Source of the DNA: an uncultured SAR86 cluster bacterium
GTDB taxonomy: Bacteria; Pseudomonadota; Gammaproteobacteria; Magnimaribacterales; TMED112
Direction: 5' to 3'
Length of the DNA stretch: 64,000 nucleotides
Assembly: GCA_902619265.1 (NCBI GenBank)
Contig: CACNDL010000002.1
Coordinates: 8,505-72,504 of the forward strand
The notes beneath the pieces were generated by a model. That model was given only the letters and a program-made list of their open reading frames with translations, was not told the origin of the DNA and searched no databases. The position numbers and the translations under genes were made by a program. Shown piece by piece: positions 1-64,000 of the stretch (its first letter is position 1; each line of letters starts with the position of its first letter).

Positions 1-236
1 CCAATATTACCAGCTCTTGGAAGGGTAGCAGTAAGTGAAAAACCAACTGCAATTGCAGCATCAACAGCATTTCCACCTTTATTTAAGATTTCTATACCAA
101 TATCTGAAGATAAATAATTCTGTGAAACAACAATTCCTGATTCTGTATAAGTCGAATGATAGGGGTGAGGATAATCAATTAAGCTTGATTGGCTGAATGC
201 TAAATTTGATATTAACAGTAAAACTAATCTAAACAT
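1..236 (-). CDS. ggt: gamma-glutamyltranspeptidase, N-terminal part (gene runs off left window edge)
   Basis: Own translation from ATG 236-234: MFRLVLLLISNLAFSQ (signal peptide) ... ILNKGGNAVDAAIAVGFSLTATLPRAGNIG, the conserved GGT N-terminal block. It is open-ended, so it is absent from the ORF track. A paralog lies at 38920-40605. Confidence 0.7.
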   Translation of the reverse strand, partial: MFRLVLLLISNLAFSQSSLIDYPHPYHSTYTESGIVVSQNYLSSDIGIEILNKGGNAVDAAIAVGFSLTATLPRAGNI

Positions 237-1724
237 CTAGAAAATTAATGGTAACACAAAGGTTGAAAATGCCGTCACAACTAAGATTCCTAAAATATTA
301 AAATAAAGTCCAGCTTTCATCATTTGTGCAATAGTAAATTTTTCAGAACCATATACTATGGCATTTGGAGGTGTTGCTACCGGTAACATGAAAGCACAGC
401 TTGCTGCTAGAGCAACAGGAATAGCTAATTGCGCTACAAGGCTTAAATTGCTCGTCCCATCAGGTAATAAATTTCCTTCAACTGTAGCCAAAATTATCAT
501 TATGGGCACAAAAGTTGCAGTTGTTGCCTGGTTGCTTGTAAGCTCAGTGAGAAAGACAATTAGAACCACAATCAACAGTATTAATAATACAGCGCTAATA
601 TCAGGTATAAGACCACCAATCCACTTACCTAAACCGGAGCTCATGATAGCGTTTGCCATTGATAAACCACCACCAAATAAAATCAAAATACCCCAAGGTA
701 GTTTTGTTGTAATGCTCCATTCAATAAGACCCGAACCTTGGCTTGATCTTGTAATGAATACTGCAAGTGCAGCTATTATAGCAATACCATAGTCTGTAAG
801 GCCTTGAAGGAGATAGGTATCATCTAGAAGATCTCTAAATATCCATGCTAGTGCTGTAAGAATAAATATTAATAAAACTCTTTTTTCGTCAACTGTTATA
901 GCACCTAATTGTTGATACATTTCTTGTAAAGAATTCTTTGTTTCCTTATTGGCACTTATATTGACGGGAAAGATTATACTCGTAAGCAACCACCAACCAA
1001 CAACCAACATGATAATTGAAATTGGTAAAGCAAGAAGCATCCACTGATTAAAAGATACTTCAAGACCTTGTTCCTGTATTAAGCTAATCACGACAATATT
1101 AGGCGCTGTGCCAATAGGAGTAGAGATTCCACCAATTGTAGCGGCGTAAGCTATACCTAAAAGTAATGCTGTCTGAAAATTAGTAAAATCTTTATCAAGA
1201 TTTGTGGTTTTTCTCACCACACCAGCAATAGCTAGACCAATTGGAAGAAGCATCAAAGTTGTAGAAGTATTCATTATCCACATACTTATAAATGCACTTA
1301 CAAGCATAAAGCCTCCAATTAAATATTTTGCATCAGTGCCTAAAGATAGAAGCATCTTCAAAGCAATTCTTTTATGTAAATTTACTTTCTCAATAGCTAG
1401 AGCAAGAATAAACCCACCTAAGAAAAGAAATACATTTGGATGTGCGTAAGGAGCTGCTGCTTTTGTAAATGCACTTTTAGGAGGGTTAGCAGCATCGCTA
1501 AAATCATAAATACCTAGTAAAGGAAATAAGGCGAGGGGGATTAATGCTGTAACCGGTAGTGGAATTGCTTCAGTAGCCCACCAGCTTGCCATTAATAATA
1601 CTACGCCAGTGACATACCAACCAGAGATTGAAAGTCCTGCTGGAGGAGAAGTTAGAAGTGTAAAAGAAAGAAAAATTAAACCAATAAAAAAACCAATTGT
1701 TTTTGGATTAGAAAAATTTTTCAT
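237..1724 (-). CDS. SLC13/DASS-family Na+-coupled anion (di/tricarboxylate or sulfate) symporter
   Basis: 495-aa polytopic membrane protein with two hairpin-tip motifs of DASS carriers (WIMNTSTT, LTSNQATTATF) and paired PNIVV / PPNAIVY segments. Confidence 0.75.
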   Translation of the reverse strand: MKNFSNPKTIGFFIGLIFLSFTLLTSPPAGLSISGWYVTGVVLLMASWWATEAIPLPVTALIPLALFPLLGIYDFSDAANPPKSAFTKAAAPYAHPNVFLFLGGFILALAIEKVNLHKRIALKMLLSLGTDAKYLIGGFMLVSAFISMWIMNTSTTLMLLPIGLAIAGVVRKTTNLDKDFTNFQTALLLGIAYAATIGGISTPIGTAPNIVVISLIQEQGLEVSFNQWMLLALPISIIMLVVGWWLLTSIIFPVNISANKETKNSLQEMYQQLGAITVDEKRVLLIFILTALAWIFRDLLDDTYLLQGLTDYGIAIIAALAVFITRSSQGSGLIEWSITTKLPWGILILFGGGLSMANAIMSSGLGKWIGGLIPDISAVLLILLIVVLIVFLTELTSNQATTATFVPIMIILATVEGNLLPDGTSNLSLVAQLAIPVALAASCAFMLPVATPPNAIVYGSEKFTIAQMMKAGLYFNILGILVVTAFSTFVLPLIF

Positions 1725-1753
1725 AAAAAAAAAGGCGCGAAATTAATCGCGCC
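1725..1753 (-). terminator. rho-independent terminator after the TBDR gene; its U-tract abuts the DASS start codon
   Basis: On the minus strand: GGCGCGA-ttaatt-TCGCGCC followed by nine U, then immediately ATG (1724-1722). Confidence 0.7.
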
Positions 1754-1769
1754 TTATTCAGATTAACAT

Positions 1770-4724
1770 TTAGTAAGTTACTCTAAAGTCTACGTAGAAG
1801 TTTCTTCTTAGATTGTTATCTAAATCTTCAAAGTAGCCTTGTCTAGAAGAAGCCAATGGAGCTCTTCTATCATGCCAGTTATTAACACCTAATCTTATTC
1901 TTAGATCTGCATCATTAAAATCGGTGTAATAATCGCTGTAGACATTCATAGTTTTGAATGGAACAACTTGCCACATTTCACCTGCACGAGCTACTGTTCT
2001 ACTTTCATAGACAGAACTTCTTGCATTTTGGTTAATGCCAAGTGCCCAATCACCTCTACGAAATCTTAGAGATGTATATGATTTTCTCTTAGGTGCGCCA
2101 TCAACTGCAAGCAGATCACCAAAACCTGTAATAGCTGTCACTGGTAAGGCTCCATCTTGCATAGCAGCATCTAGAGTTCTTAATGTTTCACCATATAATT
2201 GCTCTCTCTTAGTTAACATTGAGACTTGATGCTTAAGTGAGAAAGTACCAAAAGCAGTATCTAGATCATAGTAGACGCCTAGATCGTTACCCTCAATACT
2301 TCTATCATTTAAGTTAGCATAGTTGTCTTCAACTCTTTCAGCGAGACCAAAAGGACATAACCCAGCTGCTAAGAATGAAGCTGCATTATCTGGATCTTGT
2401 CTTACAACTGCTGGGTTTCCAATCACGGCACCACAGTTATTTATGTCATTAGTTGAAAGCCTTAAGAAGAGGTCTAACAACATGTGGTTTTCCTCACCAA
2501 ATAAACCAATGGTATTTGTTGAATCAATTGACCATACGTCGTATGTGATAGTTAAGTTATCTGTAGGTTGTAAAACAAGACCTACAGTGCTGTTCTCTGA
2601 TTCTTCAGCTGTAAGTTTTGAGCTACCCATCGCTTGTCTTTGCACTGAGTATCTTCCATCTGAATCATCTGTATCAATACCAAGACCTACCGCATATAGT
2701 GTTGCAGCATCAGTCCTTGTATTGTTACGAACAACCATACTTTCATTAATGGTAATCATATTTGGAGCTCTGAAAGTATCTTGCTGAGATCCTCTTATTT
2801 TGAGAATATCATTAACTACCCAACCAAAAGCTACTCTTGGAACACCAGTTCCTTCAAAGTCACTGTATGCTTCTTGTCTGTAAGCAAGCTGAAGGTCAAA
2901 TTGTTCAACCACTGGAATATTCATTTCAGGGCTGACCAAAGGTACATCAAGCTCTATATAAACTGAGTTCACATTTCGAGCACCATCACTATCGGGAGTA
3001 GGGCTACTATTAGCTAAATCAGAAACATAAGGATATGTATCACCAGGACTTGTTGAAAGTTGGCCATTGGTTCTTCTTTCAGTGAACACAATAGTTCCGT
3101 CCAATCTTGGATCTCTGTCATCCATGAAAGTATCATTTCTTGCTTCAACACCAAAAGCCATACCAACATCTCCACCTGTAATTGTGAAGACATCAGGTTT
3201 TGACATTCTGAAATCTAATGTAGTCATTGTTCTTTCATTTGCTCTGTAAGCATCGACAACAGCTGGTCCAATTCCACCAGGTGTGTAATCAACAGGGTTG
3301 TGTGAAACAAAACCAGTTTGGTATAAACCAGCACCATTGAATGGGTTGTAAGCTGTTTCATCTGTTCGATGTAATAAAGCATCCATTAATGTGTTAGATA
3401 CTCTGTTATGAGTGACATCAAAAGCCTCTGCAACTGAATAAGAAGCTGCTGACTCCCAATCCCATCCATCATCTGTTTGACCTCTAACACCAACGAGGTA
3501 TCTATCTGTTTGCTTATCGTTATCTACAACTCTGGCACCTGCATCAACGAATCTATAGTTATCCATTAGAAGTGCTTTTCCAGTGAAGTTGTAAGGGTTA
3601 GTAGCTGGAACTACAAATTTAACTGAAGAGAAGTGAGAGACTGAGTGTCTGTTACCATTGTATTCACTCTGATATGAACCATATTCAGCAAATAATTCTC
3701 TGCCATCTCCTAAGTCATGATTTAAGAAAACAAAGAGGTTGTGTCTTTGCACAGCACCTAGAATATCTCTTTGACCATTCCAGTTGTGAGTGTAGTTTCC
3801 TGAAGAATCTGATGCAGCACAAACGCCGTTACCAAGATTTAGTAAACAATTAGGATCTCCAGCTGCTTTAATTAAAAATTCTCCAGAACTGTCTGTGTAA
3901 GGAGCAGTTCCACTCATATCAAATTGTCCCCATGATGAGTTTGATGAACATCTGTAGAAAGCACTATCAAATTGTTCAGGCACTAAATCACCATAATCAC
4001 ATCTTCCCATGATTTCATCTTCAGAAGCTGCAACCCTATCTCTTTGGTAGTAACTGAAATACATAGAAACATTAGTGTTACCACCATTAAAATTCTGTCC
4101 ATATTTCATTGAGAATTTATGATCATCTCTATTGAAATGCTCCCAATTCTGAAATCTTCCTCTCATTTGAAATCCTTCAAAATTTGTATCAAGAACATTA
4201 TTAACAACACCAGCAACAGCATCAGAACCATAAATAGCTCCAGCACCGTCTCGAAGTATTTCTACTCTGTCGACCAGTGATACTGGTATGTTGTTAGAGT
4301 TTACCGTTGCGACAGGAATAAAACTTCCTCCAACACTCTCAGTTTGATATGAAGGTGTAGAAATCATTCTTCTACCATTCAAAAGTACTAGTGTATTACC
4401 AGTACCTAATGATCTAATATCAAAAGCTCCGACGTCCCCTCTTGAAGCGTTAACACCGCCTCCGTTAGAACCTACGTCGTTGAACTGGTTAACACCTTGT
4501 TCGGTTAAAGTTGCTAAAAGCTCATCACCTGAGTTGACACCTCTATCGTCGATATCATCAGCTGTAATAACTGTTACAGGCAAGGCTTCATTAATACGAG
4601 CACCCTTGATTTGAGTACCTGTAACAACAACTTCTTCTACGTCATTGCTATCAGCTGATTCTTGTGCATTCACAGAGAATACAACTGCACACATTAATAA
4701 AACTAAATATTTAATCTTGGTCAT
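1770..4724 (-). CDS. TonB-dependent outer-membrane receptor
   Basis: 984 aa. Signal peptide, plug-domain motifs (VVVTGTQIK, LLNGRR, VDRVEILRDGAGAIYGSDAVAGVVN), a long beta-barrel and a C-terminal aromatic residue (..FRVTY). Confidence 0.9.
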   Translation of the reverse strand: MTKIKYLVLLMCAVVFSVNAQESADSNDVEEVVVTGTQIKGARINEALPVTVITADDIDDRGVNSGDELLATLTEQGVNQFNDVGSNGGGVNASRGDVGAFDIRSLGTGNTLVLLNGRRMISTPSYQTESVGGSFIPVATVNSNNIPVSLVDRVEILRDGAGAIYGSDAVAGVVNNVLDTNFEGFQMRGRFQNWEHFNRDDHKFSMKYGQNFNGGNTNVSMYFSYYQRDRVAASEDEIMGRCDYGDLVPEQFDSAFYRCSSNSSWGQFDMSGTAPYTDSSGEFLIKAAGDPNCLLNLGNGVCAASDSSGNYTHNWNGQRDILGAVQRHNLFVFLNHDLGDGRELFAEYGSYQSEYNGNRHSVSHFSSVKFVVPATNPYNFTGKALLMDNYRFVDAGARVVDNDKQTDRYLVGVRGQTDDGWDWESAASYSVAEAFDVTHNRVSNTLMDALLHRTDETAYNPFNGAGLYQTGFVSHNPVDYTPGGIGPAVVDAYRANERTMTTLDFRMSKPDVFTITGGDVGMAFGVEARNDTFMDDRDPRLDGTIVFTERRTNGQLSTSPGDTYPYVSDLANSSPTPDSDGARNVNSVYIELDVPLVSPEMNIPVVEQFDLQLAYRQEAYSDFEGTGVPRVAFGWVVNDILKIRGSQQDTFRAPNMITINESMVVRNNTRTDAATLYAVGLGIDTDDSDGRYSVQRQAMGSSKLTAEESENSTVGLVLQPTDNLTITYDVWSIDSTNTIGLFGEENHMLLDLFLRLSTNDINNCGAVIGNPAVVRQDPDNAASFLAAGLCPFGLAERVEDNYANLNDRSIEGNDLGVYYDLDTAFGTFSLKHQVSMLTKREQLYGETLRTLDAAMQDGALPVTAITGFGDLLAVDGAPKRKSYTSLRFRRGDWALGINQNARSSVYESRTVARAGEMWQVVPFKTMNVYSDYYTDFNDADLRIRLGVNNWHDRRAPLASSRQGYFEDLDNNLRRNFYVDFRVTY

Positions 4725-4829
4725 ATTGAAAACCCCTCTCGTTAAGACTATTTAACTAGAATTAAATCATTTTTTCAAGTTTTAAAACATATTTTAAAAA
4801 GGACTAAAATTATTTAAAATAGCGGGTCT

Positions 4830-4905
4830 GGGGCCATAGCTCAGCTGGGAGAGCGCAACACTGGCAGTGTTGAGGTCAGGGGTTCGATCCCCCTTGGCTC
4901 CACCA
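4830..4905 (+). tRNA. tRNA-Ala (anticodon GGC)
   Basis: 76-nt cloverleaf GGGGCCATAGCTCAGCTGGGAGAGC...GGTTCGATCCCCCTTGGCTCCACCA. It has a G3:U70 pair, anticodon loop CTGGCAG and an encoded CCA. Confidence 0.9.
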
Positions 4906-4922
4906 ACGTTTTTTGGGGGAAT

Positions 4923-5408
4923 ATGGAAATATCATTAATTGGCTGGATACACACTGTTTTAGGGACTTTATCGATATTGGTTGCTTTAATAATTATAGTT
5001 ACGCAAGGTTATATTAAAAGTACGAACAATCTGGGTAAATTCTATATTATCGCTACCTTAATAACTGCTGGAACTGCCTTAATGCTCTTCAAAAATGGAG
5101 GGTTTAATCTTGCACACCTTTTAGCAGTACTTACTATAGTTGCAATTATTCTGGGTTTAACCTCTGAAAAATATAATATTTTTGGATTCTCAAAGTATAT
5201 TCAAGCAATGTCCTACACCGGTAGTGTTTTATTTCATTTGATACCTGGTATTGCTGAGGTCAACAAAAGATTACCTATAAATAATCCGATGGGACTTTCA
5301 GTCCTTGATCCAGTAAACATCCAGTACTACCTAATATTCACAATAATCATAGGAATTACTATTTTGGTTCAATGGTATTTTCTTTGGAAGAAAAAATCTA
5401 AGAGTTAG
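4923..5408 (+). CDS. hypothetical polytopic membrane protein
   Basis: 161-aa ORF with about 5 hydrophobic helices. I recognise no family. Confidence 0.5.
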   Translation: MEISLIGWIHTVLGTLSILVALIIIVTQGYIKSTNNLGKFYIIATLITAGTALMLFKNGGFNLAHLLAVLTIVAIILGLTSEKYNIFGFSKYIQAMSYTGSVLFHLIPGIAEVNKRLPINNPMGLSVLDPVNIQYYLIFTIIIGITILVQWYFLWKKKSKS

Positions 5409-5841
5409 TTTTTTTCCAAATTTTATGAAGCAAATAGAACCAAAAAGCATTAATTATTGGTTCAATAAAAGCATCTACAGCTGCTAAGTTTAGCGGTGCA
5501 TTAAAAATCACCGCTGCGCAGAGAGTGGCAACCATAATATGTCCGACAGTATAAATTACGGTAAGTAAAATATCTGAAAACTGATTTTTAAAAAACTTAT
5601 GTAAAAGATAAAACCAAAAACCATTAACTATTGGTTCAATGAATGCATCGATAGCTGCAAGATTAAAGGACGCGTTGAATATTAGGGATGCACATAAAAT
5701 AGCGATAAAAATATGACCTATGGTATAAATTACAGCTAGACTTAAGCTACCTAATTCCTTGGTTCTTTGAATTATTATTGATGCTAATTGCTCGGTTGGC
5801 TTTTCAGCTGTTTCTCTTATTATGGTTACTAATTCAGTCAT
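5398..5841 (-). CDS. membrane protein with two tandem DUF2061-like repeats
   Basis: An internal duplication is visible: VIYTIGHIFIAILCASLIFNASFNLAAIDAFIEPIVNGFWFYLLHKFFK and VIYTVGHIMVATLCAAVIFNAPLNLAAVDAFIEPIINAFWFYLLHKIWK. The DUF2061 assignment is from memory. Confidence 0.6.
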   Translation of the reverse strand: MTELVTIIRETAEKPTEQLASIIIQRTKELGSLSLAVIYTIGHIFIAILCASLIFNASFNLAAIDAFIEPIVNGFWFYLLHKFFKNQFSDILLTVIYTVGHIMVATLCAAVIFNAPLNLAAVDAFIEPIINAFWFYLLHKIWKKTNS

Positions 5842-6591
5842 TTACTTATTAAGCATAACTCTTCTTTGCCACATTCTATAGGCTTTCCACGCAATTTTTT
5901 GGAGAAAAATTCTATCTTCATCATTTATAGCACCGTAATAGTTAAATTCCAGACCCTCAGGAGATTTACCAGTGACAGAGGCGAACACTGTAGCTGCGCC
6001 CAAATACGTACCAAGTTGGCTTGGGTGAGTTCCGTCTACATGATGAAGTTTTATTTCTGGCTTTTCTTTATACGCAAGTTCATAAGCCAAACCTACCGGA
6101 ATGATAAATGAATTGCTTTCTTTTCCAGCTGCAAAATATGTTTTTGATATTTTTTTGATTAAATTTGGCTCAAATCGGCTGTCAGCTTTTGTGTAAGCAT
6201 GTGTCATGTAAAGAGCAGTCTTTACACCAACGTTTTGTGCTTTTGTGCCATATCTCTTAGCAGTTTGTATAAAGTTTTTTTGATCTTTTGCTGAAATAAC
6301 TTCAGTGCTTCCACCTTGCATTATAAGCAAGTCAATTTGCTGGTCTAAATTCAAATTTTTGGGATTCAGTAAGTGGTCAATATTGTGATGATGTAGTTTT
6401 GAACCACCAATTGCAGACAGCTTAGTTTCTATTTCAGACCCATAATGTTCTCTTAGCATTGGTTCCACATAATTATGAACACTATTGTTGTAATAAAGAT
6501 AACTATTCCCCACAAAGAGAATGTTTTTAGGTTGTTCAGAATGAGTTTGAAGTGCTAGGAAAAGCAGAAGGAGTAATTTAATAAATTTCAT
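5842..6591 (-). CDS. secreted SGNH/GDSL-like hydrolase
   Basis: Signal peptide; block I-like ILFVGNSY and block V-like VDGTHPS. Shares an ATGA overlap with the upstream thioesterase gene. Confidence 0.6.
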   Translation of the reverse strand: MKFIKLLLLLFLALQTHSEQPKNILFVGNSYLYYNNSVHNYVEPMLREHYGSEIETKLSAIGGSKLHHHNIDHLLNPKNLNLDQQIDLLIMQGGSTEVISAKDQKNFIQTAKRYGTKAQNVGVKTALYMTHAYTKADSRFEPNLIKKISKTYFAAGKESNSFIIPVGLAYELAYKEKPEIKLHHVDGTHPSQLGTYLGAATVFASVTGKSPEGLEFNYYGAINDEDRIFLQKIAWKAYRMWQRRVMLNK

Positions 6592-7013
6592 TTCTTTATG
6601 TCCTTGTGCATAGCAGTGAATTCTACCAAAGTGATTAACTCATCTTTTTCGTTCGTAATTTCTATTTCCCAAACAGATGTACTTTTCCCAATATGCTTAG
6701 GTTTGGCTTTGCCAAAAACATAACCTGATTTTGCAGACTTTAAGTGACTTGCATACAAATTTAAACCAACCACAGTTTTTAATTTGGGATCAACGCACAA
6801 GAAGGCAGCAAAACTTGCTACGGATTCAGCTAAGACACATGAAGCTCCACCATGCAAAAGACCCATAGGTTGTTTTGTATTTTCATTCACGGGCATTTTT
6901 GCCAGTAAATAATCTTCACCTATTTCAAGGAATTCAATCTGAAGATGTTTATCAAGGCCAACGTAACCTTGATTTAAGTCAAGGTTGGAATAATCTGTAA
7001 ACCAAATAGCCAT
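6588..7013 (-). CDS. PaaI/YbdB-type hotdog-fold thioesterase
   Basis: 141 aa with the characteristic LHGGASCVLAESVAS segment and hotdog-fold length. Confidence 0.75.
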   Translation of the reverse strand: MAIWFTDYSNLDLNQGYVGLDKHLQIEFLEIGEDYLLAKMPVNENTKQPMGLLHGGASCVLAESVASFAAFLCVDPKLKTVVGLNLYASHLKSAKSGYVFGKAKPKHIGKSTSVWEIEITNEKDELITLVEFTAMHKDIKK

Positions 7014-7053
7014 TAAGGAATTATATATAAAAATTGCTTTAAATTTCTTTTCT

Positions 7054-7244
7054 TCATTTAAGCTTATACGACATAAAAAATGTTGAATTTATGCCAGTTC
7101 TTTTCAATTTAATTGACAAAATAGCTTTATTTACACAAAAAAGTTCAATTTCTTTGATTTAAAGCATAGAATCTAACTAGGTTTTCATCGCTGCTTAGAA
7201 ATTTTACTCAAGAATGTCTGGCCCAACTTCCATTCTGTAATTTA
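7054..7244 (-). pseudogene. decayed remnant of the C-terminal beta-sandwich domain of the adjacent GH13 gene
   Basis: Own translation downstream of the GH13 stop. In another frame: ..KLQNGSWARHS*VKFLSSDENLVRFYALNQRN*. After a further shift: ELFCVNKAILSIKLKRTGINSTFFMSYKLK*. This resembles the ..DDxxIFAYxR..(E)KLLVvxNfs...y..v.KLK end of oligo-1,6-glucosidases. Confidence 0.5.
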
Positions 7245-8597
7245 CTAAGTAGCGAAACCTTTCTTTCTTTGTTTTATAAGCTCCTTTGTATAATTCAACA
7301 TCGAATCTGGATTTTGTTTCTGTTTTTCTACAGATTTGGAAGCATAATCAAGATTTACAGGTAACCAAGTTTTATTCTCACTAAAACCAAGGTTTATTTT
7401 TTTTGGATTCCATGGCATCGGAGTTCTGCAGCCATCTCTGCCTTTAAACTCAGGCCAAAATGCCTTGCCAAAAGGATCTTGCAAATCTTCAAATTTAACT
7501 TCTGTTTCCTGCAATCCTAATTCCTCACCTTGGTAAATACATATATTTCCTTTTAACTCCATGAGTTTCTTCATAATCTCTTTAGTTGGCCTTTTGACCC
7601 TTGAGGCTATTCTCATCGAATCATGATTGCTAAATGACCAACATGGCCAAGAATTTGGATTGTTATGAAAAAATTGATCTACAATTTTATTTGTATCTGA
7701 AAAGTTGAAATCTTCAGATAAGAATTCAAAACAATACGCCATATGAAGCCTTTGATCGTTTGCATATTCGCCGATTACATCTAGAGGATTTTCAGAAACA
7801 ATTTCTCCAACAGAGATTGCATCATATTTATTTAATACTTTCCGTACTCTGCTTAAGTATTCTAAAGTTTCAGGTTGAGTATTATCGTATCTATGGATTT
7901 GTAGGCCGTAAGGATTATCTTTGTTAAACCCTAGTGGTCTTACAAGCTTCGGATCTTTTGCAGGGTTGTCTCTGAGACCGCTATCATGATAAAGAAAATT
8001 TATAACATCAAACCTAAAGCCATCAACACCTAATTTTAGCCAATATTCAATTTCATCAAGCATCTGCTGTTGTACTTCTTCATTATGAAAATTTAAATCA
8101 GGCTGAGAAATAAGAAAGTTATGAAGATAAAATTGGCTTCTTTCATCATGCCACTGCCATGAGCTTCCGCCAAAAACAGATAACCAATTGTTGGGTGGAG
8201 TATTTGGTTCCCCATCAGCCCAAACATACCAGTCAGAGTATTTATTTGCATTTTGTTTTCTACTATTTATAAACCACTCGTGTTCATCAGAAGTATGGCT
8301 TAATACCAAGTCAGTAATTACCTTAATATTTTTTTTGTGATAGACCTCTAGCAATTTCTTAAAATCTTCATTTGTACCGAATAATTTATCTATTTTTCTG
8401 TAGTTCGAGACATCATAACCAAAGTCTTTTTGAGGTGATTCAAAAAATGGAGATATCCAAATGATATCTACTCCAAGATCTGAAATATAATCTACTTGTT
8501 TTGTAATTCCATTCAGATCACCAATCCCATTTCCAGATGTATCCAAGAAAGAGCGAGGGTAAATTTGATAAATTATTTTATTTTGCCAATTATTCAT
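7245..8597 (-). CDS. GH13 alpha-glucosidase / oligo-1,6-glucosidase, C-terminally truncated (possibly non-functional)
   Basis: N-terminus IIYQIYPRSFLDTSGNGIGDLNGI..DLGVDIIWISPFFESPQKDFGYDVSNY, GFRFDVINF, GEIVSE and FSNHD match GH13 regions I-IV. The 450-aa ORF stops right after ..YTKELIKQRKK, where domain C normally begins. Confidence 0.8.
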   Translation of the reverse strand: MNNWQNKIIYQIYPRSFLDTSGNGIGDLNGITKQVDYISDLGVDIIWISPFFESPQKDFGYDVSNYRKIDKLFGTNEDFKKLLEVYHKKNIKVITDLVLSHTSDEHEWFINSRKQNANKYSDWYVWADGEPNTPPNNWLSVFGGSSWQWHDERSQFYLHNFLISQPDLNFHNEEVQQQMLDEIEYWLKLGVDGFRFDVINFLYHDSGLRDNPAKDPKLVRPLGFNKDNPYGLQIHRYDNTQPETLEYLSRVRKVLNKYDAISVGEIVSENPLDVIGEYANDQRLHMAYCFEFLSEDFNFSDTNKIVDQFFHNNPNSWPCWSFSNHDSMRIASRVKRPTKEIMKKLMELKGNICIYQGEELGLQETEVKFEDLQDPFGKAFWPEFKGRDGCRTPMPWNPKKINLGFSENKTWLPVNLDYASKSVEKQKQNPDSMLNYTKELIKQRKKGFAT

Positions 8598-8679
8598 TTA
8601 TTTGTAGATTAGCTTATTTTTTGACAATAGGAATAATTATATTTTTATATATAATCTGTACTATCCGGGGAATTAGCTT

Positions 8680-9609
8680 TTGAATACAGAAACACTTCTT
8701 ATAGATCTTGGCGGAACGAACTTGCGTGCAGGAGCGGGTGATACGAGCTCCATGACGATCTCTGACATTCAGAAAATTAAAGTAGATACAAACAAAGATA
8801 TTTTTGATGCTCTTAATGAAATTAGTTCAAAAAACAACTATGAAGAGATTGTTATATCTGCAGCCGGACCAGTGAGTGAAAATAAAATCTCAATGACAAA
8901 TAGAGAGCTCGAAATTAGTGCAGCTGATTTAGAAAAAGAATTAAATGTAAAAGAGTGCCACCTTCTAAATGATTGGGAATCAATTGGTTACTCTCTACCA
9001 TTAATGACAAAAAACGATTTTAACGTGATCAAAAGTGGAAATATGGATAATAGCCAAACCTGTTTGGCAATAGGGCCTGGAACGGGCTTAGGTTTTTCTG
9101 TTTTAAGGTATGTTGGTAATATACCTTATGTATATCCAACCGAGCTTGGTAACGCAAGATCATACAATGATCACTTATCTAATTTATTTGAAATTAGCAA
9201 TTCTAAAAATTTTATTGTTCTAGAGGATTATCTTTCTGGTACAGGAATAAAAAAAATCTATGCTGAAAAATCTGGAAAGAATTTAACTACTGAAGAAATT
9301 GTATCCCTTTATTTAGAGGATGATTTAGCAACATTTGTCTTAAATAATTTTGTTGTTGCTTTGAATAATATCTTACAAGACCTTGCTCTTACATTTAATG
9401 CTAGGGGAGGTATATTTTTTGCTGGAAGTTTAATGCGAACTATTTCTGAAATGAACTCAATCAATTATATTAAAGAAGAATTTAATAAACATTCTTCAGA
9501 AGCACATAGCAATATTTTGAAAAATATTTCAATCAATTTAATAAATAAAGAACATACTCCTTTGTATGGGAACTTGAATTATTCTGTTATAAGGAGGTTA
9601 CATGAATAG
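8680..9609 (+). CDS. glk: glucokinase
   Basis: LLIDLGGTNLR (ATP-binding motif), AIGPGTGLG and GIFFAGS are collinear with E. coli Glk. TTG start. Overlaps the symporter gene by 8 nt. Confidence 0.8.
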   Translation: MNTETLLIDLGGTNLRAGAGDTSSMTISDIQKIKVDTNKDIFDALNEISSKNNYEEIVISAAGPVSENKISMTNRELEISAADLEKELNVKECHLLNDWESIGYSLPLMTKNDFNVIKSGNMDNSQTCLAIGPGTGLGFSVLRYVGNIPYVYPTELGNARSYNDHLSNLFEISNSKNFIVLEDYLSGTGIKKIYAEKSGKNLTTEEIVSLYLEDDLATFVLNNFVVALNNILQDLALTFNARGGIFFAGSLMRTISEMNSINYIKEEFNKHSSEAHSNILKNISINLINKEHTPLYGNLNYSVIRRLHE

Positions 9610-11203
9610 TTTAGATTATCTAATAGTTGGATTTTATGCAGTGGCTTTAATAGCAATTGCAACATATGTTTCAAGGTCAAAACAAGGCCAAGAAAAGACA
9701 CCTGAGGATTATTTTTTGGCTGGAAGATCACTTCCATGGTGGGCTATTGGTACCTCATTAATTGCAGCAAATATTGCTGCCGATCAAATTATAGGTATGA
9801 ATGGTGATGCCTATGCATTTGGAATGGCAATTGCTGTTTACGAATGGACCGCAGCAGTAGCATTAATCGTAGTGGGAAAATTCCTCCTGCCTGTTTATTT
9901 AAAACAACAAGTTTTCACTATGCCGCAACTGTTATCACAGAGATACGATACTCGTGTCAGTAAGTTGTTAGCCGTCCTGATGTTAATTATGTATGTGTTT
10001 GTTATTCTCCCAACAATCTTATGGCTCGGAGCTAAAGCTGTAAATAATCTAACTGGGTTGGACCTCATACTTTCAATGATTTTGCTTGGATTGCTTTCAC
10101 TAGCATATTCGCTATATGGAGGTTTAAAAGCTGTAGCTTTCACAGATATCATACAAGTCAGTCTATTAATTTTTGCAGGGTTATACGTTTCATATGTAGG
10201 GTTAAATGCAATTTCAGACGGTTCTGGAGCATGGGAAGGATTCATGATATTACAGTCAGAATTTCCAGAAAAATTCGATGCATTACTATCTTACGTTCCA
10301 AAAGAGCAAGATCCAGAAGCCTATGGAAACTATGTAAAGCTGCCTGGTATATGGGTTCTTATTGGCGGTATGTGGATTGCTCATTTTTATTACTGGGGAA
10401 CAAATCAATATATCACTCAAAGGGCTTTAGGAGCTAAAAGCCTCAATGAAGCTCAAAATGGTTTGATGTTTGCAGGCTTTCTTAAAATACTAATGCCAGT
10501 TGTGGTTGTTCTGCCAGGCTTGATTGCCGTTGCTTTGGAGGGAACTACTATTCCATCGTTGGAAGGAGATAGAAGTAGGGCATATCCTTCAATGCTTTCA
10601 CTGTTACCTAATGGAATTTTGGGACTAACTTTCGCTGCACTAGTAGCAGCAATTGTTTCATCTTTAGCTTCTCTTACAAATAGTGTGAGCACTATTTTTA
10701 CGATGGATCTATATAAAGGAGATATGTCTATGGAAGATAAAAGTCTTGTGAAGATCGGCAGAAGGGCAGGTTTAGTTGGTTTGATTATTTCAATTATAGT
10801 CGCACCGATATTTTTAGGCAGCTTAGATTCAGCATTTCAGTATGTGCAAGAATACATGGGATTATTCAGCCCGGTTATTCTCTTTGTATTTTTATCAGCA
10901 ATAGTTTTAAAAAATTCGACTTCAAATTCAGTTTTATGGGGTTCAGCTGCAGCATTGGTGGCAGGTGTAATAATGAAACTATATGTAGCGAATACTTCAG
11001 AATCTCTGATTGAGCCATTCATGCATCAAATGGCAATATCTTTCTTTTTAGCGTTTATAGTAAGCGGTCTATTATCTCCTGCTAATGAGAATACAAAAGT
11101 ATTTTCACTAACTGCTGAAGATTTTAGAACATCGACTTTGTTTAATGTTGGTTCAGTCACAATAGTTACTATTTTGGCAGCAATTTATATTACTTACGCA
11201 TAA
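9602..11203 (+). CDS. sodium:solute symporter family (SGLT-type Na+/glucose) transporter
   Basis: 533 aa with about 13-14 TM helices and an SSF-type N-terminus (DYFLAGRSLPWWAIGTSLIAANI..). Lies between glk and the GH3 gene. Confidence 0.8.
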   Translation: MNSLDYLIVGFYAVALIAIATYVSRSKQGQEKTPEDYFLAGRSLPWWAIGTSLIAANIAADQIIGMNGDAYAFGMAIAVYEWTAAVALIVVGKFLLPVYLKQQVFTMPQLLSQRYDTRVSKLLAVLMLIMYVFVILPTILWLGAKAVNNLTGLDLILSMILLGLLSLAYSLYGGLKAVAFTDIIQVSLLIFAGLYVSYVGLNAISDGSGAWEGFMILQSEFPEKFDALLSYVPKEQDPEAYGNYVKLPGIWVLIGGMWIAHFYYWGTNQYITQRALGAKSLNEAQNGLMFAGFLKILMPVVVVLPGLIAVALEGTTIPSLEGDRSRAYPSMLSLLPNGILGLTFAALVAAIVSSLASLTNSVSTIFTMDLYKGDMSMEDKSLVKIGRRAGLVGLIISIIVAPIFLGSLDSAFQYVQEYMGLFSPVILFVFLSAIVLKNSTSNSVLWGSAAALVAGVIMKLYVANTSESLIEPFMHQMAISFFLAFIVSGLLSPANENTKVFSLTAEDFRTSTLFNVGSVTIVTILAAIYITYA

Positions 11204-11208
11204 TTACA

Positions 11209-13626
11209 ATGAGATTAATATTTCTTGCTCTGTTTTCATTCAATATTTTTGCTCAAGATTTAGCATGGGATAGACAAAATTCTTGCCCTGTTGGTGATAT
11301 GGCTTTTGTTGAAAAAGTTTTATCAGAAATGACAGTCGAAGAAAAAGTTGGTCAAACTATTATGGCTGATTTAGATTTTATTAAACCCGTAGATTTAAGA
11401 AGATATCCAATTGGTGGCATTTTGAATGGTGGAAATACTTCCCCTAATGGAAATCAACAAGCAAGCACAGATGAATGGAAAAGCCTTGCTCAAGATTTTT
11501 ATGAAGAATCAATTAAGACTGGCTCAAATATTCCGATCTTATGGGGAACAGATGCTGTTCATGGGCATAGTAATGTTCTTGGTGCAACTATCTTTCCTCA
11601 TAATATTGGTTTAGGTGCATCAGCTAACGAGCAGCTTTTAGAAGCTATTGGTGCTGCAGTTGCAGAAGAAGTTTTGGCTACAGGCTTATATTGGACGTTT
11701 GCTCCTACTGTTACTGTTCCACAAGATTATAGATGGGGTAGAACATATGAAGGTTACTCAGAGAGTCCTGAGCTTGTATCTAAATTAGGTGAATCTTTTA
11801 TTTACGGTCTCCAAGGCAAAGGCGATGAATTTCTAAAATCAAATAAAATTATTGGAACAGCTAAACACTTTCTGGGTGATGGAGGAACATATTTAGGTGT
11901 TGATCAAGGTGATACGAAAGTTGATGAGAAAACATTACAAGATATACATGGAACACCTTATTACAGTGCTTTAGATGCCTGTATTCAAACAGTTATGGCA
12001 AGTTTTAATTCATGGAACGGTTCAAAAGTACATGGAAATGAGTATTTGCTGACAGAAGTTTTAAAGAATCAAATGGGATTCGATGGTTTTGTTGTTGGTG
12101 ATTGGAATGGACATGGACAAATACCTGGTTGTTCAAATGGTAGTTGTCCAGAATCTTTGATTGCTGGGGTGGATATGTATATGGTCCCAGAAAATTGGAA
12201 AGATTTATACCGAAATACATTAAGACAGGCAAAAAATGGCGAAATACCAATGGAGAGGCTTGATGATGCAGTTAAAAGAATATTAATCGTTAAAGAAAGG
12301 CTAGGGTTATTTAAGGGCAAGATGCCATCAAACTCTCCGTTTTCAGAAGTAGGCTTACAACGCAATAGAGATATTGCTAGACAAGCCGTAAGAGAATCAA
12401 TGGTGCTACTGAAAAATAATAATAACGTCTTACCTATACAAAAAGGTAAGAAAGTTTTGGTAGTAGGCTCAGATGCAAATTCACTCAGAACTCAAACTGG
12501 TGGTTGGACATTAGATTGGCAAGGTACAAATAATCAAAATTCAGATTTTCCCGGATCAATAACATTTTTACAGGCATTAAAAGAAGAACTGGGAAATGAG
12601 AATGTTACTTACGTAGAATTCTTAAATGAAGTTAAGGGCGATTACGATTTAGCTATCATAGCTTATGGTGAACAACCTTATGCTGAAGGAGTAGGAGACA
12701 GATCTAACTTAAATTTTGCATCTACAAGACACATTGCTTATTTGGAACTTGTGAAAAAAAATAAAATACCTGCAGTTTCATTATTTTTTACAGGCCGACC
12801 ATTGTGGGTAACAAAAGAAATAAATTTATCTGATGCTTTTGTTGTTGCATGGTTACCTGGCACAGAATCAAGAGGCATGACAGATGTTTTGGTCGAGACT
12901 GATGGGTCAAATTATGATTTCACAGGCAAGCTACCATTTAGTTGGCCAAAAACCACATACCAAGCAAACCTAAACTATTACGATGCTACAAGTGATCCTT
13001 TGTTTTCTTTTGGATATGGTCTGGATTATTCAGACAAAATTTTAGTTCCAACACTCGATGAAGGTGCCGCAAACATAAATGAAGAGTTAACTAAAATTGA
13101 ATTATTAAAAGGGAGTATTAACGATGGATTTATCGGATATATCCAAGAAAGCAATCTTCAACAAGTGCAAATAACAAGCAATAAAGTTTCTTCACAAAAC
13201 GATATTGTGAGTATTGACTTAATTGATGTGAATAAACAAGACGATACATTAAATTTAAAAATTAAAGGCACAGACCACTTAAATAGCTTCTTGTTGTTAT
13301 CGAAAGAAATTCTCAATCTTAGATCTTTTGACGATGGCTACATAAACATGAAAGCTAGACTTAATGAAACTAATGGCGATATAAAATATTTAATTTCATG
13401 TGGTATAGGCTGCACACCAGTTGTGGATTTATCAGAATTCTTAAAAGAATCAGAAGATTTTATTGAATACAGTCTTCCTCTTAAGTGTTTTTCTAATAAT
13501 AGCAGTCTCGATTTATCAAAGGTAAATCTTCCAATGTACTTAGCTACAAAAGGACCTTTAGATTTAGATTTAATGAACGTAGAGATTGGAAGAGATAAAG
13601 GCGATAAGGTACTTAAGTGTTATTAA
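11209..13626 (+). CDS. periplasmic GH3 exo-beta-glucosidase (ExoP/BglX type, with extra C-terminal domain)
   Basis: Signal peptide; GH3 motifs (GGILNGGN, WGTDAVHGH, KHFLGDGGT, GFVVGDW nucleophile region); about 200 extra C-terminal residues, as in ExoP-type enzymes. Confidence 0.85.
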   Translation: MRLIFLALFSFNIFAQDLAWDRQNSCPVGDMAFVEKVLSEMTVEEKVGQTIMADLDFIKPVDLRRYPIGGILNGGNTSPNGNQQASTDEWKSLAQDFYEESIKTGSNIPILWGTDAVHGHSNVLGATIFPHNIGLGASANEQLLEAIGAAVAEEVLATGLYWTFAPTVTVPQDYRWGRTYEGYSESPELVSKLGESFIYGLQGKGDEFLKSNKIIGTAKHFLGDGGTYLGVDQGDTKVDEKTLQDIHGTPYYSALDACIQTVMASFNSWNGSKVHGNEYLLTEVLKNQMGFDGFVVGDWNGHGQIPGCSNGSCPESLIAGVDMYMVPENWKDLYRNTLRQAKNGEIPMERLDDAVKRILIVKERLGLFKGKMPSNSPFSEVGLQRNRDIARQAVRESMVLLKNNNNVLPIQKGKKVLVVGSDANSLRTQTGGWTLDWQGTNNQNSDFPGSITFLQALKEELGNENVTYVEFLNEVKGDYDLAIIAYGEQPYAEGVGDRSNLNFASTRHIAYLELVKKNKIPAVSLFFTGRPLWVTKEINLSDAFVVAWLPGTESRGMTDVLVETDGSNYDFTGKLPFSWPKTTYQANLNYYDATSDPLFSFGYGLDYSDKILVPTLDEGAANINEELTKIELLKGSINDGFIGYIQESNLQQVQITSNKVSSQNDIVSIDLIDVNKQDDTLNLKIKGTDHLNSFLLLSKEILNLRSFDDGYINMKARLNETNGDIKYLISCGIGCTPVVDLSEFLKESEDFIEYSLPLKCFSNNSSLDLSKVNLPMYLATKGPLDLDLMNVEIGRDKGDKVLKCY

Positions 13627-14093
13627 AGCACTATTTCATGCTCTGAAATTACAATGCCATTCTCATCAGCATAAACCCATTGGCTGGATTTTATTTCCAC
13701 ATTATCTACCTTAAAAATACTATTGAGCTTTCCTTTACCTTCTTTTTTACTTTTTTTGGGACATGATCCCCTTGCATAAATACCAAAATCTAGAGACTGT
13801 AAAATTTCTACATCTCTAACACACCCATTTACAATTACACCAGACCAATTATTTTGCTTCCCGAGAAGCGCTAAATTATCTCCGAGAAGCGCAACATTTT
13901 TAGAATTATTTCCGTTAATAAATAATACTGATTTATTTCCGTCAGTACTCAAAATTTCTCTAACTAGAGAATTATCATCAGGACAATTAACTGTTACTAA
14001 TTTCCCAAAAAAACTTTTTTTATTTGAAAAGCAATTAAAATCCAAAATGAAAGGTAATTCAGGGTGCAAGTCTAAAATATCTGGCGTTGTCAT
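13623..14093 (-). CDS. rraA: RraA (regulator of RNase E activity A / RraA-family aldolase)
   Basis: Collinear with E. coli RraA: FFGKLVTVNCPDDN, GDNLALLGKQNNWSGVIVNGCVRDV, VYADENGIVISE. I prefer the ATG at 14093 to the TTG at 14099 used by the ORF track. Confidence 0.8.
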   Translation of the reverse strand: MTTPDILDLHPELPFILDFNCFSNKKSFFGKLVTVNCPDDNSLVREILSTDGNKSVLFINGNNSKNVALLGDNLALLGKQNNWSGVIVNGCVRDVEILQSLDFGIYARGSCPKKSKKEGKGKLNSIFKVDNVEIKSSQWVYADENGIVISEHEIVL

Positions 14094-14118
14094 AAACAAA
14101 AGGGAGGCGAACCTCCCT
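14094..14118 (-). terminator. rho-independent terminator after the TBDR gene, abutting the rraA start
   Basis: On the minus strand: AGGGAGG-ttcg-CCTCCCT followed by TTTTGTTT, then ATG. Confidence 0.6.
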
Positions 14119-14141
14119 TATATCTTAAACAAAAAAATTGT

Positions 14142-16868
14142 TTACCAGTAGTACCCAAATCTTATTACTTTTTGTGAAGGAGCTGAGTAAGCACCTCTTG
14201 GAATTCCAGCTTCAATTCCAATATACCAAGGTACAACTTCACTTTTAGCATTATAAGAAGCGTACTGAATATACCAACTATCTTTTGAATCAAGGGTTAA
14301 GAAGTAGTCAAACATCTCCCAAGCTGGTCTTTTATCCGTATAGTTTTCAAGTGGCTGACAGAAATAATTTGGTCCATCACAACCCCCTTCATCATTTAGA
14401 TGCTTATCCATATTCCATGGAGTTACGTATGAATCTGACTCCCAGTGATAATTAATTCCTGGTTTAAGTTCCATACCATTTTGCAGTCGATATGTATGTT
14501 CATATCTAACAGTCAGAGCTACATCAGGAGTATAAGGCGCTTCATTTCCTTTTAAATTCACAAAGTTATTTGGATTAGTTGGGTCAATTGAAGCTCCATA
14601 ATCTCTTCCAAATAAAGCATCTTGCCCATATCTCCACATAGTATTGAAATCTTCTGTGAACTCAGTGTGATAGCTTGTTACAAAACCTGACAATTTACCA
14701 CCATCGTACGGTAACCAAGTGTATTCAAATTCAACACCCCAATGGGTTTGTTCTCCAAAGTTTTCAGTTGTCCATAGAGTTACTCCTTGATCAAAGTAAG
14801 TGAATTGTCCAAATGTTGGTGAATTAGGATCAGAGTCGTAACCATAAACTTCGACGACATCGACAGGCAAGTTGCCTGTGAATTGTTTGCCGTCATATAC
14901 GGTATAGAAAACATTAAATGCATAATTAAGTGTATTTTCTTCATTCTTAGCTTTAATTCCCCATTCAGCTGTCGTGACATATTCTGGATCATAGTTTAAA
15001 TCCACTCTTTGGCCTTCTGAATACAGAATGGAGTTACTTGGAGCAACATAGACATCCGCTAAACTTCCTGATTTATAAGCATTAGCAAGGTAAGCATACA
15101 TGAAAGATGTGTCACTCATATCCCAATCAAGCCCTAGCCTCCAAGAGAAATTGTCCCAAGATTGCGAGGTATCATTATTAGTAACAACAACACCACATCC
15201 TATCATTGGAGCAACACAATCTACCCCATCTATCATTCTTCCCATTTCTATCCAATAGTCTGGTGCTAACTGATTTATTGCATCAAATGGATTTCCACCT
15301 GTGTCGTAGATTTGCGGATAACATCCGTTTCCAGTATTACAATTAATGTTTCTTCCACCAACATCTGATTTTTCATCGTATGAAAATCTTCCACCAAGTG
15401 TAAAAAATAAATCATCCCTTAAAGCATATGTAGCTTGTCCATAAACTGCGTAGTGATTTAACTCTCTATTAGGTTGCCAGAAGAAATCGTGTCCATTTAG
15501 CTCAGCTGTAAAGTTAGCGAGCATATCGTTATCTTCGGTGCTTGAGAAAACACCACCAACCCACGCCCATTCTTCATTAGCACCTGTGATGTATGCATCA
15601 AGTACATTCGATTCCGTTAAAAGTCTATTTATATTAAAAGCCATACCATATTGGTAATTTACACCTCCATCTATCTCGAATTGACTTGATTGTTCAAGTT
15701 CTTGATAGCCGTAGTTGACAGTTAAATTTGTTGTAGCATCTAATTGTTTTTTGTAAATTGCTCTAAATGAGTCGATAGTCATTTTATTAAAACCAGGTGT
15801 ATTGGCGTAAGATTGATATCGATCCTCAGACCCAAGGATGTCTGTACAAGTATTTACAGGCCTATCCTTTGCAGTAAAGCCTTGTCTTGTTTTCATGAGC
15901 TCACAACTAAGTACATTTGTCCAACCTTTGCCATTGTCCTCATAATTTTCATATTGAAGATTTAGATCAGAATTATCATCAATAACGTAGGTAGCACTTA
16001 TTCTCCAAGCACTATCATTAATTGCAGTATAAAATTCTGATGGGTCAGCTTTTATTTTATTGTAGGGGTCTGAAAAATTTCCTTGACCGCATCCATTGCC
16101 AGGCTGAGTTGAACAACCAAGGTACCAAGCATAATCAGATATATAACTTCTTTGATCTGGGCTTGTTATTACTTGAAATTGATCACTTATATTAGATGGA
16201 AGCCTTCTCCAATCTAGTTGGGAACCATCCCAAAAACCGTCCAAAAATGAATCTTTAGATTGCTCCATATAAGCAAACCTCAAAGCTAACTTTTCATTGA
16301 TCGGGAGATTGTAGTGGGCTCTAAGACCAGCTTGATTCAGTTGACCACCTTCAAGATTAAGTGAACCACCTTGAATATCAAAGTTTGGTTTTGCAGTAAC
16401 TATATTTAATGTCCCTACAACTGAATTTCTTCCATATAGTGTGCCTTGAGGTCCTCTTGTTAATTCTGTTCTTTCCAAATCGAACATTAGTGCATTAGCA
16501 GCTTGGGGTCTTGCAACATAAACACCATCAACATGTATACCAACAGCAGGATCGCCCAGCTCAGTAACATTTTCAGTTCTGATCCCTCTCAATGTAATTA
16601 TTGGAGCATTGGTATCAGTATTTTGTACATACAGACCGGGAATCATATTATTCAGGTCTCTGATATTATTAAGCCCCAACTCTAAAAGTTGATTGCCTGA
16701 TAATGCAGTTACAGCTTGAGCCGTATCAAGTATATCTTTTTCTGTTTTTGTGGCAGTTGTAACAACTACTTCCAAGCCTTCGTCTTCATCCTCAGATTCT
16801 TGTGCAAATAATGGCAACAGCAAAGATGTGAAAAGTAAAGTTTTTAGAAATTTTTCTCGATAATTCAT
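14142..16868 (-). CDS. TonB-dependent outer-membrane receptor (laminarin-locus TBDR)
   Basis: 908 aa. Signal peptide, plug motifs (EVVVTTATKTEKD, LRGIRTE, RGPQGTLYGRNSVVGTLN), C-terminal ..FGYYW. Divergent from the GH16 gene. Confidence 0.9.
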   Translation of the reverse strand: MNYREKFLKTLLFTSLLLPLFAQESEDEDEGLEVVVTTATKTEKDILDTAQAVTALSGNQLLELGLNNIRDLNNMIPGLYVQNTDTNAPIITLRGIRTENVTELGDPAVGIHVDGVYVARPQAANALMFDLERTELTRGPQGTLYGRNSVVGTLNIVTAKPNFDIQGGSLNLEGGQLNQAGLRAHYNLPINEKLALRFAYMEQSKDSFLDGFWDGSQLDWRRLPSNISDQFQVITSPDQRSYISDYAWYLGCSTQPGNGCGQGNFSDPYNKIKADPSEFYTAINDSAWRISATYVIDDNSDLNLQYENYEDNGKGWTNVLSCELMKTRQGFTAKDRPVNTCTDILGSEDRYQSYANTPGFNKMTIDSFRAIYKKQLDATTNLTVNYGYQELEQSSQFEIDGGVNYQYGMAFNINRLLTESNVLDAYITGANEEWAWVGGVFSSTEDNDMLANFTAELNGHDFFWQPNRELNHYAVYGQATYALRDDLFFTLGGRFSYDEKSDVGGRNINCNTGNGCYPQIYDTGGNPFDAINQLAPDYWIEMGRMIDGVDCVAPMIGCGVVVTNNDTSQSWDNFSWRLGLDWDMSDTSFMYAYLANAYKSGSLADVYVAPSNSILYSEGQRVDLNYDPEYVTTAEWGIKAKNEENTLNYAFNVFYTVYDGKQFTGNLPVDVVEVYGYDSDPNSPTFGQFTYFDQGVTLWTTENFGEQTHWGVEFEYTWLPYDGGKLSGFVTSYHTEFTEDFNTMWRYGQDALFGRDYGASIDPTNPNNFVNLKGNEAPYTPDVALTVRYEHTYRLQNGMELKPGINYHWESDSYVTPWNMDKHLNDEGGCDGPNYFCQPLENYTDKRPAWEMFDYFLTLDSKDSWYIQYASYNAKSEVVPWYIGIEAGIPRGAYSAPSQKVIRFGYYW

Positions 16869-16930
16869 AGTTCCCCAATAGTGTTAAAAGACGTTAAAAA
16901 AATAAACTTATTGGCCCATTATGTCAATGA

Positions 16931-16958
16931 TTTACATATAGTTGAACGTTGATATAAT
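16931..16958 (+). promoter_or_regulatory. candidate sigma70 promoter for the GH16 gene, with an ACGTT-core element in the spacer
   Basis: TTTACA-16 nt-TATAAT, 44 nt upstream of ATG 17002. The spacer contains TGAACGTTGA. AT-rich DNA makes chance matches likely. Confidence 0.35.
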
Positions 16959-17001
16959 CAAGCCTGACGTTCGCTTGCTTTTGTAAATTATAAAAATATT
17001 A

Positions 17002-18642
17002 ATGACGCGTAAAATATCAATTCTTAAAAATGCTTTTTTACTGATACTGCTTGCAGCATGTTCTGGTGGTTCGTCAGGTACAAATGAGGGAATATATCCT
17101 GTGCCAACTCCGGCACCAACTCCGGCACCAACTCCGGCACCAACTCCGGCACCAACTCCTGAACCAACCCCTGAACCAACGCCTGAACCTACTCCGGCAC
17201 CGAATACTTTGTATGAAGATGATTTCGAAGATTATGCTATAGATGCAACATCAATAAGCCCATGGAAAGCTTTTGTAGATCGGTTCCAACCCGATTGCAC
17301 AACCTATATTAACGGTTATCAAGTTAGTCCAGCACCAAACGGAGATAACATTAGTAGTATATCTTCGGGTGAAGCGGGGCAAAACGGTGGTACTCAATAT
17401 TTAAATGTATTCAGCAATTATAATGATGATCATAATTCTTATTGCCTTGAAACAAGTGTTTATAGAGAATTTATTATCAACGATTCGTTTGAAGGGGATT
17501 TCTCTTTTACATTTGATGCTAAACGACCTGAGTCTCTGCAATATGCTGTAGCTGCTCCATCCAATGCAAAAGCGTTTATAAAAAAATTAGATCCAAATGC
17601 TGGTTACAGCACAGTTGAATATATATCCAAAGATCTTACCGAGATTTCTAGAAATGATTGGTCAAGGCATGAATTAACAACCGAAGTAGATTCAGTAGCA
17701 GAACAAGGTTTATATTTTCAGTTCGGTTACAACAACGTAGCAACTTCATATAACCCAAGTGGAGTTCTCTATGATAACGTTGTGATAGAGGGTGGTTTAG
17801 CTCCTGAGCCAACTCCAGCACCGACAGTTGATTTTTGTCCTAATAATTCACCAAATGAATATGATGACTATACATTAACTTGGGAAGATCAATTTAATGA
17901 GGATTCACTTGATACAAGTGTGTGGTCATATATGTATGGTGATGGTTCTCAATATGGTATTCCTGGGTGGGGAAATAGTGAATGGCAGCTTTACACTGGT
18001 GATGCTGAAAATGTTTATGTCGTAAATGGGTGTCTTTATATTGTTCCGAAATATAGTCAATCAGAGGACCAATACTATAGTGCGCGACTGAGGTCAAAAG
18101 ATGGGCAGACGTTTCAATTTGGAAGAATAGATGTTGGATTTTCAGCACCTGCTATGGATGGTGTCTGGCCAGCAATTTGGATGATGCCAGAGGATGATAG
18201 ATATGGAGGCTGGCCAAGAAGCGGTGAAATAGATTTATTTGAAGGTAAAGATAAATTGATTGATCAGATAAATACGACAGCTCATTATGGGCATGATTTC
18301 CATCGATATTATTCCAGATGGACTTCTCTGACACCGCAGGATTATACCAGCGATCCAATTAATCATAATGTTATAAGTTTAATTTGGGATGATGTAGGTT
18401 TTGAGTGGGTGTATAACGGCGTATCCTTGTTCACAGTAGAATATGCATCATTACCTAACTTAGAGCCAAATCCGTTTCTTGAAAGATTTCATATGCTTTT
18501 GAATTCAGCGGTTGGTGGACATTATCCTGCATATGCTCCTAACCCAGACCAATATTGTAAGTTAAATGATACTGCTGCGTGTTATGATTCACAGAAATTA
18601 ATAATTGACTATGTTGCCTATTATCAAAAAAACACTAACTAA
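17002..18642 (+). CDS. surface lipoprotein: CBM-like domain + GH16 endo-beta-1,3-glucanase (laminarinase)
   Basis: Lipobox LLAAC. P/T/A/E linker, then an N-terminal jelly-roll-like domain and a second PEPTPAPT linker. GH16 catalytic signature WPAIWMMP...WPRSGEIDLFE (ExDxxE). Confidence 0.85.
   Translation: MTRKISILKNAFLLILLAACSGGSSGTNEGIYPVPTPAPTPAPTPAPTPAPTPEPTPEPTPEPTPAPNTLYEDDFEDYAIDATSISPWKAFVDRFQPDCTTYINGYQVSPAPNGDNISSISSGEAGQNGGTQYLNVFSNYNDDHNSYCLETSVYREFIINDSFEGDFSFTFDAKRPESLQYAVAAPSNAKAFIKKLDPNAGYSTVEYISKDLTEISRNDWSRHELTTEVDSVAEQGLYFQFGYNNVATSYNPSGVLYDNVVIEGGLAPEPTPAPTVDFCPNNSPNEYDDYTLTWEDQFNEDSLDTSVWSYMYGDGSQYGIPGWGNSEWQLYTGDAENVYVVNGCLYIVPKYSQSEDQYYSARLRSKDGQTFQFGRIDVGFSAPAMDGVWPAIWMMPEDDRYGGWPRSGEIDLFEGKDKLIDQINTTAHYGHDFHRYYSRWTSLTPQDYTSDPINHNVISLIWDDVGFEWVYNGVSLFTVEYASLPNLEPNPFLERFHMLLNSAVGGHYPAYAPNPDQYCKLNDTAACYDSQKLIIDYVAYYQKNTN
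17104..17199 (+). repeat. 12-nt tandem repeat (8 units) encoding the (PTPA/PTPE)n linker
   Basis: CCAACTCCGGCA is repeated 4 times perfectly, followed by 4 diverged units (..CCTGAA x3, CCTACTCCGGCA). Confidence 0.95.
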
Positions 18643-19573
18643 TTTTTTACTTTTATTCTTTTCATCTGTTTTATTTTCTGAATCCAAAGATATTTCCATA
18701 GTTATCCATGGAGGAGCTGGTTGGTTTTCTTCAATGTCAGAAGAAGAAATATCAGGAATTGAAAGCGCATTAAACAAAGCAGCAGATTTGGGATATAAGG
18801 TAATGCTCGAAGGTGGAACGAGTTTAGATGCTGTCGAACAAGCTATAATTATCTTGGAAAATAATCCTTTATTTAATGCAGGTAAAGGGTCTGTTTATAC
18901 ATCAGAATTAAAACAAGAAATGGATGCATCCATAATGGATGGATCAAACCTTGATGCTGGTGCAGTAGCTTCAGTTACAAACGTAAAAAACCCTATAACC
19001 TTAGCTAGGCATGTTATGGAAAATACTGAACATGTAATGTTTTCAAGTACAGGAGCAGAAAAAGTAGCAAAAGAAGCAGGTCTTGAAATTGTTAGCCCTA
19101 GTTATTTTTATTCTGAAGAAAAGCTGCAAAGAGCAAAGAAACAAATTAAGGCTGATGCAAAAATGGGAACTGTAGGAGTAGTAGCACTGGATGCTTTTGG
19201 GAATATTGCAGCAGGCACCTCGACTGGAGGAATGACAAATAAAAAGCCGGGCAGAATTGGAGATTCACCAATTATAGGTGCAGGTACGTGGGCAGAAAAT
19301 GGAGTATGTGGAGTATCTGGAACAGGACATGGAGAATATTTTATTCGTTTAAATGTTGCTAAAGAGATTTGTACATTAATGAAATATCAAAATCATGAGG
19401 TAAAAAAAGCTGCTCAAATAGTTATTGACCGTCTTGGGGGTATGGATGTCGATGGTGGTGTTATTGTATTAGATAATAAGGGAGAACCAGCAATGATATT
19501 TAATACTCCTGCAATGGCACGGGCTTACAAAAATTCACCTGATTATACTTTTGTAAGAATATATAAAGATTAG
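18611..19573 (+). CDS. iaaA: isoaspartyl peptidase / L-asparaginase (Ntn hydrolase)
   Basis: Signal peptide; IVIHGGAG, NAGKGS, autoprocessing site GTVGVVALD, GTSTGGMTNK. First ATG is at 18611 (the ORF track uses TTG 18605). Overlaps the 3' end of the GH16 gene. Confidence 0.85.
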   Translation: MLPIIKKTLTNFLLLFFSSVLFSESKDISIVIHGGAGWFSSMSEEEISGIESALNKAADLGYKVMLEGGTSLDAVEQAIIILENNPLFNAGKGSVYTSELKQEMDASIMDGSNLDAGAVASVTNVKNPITLARHVMENTEHVMFSSTGAEKVAKEAGLEIVSPSYFYSEEKLQRAKKQIKADAKMGTVGVVALDAFGNIAAGTSTGGMTNKKPGRIGDSPIIGAGTWAENGVCGVSGTGHGEYFIRLNVAKEICTLMKYQNHEVKKAAQIVIDRLGGMDVDGGVIVLDNKGEPAMIFNTPAMARAYKNSPDYTFVRIYKD

Positions 19574-19812
19574 TGAAAACATTTATTGAGAATCATTTAT
19601 TAAATTTAGATTTGCATGGCGTAAGACATGCTGATGTTAAGGATATCGTTGAAGATTTTGTTTTAACAAATCAAGATGAAATTCCATTAATTATCATATG
19701 CGGTAACTCAGCAAAAATGATAGAAATAGTTTCTTCAACTTTAAAAAGTATAGATGTTAATTTTGAGGAAACCCGTTACGGTAGAATTAGAGTAAATTCT
19801 CTTTATGCGTAA
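19573..19812 (+). CDS. small Smr-domain protein
   Basis: 79 aa with LDLHGVRHADV...IIICGNS (Smr LDLHG / xHGxG pattern). GTG start overlapping the iaaA stop. Confidence 0.55.
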   Translation: MKTFIENHLLNLDLHGVRHADVKDIVEDFVLTNQDEIPLIIICGNSAKMIEIVSSTLKSIDVNFEETRYGRIRVNSLYA

Positions 19813-20908
19813 ATTAAAAATTATTCAAATTTTACCAACTCTTAACACAGGTGGGGTTGAAAGAGGGGTTTTAGATTTTAACAAATACCTTGTAAATAAA
19901 GGTCATGACTCTTACGTCATCTCAAATGGGGGAAGGCAGGTTAAAAATTTAATAGAAGATGGCGGCAACCACATTCATTTACAGGTATCTAAAAAAAGTA
20001 TTTTTACCTTACTTCAAGCAAAGAAATTAGCAGATATTATTAATGAAATATCTCCAGATATTGTTCATATTCGATCAAGAATACCAGCGTGGGTTTTACA
20101 AACTTCAAAAATATTTCTTAAAAACCCAAGACCCATTATATTTTCAACATTTCATGGTTTATATAGCACACCCTTTTATAGTCGAATAATGGCAAGTTTT
20201 GATAGGGTAATAGCGATATCTAAAACTGTTGAAAAGTACGTCAATGAGAATTATGAACGTCACTTAAAAAGACCACCCAGACTAATCTACCGTGGTTCTG
20301 ACGAAGAGTATTTTTCACAAAAATTTGTGCCCTCAAATACTTACCTTGAAGACTTCTTCACAAAATTTCCCAGCCTAAGAGATAAAAAAATTATTTCTTT
20401 TCCAGGAAGACTTTCATCTTGGAAGGGGCAAGAATCATTTATTAAGTTAATCTCAGATTTGCCTCAAGAATTTAGTGGTTTAATTGTGGGGCCACATGAA
20501 TCTGCAAAGCCTAAATACCTAAAAAATTTAAAAAAACTTATAGAAGATTACAGATTACAGAACAGAATTTATTTTCATAACGCAAAAGATGACATAAGAG
20601 AAATATATTTTTTATCAGAAGTAGTCTTAAATCTATCATCTAAGCCAGAACCATTTGGAAGAACAGTTCTTGAAGCAGCCATGATGGGAAAAAAAATTGC
20701 TGGCTGGGATAGGGGAGGTCCTGGAGAAGTTTTAGAGATGTGTTTTCCTCAAGGTAAAGTCGAATTTAATAACTTTAATTCTCTTGTCGATACTGTCAAA
20801 ACTTTATCTGAGAAAGACGATATTCCAAGTAATATTTTTTTAACCTCAGATTTGATGCACTCAAAGACAATCGATTTTTATTTAGATGCCATTGATAAGA
20901 ATTCTTGA
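19805..20908 (+). CDS. GT4-family glycosyltransferase (LPS-core type)
   Basis: N-terminus ILPTLNTGGVERGV; C-terminal EPFGRTVLEAAMMGK (the E(x7)E region of GT-B/GT4 enzymes). Confidence 0.75.
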   Translation: MRKLKIIQILPTLNTGGVERGVLDFNKYLVNKGHDSYVISNGGRQVKNLIEDGGNHIHLQVSKKSIFTLLQAKKLADIINEISPDIVHIRSRIPAWVLQTSKIFLKNPRPIIFSTFHGLYSTPFYSRIMASFDRVIAISKTVEKYVNENYERHLKRPPRLIYRGSDEEYFSQKFVPSNTYLEDFFTKFPSLRDKKIISFPGRLSSWKGQESFIKLISDLPQEFSGLIVGPHESAKPKYLKNLKKLIEDYRLQNRIYFHNAKDDIREIYFLSEVVLNLSSKPEPFGRTVLEAAMMGKKIAGWDRGGPGEVLEMCFPQGKVEFNNFNSLVDTVKTLSEKDDIPSNIFLTSDLMHSKTIDFYLDAIDKNS

Positions 20909-21846
20909 TACTTCTCGATTACTTTTTGAGTTTGGATTGAAAGCAGGTTGTTACTCACAATATTGTCAAAACAATCATTTTGAATTGAGGGTAATTCATC
21001 TACTCTGTCCATCCACTTTTTTATTAAAAGCTTAAATGATTCATCATTGGCATCTGCAACACATTCTTTTGGTAAAACATCACCGATATTTCCACAATTT
21101 GTAGATAGAACAGGAACTTTGCAATATAAAGATTCGTATAAGACTTTTGGAGATCCTTCTCTATCAGATGAAATTATCAATGCTTGCGCCTTACTAAGCA
21201 CTGAGCCAATATCTTCGGTTTCTGATTGAATTTTGATACAGTCGCTTAATCCTAGTTCTCCTATTAAAGTTATTAGATTATTTTCCAATTGACCACTCCC
21301 AACCATTAGTAATTTTCCATACTTAGAATTCCAAGCTCTAATAAGTCTTTCAGGGTTCTTCACTGGTTCAAACCTTCCTAAATATAAAAAATATTCAGGG
21401 GATTTTTTTTTAAAATTGCAAAATCTACTTTCATCAACCCAATTCTCTAAAACCATAGATTTTTGTTTTGGTATTTTTTCTAGAGATTTTTTACTCGCCC
21501 CAAAAATAAATTGTGACTTTTTAAAAGCCGCCACGTTTTTCTTTGTTCCATGAATGGTCGAAAAATGTGAATCAGTTTTAATAATATTTGTCATTTTTTG
21601 ACCATGGGTATGAACTACATCAGGATTAATTCTTGCCATTGCATCGCGTAATTCAAGCCAAAGTAGTGGTGAATAGCGCCATTGATTGGTATTAATTGTT
21701 GTGTAGTTAGCCCTAAATTTATCTTTGAATCTTTCTGGACCAATGACCACAACCTGGTGACTCTTGGATTGTTCATATGATAGCTCCTCAACATGTCTTT
21801 CAAGACCGGCAAAGACTTTACTAGAGAATAAGTGAAGTATTTTCAT
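20878..21846 (-). CDS. GT4-family glycosyltransferase
   Basis: MKILHLFSSKVFAGLERHV..., ..SSDREGSPKVLYESLYCKVPV (GT4 C-terminal motif). Confidence 0.7.
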   Translation of the reverse strand: MKILHLFSSKVFAGLERHVEELSYEQSKSHQVVVIGPERFKDKFRANYTTINTNQWRYSPLLWLELRDAMARINPDVVHTHGQKMTNIIKTDSHFSTIHGTKKNVAAFKKSQFIFGASKKSLEKIPKQKSMVLENWVDESRFCNFKKKSPEYFLYLGRFEPVKNPERLIRAWNSKYGKLLMVGSGQLENNLITLIGELGLSDCIKIQSETEDIGSVLSKAQALIISSDREGSPKVLYESLYCKVPVLSTNCGNIGDVLPKECVADANDESFKLLIKKWMDRVDELPSIQNDCFDNIVSNNLLSIQTQKVIEKYQEFLSMASK

Positions 21847-22760
21847 AAAATTTCTAATAGTTTTTGAACCACTTCTTTTGTCTCAGATAAAGGTTCATTA
21901 ATCTTTGGATGAACCAAATCCGCGGATTTAATTGATCTAGATAAAAGGTATCTCTTTGAATCGACGTAACCTATTTGACCTGAATCTTTTAACTTATCGA
22001 TATTTTTCGTAACTTTTGTATTTCTTTTGCCGTGTTCACCATCAGTGTGATGTTCGTGATGAAAAACATAAACTTTTGTATTTGTTGATAAACCCTCATA
22101 AAGTACTGATACACTCTCAGGTGTTAAAAAAGTAATCTCGCTCTGTTTTATTTCTTCAGATAACCAATTCTCAGGCGTATCTTTCCAACTAAAAAAACTT
22201 GCATTCCCAGAGTGTGCTGGAATATCTAAATTAGGAGATCTTGGTGATGTAGTTATTTTCCATTGATAATCTTTATAAAGATCATTTACGAGCCATTCAA
22301 TTTGTTGCTTAACAACATTTTTACGGAAATGATAGTGTCGACTTTTTCCTCCAATTATTATCAGGCCTGTTTTGGGTTTAGTTTCCAAATCAGAGTATTT
22401 TGATAAAACACCTTTAGTGGTTATGACATTTTTTGGCTTTCCTAAATAATATGTATCCATGTCAGGAACAATGGCAATATCAAACCATTGTGTTGGTCGT
22501 AATGAGGGTTTCATCAATACAATAGTCTTAGCTTTTGGATGTTCTTTTTTTGCTGTGAGCATATGTTTATGGGTATTATTTCCAGCACCAATAATTATGT
22601 CTGGTACAGAATTATGATTTTCCCAAGAAGTGAATTGATGAAGGTCAATTTTTTTGAATAGGCTAATTTCTGAAATAAGGGCTTCTACTTGCTTTTCATG
22701 GCCTTTTTTTCCATCTTTGAAGGCCCAAATAGTAATTTCTTCTTTTTGTTTTATAGACAT
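21843..22760 (-). CDS. ELM1/DUF1022-family protein (GT-B-like, often found in LPS clusters)
   Basis: N-terminal IWAFKDGKKGHEKQVEALI matches my memory of the ELM1-family signature. About 305 aa. ATGA overlap with the downstream GT4 gene. Confidence 0.5.
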   Translation of the reverse strand: MSIKQKEEITIWAFKDGKKGHEKQVEALISEISLFKKIDLHQFTSWENHNSVPDIIIGAGNNTHKHMLTAKKEHPKAKTIVLMKPSLRPTQWFDIAIVPDMDTYYLGKPKNVITTKGVLSKYSDLETKPKTGLIIIGGKSRHYHFRKNVVKQQIEWLVNDLYKDYQWKITTSPRSPNLDIPAHSGNASFFSWKDTPENWLSEEIKQSEITFLTPESVSVLYEGLSTNTKVYVFHHEHHTDGEHGKRNTKVTKNIDKLKDSGQIGYVDSKRYLLSRSIKSADLVHPKINEPLSETKEVVQKLLEIL

Positions 22761-22778
22761 AGATTAAAATAATGCTAC

Positions 22779-23552
22779 ATGACTAATAATAATCAATACA
22801 AATCTATTTTTCTTTCAGACATTCATCTTGGATTCAATGGTTGTCAAAATGAAAAGCTAGAATCATTTCTATCATCAGTAAAATGTGAAAGCTTATATCT
22901 TGTAGGCGATATTATTGATTTTTGGTCGATGGCTGACAATTTTTACTGGCCTGAAGAACATCAAAGGGTTCTAAATATTTTTGAGGCTAAGCATAAAGAA
23001 GGCACTAATGTGTTTTATATATCAGGTAATCATGATGACCCATTAAGAGATAAGAATCTCATTAAGAAACTTAAATCAAAGGACAACACGCATAAAAAAA
23101 TAATTGAGTCACTGGATAAATTTGAACACAAAGAAAAACATGATTTTGTATCTAAAAAATACGGAAAATTTTTAATTTTGCATGGGGATCAATATGATGT
23201 CGTCACTTCAAACGCAAAATGGTTATCAAAATTTGGAGGACTGCTTTACGACGGCTTGATTTACATTAACCGACCATTATCGAAATACTTAAAAAACTTA
23301 ACCAAAAAAATTGTTTCAGGTGCAAGTGGCTTTCAAAAACTTGTTAAAAAAGAATGCGAGGAAGGTGATTATGATGGTCTGATGTGCGGTCATAACCATA
23401 GACCAGAGATCTTGAAATTTAAAACACACATTTATATGAATACTGGCGATTGGGTAGAATCATGTTCTGCTATAGTTGAAGAGATGGATGGAACTATAAA
23501 ATTAATTAAAATTGATAAGAATTTTAAGGTGAATACAGTAGCAAAGTTATGA
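22779..23552 (+). CDS. LpxH-superfamily metallophosphoesterase, PlcP-like phospholipase C candidate
   Basis: IFLSDIHLG, VGDIIDFW, ISGNHDD, LHGDQYD, CGHNHRP, NTGDWVES. Has GNHD rather than the GNRDF I recall for true LpxH. ATGA-coupled to a GT4 gene. Confidence 0.6.
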   Translation: MTNNNQYKSIFLSDIHLGFNGCQNEKLESFLSSVKCESLYLVGDIIDFWSMADNFYWPEEHQRVLNIFEAKHKEGTNVFYISGNHDDPLRDKNLIKKLKSKDNTHKKIIESLDKFEHKEKHDFVSKKYGKFLILHGDQYDVVTSNAKWLSKFGGLLYDGLIYINRPLSKYLKNLTKKIVSGASGFQKLVKKECEEGDYDGLMCGHNHRPEILKFKTHIYMNTGDWVESCSAIVEEMDGTIKLIKIDKNFKVNTVAKL

Positions 23553-24541
23553 AAAAAATCTTAATTATTACAGATGCATGGGAACCTCAAGTCAATGGCG
23601 TTGTAACAACCATGACAACGGTTGTGCAGAAATTGAGAGAGAAAAATTTTGCGGTTGATGTTATCCATCCTGGTGTGTTTCATACCTTCCCATTGCCAAA
23701 CTACCCTGAAATCTCGGTAGCTTGGAATTTTTGGGATTTAAAAAAGAAAATCGAAAAATCCAATGCAGATTTTATGCATATTTCAGTTGAGGGCCCCTTG
23801 GGTGTAACGGGCAGACATTATTGTTTAGAGCATGAAATACCATACACTACCTGTATACATACAAAGTTTCCTGAATATGTCTATGAGAGGTTTGGTATAG
23901 GTTTAGACGTGACGAAAGGGCTACTAAAATGGTTTCATAATTCCGCGGCAAAAACCCTTGTTAACACCGAGAGTCATAAAGCAGAACTTGAGGACGATGG
24001 TTTTACAGATTTAGTCCTTTGGTCGCGTGGTTTCGATGAAAAAATATTTTATCCATGCCCTGAGGGCGGAAAACAGAAATATTTGTTGTATGTTGGAAGG
24101 GTTGCAGTTGAAAAAAATATTGAAGAATTTTTAAAAATGCCTTCCGAACTACCAAAAGTAGTTGTTGGAGGTGGGCCAAGTCTGAAGTCCTATGCAAGAA
24201 AGTACCCAGATGTTGATTTTGTTGGATTTAAAAAAGGTAAAGAATTGGCTGATTATTATAGAGATGCTGCTTGTTTTGTCTTTCCATCTTTAACTGATAC
24301 TTTTGGAATAGTATTAATTGAAGCATTGGCATGTGGCACACCTATAGCAGGATTCAATGTTACTGGCCCAAAAGATATTGTAATTGAGGGTGTGAATGGC
24401 TCATTAGATGATAAAAATTTAAAAGATGCAGTTAATCGAGCATTACAAGTTGATAGAGCAACTACTTTTGATTCCTCAAAAACTTATACTTGGGATACTG
24501 TGGCTGAGCAGTTTATAAACTCTTTAGTTCCAATGAAATAA
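23549..24541 (+). CDS. GT4 glycosyltransferase, Agt-like (glycosyl/glucuronosyl-diacylglycerol synthase candidate)
   Basis: ILIITDAWEPQVNGVVTT..NYPEI..HISVEGPLG..HTKFPEY..; C-terminal PSLTDTFGIVLIEALACGTP. Confidence 0.6.
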   Translation: MKKILIITDAWEPQVNGVVTTMTTVVQKLREKNFAVDVIHPGVFHTFPLPNYPEISVAWNFWDLKKKIEKSNADFMHISVEGPLGVTGRHYCLEHEIPYTTCIHTKFPEYVYERFGIGLDVTKGLLKWFHNSAAKTLVNTESHKAELEDDGFTDLVLWSRGFDEKIFYPCPEGGKQKYLLYVGRVAVEKNIEEFLKMPSELPKVVVGGGPSLKSYARKYPDVDFVGFKKGKELADYYRDAACFVFPSLTDTFGIVLIEALACGTPIAGFNVTGPKDIVIEGVNGSLDDKNLKDAVNRALQVDRATTFDSSKTYTWDTVAEQFINSLVPMK

Positions 24542-25338
24542 TGTTTGTTTTTTTACCCATCTCAGACGAGAATCCAACGCCTAGCAAACCTTATTTAACT
24601 TGGTCTTTAATTGCTATAAATTTCCTCGTATTTTTCTATCAATTATCACTGACTGGTACAGCTAACCAGATGTTAGTGAATGAATTCGGAGTCAAACCTA
24701 GTGTATTTTTTGAAATGCAAAACTTCCACACAATTTTAACTTCTGCATTTTTACATGCGGGTTGGATGCATTTACTTTCAAATATGCTTTTTTTATACAT
24801 TTACGGAGACAATATTGAATCTTATTTGGGTCGAACTAACTTTTTAATCTTTTATATTCTTGGAGGGGTATCTGCTGCATTCTTACAAGCTTTCTTTTCT
24901 GGTGGAGTAGATGTACCAATGATTGGAGCTAGTGGTTGTATAGCTGGAATCATGGGAGCGTATTATGTTCTTTATCCTAAGGCTAAGATAAATGTTTTTT
25001 TATGGTTTTTTATATTTATTCAATTCATAAAAGTTCCAGCCAATATCGTTCTACTAATGTGGATTATTGGGCAATTTATTTCGGCAGCTGGTGGTTCATA
25101 TACAGGTGTAGCTTATTTTGCTCACATAGGTGGATTCATATTTGGCTACCTAGCAATAAAATATTTTTTTAAAGAATATATTCAAGGTGTAGAAGTTGTT
25201 TCGAATTATGAGGAAGTAAATGAAAACGATATACCTATTTCAAGAAAAAATAAGTCTCAAGGACTTAGCAGAATGGATGAATTTAAACAAAGATTAAGAG
25301 AACAAGAGAAGTCAAAAAGGGATAATTGGAATGATTGA
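24541..25338 (+). CDS. rhomboid-family intramembrane serine protease
   Basis: Six or more TM helices; HAGWMHLLSNM, catalytic GASGCIAGIMGAY and FAHIGGFIFG. Confidence 0.85.
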   Translation: MFVFLPISDENPTPSKPYLTWSLIAINFLVFFYQLSLTGTANQMLVNEFGVKPSVFFEMQNFHTILTSAFLHAGWMHLLSNMLFLYIYGDNIESYLGRTNFLIFYILGGVSAAFLQAFFSGGVDVPMIGASGCIAGIMGAYYVLYPKAKINVFLWFFIFIQFIKVPANIVLLMWIIGQFISAAGGSYTGVAYFAHIGGFIFGYLAIKYFFKEYIQGVEVVSNYEEVNENDIPISRKNKSQGLSRMDEFKQRLREQEKSKRDNWND

Positions 25339-25627
25339 TAATATTAAAAAAAATCTTACTAAAAATATTTCTTGTAACCATTTGGAAATAATTGATGAAA
25401 GCCCTAATCACGGAGGCTATAGTGGAGCTATTTCACACGTAAAGATAATTGTAGTATCAGATGATTTTGAGGGCCTTAGTCTGATTAAAAGACATCAACT
25501 TGTTTATAAAGCATTAGAAAATTTTGTGAAGGAAATTCATGCTATTTCGATAGTTTCAAAAACAGTATCCCAGTGGAAAGAGTCATCTGACTATATTCCC
25601 TCACCAGATTGTGCAAAAAACAAATGA
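25331..25627 (+). CDS. BolA-family protein
   Basis: 98 aa; ..LEIIDESPNHGG...SHVKIIVVSDDFEG.S.IKRHQLVYKAL matches the BolA fold signature. Confidence 0.8.
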   Translation: MIDNIKKNLTKNISCNHLEIIDESPNHGGYSGAISHVKIIVVSDDFEGLSLIKRHQLVYKALENFVKEIHAISIVSKTVSQWKESSDYIPSPDCAKNK

Positions 25628-27882
25628 AATTTTTTTTTCAATCAATAATTGCAAATAAAAATCTTGCCCTCTTTGTCTTAGTAACTCTGAGCGTTATTCT
25701 TTTTTCTTGGATAGATAAATTTCGATTTGATGCCTCATCTGAAACACTGGTTCTTGAAGATGATCTAAGTTATGAATTGTATGAGGAAATGAATGATCGG
25801 TTTTCTTCTTCAGAGTTTCTTGTTGTTGCCCTGATAGATCAAGATATATTTTCAAATCAGGGTCTTATTAATCTTAGAAAGCTTGAAGCCAAGCTTGAAG
25901 ACGTCATTAATGTATCTAACGTCATATCTATACTTGATGCACCATTATTTGAGCAGCCAAAACTCTCTCTAGTTAAATCTGCTACCAATGATAAATATCT
26001 TTTAGTTGACGATCTAAATTTAATTAGTGCAAAACAAGAACTAATCGAAAGTCCTTTATTTAATCAATTGATAATTAATAATCTTGGTACAGCAGTTGCT
26101 ATGCAAATAAATTTAGATGATGCAGAAGACTACGACATCACCGTCAAACAAATAAGAGATATTCTCAAAGAGGATAAAAATTTTGAAAGTTATCTTGCAG
26201 GACCAGCGATGATTGTATCGGACACTATTGCTTATATAAAAAATGACGTTTTAACTTTTGGTTTCCTTACTTTTGTGATGTTTTTCGTTCTACTTATAGT
26301 TTTCTTTCGAGATTTTTGGTCTGCATTTGTAATTATGTCTAATGCCTCTTTAGTTATATACATAACGATTTGCTTATTGGGTTATTTTGACTGGCCCATA
26401 AGTATTGTTTCATCAAATTTTCTAACCTTATTGTTCATTTCATCGGTGGCTGTTTCAGTGCACATGATAGTCAAACTCAAAGAAGGAAAAACTAAAAAAT
26501 TTTCTTACGAGGAATCCCTCGCGAAAATTTTTATTCCTTGTCTCTACACAGCATTAACTACTATGGTTGGTTTTCTGTCATTGATATTAAGCAATATTCA
26601 ACCAGTAATAGATTTTGGAAAAATGATGGCAGTGGGCGTTATCATTAATTTACTGATTTCTTTTGTATTTATTCCAGCTCTTATCGGTCTTCGAGGTATA
26701 GCTGAATCAGCAGAATTCTCACTATCAAAAATTTATTACAAATACCTATATATAAATACAAAAAATTTATTTAAAAATTTTGGAGTACCACTTATTTTTT
26801 TGTTTTTGCCAATCTTTATATACCTATCTTCTGGACTGAAAGTTGAAAATAAATTTATTGATTACTTCGATGAGTCTACTGAGATCCATCAAGGTATGAA
26901 ATTTATAGACGAAGAATTAGGCGGCACTACCCCAATAGATATAGTTTTTACACTTCCTGAAGAAGAAATATTTATCGATGAAGATGATTTATTTTTTAGT
27001 GAGGGTTCTGAAACCAGCCAATATTGGTGGCGCCAAAAGAATATGAGGTTATTGAAAAGTATCCAATCTGGTTTGAATCAGTTTCCTGAACTAGGCAAAG
27101 ATTTGAGTATCGTTAATGGTGTTCTCTTAGCGGAAAAGCTTAATGATTTTAATGAAATGGGGGATTTAGAACTAGCATTTGTGAAGAATTCACTTCTTAC
27201 TAACGATAAAGCTAAAGATGTTCTGAATAGTTACATATCCCCAGATGATAGAAGTGCCAGGATTACTTTTAGAATTATAGATAGTTATAAAGACATAAAC
27301 AGAAATGATCTATTAATGAAAATTGATAGTTATTTAGCTAGTAAATTAAAAGACACTAATGTCGAGTACCAATTAAGTGGACTTGGTGTTCTTTATAATA
27401 ATTTGCTTCAAAGTCTTTTTGGATCCCAAATTACGTCTTTAACATTTGTATTTGGTGCAATTTTCGTAATGTTATTAATTTTATTTAGATCACTGCTTAC
27501 ATCTTTGATAGTAATTTTTGTGCCTTTAGTCGCAGTTGGATTTGTATTTTCTTTTATGAGTCTCTTCTCTATTCCCTTAGATATTATGACTATAACTATT
27601 GCTTCAATTTCAGTTGGTATGTCAGTTGACTATGCAATTCATATTGCATGGCGCTTTCGTGAAGAGCAAAAGATTTCACGAAGCAGTGCAGAAATAAATA
27701 CAATTAATTCTTCCGGTCAAGCTGTACTGATTACGGCCATGACAGTAATTGTTGGGTTCTTGGTATTCATTTTTTCTAATTTTAATCCAACTGTATTATT
27801 TGGACTGTTATCAGCTGTTGCAATTTTCGTTAGTGCTGCACTTGCACTTAGATTAATTCCAATTTTCTTAGAGTCTAAATAG
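25624..27882 (+). CDS. MMPL/COG1033-type RND-superfamily exporter (HpnN-like, sterol-sensing-domain type)
   Basis: Twofold 1+5 TM topology with two large periplasmic loops. N-terminus ..IDKFRFDASSETLV and the repeated GxxxD..VDYAIH region. I prefer ATG 25624 (ATGA overlap with the bolA stop) to the ORF-track start at 25609. Confidence 0.75.
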   Translation: MKFFFQSIIANKNLALFVLVTLSVILFSWIDKFRFDASSETLVLEDDLSYELYEEMNDRFSSSEFLVVALIDQDIFSNQGLINLRKLEAKLEDVINVSNVISILDAPLFEQPKLSLVKSATNDKYLLVDDLNLISAKQELIESPLFNQLIINNLGTAVAMQINLDDAEDYDITVKQIRDILKEDKNFESYLAGPAMIVSDTIAYIKNDVLTFGFLTFVMFFVLLIVFFRDFWSAFVIMSNASLVIYITICLLGYFDWPISIVSSNFLTLLFISSVAVSVHMIVKLKEGKTKKFSYEESLAKIFIPCLYTALTTMVGFLSLILSNIQPVIDFGKMMAVGVIINLLISFVFIPALIGLRGIAESAEFSLSKIYYKYLYINTKNLFKNFGVPLIFLFLPIFIYLSSGLKVENKFIDYFDESTEIHQGMKFIDEELGGTTPIDIVFTLPEEEIFIDEDDLFFSEGSETSQYWWRQKNMRLLKSIQSGLNQFPELGKDLSIVNGVLLAEKLNDFNEMGDLELAFVKNSLLTNDKAKDVLNSYISPDDRSARITFRIIDSYKDINRNDLLMKIDSYLASKLKDTNVEYQLSGLGVLYNNLLQSLFGSQITSLTFVFGAIFVMLLILFRSLLTSLIVIFVPLVAVGFVFSFMSLFSIPLDIMTITIASISVGMSVDYAIHIAWRFREEQKISRSSAEINTINSSGQAVLITAMTVIVGFLVFIFSNFNPTVLFGLLSAVAIFVSAALALRLIPIFLESK

Positions 27883-28659
27883 TTTTTTAAAATTACTTGT
27901 TGTTTGTTCTGCAACTATCTTGCTATCTTCTTTAATTAGATGAGAAACCACAGATAAAATATGTGCTAGATACATAGGTTCATTTCTGTGATTTTTTGGT
28001 TTGGATTCTATATCTTTTGGAACCAAATATGGAGCATCAGTTTCAAGTAACATTCTATCAAGAGGAATATATTTAATAATTTCTCTTAATTCCTGACCTC
28101 GTTTTGGATCACATATCCATCCAGTTATACCAATAAATAAACCGAGGTCTAAAAATTTTTTTAGTTCATTCTTATTGCCTGTAAAACAATGCACAATACT
28201 TTGAGGCACCTCACCAATAGCACTTTTAACGATGGGGTAAAAATCATTAAAAGCTTCTCTATGATGTAAAAACAAAGGATAATTTTCTTGAATTGCTAGC
28301 TCAACAAAAGTTTCAAAACACTTTATTTGAATCTGTGGGCTTTGAAAGTTTCTAAAATAGTCTAGACCTACTTCTCCAATTGATCTTACATACTTACTGT
28401 CCAAATGTGGTTTTAGATTAGCAATAGTGTCTGGTTTAAGTTCAGAAGCATGATGAGGGTGTATACCAATAGAGCAATAAACTTTATCCTCATAGACTTT
28501 GCAGTAATGCAATAAATTCTCAATTTCAGATTCTTTTGATGCTGGTGCAAAAAAATATTTTATTTTATGGTTTTCTGCCCTTTGAATAGTTTCATCTAAA
28601 TCATTCATGAAACTGTCATGTATAATATTGAAACAAGAATCTGCTAGTAACATTTGCAT
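27868..28659 (-). CDS. tatD: TatD-family metal-dependent hydrolase/DNase
   Basis: ..IGIHPHHA, IGEVGLDY, LHHREA, VHCFTG, LLETDAPYL. Confidence 0.85.
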   Translation of the reverse strand: MQMLLADSCFNIIHDSFMNDLDETIQRAENHKIKYFFAPASKESEIENLLHYCKVYEDKVYCSIGIHPHHASELKPDTIANLKPHLDSKYVRSIGEVGLDYFRNFQSPQIQIKCFETFVELAIQENYPLFLHHREAFNDFYPIVKSAIGEVPQSIVHCFTGNKNELKKFLDLGLFIGITGWICDPKRGQELREIIKYIPLDRMLLETDAPYLVPKDIESKPKNHRNEPMYLAHILSVVSHLIKEDSKIVAEQTTSNFKKLFRL

Positions 28660-28688
28660 ATAATTTGATAAACTCTAATCTAGTCTAA

Positions 28689-29531
28689 ATGAGATTCCAA
28701 GGTACAAAAAGCTATATAGCGACAGAAGATCTTAAACTTGCAGTTGATGCATCTTTAAGTTTGGAAAAACCACTTCTTGTAAAAGGAGAGCCTGGCACGG
28801 GGAAAACAATGCTAGCTCTTGAAGTTGCTGAGTCATTAGGTATGCGATTAATTGAGTGGCATATTAAGTCTACAACAAAAGCTTCACAGGGACTTTACGA
28901 GTATGATGCCGTATCACGTTTGAGAGATTCTCAGTTGGGAGATAAGAAAGTAGAGGACATTGCAAATTATATAAATAAAGGAAAATTGTGGGATGCTTTT
29001 ACGGCCGATGAACAAGTTGTTCTGCTTGTGGATGAGATTGACAAAGCTGATATCGAATTTCCAAATGATTTGTTGCAAGAATTAGACCGAATGGAATTTT
29101 ATTGTTATGAATTAGATCAAACAATTAAAGCCAAAAATAGACCGCTTGTAATTATTACCTCAAATAATGAAAAAGACTTACCTGACGCTTTTTTAAGAAG
29201 ATGTTTCTTTCACCACATAGCTTTTCCCGATAGAGATGTACTAGAAAAAATAATTTCAGTACACATTCCTAAAATCAAAAAGAAATTATTGAAAGATGCA
29301 ATGGATATCTTCTTTGATATTAGAAAAGTACCAGGTTTAAAAAAGAAACCATCAACTTCAGAACTGATTGATTGGTTAAAGTTAATTGTTTCAGATGATA
29401 TAGCTCAAGAAGTCATTGCTTCAAAAAATAGTAATCTAGTACCACCATTGTATGGTGCTCTTTTAAAAAATGAGCAGGACGTCGAGCTTCTACAACGTCT
29501 AGCATTCATGACTAGAAGAGAATCTAACTAA
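28689..29531 (+). CDS. MoxR-class AAA+ ATPase (CoxD-like)
   Basis: Walker A GEPGTGKT, Walker B VLLVDEIDKA, ITSNNEKDLPDAFLRRC. 280 aa. TAATG-coupled to the VWA gene. Confidence 0.8.
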   Translation: MRFQGTKSYIATEDLKLAVDASLSLEKPLLVKGEPGTGKTMLALEVAESLGMRLIEWHIKSTTKASQGLYEYDAVSRLRDSQLGDKKVEDIANYINKGKLWDAFTADEQVVLLVDEIDKADIEFPNDLLQELDRMEFYCYELDQTIKAKNRPLVIITSNNEKDLPDAFLRRCFFHHIAFPDRDVLEKIISVHIPKIKKKLLKDAMDIFFDIRKVPGLKKKPSTSELIDWLKLIVSDDIAQEVIASKNSNLVPPLYGALLKNEQDVELLQRLAFMTRRESN

Positions 29532-30712
29532 TGCTTATAAACTTATTTAATACTGTCAGAGCTTATGGTGTGCCTGTCAGCTTAAAGGAATTTTTAGATC
29601 TTTTAAAAGCGCTAGAAAAACAACTTGTTTTTGCTGATTGGAACGATTTTTATTTCTTATCCAGAACAATCTTAGTGAAAGATGAAAAATACTTCGACAA
29701 ATTTGATCGTGCATTTGATGTGTATTTCAGAGGAATTGAAAATATGGATGATGTTTTAAAAATGATCATCCCAGAAGATTGGATTAGAAAAGAATTTGAA
29801 AAGAACTTAACGGCTGAGGATTTAAAAAAGATTCAGGACTTAGGCGGTTTAGAAAAGTTGATGGAAGAATTCAAAAAAAGATTGGAGGAACAAGAAAAAG
29901 AACATCATGGTGGAAATAAATGGATAGGTACTGCAGGCACATCTCCCTTTGGTAATTCAGGAAATCATCCCAACGGAATAAGGGTAGGAGGCAAGTCAAA
30001 TAAAGGTATGGCTGCAAAAGTTTGGGAAGAAAGAAATTATGAAAATCTTGATGATTCACTTCAGTTAGGCACTCGAAATATAAAAATTGCCTTGAGAAAA
30101 CTTAGAAAAATGGCTAGAAAAGGGGAGAACTTCGAATTCAATTTAGATAATACTATCAAGAGTACAGCTAAAAATGCTGGTTATTTAGAATTGGAGTATG
30201 TAAGAGAAAAACTCAATGATATCAATCTAATCGTATTCTTTGACGTTGGAGGGTCGATGGATCCATTTGTGAAGATGTGTGAAGAATTGTTTTCAGCTGC
30301 AAAATCGGAATTTAAAAATCTTGAATACTACTATTTTCATAATTGCATATACGAGTCAGTATGGAAAGACAATTTCAGAAGGAATGAAAATAGAGTTCTC
30401 ACGCAAAGTATTCTGAATAAATTTTCTCCAAATCATAAAATTTTAATCATTGGAGATGCGAGTATGGCTCCTTATGAACTCACTAATGCTGGAGGTAGTA
30501 TTGAACATTGGAACAAAGAATCTGGAGAACATTGGTTAAAAAAGATTCACTCATATTTTCATAAAACTGTGTGGCTAAATCCTGTACATGAAGATCATTG
30601 GGACTATACCTCAACGATAAAAATGATTAACGCCTTGATGGATGAAAAAATGTACCCATTAACTATTAGCGGTATATCAGGAGCAGTTAACCACTTATCC
30701 AAAAGACATTAA
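29531..30712 (+). CDS. VWA-domain protein (CoxE-like partner of MoxR)
   Basis: 393 aa; C-terminal VWA fold with a MIDAS-like VFFDVGGSMDPF (DxGxS variant of DxSxS). Confidence 0.65.
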   Translation: MLINLFNTVRAYGVPVSLKEFLDLLKALEKQLVFADWNDFYFLSRTILVKDEKYFDKFDRAFDVYFRGIENMDDVLKMIIPEDWIRKEFEKNLTAEDLKKIQDLGGLEKLMEEFKKRLEEQEKEHHGGNKWIGTAGTSPFGNSGNHPNGIRVGGKSNKGMAAKVWEERNYENLDDSLQLGTRNIKIALRKLRKMARKGENFEFNLDNTIKSTAKNAGYLELEYVREKLNDINLIVFFDVGGSMDPFVKMCEELFSAAKSEFKNLEYYYFHNCIYESVWKDNFRRNENRVLTQSILNKFSPNHKILIIGDASMAPYELTNAGGSIEHWNKESGEHWLKKIHSYFHKTVWLNPVHEDHWDYTSTIKMINALMDEKMYPLTISGISGAVNHLSKRH

Positions 30713-31623
30713 TGAAAGCCTTAGAAATCAAAAATTTAAAAAAAATTTATGCCAATGAAGTAGTTGCATTAAAAGGCATAGACTTGGTTGTTGAAAGTGG
30801 CGATTTCTTCGCATTATTAGGTCCGAATGGTGCGGGTAAATCGACTACGATAGGTATAATTTCATCCCTAGTTACCAAAGATCATGGATCTATCTCAATT
30901 TGTGGCATTGATATTGATGAAAACTTTCCCCTAGCGAAGTCGAAGCTTGGTGTGGTGAACCAAGAATTCAATTTTTCACAATTTGAAAAAGTAAGAGATG
31001 TGATTATGGCGCAAGCTGGGTATTACGGAGTAGATCCAAAAACAGCTGCAGCAAGAACTGAGGAGTATCTAAAAAAATTAGGCATTTGGGATAAAAGAGA
31101 TGTGTTCATAAGAGAGCTGTCAGGTGGTCAAAAAAGAAGGGTAATGATCATTAAAGCTTTAATTCATAAGCCGGAATTATTAATACTGGATGAGCCAACA
31201 GCTGGCGTGGACATTGAGTTAAGAAGAGGTCTTTGGGATTTTCTGATAGATATTAATAAAGGTGGCACAACTATTATCCTTACTACGCACTATCTTGAAG
31301 AGGCGGAGAATCTTTGTCGAAATATTGCGATTATCGATAATGGCACCATCATTGAAAATACAAAAATGGAACATTTGCTTAAGAAGCTGGAAAACCAAGT
31401 TTTTACAATAGAAACCACTGAAAGCATTCCAGATAATCTTAAAATTGAAGGTTTTAATCTTACTGTTGAAGACAACAATAAATTTTCTGTGATCGTTCCT
31501 AAAGATGTCAGTATGAATAAATTATTTGAAAACGATTCGTTCAAACAGTTAGAAGTGACGAACATTAAGAATCAAACCAATAGACTAGAAGAACTATTTT
31601 TAAACCTCACATCAAAAAAATGA
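30712..31623 (+). CDS. ABC transporter ATP-binding protein (ABC-2/YadG type)
   Basis: GPNGAGKST, LSGGQKRR, LLILDEPTAGVD, TTHYLEEAE. Confidence 0.9.
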   Translation: MKALEIKNLKKIYANEVVALKGIDLVVESGDFFALLGPNGAGKSTTIGIISSLVTKDHGSISICGIDIDENFPLAKSKLGVVNQEFNFSQFEKVRDVIMAQAGYYGVDPKTAAARTEEYLKKLGIWDKRDVFIRELSGGQKRRVMIIKALIHKPELLILDEPTAGVDIELRRGLWDFLIDINKGGTTIILTTHYLEEAENLCRNIAIIDNGTIIENTKMEHLLKKLENQVFTIETTESIPDNLKIEGFNLTVEDNNKFSVIVPKDVSMNKLFENDSFKQLEVTNIKNQTNRLEELFLNLTSKK

Positions 31624-32393
31624 ATCATTTACAGTCCTTGAAAACATTGTCATACGTTCAGGTAAGAAGAATACTTCGGATTTGGATTCAAACAATTATT
31701 CCCCCTGCAATCACCACTGCACTATATTTTTTGATTTTCGGTGAATTGATTGGAAGCAGAATTGGAGAAATGCCTGGTTACGAAGGTCTGACATATTTAG
31801 AGTTTATGGTTCCCGGACTAATAATGTTAGCAGTTATAACCAACTCATACGCTAATGTTGCCTCAGCATTTTTTGGAGCAAAATTTCAGAAAGCTATCGA
31901 AGAAATACTTATTTCACCCATGGCAAATTGGGCAATTCTTCTAGGATTTATTGTAGGCGGTATAGCAAGAGGAGTTTTGGTTGGTGTGGTTGTTGTCTTG
32001 GTAAGCTTATTTTTCACTAATTTTGGTATCAGTAATGTATTTCTAACACTTTTTTCAATTTTATTAACATCAACATTATTTTCAATTTTAGGTTTAATTA
32101 ATGGTGTTTATGCTAAAACTTTTGATGATATCAGCATTGTGCCAACTTTCGTGCTTACTCCACTAATCTACTTGGGCGGCATCTTTTACTCTATAGAAAT
32201 TTTGAGCGATCAGTGGCAATTTTTCTCTAAAATCAACCCGATTCTTTATATTGTGAATTTCTTTAGATATGCAATGCTTGGGACTTCAGAGATTGATCCA
32301 ACACTAGGATTAGTTCTTATTTGTGTTTTCACAGTTGGGTTTTTTGCTTTAGCGTATTATTTGTTACACAAAGGTGTAGGTGTAAAAGATTAA
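31620..32393 (+). CDS. ABC-2 type transporter permease (YadH-like)
   Basis: 257 aa, 6 TM helices, ABC-2 signature region. ATGA overlap with the ATPase gene. Confidence 0.8.
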   Translation: MNHLQSLKTLSYVQVRRILRIWIQTIIPPAITTALYFLIFGELIGSRIGEMPGYEGLTYLEFMVPGLIMLAVITNSYANVASAFFGAKFQKAIEEILISPMANWAILLGFIVGGIARGVLVGVVVVLVSLFFTNFGISNVFLTLFSILLTSTLFSILGLINGVYAKTFDDISIVPTFVLTPLIYLGGIFYSIEILSDQWQFFSKINPILYIVNFFRYAMLGTSEIDPTLGLVLICVFTVGFFALAYYLLHKGVGVKD

Positions 32394-33104
32394 ATGGCAG
32401 GACCACTTGGAAAAAAAGTAGCTGTACCAGATTCCTTCAGCCCAGAAATACTTTTTCCAATTTCTCGTGATAATCAGAGAAGAGACAAAGATCTAATTTT
32501 TGAAAAAGGTATGGATATATGGAATCTTCATGAGATTTTTTGGCTAAATCAGGAAAGTGTTTCCAATCATAACGAACTTTCTATTCAGATCCCCGCAGAT
32601 TCAAAATTCACTGTAGAGTCAAAATCCTTAAAACTTTTTGTAAATTCCTTGATCCATACAAGATTTGAATCACTAAAAGAGGTCACAGATACAATCAAAA
32701 GTCATGTGGAAAATTTAATAGAAACTTCGATCAAAATCAGTGGTATTCACCCTAAAAAGGAGCTAAGCTCTAAAAAAATTATCATAAATTCTGACTTTAG
32801 TCATGCTCCTAAAGTCAGTGAAAATCATGCAATTACTAGATTCTCTGGTTTTCGTTCGCTTTGTCCGGTCACATCACAACCTGATATAGCAGACATATAC
32901 ATTGATGGATCTATAAATCCTGAAGACATAATTAATATTTCCAATTACCTAGGTACATTTTTTGACAAAGAATGTTTTCATGAATTATGTGTTGAATACA
33001 TATTCAGCGATTTAATCAGAGCTGGATACAAAATAAATTCAGTTGAGGGTTATTTCGAAAGAAGGGGTGGAATAGCAATTATACCTGTTAGAACCACCGC
33101 TTAA
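32394..33104 (+). CDS. queF: NADPH-dependent 7-cyano-7-deazaguanine (preQ0) reductase, two-domain type
   Basis: QueF motif ESKSLKLFVNS and catalytic-Cys segment FRSLCPVTSQPD. Confidence 0.8.
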   Translation: MAGPLGKKVAVPDSFSPEILFPISRDNQRRDKDLIFEKGMDIWNLHEIFWLNQESVSNHNELSIQIPADSKFTVESKSLKLFVNSLIHTRFESLKEVTDTIKSHVENLIETSIKISGIHPKKELSSKKIIINSDFSHAPKVSENHAITRFSGFRSLCPVTSQPDIADIYIDGSINPEDIINISNYLGTFFDKECFHELCVEYIFSDLIRAGYKINSVEGYFERRGGIAIIPVRTTA

Positions 33105-33128
33105 ATTTGTTATATAATGCTTTCTCTT

Positions 33129-33219
33129 GGAGAGATGGCAGAGTGGTCGATCGCGCTACCTTGGAAAGGTAGTGAACGTTTGTAGCGTTCCGAGGGTTCG
33201 AATCCCTCTCTCTCCGCCA
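33129..33219 (+). tRNA. tRNA-Ser (anticodon GGA)
   Basis: 91 nt: GGAGAGATGGCAGAGTGGTCGA.., anticodon loop TTGGAAA, long variable arm, GGTTCGAATCCCTCTCTCTCCGCCA. Confidence 0.9.
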
Positions 33220-33356
33220 AAACAGTGAATTTCAAAGAATTTTCTTATAATTTTGTCTGTATATAGATATTATTACTAATAATTGCCTTAAACCCTTGAC
33301 TAAATGGGCGAATCAGGCGATAAATAAAGATTAATATTTAATTAAAGAGGAAAGAT

Positions 33357-36300
33357 ATGACTAAAAGATTACTTTTACTGTTAGTTTCCTTGGGATTCTT
33401 TGGTCTAACATTTGCTGATCAAGAGGTCGACGAAGCTGTCGATGCTGTTGAGGAGCAAGTTATGACTGGAGATGACGAAGATGAAGCCGAGCCAGAAGAA
33501 GTGGTTGTTACGGGTTCTAGAATTGCTAGATCTCAGTACGAGGTTGCTCAACCTATAACCATTATTTATGGCGAGGAGTATGAAAATAAGGGGTATACAA
33601 ATGCCGCGGACGCATTATTTGATGTTCCAGGTATTGGTGTAACAAACTCTCTTACAAACGGTTCAGGCGGAGGCTTTGGTAACCAAAGTCAACTTAGTGT
33701 TGGACAAGCACTCGCTAATAACTTTGGACTAGGATCAGGTAGAACATTGGTTCTCGTTAATGGAAGAAGATTCGTTGGATCTACTTCTCCATTTGGATCT
33801 GGTGGTTCAGGTAACGCCGTTGATATAAACAACATTCCATCCGTCATGATTGATAGAGTTGAGATTGTTAACGCTGGTGGTTCAGCTGTATATGGTTCAG
33901 ACGCTATTGCTGGTGTCATAAACTACGTACTTAGAGATGACTACGAAGGCGCTGCAATGACACTTACATATGATGACTTTGCTGGACTTGCATCTGATAC
34001 ATCATTTCAAGCAGTCTTAGGTGGAAACTTTGCTGATGGCAAAGGAAATATGGTAATGAACTTCCAATATGAAGATATTGGTACCGTTTTTACAAGAGAA
34101 TGGGATAGATATTACGATCGTGATACAGGAACTTGTAATACAAATTTATTACTTAGAACATATGCTGCAGGTAAATCCTACCAAAGACAGTATATTAAAG
34201 CAGGAATGGTTGTCCCTTATACAGCTAACGTAGAAGGTAATCCACAAGTTTCTCAAAGAAACTGTATAACACTTGCTGCTGTTCCAGAAACTGGAAGAGC
34301 TACTTTATACGATTACTCTTTCAAAAATGGTACAAACGGAATTTGGTATCTTGATGGACAATGGCCTGATGGTACTTCATGGCACTTCGGTGGTATTGGT
34401 GACCTTCAACCATATGACGACGGTATAAATTACGGAAGCTCATTCTTCGGTATTGACGGTCAAGATGCTTACAGAAACGATTTCGATACATTAAGAGCTG
34501 GTTTCGAAAGATTGAACTTTAGTATGTTTTCAAACTACGACGTTAATGACAACATGACAATATATTTTGACGTGTTCCATAACGGGTTCTTCTCATTTGA
34601 CTACGGTAATACATCTGGTTATCCATACTCAACTTGGATTTTCGCACCGGGTCAAGATATGCCACCAATCATTGATATTACAAACCCTTACTTAACACAA
34701 AACTCTGTCGATATTATGAATTCGTACGGAGCTACAGAAGTTTATGTACATAAATCACATGTAGATATATTAGGTAAAGGTAACGGTGGATACACAATTG
34801 AAAACAACAACGCAGTGTCTATGTACTCTGTAGGTGTTGAAGGTAGTTTCGATTTAGACGACAACACATTTAACTATGCAGCTGGTTACTCAATTGGTAA
34901 TACAGAAATTTATTCTGATGAGCCAGGCATCATTGGTGCAAGATACGCTGCAGCACTTGATGTTGGTATTAACCCAGCAACAGGTGAAATAGATTGTCGA
35001 ATGAATTATGATCCAACACGTGATCCAGCACTATATGATTACGTTTATGGTCCTCCAAGTTACTTCTTTGGTGATACACTTTATGGTCCTAGCCTTCTAG
35101 GTCAAATCGGTGATTGTAGACCTCTAAACGTATTAGGTAGAGGTGCTCCTTCAGACGAAGCCAAAGATTATATTGGTACAAACTTGAGAACAAATGCTTT
35201 CATTGAGCAAGAAGTTACTTACGGTACTCTTTCAGGTGATCTTTTTGATTTACCAGCTGGTACTGTAAAGGCAGCTTTAGGTTTTGAAGCAAGAGTTGAG
35301 CAAGGACAATATAACTCATCAGCTATCCAAGATCTTGGATTAACAAGATCTGCAGCTAGACCTTCACTTGGTGGTGGTTATGAAGTTGATGCAGATTATT
35401 ACGAAGTTAGTGTTCCACTTATGGGTGGCGATCTAACACTTCCATTTATTGCTTCTTTAGTTGTTGACTACTCATCAAGAACGATCGATAACTCGATTGC
35501 AGGTTCTTATGATGTGGATGCTACATCTTTAAACTGGAGAGTAATGGATGACTTAGCTATTAGGGTTTCAGAGCAAACTGCTGTTAAAGCCCCAGATCTA
35601 GGTGATTTATTCTTGCCACAAATTACTACATTCAGCACAGCTGCTGACCCATGTGACTACAGATACAGAGATGTCGGTAGAAACCCGGAGCAGAGAAGAG
35701 CTAACTGTGATGCGGAAGGTATACCAGTAGATTTCATCTCAAACGTTGTTAACGCGACAGCACAAGGTGTAACTGGTGGTAATCCAAACCTAATCAATGA
35801 GGTTGCAGATACAAAATCAACTGGTCTTGTGTATCAACCATCATGGTGGGGTGATGTACTCTTTGGAGCAGCTTCTTTTGCGGTTGACTACATTGAGATA
35901 GAACTAACAGATTATGTTACTTCCTATTCACTGACTCAGAACATGAATGCTTGTTATGACTATGATACATATCCAAACAGTCAATTCTGTGATTCATTCT
36001 CTAGAGATGCGGAATTCCAGGTAGATGATTTTTCTACTGGTTTAATCAACGCTGGTTTAATTGATTTCGCAACTTACGTTTGGAAAGCAGACTGGGCATT
36101 TGATGTATCAGAATTAGCATCATTCGTATCAAGAGAAAATGTTGCAATGGACTTAGGTTCAATGGCTATCAGATACAGAGCTACTCAAGAAGACTTCTTT
36201 GCGAGTGCAGATTCTGGTGCAGCTGAAGACTTGAGAAGTGCAACAGGACAATTTGGTAACGACGAATGGTTCTATGACACTCAATTTGAGTGGGCATATC

Positions 36301-36593
36301 AAGATTGGTATGTTTACGTTCAAGGTAATTCAAGATCTGGTGGTGTCATTGATATTGATCGTGTATATGACGATGAGTATCTTGGATACGATGGGCAACC
36401 AATCTTTGAATTTGACGGTTACACTTCTTGGAATGGTGGTGTCGGTTACCGAGTCAATGATGGTACAACTCTAAGAGTTAATGTATCAAACCTATTTGAC
36501 TATGACGGTACTGAAGACGACGTCTTTACTCCAGAAGCTGATTTACTATTCTATGGTAGATCTGTAACTGCAAGTATGAACGTTAGATTCTAA
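33357..36593 (+). CDS. TonB-dependent outer-membrane receptor (large, orphan)
   Basis: 1078 aa. Signal peptide, acidic N-terminal stretch, VVVTGSRIARS, LVNGRR, IDRVEIVNAGGSAVYGSDAIAGVINYV, C-terminal ..MNVRF. Confidence 0.9.
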   Translation: MTKRLLLLLVSLGFFGLTFADQEVDEAVDAVEEQVMTGDDEDEAEPEEVVVTGSRIARSQYEVAQPITIIYGEEYENKGYTNAADALFDVPGIGVTNSLTNGSGGGFGNQSQLSVGQALANNFGLGSGRTLVLVNGRRFVGSTSPFGSGGSGNAVDINNIPSVMIDRVEIVNAGGSAVYGSDAIAGVINYVLRDDYEGAAMTLTYDDFAGLASDTSFQAVLGGNFADGKGNMVMNFQYEDIGTVFTREWDRYYDRDTGTCNTNLLLRTYAAGKSYQRQYIKAGMVVPYTANVEGNPQVSQRNCITLAAVPETGRATLYDYSFKNGTNGIWYLDGQWPDGTSWHFGGIGDLQPYDDGINYGSSFFGIDGQDAYRNDFDTLRAGFERLNFSMFSNYDVNDNMTIYFDVFHNGFFSFDYGNTSGYPYSTWIFAPGQDMPPIIDITNPYLTQNSVDIMNSYGATEVYVHKSHVDILGKGNGGYTIENNNAVSMYSVGVEGSFDLDDNTFNYAAGYSIGNTEIYSDEPGIIGARYAAALDVGINPATGEIDCRMNYDPTRDPALYDYVYGPPSYFFGDTLYGPSLLGQIGDCRPLNVLGRGAPSDEAKDYIGTNLRTNAFIEQEVTYGTLSGDLFDLPAGTVKAALGFEARVEQGQYNSSAIQDLGLTRSAARPSLGGGYEVDADYYEVSVPLMGGDLTLPFIASLVVDYSSRTIDNSIAGSYDVDATSLNWRVMDDLAIRVSEQTAVKAPDLGDLFLPQITTFSTAADPCDYRYRDVGRNPEQRRANCDAEGIPVDFISNVVNATAQGVTGGNPNLINEVADTKSTGLVYQPSWWGDVLFGAASFAVDYIEIELTDYVTSYSLTQNMNACYDYDTYPNSQFCDSFSRDAEFQVDDFSTGLINAGLIDFATYVWKADWAFDVSELASFVSRENVAMDLGSMAIRYRATQEDFFASADSGAAEDLRSATGQFGNDEWFYDTQFEWAYQDWYVYVQGNSRSGGVIDIDRVYDDEYLGYDGQPIFEFDGYTSWNGGVGYRVNDGTTLRVNVSNLFDYDGTEDDVFTPEADLLFYGRSVTASMNVRF

Positions 36594-36613
36594 AGTAATC
36601 TTTAATCTTAAAA

Positions 36614-36639
36614 GGGGAAGGAAACTTCCCCTTTTTTTT
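36614..36639 (+). terminator. rho-independent terminator of the TBDR gene
   Basis: GGGGAAG-gaaa-CTTCCCC followed by T8. Confidence 0.8.
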
Positions 36640-36648
36640 ATTCATAAA

Positions 36649-36668
36649 TACTGTATACTTATACAGTA
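36649..36668 (+). promoter_or_regulatory. LexA (SOS) box
   Basis: TACTGTATACTTATACAGTA has a perfect CTGT-N8-ACAG core. It is palindromic except for the central 2 nt, and is very close to the E. coli consensus TACTG(TA)5CAGTA. Confidence 0.7.
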
Positions 36669-36838
36669 TGAAAGAACTTATAAATCATTTTTTAAAGCAA
36701 CCATTGGATAGTGCATATATAGAACGTATTGCATTTCAATATTTTGATTCTGATTATAGATCAGCTGAAATATTCTTAAGCTCGCTAAAAGAAGAAAAAA
36801 ACTATATTAATAACAAAAACTCTTCAATTAATTTCTGA
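36668..36838 (+). CDS. hypothetical 56-aa protein overlapped by the SOS box (possibly leaderless)
   Basis: Own translation: MKELINHFLKQPLDSAYIERIAFQYFDSDYRSAEIFLSSLKEEKNYINNKNSSINF*. The ATG shares its A with the last base of the LexA box. No SD; below the ORF-track length cutoff. Confidence 0.3.
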   Translation: MKELINHFLKQPLDSAYIERIAFQYFDSDYRSAEIFLSSLKEEKNYINNKNSSINF

Positions 36839-37022
36839 AATAAATTAATATTTCCTTAGGTGTCCCACACCCTATTTACGCAGAGAAATTTGGTGTGTTA
36901 GATTAATTCTCAGCCGAAGGAGGTGATCCAAATTAGTATTAAAACAAATTCAGGATTATTAGGAGGTAATTGCTGACACCAATTATGGCCTAAGTCCGAC
37001 ATAAGGTTTTAACTTTATGAAT
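36839..37022 (+). promoter_or_regulatory. unclassified structured leader / ncRNA candidate upstream of eamA
   Basis: Competing GGUGU / ACACC segments at 36859-63, 36866-71, 36892-97 and 36976-80. Long-range stem 36887-96 with 36976-84. AAGGAGGTGATCCAA (36917-31) is a 15-nt complement of the 16S 3' end. A second AGGAGGT lies at 36961-67. Confidence 0.25.
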
Positions 37023-37050
37023 AGCCTCTTTTTATAAGAGGCTTTTTTTT
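37023..37050 (+). terminator. rho-independent terminator 3 nt upstream of the eamA start codon
   Basis: AGCCTCTT-tttat-AAGAGGCT followed by a T-run, then atc ATG (37054). The 3' arm contains the only SD-like AAGAGG available for eamA. Confidence 0.7.
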
Positions 37051-37053
37051 ATC

Positions 37054-37911
37054 ATGAGTACAAGAGATTTTTTAACATTATTATTAGTTTCACTTTTTTG
37101 GGGCGGTTCATTCCTTTTTTTAAGATTGCTTGTCATAGAAGGATTGGAACCATTGCAGATTGTCTCGTTGAGAATGTTATTTGCCGCTATATTTATTGCA
37201 CCTTTTTTTATATTAAAGTTAAAGAAACATTCTTTTTTTGATCATGGATTTCCTATTCTCTTAATAGGTTTATTAAATACAGCGTTACCATTTACATTAT
37301 TTGCATATGCATCTGTGAATTTAGGAGCTGGTTCTTTATCAGTTTTACAAGCAACAGTGCCAATCCTTACAGCATTGCTACTTTTTAGTTTGTACAGAGA
37401 TGAATTTTCTTACATGAAACTTCTAGGTGTTTTAATTGGATTTTCAGGTTTATTTTTACTAGCAGGTCCGTCAGGAGAGTTAGATTTATTTTCTTCAATA
37501 CTTTGTGTTTTTGCCTCAATGTCTTATGCAATATCTGGTGTTTATTTGGCTAATACACCATCTTCAATTAATAATTCTTTTATTGGTATGGGATCACTCA
37601 TTGTGGGTGCCGTATTGCTCTCACCATTTTTATTTGTCTATGGCGAAGCCAATCTATCAATAAGTTCTACATCTTGGCTTTACATTGCAATTCTAGGGAT
37701 AATAAACACATCTTTAGCTTATGTCATATTCATTAAGCTTATAAAAAGAATAGGCTCTTTAAATGCTTCTTTTGTTACATACTTAGTTCCAGTATCCAGC
37801 ATATCTTTAGGGATACTAATTTTAGATGAGGTATTTACACTAGATATGGTAATAGGCTCCGCTTTAATCTTTCTGGGAGTATTCTTTTCGAACAAACAAA
37901 CAACTAAGTAG
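37054..37911 (+). CDS. DMT-superfamily (EamA-like) transporter
   Basis: 285 aa, 10 TM helices, two EamA-type repeats (..LFWGGSFLF.. N-terminus). Confidence 0.8.
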   Translation: MSTRDFLTLLLVSLFWGGSFLFLRLLVIEGLEPLQIVSLRMLFAAIFIAPFFILKLKKHSFFDHGFPILLIGLLNTALPFTLFAYASVNLGAGSLSVLQATVPILTALLLFSLYRDEFSYMKLLGVLIGFSGLFLLAGPSGELDLFSSILCVFASMSYAISGVYLANTPSSINNSFIGMGSLIVGAVLLSPFLFVYGEANLSISSTSWLYIAILGIINTSLAYVIFIKLIKRIGSLNASFVTYLVPVSSISLGILILDEVFTLDMVIGSALIFLGVFFSNKQTTK

Positions 37912-38824
37912 TTTTAGGTCCCAGATGGCTTTTATTTTTTGCTTTAGCAAGGTTAATTTGTTTTTGTCTTGATTTATATCTTTGAACTTGTTCAGAAGAT
38001 TTAACTGTTACGCAATGAGAACAAGAAACTCCTTTAACATAATTATTGGATAGTTTTTCTTGTTCAGTAATAGGCATTCTACATCCATGACATAAATCGT
38101 AATCTCCTTGAGATAGATCATGTTTTACAGAGACTCTTTCATCAAAAACGAAGCATTCCCCTTGCCACAGGCTATTTTTTATATCTATATTTTCGAGGTA
38201 TTTTAAAATTCCGCCTTTGAGATGATAAACATTTTTGAATCCTTCATTTTTCATATAAGAGGAAGCTTTTTCACATCTTATTCCCCCTGTACAAAACATA
38301 GCTATGTTCTTAGATTTTTTAACTTCTTCAGTAAACTTTTGTTTTTTCACCCAATTAGGAAATTCTTTAAAATTTGAAGTTTTTGGATTGATAGAATTTT
38401 TAAATGTCCCAATTGAATATTCATAATCATTTCTTGTATCAATTAAGACCGTATCCTCATCGTTTAATAGTGAATCCCATTGGTCGTAACTAACGTATTT
38501 GCCGGCTTGTGTAGTTGGCTTAATATCATCAATACCCATAGTTACGATTTCTTTTTTAATTTTCACTTTTAATCTTAAAAATGGCGCTTTGTTAGAAAAA
38601 GAAGGTTTTATGTCGAGGTCAGAAAATCTACTGTCAGACTTAAGAAATTTCAAAGTTTTATTTATGTTTGTTTCACTGCCTGACACAGTGCCATTAATGC
38701 CCTCATGACCAATAATAATAGTGCCTAAGATTTGTAAATTTTTGAGCTCCTTTTTTAAGATCATTTGGAGTTTTTTAGGATTTGTAATCTCACAAAATTT
38801 ATATAAAGCTATTATTTTATGCAT
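37904..38824 (-). CDS. trhO: rhodanese-domain tRNA uridine(34) hydroxylase (UPF0176/YceA family)
   Basis: N-terminus ALYKF.., rhodanese active-site loop [13 protein letters not shown]-terminal Cys-rich CHGC...CSHC. Confidence 0.8.
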
Positions 38825-38843
38825 TATTTATTCTACTAATAAC

Positions 38844-38920
38844 TGGTGCGCCCGGGAAGACTCGAACTCCCGACATCCTGGTTCGAAGCCAGGCACTCTA
38901 TCCAGCTGAGCTACGGGCGC
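38844..38920 (-). tRNA. tRNA-Arg (anticodon UCG)
   Basis: Reverse complement: GCGCCCGTAGCTCAGCTGGATAGAGTGCCTGGCTTCGAACCAGGATGTCGGGAGTTCGAGTCTTCCCGGGCGCACCA. Anticodon loop CTTCGAA. Confidence 0.9.
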
Positions 38921-40605
38921 TAATATCCGGAAGCATGACCATCTTTCCTGCTCTCAGATGCTCCATAATATACACCATCTTTGAGCATTATTGCTTGGTA
39001 GCCACCATATACACCTTTCTCATCATTCACTCCTTTGAGATTGTGACCTAATTTCAATAATTCATTACGTATCTGATCATTAATTCGAGATTCAAGACTC
39101 AGAAATCCGCCATCTAGCATTATCTCTCCAGTAGGTTCAGATGACCCAAAATGCCTAAATCTAGGCGCATCCCCAGCTTCTTGTAAGTTCAGCTTGAAAT
39201 CAATTATGTTTACAACAATTTGGGCATGTCCTTGAGGCTGCATAGCACCACCCATCAATCCAAAACTAATAAACGGTTTACCGTCTTTGGTAATAAATGC
39301 AGGAATGATAGTATGGAATGGTCTTTTACCACCTTGTAAACTATTTCGATGGTTGGGATCTAAACTAAACATTTCTCCTCTATCTTGAAGCATAAAACCA
39401 AGGTTTGGAGGGACCATTCCCGAACCCATGCCTCGATAATTGCTTTGTATGAGTGAAACCATATTTCCATCTTTATCTGCAACTGTCAGATAAATAGTAT
39501 CTCCATTCTCGAAAATGCCACTGTCATAGACAGATCCAGCTTTTTTTAGATTAATTAACTTATTTCTCTCTAATGCATATTCTTTAGAAATAAGTTCTTT
39601 AACAGGAACATTAGCAAAGTTCATATCAGCATAATATTTTGCTCTATCTTCATAAGCTAATTTTTTAGCTTCTGTAAAAATATGTATGTATTCAGCGGAA
39701 TTAAGCCCCATGTTAGCAATATCATATTGTTCAAGAATATTTAGTATTTGAAGAGCAGCTATGCCTTGACCATTTGGTGGTAATTCCCAAACATCATAAC
39801 CTCTATAGTTTGAAGAAACTGGATCTACCCATTCAGGTTCATATCTTTTAAGGTCATCTTCTGAGAGGAAACCACCTTGCTCAATTATGAATTTAGAAAT
39901 TGTTTGAGCTATATCGCCTCTATAAAAGCTTTCCCCATAAGATTTAGCAATTTTTTTATACGTATTGGCTAAATCTTTATTAACAAAAATATCACCTTTT
40001 TTAAGAGCTTTGCCATTTGGCATCCACACATCTGCAAAGTTTGGATAACTTTTATATCTTGCAGATGACAATTGGAGATAATATCCAATAACTTCAGTCA
40101 CTGGAAATCCATTATCTGCGTAGTTTATAGCATTGATAAATAATTCATCAAAAGGTTTTTTACCAAAACGTTTATGAAGAGCTGTCCACCCTGCAACAGC
40201 TCCTGGCACTGTAACTGGTAAAGGACCAAATGGAGGGATTTTATTTATACCCATAGCTTTTAGCTTTTCAATTGTCATATCCTGTGCTGCTGGACCAGAT
40301 GAATTTAGACCATAGAGTTGTTGTGTTTTTGCATCCCACACAATTGCAAACAGGTCACCACCAATACCACAGCCAGTAGGTTCAACCAATCCAAGTACGG
40401 CATTTGCCGCAATAGCAGCATCAATGGCGTTCCCACCATCTTTGAGGACCTCTATTGCAGTTTGAGTTGCAAGCGGATGACTTGTAGCAGCCATACCATT
40501 TTCAGCTATAACTTCTGATCTGCTTGCAAAAGGCAGGCCAGTAATTCTGTCGTAGCTGAATACCGAGTTTAATAAGAAGAAAAGTAAAATTATTTTATGT
40601 TTCAT
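38920..40605 (-). CDS. ggt: gamma-glutamyltranspeptidase
   Basis: Signal peptide [12 protein letters not shown]..; [28 protein letters not shown]; autoprocessing Thr region [13 protein letters not shown]; [12 protein letters not shown]. Start moved to ATG 40605 because the ORF-track N-terminus reads through tRNA-Arg(ACG). Confidence 0.85.
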
Positions 40606-40613
40606 AACTAAAA

Positions 40614-40690
40614 TGGTGCGCCTGGGAAGATTCGAACTCCCGACCTCTTGGTCCGTAGCCAAGCGCTCTATCCAGCTGAGCTACAAGCGC
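40614..40690 (-). tRNA. tRNA-Arg (anticodon ACG)
   Basis: Reverse complement: GCGCTTGTAGCTCAGCTGGATAGAGCGCTTGGCTACGGACCAAGAGGTCGGGAGTTCGAATCTTCCCAGGCGCACCA. Anticodon loop CTACGGA. Confidence 0.9.
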
Positions 40691-40732
40691 ACTTTTAAAT
40701 TATAATAAGCTTTAAGATTTTTTTCTTACAAA

Positions 40733-41476
40733 ATGAAATTAAGTATCAATTTAAATAAAATAGCTTTGATTAGAAACTCCAGAGGGTCTATCAGCCCAAG
40801 TATGGAGTATTTTGCTAAAACAGCTTTAGATGCAGACATACTTGGTCTTACCGCACATCCTAGACCTGACAACAGACACATAAGATACCAAGACTTAGCA
40901 CTAATAAAAGAATTAACAACTAAATATCAGAAAGAATTTAATATAGAAGGAAATCCTTTTGAGTCACCATCATCAGAATATAAGGGATATGTAAGTATAA
41001 TTGATGAGTTCAAACCAACACAAGCTACATTGGTTCCAGACGACACTGATCAATTAACCTCAGATCATGGTTGGGATATGAACGATTTAAATAGAATAGA
41101 TTTTGCAGATTCTATTAAAAACAATTGCTTAAGGTGTAGTGTTTTTATTGATGCTGGCACAGATTTAAGCTTACTAGAGAATAAAAACATTAATGCTGTT
41201 GAAATTTTCACAGGACCATATGCTGATGCACATAAATCTGGTGATAAAGAGTTATTAGATCAAGAATTAAAAAAATTAATCTTTACTGCAGAAAGCGCTA
41301 AAAGAGAAAGTTTGAGGGTTAATGCAGGGCATGATTTAGACTTGCAAAATCTTCCCTTATTAAAGGAACTGAATTTAATTGATGAGGTATCGATTGGCCA
41401 TGCTATTATTTCAGAATCGCTTGATAGGGGTTTTAAAAACACAATTCAACAATATATAAATTTAATAAATGGATAA
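40733..41476 (+). CDS. pdxJ: pyridoxine 5'-phosphate synthase
   Basis: Collinear with E. coli PdxJ: IALIRNSRG, HPRPDNRHI, TLVPD, SVFIDA, VNAGHDL, SIGHAII. It is a divergent member. Confidence 0.7.
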   Translation: MKLSINLNKIALIRNSRGSISPSMEYFAKTALDADILGLTAHPRPDNRHIRYQDLALIKELTTKYQKEFNIEGNPFESPSSEYKGYVSIIDEFKPTQATLVPDDTDQLTSDHGWDMNDLNRIDFADSIKNNCLRCSVFIDAGTDLSLLENKNINAVEIFTGPYADAHKSGDKELLDQELKKLIFTAESAKRESLRVNAGHDLDLQNLPLLKELNLIDEVSIGHAIISESLDRGFKNTIQQYINLING

Positions 41477-41774
41477 CGTAATACAAAATATTAAAGACCA
41501 AATTAAAGATAATGAAATCTTGTTGTTTATGAAGGGATCACCTTATCAACCTCAATGTGGTTTTTCTTCTAAAGTTGCACAGATTTTATTTAGTTATGAC
41601 ATAGAATTTAGTTATATTGATGTTCTTGAATTTCCAGAGGTAAGAGCAAATCTTCCTCAAATATCGGATTGGCCAACCTTTCCGCAATTGTTTGTCAAAG
41701 GTGAATTAGTGGGTGGATGTGATATCGTTTCTGAGTTGCACGAAACGAAAGAATTGGAATCTGTGTTTAACTAG
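41469..41774 (+). CDS. grxD: monothiol glutaredoxin (Grx4 type)
   Basis: 101 aa; LFMKGSPYQPQCGFS active site; WPTFPQLFVKGELVGGCD. Confidence 0.9.
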   Translation: MDNVIQNIKDQIKDNEILLFMKGSPYQPQCGFSSKVAQILFSYDIEFSYIDVLEFPEVRANLPQISDWPTFPQLFVKGELVGGCDIVSELHETKELESVFN

Positions 41775-42240
41775 CAGTTATAAGAGTCTGTAAGAAGTTT
41801 TCGTGACCAACTTTTTCTAGTAAATCTAGTTGGGTCTCTAAATGATCTACATGTTCTTCTTCACTCTCTAGTATTTTTTGTAATAAATCTCTTGAAACAA
41901 AATCATTGACCTCCTCACAGGCAAGTATGGCCTCTCTGAGATCTGGGATAGCTTCATTTTCAAGTTTTAAATCGTTGTGAAGTATTTCAACAGGTTCGTC
42001 AGCGATATAAACGTTTCCTAGGTAAGTCATGTTAGGTAACCCTTCAAGGAATAAAATTCTTTGAATAAGAACATCAGCATGTTTCATCTCATCCATAGAT
42101 TCACCATATTCGTACTGAGCGAATTTATCTAAACCCCAGTCGGATAACATTCTAGAGTGTAGGAAATATTGATTGATTGCTCTTAATTCGTTTGAAAGAA
42201 TTTTATTGAGGTGTTCGATAACTTTGTCGTTGCCTTGCAT
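41767..42240 (-). CDS. bfr: bacterioferritin
   Basis: MQGNDKVIEHLNKILSNELRAINQYFLHSRM...; ferroxidase E/H ligands; heme-axial Met region (..GESMDEMKHAD..). Confidence 0.9.
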   Translation of the reverse strand: MQGNDKVIEHLNKILSNELRAINQYFLHSRMLSDWGLDKFAQYEYGESMDEMKHADVLIQRILFLEGLPNMTYLGNVYIADEPVEILHNDLKLENEAIPDLREAILACEEVNDFVSRDLLQKILESEEEHVDHLETQLDLLEKVGHENFLQTLITAS

Positions 42241-42291
42241 AGTGAATTTATATGATCTTTGAAATTAAAAATCAAGGAATTTAGGCATTTT

Positions 42292-42310
42292 GCTAATGAT
42301 TCTCATTTAG
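42292..42310 (-). promoter_or_regulatory. candidate Fur box upstream of bfr
   Basis: GCTAATGATTCTCATTTAG matches the consensus GATAATGATAATCATTATC at 13/19 positions (hand count). Palindromic core AATGA-ttc-TCATT. Lies 52-70 nt upstream of the bfr ATG. Confidence 0.4.
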
Positions 42311-42337
42311 AAAACGAATTGATTATTATTTAATTAC

Positions 42338-43363
42338 TCACTTTTCAGAATAACCTAATTTTTCATGAATTTTCTTACTTGAGGTTGTATAGCCAAAAGG
42401 CACTCTTTCTCCAGGGTAAACTCTGTTGAATGCTTTTTGAACAGCTAGTGTTGTTTCATGGAAACCCGATAAAATCAGATTTAATTTTCCTGGATAAGTA
42501 TTAATATCGCCGACAGCAAAAATACCTTCTTTATCAGTTTCAAAATTTTCTGTATTAACTTGAATCTTATTACCTGAAAGTTCTAAATTCCAATCATTAA
42601 TCGGACCAAGTTTTTTGTTAAGTCCATAAAAAAATAAAATGTAGTCAGCATTTATATCTAGTTCCTCTTTCGTTCCTGTATTAAAAAGTTTGATAGAATC
42701 AATATTTTTATTTCCAACTATATCTTTAATTATGAATGGAGTTAAAAGTTCAATTTTTCTCTCTTCATTTAACTTCCTCACACTGATCTCTGTATCAGGT
42801 GCTCCTCTAAAAGCATCCCTTCTGTGAACCAATGATACTTCTGCTCCGACTTTTTGTAATTCAACTGTCCAGTCTAAGGCACTATCGCCACCGCCAAATA
42901 TAGCAACTTTTTTATCTTTGAATAACGTCTTGTCTTTGATTGCATAGAATATTTTGTTGCCTTCTAAAGAAGAATAATCTCGCTCAAGGTTGGGCTTAAT
43001 TGGTTCAAATGATCCTGCTCCTGCAGCAATAAAAATATTGGGTGTTTCAACCCTAGAGCCTTTGTTGGTAGTTACTAACCAAACATCATCTTTTTTAGAT
43101 ATGCTTTCGACTCTTTCATTCAGAATTAGATCGTAATCAAATGGTTCTATTTGTTTGAGGAGGGCATCTACGTGCTCTTGGGCTGTCTGATAAGGCACTC
43201 CTGGAATATCAAAAATAGGTTTATCAGGATATAGTTCAGCACATTGACCACCAGGTTTATCAAGATTATCTATTAAGGTGCATTTAAGACCTAATATTCC
43301 TGCTTCGAATACAGTAAATAATCCAACCGGTCCAGCACCAATAACTAATATATCTGTCTTCAT
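42338..43363 (-). CDS. thioredoxin-reductase-like ferredoxin-NADP+ reductase
   Basis: [11 protein letters not shown] (FAD), [11 protein letters not shown] (NADPH), no CxxC redox centre, C-terminal ..GYTTSS. 341 aa. Confidence 0.75.
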
Positions 43364-43692
43364 TTGACTCTCATTCCAGGTTTTGCACCCTCATCAGGAG
43401 ACACCATAAAAATTTCTTCTCCCCCAGGGCCTGCTGCTAAAATCATTCCCTCTGATAAGCCAAAGCTCATTTCTCTAGGCGCAAGATTATTCACAAGTAC
43501 AACCAATTTGTCGTTGAGATCATCGAGCTTATATGCCTTCTTAATGCCAGCAAACACTTTTTTTTCTCCGAGTTCGCCAACATCCAATACTAGTTGAACT
43601 AATTTGTCCGCTTCAGGTACCTCTAAAGCTTGTTTAACTTTTGCAATTCTTAAATCTATTTTTGCAAAATCTTGTATATTTATTTCGTCCAT
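43360..43692 (-). CDS. free-standing tRNA-binding domain (MetRS C-terminal / Trbp111-like; 'MetRS beta')
   Basis: [19 protein letters not shown]...FAGIKKAY...[45 protein letters not shown] is collinear with the C-terminal domain of E. coli MetG. Confidence 0.85.
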
Positions 43693-45297
43693 CTAGTCTA
43701 GTATTCCGTCAAAATCATTTTTTTCAAGTCTTGAAATGAAAGGTTGAAATTTTTGTACCTTATTCAAGTTATCCTTGCTCAGGTCATCATAATTTAAAGT
43801 TTCTGTATTCAGGAGCTTAAATATTTTTTCAGCAATCGACGGAATAAAGGGTTGTAATAAAATAGTTAAATCTTTAAAGACGTTTAATGCTTCTGAGCAG
43901 ATATCTATACATTTATCTTCTTCTCCGTTTTTTGCTTTATTCCATGGTTCTTGATTTGATACATAAGCATTAATTTTATCTGCAATAACCATTATGTTCT
44001 TTAAAGCTTTTGAATATTCTTTCCTATCAACGAGATCAATTATTTCTTGATAACTTGGTTTAAAGCTTTCCGATTTTTTTATGTTTCCAGCAGCTATTTC
44101 AGAGTTGTTTAATTTAACGAGGAAATTTTGTGTTCTACTGCCTATATTTATAAACTTACCGATTAAATCGCTATTAATCTTTTGTATAAAATCATCTAAC
44201 GCAAAATCTATATCTGAAATATCAGTATTGAGTTTTGAGCAAAGATAATAGCGGTAATAATCAGGATTCGCATACTTCAAAGCATTGTCTGCAAGGATAA
44301 AATTCCCTTTAGATTTTGACATTTTATTTCCTTCAATCGTAAGAAAACCATGAACGAAAACCTCGTCTAAATTGTTTACATCAAAGGTTTTAAGCATAGC
44401 TGGCCAAAATAACAAATGAAAATAAACTATGTCCTTTCCAATAAAGTGAACAAGTTTTACATTTTCTTTGTTTATTAGTTCCTCAAAATCTATTTTGTTT
44501 TTAATGCTCCAATTTTTAATGGAAGCAAGATAACCAACTGGGGCATCCATCCAAACATAAATGTATTTTGTTGTTTCACCTGGAATATTGAATCCAAAAT
44601 AAGGCTCATCTCTTGAAACATCCCAATCTTTTAAATCTTTATCTAACCATTCATCAAGTTTTGCTTTGATGGGTGTTTGTCTAGAGATGTGTTGAATATT
44701 TGTTTTTAAAAAAGTTTGAAGTTCATTTAGCTTAAAGAAATAATGCTCAGATTCTTTTATTACAGGTACAGTATTAGTGAGCACAGATTTAGGATCGATA
44801 AGATCGAGAGCATCATAAGTAGACCCACATTTTTCGCAAGCATCTCCATATTGATCTTCTGCACCACATGATGGGCAAGTGCCTTTGACAAATCTATCTG
44901 ATAGAAATATTTGTTCTTTTTCGTCAAAGAGTTGAGATATCTTCTTTTTATGAATATATTTTTTTTCAAGTGCTTTTAGAAAGATTTCAGCTGTAAGTTC
45001 TTTGTTTTCTTCTGAGTGAGTTGAATGAAAGTTGGCTAATTTAACATTAAAACTTTTAAAAGTTTGATGGTGTTTTTTATGTAAATCATCAATAAGTTCT
45101 TCAGCAGTAATATTTAATTCTTTTGCTTTTAACATAATTGGTGTGCCATGAGTATCACTTGCACAGAAATACAAAGCTTCATCTTTAGTTAAGTTTTTAT
45201 GCCTTACCCAAACATCAGTTTGGACAATTTCAAGAACGTGTCCTAAGTGTAGAGGAGCATTTGCATAGGGAAGGGCGCTTGTTACTAAATACTTCAT
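43693..45297 (-). CDS. metG: methionine-tRNA ligase, catalytic core only
   Basis: LPYANAPLHLGH (HIGH), Zn knuckle CPSCGAEDQYGDACEKCG, KMSKS. Ends ..DFDGILD-TAG, immediately followed in frame by the ATG of the tRNA-binding-domain ORF. Confidence 0.9.
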   Translation of the reverse strand: MKYLVTSALPYANAPLHLGHVLEIVQTDVWVRHKNLTKDEALYFCASDTHGTPIMLKAKELNITAEELIDDLHKKHHQTFKSFNVKLANFHSTHSEENKELTAEIFLKALEKKYIHKKKISQLFDEKEQIFLSDRFVKGTCPSCGAEDQYGDACEKCGSTYDALDLIDPKSVLTNTVPVIKESEHYFFKLNELQTFLKTNIQHISRQTPIKAKLDEWLDKDLKDWDVSRDEPYFGFNIPGETTKYIYVWMDAPVGYLASIKNWSIKNKIDFEELINKENVKLVHFIGKDIVYFHLLFWPAMLKTFDVNNLDEVFVHGFLTIEGNKMSKSKGNFILADNALKYANPDYYRYYLCSKLNTDISDIDFALDDFIQKINSDLIGKFINIGSRTQNFLVKLNNSEIAAGNIKKSESFKPSYQEIIDLVDRKEYSKALKNIMVIADKINAYVSNQEPWNKAKNGEEDKCIDICSEALNVFKDLTILLQPFIPSIAEKIFKLLNTETLNYDDLSKDNLNKVQKFQPFISRLEKNDFDGILD

Positions 45298-45331
45298 GTT
45301 TGTTTTGAAATTATATGTTAATTTTAAATCT

Positions 45332-46027
45332 ATGGAAAAAATTGCTATAGCTTCTGGTAAAGGAGGTGTAGGTAAAACCTCAATTACTTTAATAATTGCT
45401 AATCATCTAAGCAACCAAGGCTTTCAAGTTGGTTTATTAGATGCAGATATATACGGACCCAACTTAACGCAAATAATCCTTCCAGATAATTCAAAATATT
45501 CCATAACCCACGATGAAAAATTAAATAAATTTATACCTTTAGCAATAGGCAATATATTGATAAATTCAATAGACTTTGTGGTAGATAAACAGAAAGCAGC
45601 AATTTGGAGAGGACCAGTTTTAAGTAAAGCGATTAAACAATTATACCAAGGAACAAATTGGGGCGATCTTGACTATTTATTGATAGATATGCCACCTGGT
45701 ACAGGTGATGCTTATCTTACAATTCTGAATGATTTAGATATTAATGATGTTGTCTTAGTTGCTGTGGAAGATGATTTCTGTATTGCAGATTTACATAAAA
45801 CCAATTCACTCATCAAAAAATTTAAAAAAAATTGCTTAGGCATAATTGAAAATATGTCTGAAAATTTTGATATTAATGATGATCCAGTTCTGAGTAAAAG
45901 AATTAAGGATGAATTCAATTTAAAAATTTTATTTACTTTACCAAGAATCCCAAGAAAAGATTTTTATGAAGAACTAGTCAATCTTGATAAACTAAAAAAA
46001 TATATACCAAAGAAAATGTTTAAATGA
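45332..46027 (+). CDS. Mrp/NBP35/ApbC-family P-loop ATPase (short form lacking the CXXC motif)
   Basis: Deviant Walker A ASGKGGVGKT, LLIDMPPGTGD, GIIENMS. Divergent from metG as in E. coli. I prefer the start at MEKIAIAS (45332) to ORF-track 45296, which overlaps the metG start. Confidence 0.75.
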   Translation: MEKIAIASGKGGVGKTSITLIIANHLSNQGFQVGLLDADIYGPNLTQIILPDNSKYSITHDEKLNKFIPLAIGNILINSIDFVVDKQKAAIWRGPVLSKAIKQLYQGTNWGDLDYLLIDMPPGTGDAYLTILNDLDINDVVLVAVEDDFCIADLHKTNSLIKKFKKNCLGIIENMSENFDINDDPVLSKRIKDEFNLKILFTLPRIPRKDFYEELVNLDKLKKYIPKKMFK

Positions 46028-46743
46028 AGAAATTTTTATTTTTAATAGCAGCAGTTTTTATACTTCATGCGGAAGAAGATAAAGAACCAATCGATGTAGA
46101 TCCGTATGAGAATTTAAACAGAGTTGTATTTAATATTTCAGATTCCTTAGATGAAAATTTTTTAAGACCAACAGCACAAATATACAGTAACTATACTCCC
46201 TTATTTATTAAGGATTCTGTTACAAACTTTTTTTATAATCTTGCTGAAATAGATACAGTAATCAATCAATTACTACAGGGTAAGCCTAAACTGGCTGCAG
46301 AAGATTCACTTAGATTTGTTATTAATACTACTATTGGTGTTGGTGGTATATTTGATATTGCTACGAGAATGGGTTTTGAAAGACACGATGAGGATTTTGG
46401 CCAAACTTTAGGAGTTTGGGGTGTTGCCCCAGGTCCATACGTCTTTGTACCATTTGTTGGGCCGTCAACTCTCAGAGATATTTTTGGTATTCCTCTTAGC
46501 TGGTATGTCTCAGGTTCTTTTGCTATTGAAGACGATAAAACGAAGATTCTTTTCTCTTTTTTAGATGTTATTGATACTCGCGAGAGAATACTTGCTGCTG
46601 AGAATCTGATTGTGGGAGATAGGTATGAATTTGTAAAAGATGCTTTTCTTCAATCTCGTGAACATTCTGTACAAGATGGTGAGGTCGAAGATGAGTTTCT
46701 CAGTGAATTTGAAGATGAGCTTTTTGATCTAGATCTTCCTTAA
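46024..46743 (+). CDS. mlaA: MlaA/VacJ-family outer-membrane lipoprotein
   Basis: DPYENLNRVVFNISDSLDENFLRPTAQIY, ..TIGVGGIFD.., FGQTLGVWGV..GPYVFVPFVGPSTLRD. Confidence 0.85.
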   Translation: MKKFLFLIAAVFILHAEEDKEPIDVDPYENLNRVVFNISDSLDENFLRPTAQIYSNYTPLFIKDSVTNFFYNLAEIDTVINQLLQGKPKLAAEDSLRFVINTTIGVGGIFDIATRMGFERHDEDFGQTLGVWGVAPGPYVFVPFVGPSTLRDIFGIPLSWYVSGSFAIEDDKTKILFSFLDVIDTRERILAAENLIVGDRYEFVKDAFLQSREHSVQDGEVEDEFLSEFEDELFDLDLP

Positions 46744-47686
46744 AACAATTGAAAACATCTTCTAAATCAATAGATGTATTTTTTACATTATCTAAAAGTC
46801 TGCGCCTAATTTCTTTTGTATGAGAGAGTTTACGAATAATTTGTAATAAATGTGTGACAGCTCGATTTACATCTTTTTTATTTTTAAGAGTTAAGATGTA
46901 AGCCATATAATTCTGCATTCCCTTGCTGAACTCTAAATTTGTGTTATTTCCATAAACTTCTTTATCAATTTGCAATAAAAAAGCAGGGTCTGAATAAATT
47001 TTTCTACCCAACATTACACCATCTACAAAATTTAATTGTTTTTTTACATTCTCAATTTCTTCTATTCCTCCATTGATAATTATTTTTAAGTTTGGGAAGC
47101 GATCTTTCATCTTATAAACAAGATCATAGTTCAGAGGGGGGATAGATCTATTCCTTTTGGTATCGAGTCCACTAATGGCTTTTCTAGCATGAATAATGAA
47201 TGTACTTATATCGTAATCAGAAATAGTTGATAGAAAGCTTTCTAAATAGTCCTCTCCTTCAAAGTCATCCACTCCAATTCTGCATTTTATGGTGAAGGGG
47301 ACGTTGATATTTTTTTTAACTTCATTTACGCAAGAGCCGAGCAATTCAACATTTTTCATCAAAAAAACTCCAAAATTACCAGATTTTACTTTTTTGGACG
47401 GACAGCCCACATTTAGATTAATTTCATCATAACCAAACTCCTGACCAATTATTGCTGCTTGTGCCAGGGACTTTGGATCTGACCCTCCTAGCTGAAGACC
47501 CACAGGGTGTTCAGATCTATCAAATTTTAATAATTTATCGACATCACCTTTCAATATTGCATTCGAGTGAATCATTTCGGTATAGAGCATTGAGTTTTTG
47601 GTAAATTGTCTGGCCATAAAACGAAAATGCTTATCAGTTTTTTTCATCATTGGAGCAATACAAAATTTATGATGATTTTGTGTCAT
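46700..47686 (-). CDS. dusA: tRNA-dihydrouridine(20/20a) synthase
   Basis: FCIAPMMKKTDKHFRF, INLNVGCPS, ..CRIG.. Start taken at ATG 47686 (ATGA overlap with the nhaB stop). Confidence 0.85.
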   Translation of the reverse strand: MTQNHHKFCIAPMMKKTDKHFRFMARQFTKNSMLYTEMIHSNAILKGDVDKLLKFDRSEHPVGLQLGGSDPKSLAQAAIIGQEFGYDEINLNVGCPSKKVKSGNFGVFLMKNVELLGSCVNEVKKNINVPFTIKCRIGVDDFEGEDYLESFLSTISDYDISTFIIHARKAISGLDTKRNRSIPPLNYDLVYKMKDRFPNLKIIINGGIEEIENVKKQLNFVDGVMLGRKIYSDPAFLLQIDKEVYGNNTNLEFSKGMQNYMAYILTLKNKKDVNRAVTHLLQIIRKLSHTKEIRRRLLDNVKNTSIDLEDVFNCFKEDLDQKAHLQIH

Positions 47687-49146
47687 ATGAAATATATAAC
47701 ACACGCTAGTCCAACTAGAGTTAGAACAATCGTGTAAGGGAGAGCTTTGTAGACCATCTTTAAATAAGATAATCCTATTAATGGCGCTAAAGATGAAGTT
47801 AAAAGAAATAAAAATGCTGCCTGACCGTTAGGTGTTGCAACACTTGGTAAATTTGTACCTGTATTTATCGCTACTGCAAGCCTATCAAATTGATTTTCAG
47901 TAATAACGTTGTTTTCCAGTGCCAAAACTATCTCATTCATGTATACAGTTGCAACAAAGACATTATCACTAATAGCTGACAAGGCACCATTCGCTAAATA
48001 AAACAATGGCACTTGCATATCTACTGAAGAAGCCAAAACGAGGTTTATCACAGGTGTGAATAAGCTTTGATCATTGATTACAGCAACAACCACAAAAAAG
48101 ATCACAAGTAGTGAGGTGAAGGGTAAGGATTCTTTGAAAGCTCCACCTAATTGATGTTCTTCGGTAATCCCTTTAAAAGCTGTCAAGAAGACCATTAAAA
48201 ATAACCCAATAATTCCTACCGGTGCTAAATGAAGTCCAAGTGCAAATATTAGACATAAGCCCAACATCGCTTCAAAAACTAAGTGAAGCTTCTCCATATC
48301 TGTTCTTTCCGCATCAACTTTTTCTGCATTTACAATTATCTTGCTTCTCAATTCATCAGTCATTTGATGTCCATAGCTGAATACTTTAAATTTCTCTATT
48401 AAGACACAACATATCAATCCAGCAAGCAAAACTGGCATCGTTACAGGAGCCATTTTGTAGAAAAACTCCATAAATTCCCAACCAGCTTTATCAGCAATAA
48501 GTAAGTTTTGAGGTTCTCCTACAATTGTGCATACACCACCCAAAGCAGTGCCAACTGCACCATGCATCATAATGTCAGTCAAAAATGATTTAACTTGTTC
48601 AAATTCATTTTTATTAATCTCATTATTCTTAAAACTCCTCTCAAATGTATGGTAAAAGCCGACCATTACTGTAATTAAAACTGCTGTTACTGTAAGAGCA
48701 TCTAAGAATGCAGACAAAAATGCAGCTGAAATTACAAATAGCAATGAGAGTAGAATTTTTGATTTAACTCTTTGTAATAGCTTTGTAAAGATAACCATTA
48801 AAAGATTTTTCATGAAAAATATAGCTGAAACCATGAAGACTAGTAAAAGAATTACTTCTAAATTTGATTCGATTTCATGTAAAACGTGATAGGGATCCGT
48901 CAAGCCCAATAAAAGTGCTTGAAATGCGATTAAACCACCTGGTTGAAGGGGATAGCACTGTATGGAAAAAACTAAAGTAAAAATAAATTGTAGAAGCACT
49001 ATCCAACCAAGCAAGAATCCTGGATTAAGTCCCATAAAATTGAAGTAGAAAAAAATTAAGGGATTTATTAAAAGAAATAGCAGAATGCTTGATTTGTACC
49101 AATCAGGCGCATTCCCTAAAAAACTTTTGAATATTGTATTTAACAC
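47683..49146 (-). CDS. nhaB: Na+/H+ antiporter NhaB
   Basis: The N-terminus FLGNAPDWYKSSILLFLLINPLIFF...QCYPLQPGGLIAFQALLLG is collinear with E. coli NhaB. GTG start. Confidence 0.85.
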   Translation of the reverse strand: MLNTIFKSFLGNAPDWYKSSILLFLLINPLIFFYFNFMGLNPGFLLGWIVLLQFIFTLVFSIQCYPLQPGGLIAFQALLLGLTDPYHVLHEIESNLEVILLLVFMVSAIFFMKNLLMVIFTKLLQRVKSKILLSLLFVISAAFLSAFLDALTVTAVLITVMVGFYHTFERSFKNNEINKNEFEQVKSFLTDIMMHGAVGTALGGVCTIVGEPQNLLIADKAGWEFMEFFYKMAPVTMPVLLAGLICCVLIEKFKVFSYGHQMTDELRSKIIVNAEKVDAERTDMEKLHLVFEAMLGLCLIFALGLHLAPVGIIGLFLMVFLTAFKGITEEHQLGGAFKESLPFTSLLVIFFVVVAVINDQSLFTPVINLVLASSVDMQVPLFYLANGALSAISDNVFVATVYMNEIVLALENNVITENQFDRLAVAINTGTNLPSVATPNGQAAFLFLLTSSLAPLIGLSYLKMVYKALPYTIVLTLVGLACVIYFI

Positions 49147-49176
49147 TTCTCTAATAAAAGTTTACATTATACAGAC

Positions 49177-49974
49177 ATGAAAAATTTAACGTCCAGTTTT
49201 TCTATAAGTCAAAAACCCAAGCCTGATGATCTAATAGTAAGTATAAACTCTAGAAAAGAAATACTGTTTAACAAGAAAAATAAAAATTTCTTCCATAAAG
49301 TTCCAGATCAATTGCCTTCACAAATATTTAAAATCTTTGAGGAAGATAATTTAAATATATTTCTTGTTGAAGAACTGAAGGAAATAAACGAAGAATGTGA
49401 ATACTTAAGCAAGAAATTTTTATATTCTCATCTTAATGAAAACTCACTTATCTTAATTTCCAGGGCATTCCAGATCTATGATTGGATTTACAAGCAGAAA
49501 TTTTGTTCTAGAACAGGAAATAAGTTAAGTGAAGTCCGTGAAGATCTTTCCAAATTTTGTGATAGCTGCACAAGGGAATACTTTCCAAAAATGTCTCCTT
49601 GTATTCTTGCCGCAATCACACATAACAAAAAAATACTTTTGGTTAAACATAATAACGAGATTCGCACATTATCCACAGTTATTGCTGGATTTGTAGAATT
49701 AGGTGAATCTTTAGAAGATTGTGTAAAGAGAGAGGTTTTTGAAGAGGTTGGCTTGAAAATAAAGAATATTAAATATTTAGCAAGTCAATCTTGGCCATTT
49801 CCAAATCAGTTGATGATGGCTTTTAGTGCAGAAGCTTTGAATGATCGATTTGAAATAGATAACAATGAAATTCTGGAAGCAAATTGGTATTCAAAAGAGA
49901 ATTTACCTCAAATACCTCCAGAACCATCTTTATCAAACACTTTAATATTAAATACTCTTAAAACTATGATCTAG
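49177..49974 (+). CDS. nudC: NAD+ diphosphatase (NADH pyrophosphatase)
   Basis: Zn-ribbon C..C...C..C, Nudix box GFVELGESLEDCVKREVFEEVG, SQSWPFPNQLMMAF. Confidence 0.85.
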   Translation: MKNLTSSFSISQKPKPDDLIVSINSRKEILFNKKNKNFFHKVPDQLPSQIFKIFEEDNLNIFLVEELKEINEECEYLSKKFLYSHLNENSLILISRAFQIYDWIYKQKFCSRTGNKLSEVREDLSKFCDSCTREYFPKMSPCILAAITHNKKILLVKHNNEIRTLSTVIAGFVELGESLEDCVKREVFEEVGLKIKNIKYLASQSWPFPNQLMMAFSAEALNDRFEIDNNEILEANWYSKENLPQIPPEPSLSNTLILNTLKTMI

Positions 49975-51928
49975 GGTCGTTTTTGGCCCTTCTAACCGGT
50001 TTTTTCTTTACAGGCTCTATTCTGTTGCCAATGTTGTCATCAACCGGCTTTGGGGTTGCTTCAGGAGCCACTTTAACATTTCCGCTTTTTGGCTTTAATG
50101 GTTTTTTTGGTACTGAAGTTTTTACAGGTCTCTTAGTTTTAGCAATAGGTTTTCTGACATTTTTTTGATTTTTGTCGTTTGAGTTAAATTTTTTATTGCC
50201 TTTATAAGATGAATTTTTATTTCTACTTTGATTTGAACTACGCCTTGGATTAGGTTTGCCTCTTCGAGAATTGAATTTTTTTCTTCCGGGTTTTGGTTCT
50301 TCTTCGCCTTTAAAAAAATTAAATAATGAATCTAGTAGACCTTTTTTGTTGTTATCAATTTTTGGAATATTCCTAAACTCGACGTCCTCAACAAGAGCTT
50401 TTTTTGATTTTTTTGGTACCTTTACATTGTAAGTCGTTCTGTTCTGGAAAGCTTTTGAAGATTCATCCAATTCATACTCATAATCAAAATAAGCATTTTT
50501 TTTAATTTCGATCGTATAGTTATCGTTTTGTTTGTACGGATCAATGAAAGTCATAATTTTATTAGAAAATTTACGCTCTAATTGATCTAAATTGGAACGA
50601 TATCTATTTAGCAACTCATTAGCTATGTTTGGGGAAACTTTCAACATCAAAATACTAGATTGATTGTTAATAGATTTTTCAGTGATCAATCTAAAGATCG
50701 ATTCACATACCGATGCAACAGACCTCACCCAAACGGTTTTACCCATTAAATCATTTAAGGCAGGTTTAATTCTTTGTCTGGACATTTCCATTAAGCCAAA
50801 CCTTGATATCTTATCCAACTGTATTCTTGCATGATCGAGTTTTGTTGATTCATACATCGCTCTTTCAACTTTTTCATTACTTTTTGGCTCTTCCATATCA
50901 ATAAAATCAATGACAATGAGACCACCTAAATCCCTTAATTTAACTTGTTTACCAATTTCTGCTGCTGCCTCTAAATTTGTTTTCAGGGCTGTTTCTTCAA
51001 TATCTCCACCTTTTGTAGATTTTGCGGAGTTAATATCAATTGAAGTGAGTGCTTCCCCAGAATCAATTACCAATGAAGCACCAGATTTTAGTTTAACTTC
51101 TCTGGAAAATGCAGATTCTATTTTAGACTCGATACCATAACTCGCAAATAATGGAACCTCTTCATCGTAAAGTTTAATTTTTTCAATAAAATCTGGAACA
51201 ATCTTATTGGTATAAGTTTTAGCTGAATTAAAGTCATCTTCATTATCAACAACAAGCTCTCCAATATCTTCTTTAAAGTAATCTCTAATTGTTTTCTGAA
51301 TAAGGCTTTGATCTGCGTAGATCAATTGTGTTGCTCTAGAACCCTTAATTGCTGAATCAACTTCAACCCATAATTTTTTAAGATATTCTAAATCCCACTT
51401 AAGCTCCTCAATTTGCTTATCAATACCAGCAGTTCTGATAATTACACTCATATTTTCTGGTACATTTAGTGCCTCAATATGACTTTTTATCTTATCTCTT
51501 TCTTCTCCATGAATTCTTCTTGAGATACCTCCACCATTTGGATGGTTTGTCATTAAAACAATGTATCTACTTGCTAGTGATATGTAAGTTGATAATGCTG
51601 CGCCTTTATTAACACGCTCTTCCTTTTGAATTTGTATAACGATATCATCGCCTTCTTTGATTTTAAATCTATCGTCACCTGATTTTGATGGATCAAAATA
51701 TTCCGCTGAAAGTTCTTTAAAGGGCAAAAACCCATGTCTTGAGGAACCTAATTCCACAAAAATTGCTTCCAAGCTTCCCTCAATTTTGGTGATTTTACCT
51801 TTGTGTATACTACCTTTCTGGAAGTTATTTCCTTCAAATTCCAGATCAAAGTCTATAAGTTTATCGCCTTCTATCAATGCACTTCTACGTCCATTTATAG
51901 AATTAGTATCAATTAAAATTTTTTTCAT
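49964..51928 (-). CDS. rne: ribonuclease E (compact form)
   Basis: S1 and catalytic N-terminal half (MKKILIDT..., GGLIVIDFIDM), plus a short Lys/Arg/Pro-rich C-terminus. Start at ATG 51928 (AAGGGA SD 7 nt upstream) preferred to TTG 51943. Divergent from rluC as in E. coli. Confidence 0.85.
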   Translation of the reverse strand: MKKILIDTNSINGRRSALIEGDKLIDFDLEFEGNNFQKGSIHKGKITKIEGSLEAIFVELGSSRHGFLPFKELSAEYFDPSKSGDDRFKIKEGDDIVIQIQKEERVNKGAALSTYISLASRYIVLMTNHPNGGGISRRIHGEERDKIKSHIEALNVPENMSVIIRTAGIDKQIEELKWDLEYLKKLWVEVDSAIKGSRATQLIYADQSLIQKTIRDYFKEDIGELVVDNEDDFNSAKTYTNKIVPDFIEKIKLYDEEVPLFASYGIESKIESAFSREVKLKSGASLVIDSGEALTSIDINSAKSTKGGDIEETALKTNLEAAAEIGKQVKLRDLGGLIVIDFIDMEEPKSNEKVERAMYESTKLDHARIQLDKISRFGLMEMSRQRIKPALNDLMGKTVWVRSVASVCESIFRLITEKSINNQSSILMLKVSPNIANELLNRYRSNLDQLERKFSNKIMTFIDPYKQNDNYTIEIKKNAYFDYEYELDESSKAFQNRTTYNVKVPKKSKKALVEDVEFRNIPKIDNNKKGLLDSLFNFFKGEEEPKPGRKKFNSRRGKPNPRRSSNQSRNKNSSYKGNKKFNSNDKNQKNVRKPIAKTKRPVKTSVPKKPLKPKSGNVKVAPEATPKPVDDNIGNRIEPVKKKPVRRAKNDPRS

Positions 51929-52113
51929 TTTATCCCTTATCAATAAAGGATAAGAACAACGATTTATGCTATAAGTCTCTGTGGAATAAGCATTTTTTTG
52001 AATTTGTTTAATCTATTTTTTGTTGTTCTCATCGTTATTAAATTTTTTTTATCGCTTACTTTTCATTAATTTTTCTATTTCGTTGTAAGCTAAGGCGTAT
52101 ATTTTACAGCAAA
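51929..52113 (-). promoter_or_regulatory. rne 5' leader / rne-rluC divergent control region with a long-range stem
   Basis: 185-nt gap, unusually long for this window. AGAACAAC (51953-60) pairs with GTTGTTCT (52023-30), enclosing a smaller ATGCT/AGCAT hairpin (51966-70 with 51989-93). Confidence 0.3.
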
Positions 52114-53022
52114 ATGACAAAAATTAATTTTTTTCTTGTAAATAAAGATCATGAAGGAAGAAGGTTAGATAACTTTCTTTTTAGTAAATTTAAAAAAGGC
52201 ATCCCTAAATCTAAAATTTATAGCTCTATCCGAAAAGCAAAAATAAAAGTAAATGGCAGAAAAACTAAACCCGATTATAAGCTTCAGACCGGTGATAAAA
52301 TTGGATATCCTGAGTTGGTACAAAAAACTGATATTAATGACTCACCAAATCTACAAGATCATATTGATTTGATAAAAGACTCTATCATTTATGACTCTAA
52401 AAACTTTGTGGTTTTAAACAAACCACCAAATTATGCAGTGCATGGTGGTTCAGGTTTAAATTTTGGAATTATTGAAATAGTCAGAAAAATTTATAAGTAT
52501 TCAGAAAATTTTAATCTCGCTCATCGAATTGATAAATCAACCAGTGGATGCTTGGTTATTGCCAAAAAAATGTCGGCGTTGAGAGATATCCACAAACAAT
52601 TTAGAAATAGATCGGTCAAAAAAGTTTATGAATGTATTGTGAAAGGGTCTTGGCCAAAAGAATTAAAAAAGATAAATAATAGTTTAGATATTCAAAAGAC
52701 TCATAAAACAGATCAAAAAGCTGTCAAAACCAATTCCGGTAAAGAATCTCTAACAAAATTTTTTATAAATGAACAAATGAATGGCTACACAAAGATGACG
52801 GCTATTCCTCAAACTGGAAGAACACATCAAATTCGATTTCACTGTTTAGATGCTGGATTTCCAATAATTGGAGATAAAAAGTATTATCTAGGTAATTCCA
52901 AGACAGATGCCAAAAGATTAATGCTTCATGCTCGTTCGATCGAATTTACTGATAACACAGAAAAAGTAATAGCAACCTCGGAGAATGATTACGGGTTTAC
53001 AGATTTTAAAAAGAGTATTTAA
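52114..53022 (+). CDS. rluC: 23S rRNA pseudouridine synthase (RluC-like, RluA family)
   Basis: S4 domain N-terminus; HRIDKSTSGCLVIAKK catalytic motif; GRTHQIRFH. Confidence 0.8.
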   Translation: MTKINFFLVNKDHEGRRLDNFLFSKFKKGIPKSKIYSSIRKAKIKVNGRKTKPDYKLQTGDKIGYPELVQKTDINDSPNLQDHIDLIKDSIIYDSKNFVVLNKPPNYAVHGGSGLNFGIIEIVRKIYKYSENFNLAHRIDKSTSGCLVIAKKMSALRDIHKQFRNRSVKKVYECIVKGSWPKELKKINNSLDIQKTHKTDQKAVKTNSGKESLTKFFINEQMNGYTKMTAIPQTGRTHQIRFHCLDAGFPIIGDKKYYLGNSKTDAKRLMLHARSIEFTDNTEKVIATSENDYGFTDFKKSI

Positions 53023-53356
53023 ATAAGGTTACATTTAATGAAGCATCTAAGCCTGAATTAAATCTAATTTCGTTAAAAGGCATTATTTGTAGATTGTTAC
53101 TGTAAAAAAGTGCTTGTGGATATTCATCTTCATCGTAATATTCATAGATTCCCCAAATGACAAGCCCCATTAATAATAAGGTTGCAGCATTTTCTTCATC
53201 TGATTTACATCTACCTAACATCTCAATTGGCCCATTTTCTGTGTAGATTATTTTTTTCCAACCAATTCCTTCAACAAATTCCTCTTCACAGTTATCGAGG
53301 TGGGAAGCATTAGTTAAAGATGCAATAAATAATAAAAAAAACAAATTTAATTTCAT
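53006..53356 (-). CDS. hypothetical small secreted/membrane protein
   Basis: Signal peptide MKLNLFFLLFIASLTNA. Start moved to ATG 53356 because the ORF-track N-terminus overlaps tRNA-Leu. Confidence 0.45.
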   Translation of the reverse strand: MKLNLFFLLFIASLTNASHLDNCEEEFVEGIGWKKIIYTENGPIEMLGRCKSDEENAATLLLMGLVIWGIYEYYDEDEYPQALFYSNNLQIMPFNEIRFNSGLDASLNVTLFKYSF

Positions 53357-53365
53357 AAGTTTAAT

Positions 53366-53450
53366 TGGTAGGGATGAACGGACTTGAACCGTTACGCTTT
53401 TCAGCATGCGAGTTTGAGTCGCACGTGTCTACCAATTCCACCACATCCCC
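53366..53450 (-). tRNA. tRNA-Leu (anticodon CAA)
   Basis: Reverse complement: GGGGATGTGGTGGAATTGGTAGACACGTGCGACTCAAACTCGCATGCTGAAAAGCGTAACGGTTCAAGTCCGTTCATCCCTACCA. Class II variable arm. Confidence 0.85.
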
Positions 53451-53459
53451 ATAACTGCT

Positions 53460-55621
<2,162 letters not shown>

Positions 55622-55629
55622 GAGAATAA

Positions 55630-55932
55630 ATGAACGAAGCAGCAGGACCATCTTTTTTACCATTTTTAATGCTATTAGTATTCTTTTTGTTTATTTATTT
55701 TGTAACCATTAGACCACAACAAAAAAGACAGAAAGAACATGAAGCCCTTGTTACATCATTGGAAAAAGGGGATGAGGTTATGACGTCATCTGGGCTAGTA
55801 GGAAAAATAGAAAACATTTCTGACCGTTATGTGAGTGTTAAATTAAACGATCAAGTCTCTATTAACATGCAAAAAGAGTTTGTAGCATCAAAATTACCGA
55901 AAGGCACTATTAACAGCATTGAATCACAGTGA
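55630..55932 (+). CDS. yajC: preprotein translocase subunit YajC
   Basis: 100 aa; single TM helix, then IRPQQKRQKEH..L.KGDEV.T..G..GKI. Confidence 0.9.
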   Translation: MNEAAGPSFLPFLMLLVFFLFIYFVTIRPQQKRQKEHEALVTSLEKGDEVMTSSGLVGKIENISDRYVSVKLNDQVSINMQKEFVASKLPKGTINSIESQ

Positions 55933-57767
55933 ACAAATATAAAGTCTGGCAAATTGCATTAATTTATTCAGTGTTAGTGTTTGGTGTTATTTTTGCACTG
56001 CCAAACTTTTTTCCAACAAAACCTGCCATACAAATTGCATTTGGCGATTCGATAAGAGCAACAAGTTCAAATATTATTAGCGATCTTTCTTCTGAGTTGA
56101 ATGATAAAAAAGTAAGTTTTACTGAAATTGAATATGAAGAGAATTCAGCGAAGATAATTTTTGAAGATGTAAGCGATCAATTGGCAGCGAGAAGGGTATT
56201 GTCTTCTTATTCTGATGGAGAGTTCATAATTGCTTTAAATTCAGAACCTTCAACACCTGAATGGCTTAACTCTATAGGAGGAAAACCAATTAACCTCGGT
56301 TTAGATTTAGCAGGTGGAATACATTTCTTACTGGAAGTTGATACTGATAGATACTCTACTGAAAGGTTATCTTCGGAAGGTGCTTCAATAATAGACGAGC
56401 TCCTATCAAGAAACATCAATGCTAATTATGTAAGCTCTAATGAGAGTATTAATATCACTTTTAGAAACTTTGAAGATCTCTCAAGTGCAAGAGATTATCT
56501 TGATCAAAATAATTTCACAACATCTGGAGCAAAATACAATATTTTGCAAAATAATAATGACCTTGAGCTTCAATATACAGACAATTATTTATCTGAGATT
56601 GTTGATTATGCAGTAGAGCAAAACTTAGTAGCCTTGCGTAACAGAGTAAATGAATTAGGTGTTTCAGAACCAATAGTTCAAAGGGAGGGGAAAGGACGTA
56701 TTGTGGTTGAGCTCCCAGGTGTGCAGGATTCAGCATCTGCCAAAAAGATAATAGGTAAGACTGCAAATTTAGAATTTAGATTAGAAGCTCGACCGACAGA
56801 CTCGTTTCTTAGGAAAGAAAAATTTAATTATAAAAACTCATCGGGTACAAGTGCATTTCTAGAAAAGGTGGTAATTATCACTGGTGATAATGTTACTAAC
56901 GCACAAAGTAGTTTTGATGAAAGCGGAAGACCACAAGTAAATATAAATCTAGATATAGATGGTGGAAGATCAATGCAAAGCGCTACAAAAGATAATATTG
57001 GGCGGAGGCTTGGTGTTGTTTTAGTCGAAGAGAAAACAAGAACTTTCTTTGATGAAAACGATAATGTACTGCAAGAGAGTTATACAGAAAAAAATGTTAT
57101 CAGTAATGCAACTATACAAGCTGCATTGGGGACAGCATTCAGGATAACAGGACTATCAAGTAGTTACGAGGCAAGTGAGCTTGCACTTCTGCTTAGAGCA
57201 GGAGCGCTTGCAGCACCAATGAAATTTGTTGAGGAACAAACAATAGGCCCAACTCTTGGACAAGATAATATTGATAAGGGGCTAAATTCAGTAATTGTAG
57301 GTTTTATCTTGGTTTTTATCTTTATGCTTATTAGATATAGATTATTCGGTTTTGCCGCTAATGTTGCATTAATTTCAAACTTAATTTTGGTTACTGCAAT
57401 AATGTCGCTTGTTGGGGCAACTCTAACTTTGCCGGGTATAGCAGGTATTGTACTTACTGTTGGAATGGCTGTTGATGCTAATGTGCTAATTTTTGCCCGT
57501 ATTTCAGAAGAACTTAAAGCAAATGTCGAAGTACAAAATGCAATAAGAAACGGTTTCAGTAAAGCTTTCAGTACAATTATTGACGCAAATATAACCACTT
57601 TACTCGTTGCTGTTATTTTATATGCCATCGGAACAGGCCCAATTAAAGGATTCGCTGTCACTTTAAGCATTGGAATTGTTACTTCTGTATTTACTGCAAT
57701 ATTTGTTACAAGGTCATTAGTTAATTTTATTTATGGATATAGAGATATAAAGGAGTTGAAGGTTTAA
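55929..57767 (+). CDS. secD: protein translocase subunit SecD
   Basis: 612 aa; LGLDLAGGIHFLLEVD, large periplasmic domain, C-terminal 5 TM helices with LTLPGIAGIVLTVGMAVDANVLIF. GTG start (GTGA overlap). Confidence 0.95.
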   Translation: MNKYKVWQIALIYSVLVFGVIFALPNFFPTKPAIQIAFGDSIRATSSNIISDLSSELNDKKVSFTEIEYEENSAKIIFEDVSDQLAARRVLSSYSDGEFIIALNSEPSTPEWLNSIGGKPINLGLDLAGGIHFLLEVDTDRYSTERLSSEGASIIDELLSRNINANYVSSNESINITFRNFEDLSSARDYLDQNNFTTSGAKYNILQNNNDLELQYTDNYLSEIVDYAVEQNLVALRNRVNELGVSEPIVQREGKGRIVVELPGVQDSASAKKIIGKTANLEFRLEARPTDSFLRKEKFNYKNSSGTSAFLEKVVIITGDNVTNAQSSFDESGRPQVNINLDIDGGRSMQSATKDNIGRRLGVVLVEEKTRTFFDENDNVLQESYTEKNVISNATIQAALGTAFRITGLSSSYEASELALLLRAGALAAPMKFVEEQTIGPTLGQDNIDKGLNSVIVGFILVFIFMLIRYRLFGFAANVALISNLILVTAIMSLVGATLTLPGIAGIVLTVGMAVDANVLIFARISEELKANVEVQNAIRNGFSKAFSTIIDANITTLLVAVILYAIGTGPIKGFAVTLSIGIVTSVFTAIFVTRSLVNFIYGYRDIKELKV

Positions 57768-58678
57768 TGAATATACCATTCATTCAATTTAATAAATTCG
57801 GAATTATGGTCTCTTCTGGCTTAATTTTAATAACCTTAGTTTCATTATTATTCAAAGGCCTTAACCTTGGTTTAGATTTTACTGGTGGTATCTCATTAGA
57901 AATGAAATACGAGCAAAAAGCAGATTTGGAGAGAATTAGAAATAGTATCTCTAAAATTGAGAATTCCAATTTTGTTGTCTTGAACTATGGCAGCGACAAC
58001 AGTGTATTAATCAAATTTCAAAGTGACGAGGAATTAAGTATAAATGCTCAAACCGTTATAGATCAGTTATCAGCTGACAATTATTTAGGAGAAGTTGAAA
58101 AGTCCGAAACAATATTTCCTCAGATTGGTGAAGAGCTTCGTGATCAAGGTGGCATTGCTATTCTTGTTGCTATGCTCGTGATACTTGTCTACATAATTTT
58201 TAGATTCCAAATAAAGTTTGGATATGGAGCAATTGCAGCATTATTTCATGATGTTCTGATCATACTTGGGATTTTTTCGATTTTTAGTTTAACTTTTGAT
58301 TTATCAGTACTGGCCGCCTTGCTTGCAGTAGTTGGTTATTCACTCAATGATTCGATTGTTGTATCAGATAGAATAAGAGAAAACTTTTTAGATGATAATA
58401 AGAAAGGTAGTTCAGAGGTTTTACTTAATGATTCTCTAAATCAAGTATTCGCTAGAACGATTATTACCTCTTTTACCACTTTGTTAGTCTTAATAGCACT
58501 CTTAGTTGCGGGTGGGGAAGCCTTGAAAAACTTTAGCCTAGCTTTAGCAGCTGGTGTGGTAGTAGGTTCATACTCTTCAATTTTTATTGTTGTTAGAGTA
58601 TTGATGCTGACAGGTTTATCTAAAAAAGATATGGAAAAACCTAAAAATGAACCTGAAGAATCTTATTCTTTAGATTGA
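57767..58678 (+). CDS. secF: protein translocase subunit SecF
   Basis: LGLDFTGG, HDVLIILG, AALLAVVGYSLNDSIVVSDRIRE. Confidence 0.95.
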   Translation: MNIPFIQFNKFGIMVSSGLILITLVSLLFKGLNLGLDFTGGISLEMKYEQKADLERIRNSISKIENSNFVVLNYGSDNSVLIKFQSDEELSINAQTVIDQLSADNYLGEVEKSETIFPQIGEELRDQGGIAILVAMLVILVYIIFRFQIKFGYGAIAALFHDVLIILGIFSIFSLTFDLSVLAALLAVVGYSLNDSIVVSDRIRENFLDDNKKGSSEVLLNDSLNQVFARTIITSFTTLLVLIALLVAGGEALKNFSLALAAGVVVGSYSSIFIVVRVLMLTGLSKKDMEKPKNEPEESYSLD

Positions 58679-59469
58679 AATCCTGCTCTGACGCATTTAG
58701 ATAAATCTTTAAAACATTTTGGTGTTGAAATTATCATGTGATCTGATGAATAGGTATCAGGCACACCCTTAAAATCAGATATCAAGCAACCAGCTGATTG
58801 TGCTATGTGGAGTCCCGCAAGTCTATCCCATAATTTAAGGCCATGCCCCCAAAACCCATCCAGTTTGCCTGCAGCACAATAAACTATATCTAAAGAAGTG
58901 CAGCCTGACCTTCTTACAGTAACATCAAATTCATTCAATAATTTATAAGTTTCGAGAGGCTTATATATGTATTTCTGATCTTTATTAGAGTGACCAGTTG
59001 AGCTCAGCAAAGCATTATTTAAAGAAGATTTAGAGCTAGCTCTTATTCTTTTATTGTTAAGCAAAGCTCCTGTATCTTCACCAGCACAAAATACATCATT
59101 CCTAACTGGATCAATGATCACAGCACAAACAACTTTATCTTCTTTAAGACAAGCCAATGAAAGCGCGTAATGAGGGTATTGATAAATAAAATTTCTGGTG
59201 CCATCAATTGGATCAAGTACCCAAGAACACTCTTTATCATCTATTCCGTCGGTTCCTGTTTCTTCTCCAAAGTAGCCAAAATCTGGATAATATCTTTGTA
59301 AGTTTTCGAACACCTTTTGCTCTACGTATTGATCTAGATTTGTCGTAAAGTCATTAGTCCCTTTCTTTATTACTTTTAGATTATCAATTCTCTTACTAAA
59401 TTGTATTATTTCATTTGCACCTTCATATGCAGCATTTAGTGCTCTATTAAGAATTGGGGGTAATGACAT
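58663..59469 (-). CDS. suhB: inositol monophosphatase family protein
   Basis: GEE.., WVLDPIDGTRNF, ..WDRLAG.. ATG at 59469 preferred to the TTG at 59475 used by the ORF track. Confidence 0.85.
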   Translation of the reverse strand: MSLPPILNRALNAAYEGANEIIQFSKRIDNLKVIKKGTNDFTTNLDQYVEQKVFENLQRYYPDFGYFGEETGTDGIDDKECSWVLDPIDGTRNFIYQYPHYALSLACLKEDKVVCAVIIDPVRNDVFCAGEDTGALLNNKRIRASSKSSLNNALLSSTGHSNKDQKYIYKPLETYKLLNEFDVTVRRSGCTSLDIVYCAAGKLDGFWGHGLKLWDRLAGLHIAQSAGCLISDFKGVPDTYSSDHMIISTPKCFKDLSKCVRAGFQSKE

Positions 59470-59481
59470 AGTCAATATATT

Positions 59482-60219
59482 ATGAGTTTAAATAAACAAG
59501 TCAAAATTATTCTTGTAGAAACTACAAATTCTGGAAATATTGGTTCTGCCCTAAGAGCCATGAAAACAATGAATTTTAGTCGACTATGTTTAGTTAAACC
59601 CAAAGAATTTCCTTCAGATGCTGTAGAAACAATGGCAGCTAATGCAAAAGATTTAATAAAAAATATTGAAGTAGTTGATAGTCTTGATGAAGCATTAAAA
59701 AACATCAATTTTGTTGTTGGTACATCATCAAGAATGAGAAAAGTTCCATGGCCTAATGAAACACTTCAGAATGCATCACCCAATATTATTATAGAGGCAA
59801 AGAAAAAAAGTAAAGTTGCAATTTTATTTGGAAGAGAAGATAGAGGCTTAACAAATGAAGAATTACAACGATGTAATTTGCATTTACACATACCTGCCAA
59901 TATTGATTATCCAGTTTTAAATCTTTCAATGGCTGTGCAAGTTGTTTGTTATCAATTGTATGTGGATGAGATAATTAATCGTGAACCCAATAAATCTGAA
60001 TTTTGGGATGTCCCTACTGCAGAATCAAATCATGTGAAGAGATTGATAAATCATTTTATTGAGGTTTCTGAACAGCTTGAAGTTTTTAATAAAGGAAACC
60101 CAAGGCAGATTGGTGCTAGAATCAAAAGGATGTTCACAAGAATAGGGCTTGATGAAATGGAAGTGAATTTTATGCGTGGGTTTTTGGCAGCAGTTGAAAA
60201 AAAACTTAAAGATAAATAA
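59482..60219 (+). CDS. trmJ: tRNA (cytidine/uridine-2'-O-)-methyltransferase (SPOUT)
   Basis: Collinear with E. coli TrmJ: ILVETTNSGNIGSALRAMKTM, VVGTSSR, ILFGREDRGLTNEEL, LNLSMAVQVVCY. Divergent from suhB as in E. coli. Confidence 0.85.
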   Translation: MSLNKQVKIILVETTNSGNIGSALRAMKTMNFSRLCLVKPKEFPSDAVETMAANAKDLIKNIEVVDSLDEALKNINFVVGTSSRMRKVPWPNETLQNASPNIIIEAKKKSKVAILFGREDRGLTNEELQRCNLHLHIPANIDYPVLNLSMAVQVVCYQLYVDEIINREPNKSEFWDVPTAESNHVKRLINHFIEVSEQLEVFNKGNPRQIGARIKRMFTRIGLDEMEVNFMRGFLAAVEKKLKDK

Positions 60220-60258
60220 CTTTAAAATTTAAAATTTGTAATTATAATTACCGAATGT

Positions 60259-60328
<70 letters not shown>

Positions 60329-60334
<6 letters not shown>

Positions 60335-60355
60335 CTTTTCTTAATGTGGCATTTT
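60329..60355 (+). terminator. terminator hairpin built from the tRNA-Glu 3' end
   Basis: ATGCCAC-ttttcttaat-GTGGCAT followed by TTT. The 5' arm is the acceptor 3' strand plus CCA. Confidence 0.45.
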
Positions 60356-60402
60356 GACACATAAATCCATTTTTCGTTTAAACTCTTATAAGAGGAGTTT
60401 AT

Positions 60403-60840
60403 ATGAAATATTTATTACTTACTTTACTAACTTTTTCATTTATGTCTTTTTCTCAAGAAGAAGCATCAAGAGAGGTAACACCTGGCGTTTGGGAGCTTAC
60501 TACCGTTGATGTTGATTGGGGCTATATGAATGACTATATGGATGGCTTGGAGCAAACTTGGGTACCAGCAGCTGAAATACAAAAAGAGATGGGTATCATT
60601 TCTGATTATGCTGTGTGGACAAGTAATAACAGTGTTGCTTATCTAGCATTGTATTATCCTAGTCATGCAAATATGGAGCCTTGGACTGAAGATCAGCAAG
60701 CTGAGTTTGCTGAGAAACTAGAAGTATACAGAGAAAAGAAAGGCTTTAATGCTGAAGACTATGAAAAGATAGTAAGCACTTATAAAGATTTACGTGATAT
60801 AAGAAGTGTAGAGCTTACTTATCAAGTAATGTTTAAATAA
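60403..60840 (+). CDS. hypothetical secreted protein
   Basis: Signal peptide MKYLLLTLLTFSFMSFSQ. Good SD (AAGAGGAG). I recognise no family. Confidence 0.55.
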   Translation: MKYLLLTLLTFSFMSFSQEEASREVTPGVWELTTVDVDWGYMNDYMDGLEQTWVPAAEIQKEMGIISDYAVWTSNNSVAYLALYYPSHANMEPWTEDQQAEFAEKLEVYREKKGFNAEDYEKIVSTYKDLRDIRSVELTYQVMFK

Positions 60841-60846
60841 TTTTTT

Positions 60847-60874
60847 AGTGCGGTGTAAAAGCCGCACTTTTTTT
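60847..60874 (+). terminator. rho-independent terminator abutting the next start codon
   Basis: AGTGCGG-tgtaaaag-CCGCACT followed by a T-run, then immediately ATG (60875). Confidence 0.7.
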
Positions 60875-61243
60875 ATGGAAATAATATTAATACCTCTTAT
60901 TTATTATGCTTTTTGGGGCTTTGCCATTATTTTCTCCATTGTTAATAATTTAGATCTACTACTAAAGGTGACTAATAATAAAGCTTTGTTTAATGTTTAC
61001 CTTTTTGTAGAACTTTTAGTATCTGGTACTTTAATCACTTATTCATTGGTAAATTCTAACTATATACTTTTGATAATCGGCTTCTTTATATTTTTATCGG
61101 GCTTACTAGGTATTTGGGAAAGAGAGAGGATGATAAAAATGATGAATGAAATCGGTAATAGGTATGATCTTATAGGTGCGTTCATGTGTTTCCTTTTAGT
61201 TGCCTTAATTTATTTTTTTGATTCAACTTCTTCAATAATCTAA
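60875..61243 (+). CDS. hypothetical 4-TM membrane protein
   Basis: MEIILIPLIYYAFWGFAIIF... The ORF-track GTG start (60848) lies inside the terminator hairpin, so I use ATG 60875. Confidence 0.5.
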   Translation: MEIILIPLIYYAFWGFAIIFSIVNNLDLLLKVTNNKALFNVYLFVELLVSGTLITYSLVNSNYILLIIGFFIFLSGLLGIWERERMIKMMNEIGNRYDLIGAFMCFLLVALIYFFDSTSSII

Positions 61244-61252
61244 TCTAAGCTA

Positions 61253-62215
61253 ATGCTTAAAAAAATTCTTTTGGGCCTGGTCGTACTAGTCTTAATATTT
61301 ATTTTATATGTTGTCACATTTTTCAAATCTGGATTAAATACACTTAGAACCAATCCGAATGAAAGTTCAATTGACTATGTGCTTATTGAAGAGGATCTTA
61401 GTAAGAGAGAAAATTATTTTACCTGGATAGGCCAAGCAACAATTTTATTAAATATCGATAACTTAAATATTTTATTTGATCCAATCTTTAACGATAGGGC
61501 CTCTCCATTTAAAAATATTGGTCCAAAAAGGAATGTTCCACCAGCAATAACGATTAACAAGTTACCAAAAATTGATTTAATATTTATTTCTCATAATCAT
61601 TATGATCATTTAGATCTTGAGTCTTTAATTGATATTCAAAATCTCTATGAAGAAGTAATAATTTATGTGCCAAAAGGCGATAAAAAACTTCTTAAACAAG
61701 CAGGTTTAATCAATATTGAAGAATTAAATTGGTGGGACAGTAGAGAATTTAAAGATATTGAAATAACTTTTGCTCCAACAAAACACTGGTCTGCACGTGG
61801 TTTATTTGACAGAAATCAAAGCTTATGGGGGGCATGGTTTGTTCAAACTAATGATCTTAACATTCTTCATATTGGTGATACTGCATATGACGATATCTTT
61901 GCAACCTTTAAAGAAAAATTAGGCAACATCGATCTAACTTTTATGCCTATTGGTTCGTATTTTCCGAGAGATATTGAAGCTGAGTATCATGTAGACCCTC
62001 ATGAAGCCATACAATTGTCTAAAGATCTTGAATCGGGATTAACTTATGGAATTCATTGGGGAGGTATATTTTTTACACAAGAACCAACTTATGAACCCCA
62101 AGAAATAATTAATAAAGCAATGATGGAGGATCCATCTTTAGATTTTCATACTAGCCTCCCAGGAATAATCATTGATTTACCTCAAAGGCTTGTAAATGAG
62201 AATCATTCTCATTAG
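61253..62215 (+). CDS. MBL-fold metallo-hydrolase (NAPE-PLD-like / UPF0173-like)
   Basis: N-terminal TM anchor; ISHNHYDHLD (HxHxDH); later H/D ligands (HIGDT.., ..HWG). Confidence 0.7.
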   Translation: MLKKILLGLVVLVLIFILYVVTFFKSGLNTLRTNPNESSIDYVLIEEDLSKRENYFTWIGQATILLNIDNLNILFDPIFNDRASPFKNIGPKRNVPPAITINKLPKIDLIFISHNHYDHLDLESLIDIQNLYEEVIIYVPKGDKKLLKQAGLINIEELNWWDSREFKDIEITFAPTKHWSARGLFDRNQSLWGAWFVQTNDLNILHIGDTAYDDIFATFKEKLGNIDLTFMPIGSYFPRDIEAEYHVDPHEAIQLSKDLESGLTYGIHWGGIFFTQEPTYEPQEIINKAMMEDPSLDFHTSLPGIIIDLPQRLVNENHSH

Positions 62216-62224
62216 TATATCTCC

Positions 62225-63094
62225 ATGAATGAATTTATTATTGTCTTTAGAGAGTGTTTAGAGGCATCTCTGATAGTTGGGATCATTTATAGTTTCTTAT
62301 CAAGATCGAATCTGCATGATGCTCTAAAAAAATTATGGTTAGGTGTTGGAGCATCAGTTATAGCTAGTATTTTTGTAGCTATATTTGTAGTTTATTTAAA
62401 ATCTACAGTAGGTGATACACGCTACGAGAAATTGTTTGAAGCATTGTTTATGTATGCTGCTGCTGGATTAATTTGGTACGTAGTATTCTGGTTATCAAAA
62501 CATGTGTCAGATCGAAAAGATTTAGAATCAAAAACTGAGACTGCGCTAAAAATGTCATCTTGGGGTGTTTTTTGGGTAGTTTTCTTTTCAATTTTAAGAG
62601 AAGGTTTTGAAACAGTAATTATGCTTCTTGCTCAAGATAGGGGAGATGGGTTTTCATATATAGGATTTATAGCAGGTGCAACTTTAGCTATTGGAATTGG
62701 TTATTTAATTGTAATAGGCGGTAAAAGAATCAATCTTAGGCCTTTTTTCAAAGGCACAACCTTATTACTGGTTTTTCTCGCTTCAGGGATGATTGCCTAT
62801 GGTACACATGAAGGAGAAGAGTATTTAGAAAAATCAGGTTTCATTCAAAAAGATGAAATAGCCAGACCGTGGGATATCTTAAAGCCAACAGATACAAAAC
62901 CAGAAAATGGTATTTTATACAAATATGATGAGGCTAAAGATCTCTATTATCATCCTCTCTATGACAAAGGTTATATTGGAGAATTTGCAAAAGGTTTTTT
63001 TGGCTATAATTCAAACCCAAATTATGTTGAGCTTATGTTATGGATATTTTCATTGATATTCGGCATAAGAATGTGGCGTAGATTCTACGCATAA
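62225..63094 (+). CDS. FTR1/EfeU-family high-affinity iron permease
   Basis: Two REXXE motifs in TM1 and TM4 (FRECLEAS, LREGFETV); 7 TM helices. Confidence 0.8.
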   Translation: MNEFIIVFRECLEASLIVGIIYSFLSRSNLHDALKKLWLGVGASVIASIFVAIFVVYLKSTVGDTRYEKLFEALFMYAAAGLIWYVVFWLSKHVSDRKDLESKTETALKMSSWGVFWVVFFSILREGFETVIMLLAQDRGDGFSYIGFIAGATLAIGIGYLIVIGGKRINLRPFFKGTTLLLVFLASGMIAYGTHEGEEYLEKSGFIQKDEIARPWDILKPTDTKPENGILYKYDEAKDLYYHPLYDKGYIGEFAKGFFGYNSNPNYVELMLWIFSLIFGIRMWRRFYA

Positions 63095-63120
63095 AGATAA
63101 AATCCCTTTAGAATAAACAA

Positions 63121-64000
63121 ATGCGATTTTTGAAGTGGGCAATAATTTTTATTTTATTTAATTCTGCATTCCTAGAATCAAAAGAAGGTTATGCTGATAA
63201 CGATGGAGTAGAAATTTTTTATGTCGATTATGGACCTATCGATAATGAGCCAATTTTGCTTGTACAAGGTTTAGGTGGACAATTAACTTTTTGGCCCGAC
63301 GAACTTATTTCTGTTCTTCAAGACAATGGCTTCAGACCCATTGTTTATGATAATCGAGACGTTGGACTATCTAAAAATTTTGAAGAATACGGTAGACCTA
63401 ATTTTGTTTGGAACTATGCTAAATTTTATTTGGGTTTACCTCTAACATCAGTATATTCACTTGCTGACATGGCAAGTGATGGCATAGCAGTCATTAATCA
63501 TTTAAATATTGAACAAACTCACTTACTAGCGCAATCTATGGGTGGCATGATAACTCAGCGGATGGTTGCTGATAATAAAGATAGATTTAAATCATATGTA
63601 CTCATAGCATCTATGGCTAGAACACCAGATCTTAAAACAGCTCCTAAAGGAGAATTAAGAAAATTAATCGAAGACAGATCTTTTAAAAATCAGTCAGTCG
63701 ACGAAAGAGTTGAAAGATCTATAGAAATCTTCAAGATTTTAGCAAGTCCACAAACTGAATTTGATGAAGCTGCATTTCGAGAAGAAGTCATTAAAAATAT
63801 AAATAGAAGCGATAATGAGTCTGGATTCTCAAGACAGTTAATTGCTATTTTGGCGGATAAAGACAGGTATAACGAAGTTCAAGGTATTACAACACCAACT
63901 TTAGTTATTCATGGAAAACTTGATCCATTGATACCTTATGAGGAAGGAAAAAAAACTGCTGAACTGATTCCTAATAGCACGTTTTTGAGTGTAGATTTCA
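63121..64000 (+). CDS. secreted alpha/beta-fold hydrolase (3' end beyond window)
   Basis: Own translation, open to the window edge: MRFLKWAIIFILFNSAFLES.., ILLVQGLGGQ, nucleophile elbow AQSMGGMI, ..LVIHGKLDPLIP. Confidence 0.7.
   Translation, partial: MRFLKWAIIFILFNSAFLESKEGYADNDGVEIFYVDYGPIDNEPILLVQGLGGQLTFWPDELISVLQDNGFRPIVYDNRDVGLSKNFEEYGRPNFVWNYAKFYLGLPLTSVYSLADMASDGIAVINHLNIEQTHLLAQSMGGMITQRMVADNKDRFKSYVLIASMARTPDLKTAPKGELRKLIEDRSFKNQSVDERVERSIEIFKILASPQTEFDEAAFREEVIKNINRSDNESGFSRQLIAILADKDRYNEVQGITTPTLVIHGKLDPLIPYEEGKKTAELIPNSTFLSVDF

Follow-up and report, generated by a model that had tools for sequence, protein, structure and literature searches.

The PlcP-Agt lipid-renovation gene pair of a streamlined SAR86 genome and the probable housekeeping string downstream of it

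We analyzed five co-directional genes in a 64,000-nucleotide stretch of DNA (the window) from an uncultured SAR86 cluster bacterium. These genes and the neighboring features used in the analysis are listed in order of position.

19805-20908, plus strand: GT4 (Pfam), upstream glycosyltransferase island
20878-21846, minus strand: GT4 (Pfam), upstream glycosyltransferase island
21843-22760, minus strand: ELM1-like protein (Pfam), upstream glycosyltransferase island
22709-22823: conserved DNA spanning the plcP start (5' codons of the ELM1-like gene, the 18-bp intergenic segment and the first plcP codons)
22761-22778: 18-bp intergenic segment AGATTAAAATAATGCTAC between the ELM1-like gene and plcP
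22779-23552, plus strand: plcP, PlcP-type metallophosphoesterase (phospholipase C of lipid renovation), 257 aa, Pfam Metallophos
23549-24541, plus strand: agt, GT4 diacylglycerol glycosyltransferase of the Agt/GTcp clade, 330 aa, Glyco_transf_4 and Glycos_transf_1
24541-25338, plus strand: rhomboid-family intramembrane serine protease, 265 aa, Pfam Rhomboid (4.9e-30)
25331-25627, plus strand: BolA-family protein, 98 aa, Pfam BolA (3.6e-21)
25624-27882, plus strand: MMPL/RND-superfamily (HAE3-like) membrane transporter, 752 aa, Pfam MMPL in two stretches
27868-28659, minus strand: TatD, downstream backbone, with a 15-nt 3' overlap with the MMPL gene
28689-29531, plus strand: AAA/MoxR, downstream backbone
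29531-30712, plus strand: VWA, downstream backbone
30712-31623, plus strand: ABC ATPase, downstream backbone
31620-32393, plus strand: ABC2 permease, downstream backbone
32394-33104, plus strand: QueF, downstream backbone

A preliminary description had placed five plus-strand open reading frames within 22779-27882, and all were found there. Their junctions are as it had given them: ATGA at 23549-23552, TAATG at 24541 (a 1-nt overlap), an 8-nt overlap at 25331-25338, and ATGA at 25624-25627. Pfam searches returned the same domains, namely Metallophos (with a GNHD motif), GT4, Rhomboid, BolA, and MMPL. For the MMPL gene, a TTG at 25609 is an alternative start. The two GT4 genes and the ELM1-like gene of the island (19805-22760) are context genes outside the plcP-agt pair.

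Gene 1 had been proposed to be PlcP rather than LpxH, and LpxH-model scores, structure matches, and the contexts of its relatives all agree. Against two LpxH equivalog models it scored 44 and 36 bits (cut-offs, 134 and 190), and solved LpxH structures matched at an E value of only 3e-4, with only weak similarity beyond the first 90 residues. Over its full length, the protein is 40-43% identical to homologues in canonical P-stress contexts of Pelagibacter and other alphaproteobacteria, and all metal-binding motif residues were invariant in the homologue comparison. The nearest relatives outside SAR86 (37-43% identity) are located in textbook lipid-renovation contexts: DAG kinase, plcP-agt, olsA-olsB, and phoR-pstSCA(B) in Pelagibacter and another alphaproteobacterium; plcP-btaA-btaB in Lentilitoribacter; and GT21, plcP, GT4, and btaAB at a further locus. 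SAR86 genomes have a separate, single-copy LpxH of TIGR01854 (Ramfelt 2024, Table S1).

The assignment of gene 2 to the Agt-type GT4 proteins also held, as every clade signature reported by Wei et al. 2021 (PMC8231724) was found: His104, Asp250, GRVAVEKN, FPSLTDTFG, Ser159-Arg160, and Trp315. Asp250 is the counterpart of GTcp Asp256, with Asp rather than Glu. The protein is 40-45% identical to plcP-adjacent Agt homologues from Pelagibacter, another alphaproteobacterium, and a phage contig. Judged by sequence, genes 1 and 2 are thus a genuine, canonical phosphorus-sparing PlcP-Agt pair. Orthology and the conservation of catalytic residues predict that PlcP removes the phosphorylated head group of membrane glycerophospholipids, leaving diacylglycerol, and that Agt converts this with a UDP-sugar to glucosyl- or glucuronosyl-diacylglycerol. 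The two genes are separable, with an amidohydrolase gene inserted between them in several SAR86 lineages; Sebastián et al. 2016 listed SAR86C with PlcP and recorded no neighboring lipid gene. On marine phage contigs plcP-agt is common. It is probably a specialized, horizontally mobile pair that occurs on phage contigs as well.

The rhomboid protein has the motifs HxxxxHxxxN (residue 72), GASG (129), and AHIGG (194), and the BolA protein scored 62.7 bits against the BolA equivalog model, under its cut-off of 137. The MMPL protein scored 152 bits against the HAE3 model (cut-off, 352) and 36 and 80 bits against HpnN models (cut-offs, 1100 and 752, respectively). Its hydropathy profile fits 2x(1 TM + soluble domain + 5 TM), and a D669-Y670 pair lies within the C-terminal TM bundle. 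This bundle (~180 residues) is the only part that matched structures of MmpL3 and HpnN (E = 6e-9 to 4e-8). HpnN is a hopanoid transporter and MmpL3 is a trehalose-monomycolate exporter. With other bacteria using MMPL/RND proteins of this kind to move lipids, it is not implausible that the SAR86 transporter does so too.

The caution that, in a compact genome, overlap alone is no proof of a functional link has quantitative support. Coding sequence makes up 96.4% of the window, 24 of its 38 same-strand neighbor junctions are at or below 0 bp (median, -1), and each of the 10 convergent pairs overlaps. Given this background, four successive junctions of ≤0 bp have a probability of ~0.16. Directly downstream, genes of unrelated function are packed just as tightly (AAA-VWA-ABC-ABC2-QueF, 28689-33104). 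Further controls in the window are Mrp/ApbC-MlaA, with a 4-nt overlap, and queA-tgt-(100-aa ORF)-secD-secF. Within 21800-28800 we found no terminator-like sites and no excess of promoter-like sites.

Comparison across SAR86 (Magnimaribacterales) separated two groups of loci. Group A is the half containing this genome and the TMED112 MAGs; from published taxonomy, we assign it, probably, to the Suzuki/D2472 and CHAB-I-7/TMED112 families. The five-gene order was kept in all 23 species-level loci of the genome scan and in metagenome loci wherever the contig extends. In this half, ~30 species show the order, and flanks of ~20 kb with unrelated genes are conserved just as well. The agt-rhomboid-BolA-MMPL junctions were unbroken in all of these species, at MMPL divergence down to 51% identity. 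These intact junctions and the lack of a terminator-like site make co-transcription, and hence co-regulation, of the five genes plausible from the sequence, and they may well share one read-through transcript. The glycosyltransferase island occurs in group A only, between a shared GH3 region and the rhomboid gene, and is partly deleted at two loci, L016 and L017, which have lost the ELM1-like and GT4 genes.

In group B (13 loci, including the complete genome of cultured HIMB1674), the order is MFS-rhomboid-DUF3604-MFS-Ogt-BolA-TrhO-MMPL-CoA-transferase, then TatD and, further on, AAA-VWA-ABC-ABC2-QueF. The backbone is identical to that of group A in order and strands, with unrelated genes interspersed; trhO stands between the BolA orthologue and the MMPL gene downstream of it, and the TatD-to-QueF order and strands are common to both groups. 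The rhomboid orthologue thus occupies the same backbone position in SAR86 families without plcP-agt there. None of the 10 group-B loci with at least 6 kb upstream (6-10 kb) had PlcP or Agt homologues, a count that applies to the locus, as copies may lie elsewhere in the genome. Outside SAR86, an MMPL orthologue (30-33% identity, full length) was found at 24 Kangiellaceae-type loci, in most as a lone gene between opposite-strand genes. The MMPL orthologues of group B and Kangiellaceae have no plcP-agt in their locus neighborhoods; if the pair is present elsewhere in those genomes, the argument for independence is weaker. Conversely, rhomboid, BolA, or MMPL homologues were near plcP in 0 of ~87 non-SAR86 loci, which include Pelagibacter, other alphaproteobacteria, and phage contigs (L010, L011, L014, L015, L076, L077, 80 IMG/VR loci, and phage Mosig).

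These comparisons suggest, and we consider it likely, that this streamlined genome carries a canonical lipid-renovation pair at the head of an ancestral housekeeping string, and that the arrangement reflects packing and vertical inheritance, not a functional module. The rhomboid, BolA, and MMPL genes would be members of an older, SAR86-order-wide collinear string of unrelated housekeeping genes. In group A, plcP-agt would lie directly upstream of the rhomboid gene, together with the glycosyltransferase island and with the intervening genes absent, which would be why the five genes abut or overlap like nearly all neighbors in a 96%-coding genome.

The preliminary description had instead extended the pair into a five-gene operon in which PlcP-Agt makes glycolipids, the MMPL protein exports them toward the outer membrane, and envelope adjustment falls to rhomboid and BolA. 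Co-directional, overlapping genes without a terminator-like site, an order stable in ~30 group-A species, and the distant relationship of the MMPL protein to the lipid exporters MmpL3 and HpnN all fit this proposal, but we consider it improbable: overlap is the genomic norm, unrelated flanking genes are equally syntenic, the rhomboid, BolA, and MMPL genes of group B keep their order with no plcP-agt nearby and with Ogt, MFS, DUF3604, and TrhO interspersed, and most Kangiellaceae loci have the MMPL orthologue on its own. Linkage of the three genes to plcP-agt is confined to one half of SAR86, with no conserved MMPL linkage to the pair in the other lineages examined, and the literature searched has no mention of PlcP together with MMPL, RND, or HpnN, which also counts against it. 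In other SAR86 families the rhomboid-BolA-MMPL string is found without plcP-agt, so there is no sign of a module dedicated to glycolipid export. The gene identities of the earlier interpretation, including the PlcP and Agt calls, stand, while its five-gene functional extension is unsupported. We give almost no credence to a lipid A/LPS role, with gene 1 as an LpxH paralogue and gene 2 as an LPS-core glycosyltransferase extending the island. The pair does adjoin two GT4 genes and an ELM1-like (GT-B-like) gene, and gene 1 homologues are publicly annotated as "UDP-2,3-diacylglucosamine diphosphatase"; however, this reading is largely refuted by the LpxH scores, GNHD in place of GNRD, the separate LpxH, the Agt-specific Asp-for-Glu catalytic residue and both Agt motifs in gene 2, the Pelagibacter P-stress genes as closest to both, and the retention of plcP-agt in L016 and L017 despite partial island loss.

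A variant compatible with the favored explanation concerns regulation: plcP-agt would not be under PhoB but expressed constitutively or by another signal from 22709-22778, with read-through into the housekeeping string and a permanently P-sparing membrane. We regard this as unlikely, though less so than the export operon. Region 22709-22823 is probably the plcP promoter and translation-initiation region, judging by its 89%, 94%, and 82% nucleotide identity in the ELM1-like codons, intergenic segment, and plcP codons, respectively (19 distinct group-A sequences; the proteins are only 50-86% identical), and by its retention in L016 and L017 despite the deletion; overlapping coding constraint explains this conservation in part. 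A search for Pho boxes inside the ELM1-like gene had been suggested; no E. coli/Pseudomonas-type box (CTGTCATNNNNCTGTCAT) was found there or within 250 nt upstream at any group-A locus, where the best matches had 4-6 mismatches, the background level; a SAR86-specific PhoB motif could deviate from this consensus. P. aeruginosa plcP-agt1, unlike these loci, has a Pho box (PMC8528852). The window has no pho genes, and Ramfelt et al. 2024 found the high-affinity Pst system only in part of RedeBAC7D11 and in HIMB1674, and not in the other families. Against the variant, pst and pho transcripts were assigned to SAR86 generally in a metatranscriptome study of 2026 (PMC12981677).

Among known systems, LpxH shares with gene 1 the calcineurin-like metallophosphoesterase superfamily, a comparable length, and similar N-terminal DxH and GD motifs, but differs in the GNRD motif. 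The lipid exporters HpnN and MmpL3 resemble the MMPL protein in two Pfam MMPL domains, 2x(1+5) TM, two soluble loops, and an Asp-Tyr pair. The MMPL protein differs in falling far under every family-specific cut-off, in structure similarity restricted to the C-terminal bundle, in the absence of hopanoid and mycolate genes nearby, and in Kangiellaceae orthologues without a conserved partner gene.

The matching system is the PlcP-Agt lipid-renovation pair, the "type 2" plcP context of Sebastián et al. 2016. Characterized examples are PB7211_983/PB7211_960 (GTcp) of SAR11 HTCC7211 and PA3219-PA3218 of P. aeruginosa, and single members are A. tumefaciens Agt (Atu2297) and the PlcP proteins of S. 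meliloti and Phaeobacter. The SAR86 pair is alike in order (plcP then agt, with a 4-nt overlap), in identities comparable to the 41-47% between characterized members (PlcP, 40-43%; Agt, 40-45%), and in its fully conserved catalytic and substrate-binding signatures. It differs in having no Pho box and no neighboring pst, phoR, or ols genes, in a PlcP insertion of ~15 aa after GNHDD, in lacking a ~14-aa segment of the alphaproteobacterial proteins, in the amidohydrolase gene within the pair in some SAR86 lineages, and in its position ahead of a housekeeping string. Such heterogeneous strings of compact genomes, in which unrelated genes run in one direction, abut or overlap, and keep their order across large evolutionary distances with no function in common, are exemplified by queA-tgt-yajC-secDF of Gammaproteobacteria, which has a match here at 53460-58678; the string studied here differs in that a specialized pair, plcP-agt, heads it.

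The five genes under study lie on the + strand in the arrangement that the preliminary description had given, and their junctions were reproduced: ATGA at 23549-52, TAATG at 24541, an 8-nt overlap at 25331-38, and ATGA at 25624-27. The genes and their Pfam matches are as follows:

22779-23552, +, gene 1, plcP (Metallophos)
23549-24541, +, gene 2, agt (Glyco_transf_4 and Glycos_transf_1; GT4)
24541-25338, +, gene 3, rhomboid (Rhomboid)
25331-25627, +, gene 4, bolA (BolA)
25624-27882, +, gene 5, MMPL gene (MMPL)

The 5' side of plcP is occupied by two opposite-strand genes (ELM1-like and GT4), with a second GT4 gene on the + strand further out. A convergent TatD gene lies on the 3' side of the MMPL gene and overlaps its 3' end by 15 nt.

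We took a greedy gene call over the whole window as the background for packing. The call gave 60 genes and 96.4% coding sequence; 24/38 same-strand neighbor junctions were at or below 0 bp (median, -1), and all 10 convergent pairs overlapped at their 3' ends by 4 to 44 nt (e.g., 27868-27882, 20878-20908, and 46700-46743). This packing is extreme even among streamlined genomes. With 24 of 38 junctions at or below 0 bp, a run of four such junctions is therefore expected about 1 time in 6. The next + strand run, AAA/MoxR-VWA-ABC-ABC2-QueF at 28689-33104, also has four of them and consists of plainly unrelated genes, and Mrp/ApbC-MlaA at 45296-46743 is another tight same-strand run of unrelated genes. 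Measured against all junctions of the window, the coupling of the five genes was not tighter than the genomic background, and the earlier caveat that overlap proves no functional tie was well placed. A promoter and terminator scan of 21800-28800 returned no terminator-like sites and no excess of promoter-like sites over expectation. Since no terminator-like site intervenes, read-through transcription of the five genes, from plcP-agt into rhomboid-bolA-MMPL, is possible.

Gene 1 has intact calcineurin-like metallophosphoesterase motifs (DxH, GD, GNH[D/E], H, and GHxH) and matches Pfam Metallophos at 5.5e-11. Alignment with seven PlcP homologues showed no variation at its metal-ligand residues (D14, H16, D44, N84, H85, H135, H205, and H207). 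The gene had been described as PlcP-like and not LpxH, and the model scores agree: it falls under the cut-offs of the LpxH equivalog models TIGR01854 (36.3 bits; cut-off, 190.35) and NF003743 (44.2 bits; cut-off, 134), with the alignment confined to residues 8-86, and solved LpxH structures match it at E=3e-4 at best. Motif 3 is GNHD, as had been noted, versus GNRD in the LpxH structures. The nearest non-SAR86 relatives are 37 to 43% identical over their full length and sit in published PlcP contexts: DAG kinase/plcP-agt/olsA-olsB/phoR-pstSCA(B) in Pelagibacter and another alphaproteobacterial MAG, plcP-btaA-btaB in Lentilitoribacter, and GT21/plcP/GT4/btaAB in another bacterium. These match the context types of Sebastián et al. 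2016 (PMC4796936). In the window, the adjoining gene is likewise one for a non-phosphorus lipid, an Agt-clade GT4 gene that shares 4 nt, stop codon included, with the end of plcP. Ramfelt et al. 2024, in their CheckM markers (Table S1), list one match per SAR86 genome to TIGR01854, the true LpxH, so the order has an lpxH apart from gene 1. There is none elsewhere in the 64-kb window, and in the Ramfelt 2024 supplement the text has no mention of phoB, lpxH, or MMPL, the TIGR01854 marker row being the only entry. Grouped by pairwise identity, locus context, and LpxH model scores, gene 1 is a predicted PlcP, not an LpxH, and would act as a phospholipase C on membrane phospholipids to give diacylglycerol. 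An LPS/LpxH reading of the pair was dropped on the grounds of the LpxH cut-offs, GNHD versus GNRD, and the separate lpxH in the order.

For gene 2, we used the criteria for the Agt/GTcp clade from Wei et al. 2021 (PMC8231724). These comprise the dyad His104-Asp256, with Asp where GT4 enzymes usually have Glu; the UDP-sugar motifs GRVAXEKN and FPSXTDTFG plus an N-terminal Gly-rich motif; and the diacylglycerol (DAG)-binding residues Thr162, Arg163, and Trp320 (PMC8231724). All of these signatures were found, in agreement with the earlier assignment to an Agt-type GT4. The dyad H104 and D250 (in TDTFG) is invariant in the Agt alignment, the motifs read GRVAVEKN, FPSLTDTFG, and PQVNGVV, and the aligned DAG-binding positions are S159 (a conservative Thr-to-Ser change), R160, and W315. 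Gene 2 shares 40 to 45% identity with its Agt counterparts in the Pelagibacter, alphaproteobacterial, and phage loci. Gene 2 is thus a predicted Agt/GTcp-clade enzyme, and its predicted activity is the synthesis of MGlc-DAG or MGlcA-DAG from UDP-sugar and diacylglycerol.

In the rhomboid protein, the catalytic GASG and AHIGG are present together with HxxxxHxxxN, and gene 4 encodes a plain BolA-family protein. The MMPL protein has the RND layout of 2x(1+5) transmembrane (TM) segments with two soluble loops and a D669-Y670 pair, and it matches Pfam MMPL at 133.8 bits (cut-off, 20.5). It scores under the cut-offs of the HAE3 model (152 bits; cut-off, 352), the MMPL-RND subfamily model (101 bits; cut-off, 875), and the HpnN models (80, cut-off 752; and 36, cut-off 1100). 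Gene 5 belongs to the MMPL superfamily and to no characterized family within it, and these matches point to no substrate.

We compared gene neighborhoods outward from both ends of the block. From the plcP end, the non-SAR86 loci numbered about 87: two alphaproteobacterial MAG loci, one Pelagibacter locus, Lentilitoribacter, a btaAB-type locus, a phage-like contig, 80 IMG/VR loci, and the pelagimyophage Mosig. None of them had a rhomboid, BolA, or MMPL homologue within the up to 4 to 8 kb inspected on each side, so the conserved linkage to plcP-agt in independent lineages that the export proposal called for was not found there.

From the MMPL end, a homologue search with the protein returned only sequences of at least 99% identity from the same abundant species and no distant contexts; the source is a very abundant SAR86 species with near-identical copies by the hundred in public metagenomes. 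Gene 1 homologues of 57% identity likewise carry the annotation SAR86 cluster bacterium. We instead aligned five SAR86 MMPL proteins, used the alignment to scan GTDB at one genome per species, and annotated the resulting 60 loci by BLASTP with the window proteins. The matches, which included SAR86 MAGs, SAGs, and the two complete genomes TMED112-A1 and HIMB1674, fell into three groups. Group A consists of 23 loci with 51 to 83% MMPL identity, TMED112-A1 among them. All show ELM1(-)/plcP-agt-rhomboid-bolA-MMPL/TatD(-)-AAA-VWA-ABC-ABC2-QueF as far as the contig reaches, except that ELM1 and one GT4 gene are lost in two loci (L016 and L017). The flanks, with asparaginase, GT4, and TonB-receptor genes upstream and further genes downstream, are as conserved as the five genes, and the block is therefore not set apart from general synteny. 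PlcP identity tracks that of the neighbors within group A (Spearman, 0.47 to 0.87), which indicates vertical descent from the group-A ancestor.

Several SAR86 lineages carry a 531-aa Amidohydro_3 gene between plcP and agt that overlaps both:

L013:1391-2986, Amidohydro_3 insertion
L008:6564-8162, Amidohydro_3 insertion
L012:8765-10360, Amidohydro_3 insertion
L027-L029, L031, and L036, the same insertion

Neither this amidohydrolase nor the ELM1-like protein has a specific NCBIfam name. The inserted gene may be a third component of lipid head-group turnover or merely another packed gene.

Group B consists of 13 loci with about 37% MMPL identity and includes the cultured Magnimaribacter mokuoloeensis HIMB1674. 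Rhomboid, BolA, MMPL, TatD(-), AAA, VWA, ABC, ABC2, and QueF have the same order and strands as in group A. No PlcP or Agt homologue lies upstream in any of the 10 loci with at least 6 kb of upstream sequence. A group-B PlcP was also sought among matches of 37 to 44% identity; the two contexts looked at were a btaAB-type bacterial locus and a phage contig. In HIMB1674 the string reads MFS-rhomboid-DUF3604-MFS-Ogt-BolA-TrhO-MMPL-CoA-transferase/TatD, a tightly packed series of functionally unrelated genes. The gene trhO (UPF0176/rhodanese) separates bolA from the MMPL gene throughout group B (e.g., L043:9049-9966, +); its counterpart in the window is an opposite-strand gene about 10 kb further downstream (37904-38824, -). 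Its position marks the rearrangements by which the group-A locus became compact. Ramfelt et al. 2024 divide the order into two halves, Suzuki and CHAB-I-7 versus Magnimaribacteraceae and RedeBAC7D11. We infer that groups A and B are these halves, A being Suzuki/CHAB-I-7, because TMED112 loci fall in A and HIMB1674 in B.

Group C consists of 24 mostly Kangiellaceae loci (L049-L064 and L068-L075) with 30 to 33% MMPL identity over the full length. In most of them the MMPL gene is a single + strand gene between conserved opposite-strand genes, neighbors that offer no operon partner hinting at a substrate. Outside group A, none of the 10 informative group-B loci and none of the 24 Kangiellaceae-type loci had plcP-agt near the MMPL gene.

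Regulation was approached with the Pho-box consensus CTGTCATNNNNCTGTCAT, as used for P. aeruginosa plcP-agt1 (PMC8528852). A search for Pho boxes inside the upstream ELM1-like gene had been suggested; at up to 3 mismatches to CTGTCATNNNNCTGTCAT the window holds none close to plcP, although the SAR86 motif may differ, and the 6 matches across the window compare with 6.1 expected. Over the 250 nt that precede plcP, no match in any of 26 group-A loci was better than 4 to 6 mismatches, which is background, and a lineage-specific motif is possible. The best Pho-box-like match of the window, CATTCATGAAACTGTCAT at 28602-28619 (+) with 2 mismatches, sits in the 5' end of tatD, 70 nt upstream of the AAA/MoxR gene, in a window whose total count equals chance.

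About 115 nt at the plcP start (22709-22823) are unusually conserved and comprise the 5' codons of the ELM1-like gene, the 18-bp intergenic AGATTAAAATAATGMTAC, and the first plcP codons. Nucleotide identities of these three parts are 89%, 94%, and 82% in 19 distinct group-A sequences whose proteins are only 50 to 86% identical. AGATTAAAATAATGMTAC is nearly invariant among SAR86 species (loci L001-L037 and L066), and the region is kept in L016 and L017 despite the deleted ELM1-like and GT4 genes. We read it as the putative promoter and initiation region of plcP; it may be a bidirectional or leaderless promoter. A TTGTTT-16-AATAAT arrangement ends 5 nt before the plcP ATG and would, we infer, yield a leaderless plcP mRNA. 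Pst is restricted to part of RedeBAC7D11 and HIMB1674 (Ramfelt et al. 2024), and non-PhoB or constitutive expression of plcP-agt in group A is therefore conceivable, if improbable.

The preliminary description had proposed that the rhomboid, BolA, and MMPL proteins form an export and envelope module for the glycolipids made by PlcP and Agt, and had named a lack of conserved MMPL linkage to plcP-agt in other lineages as evidence against it. The linkage occurs only in group A and is absent from group B, group C, and the non-SAR86 plcP loci, and as far as gene order speaks the proposed module is not supported. On the most likely reading, the five-gene "operon" consists of a canonical lipid-renovation unit of two genes that adjoins a housekeeping string. 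The backbone rhomboid...BolA...MMPL...TatD...AAA-VWA-ABC-QueF is probably older than the division of the SAR86 order and not tied to plcP-agt. Group-A loci have plcP-agt and a glycosyltransferase island in the space upstream of the rhomboid gene and lack the intervening group-B genes (trhO, for example, lies elsewhere in the window). Whether those genes were gained in B or lost in A, the conclusion is the same.

A functional tie could still have arisen within group A. Here, in families reported to be without Pst, plcP-agt would have been captured at the head of an envelope-related string and expressed from the conserved, possibly leaderless non-PhoB promoter at 22709-22778, with read-through into rhomboid-bolA-MMPL; glycolipid synthesis would be constitutive or outside Pho control, and the MMPL protein would have been co-opted to move glycolipids outward. 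We give this scenario very little credence. Export, if true, would supply the missing step that brings surrogate glycolipids to the outer membrane, and nothing here speaks in its favor. The negative result carries a more general lesson: when co-directional genes of a streamlined genome overlap and are conserved throughout a family, this is no evidence of common function, and a sister lineage with a looser genome is the comparison that reveals the absence of a functional tie.

PlcP homologues are also common on marine phage contigs, often with an adjoining agt. In IMG/VR, a PlcP relative (35 to 43% identity) is found on at least 581 stretches, and plcP and agt stand side by side in 40 of the best 80 loci (L078-L157), as they do on a separately found phage-like contig (L077:57-2582). 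One locus is clearly phage (L079:6514-9741), with PhoH-...-plcP-agt amid a gp32-like SSB, endolysin, and exonucleases. The cultured pelagimyophage Mosig EXVC030M (L158, MT647606.1 93031-94866) encodes a PlcP homologue annotated as LpxH and divergent from pstS, and Synechococcus phage S-SRM01 also has one. From its gene content, phage plcP(-agt) looks like an auxiliary gene set for host lipid renovation; our literature search found no published description of plcP-agt on marine phage.

The same literature search found no published link of PlcP with MMPL, RND, or HpnN. SAR86 is among the most abundant surface-ocean heterotrophs. A complete plcP-agt pair conserved in about 30 species of one half of this order, apparently without a canonical Pho box, widens the reach of phosphorus-sparing lipid renovation and bears on the assignment of marine glycolipid pools (MGDG and GADG) to taxa. 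PlcP in SAR86 single-cell genomes was already known, and a supplementary table lists SAR86C PlcP without a neighboring lipid gene (PMC4796936); the conserved group-A pair is therefore a modest addition.

The likeness of the MMPL protein to MmpL3 and HpnN is limited to about 180 residues in the C-terminal TM bundle. Compared with alphaproteobacterial and phage PlcP, SAR86 PlcP has an insertion of about 15 residues directly after GNHDDPLRD and lacks about 14 residues (...NxxRxxxGxxYWS...) that those homologues possess (PlcP alignment, columns 100-190).
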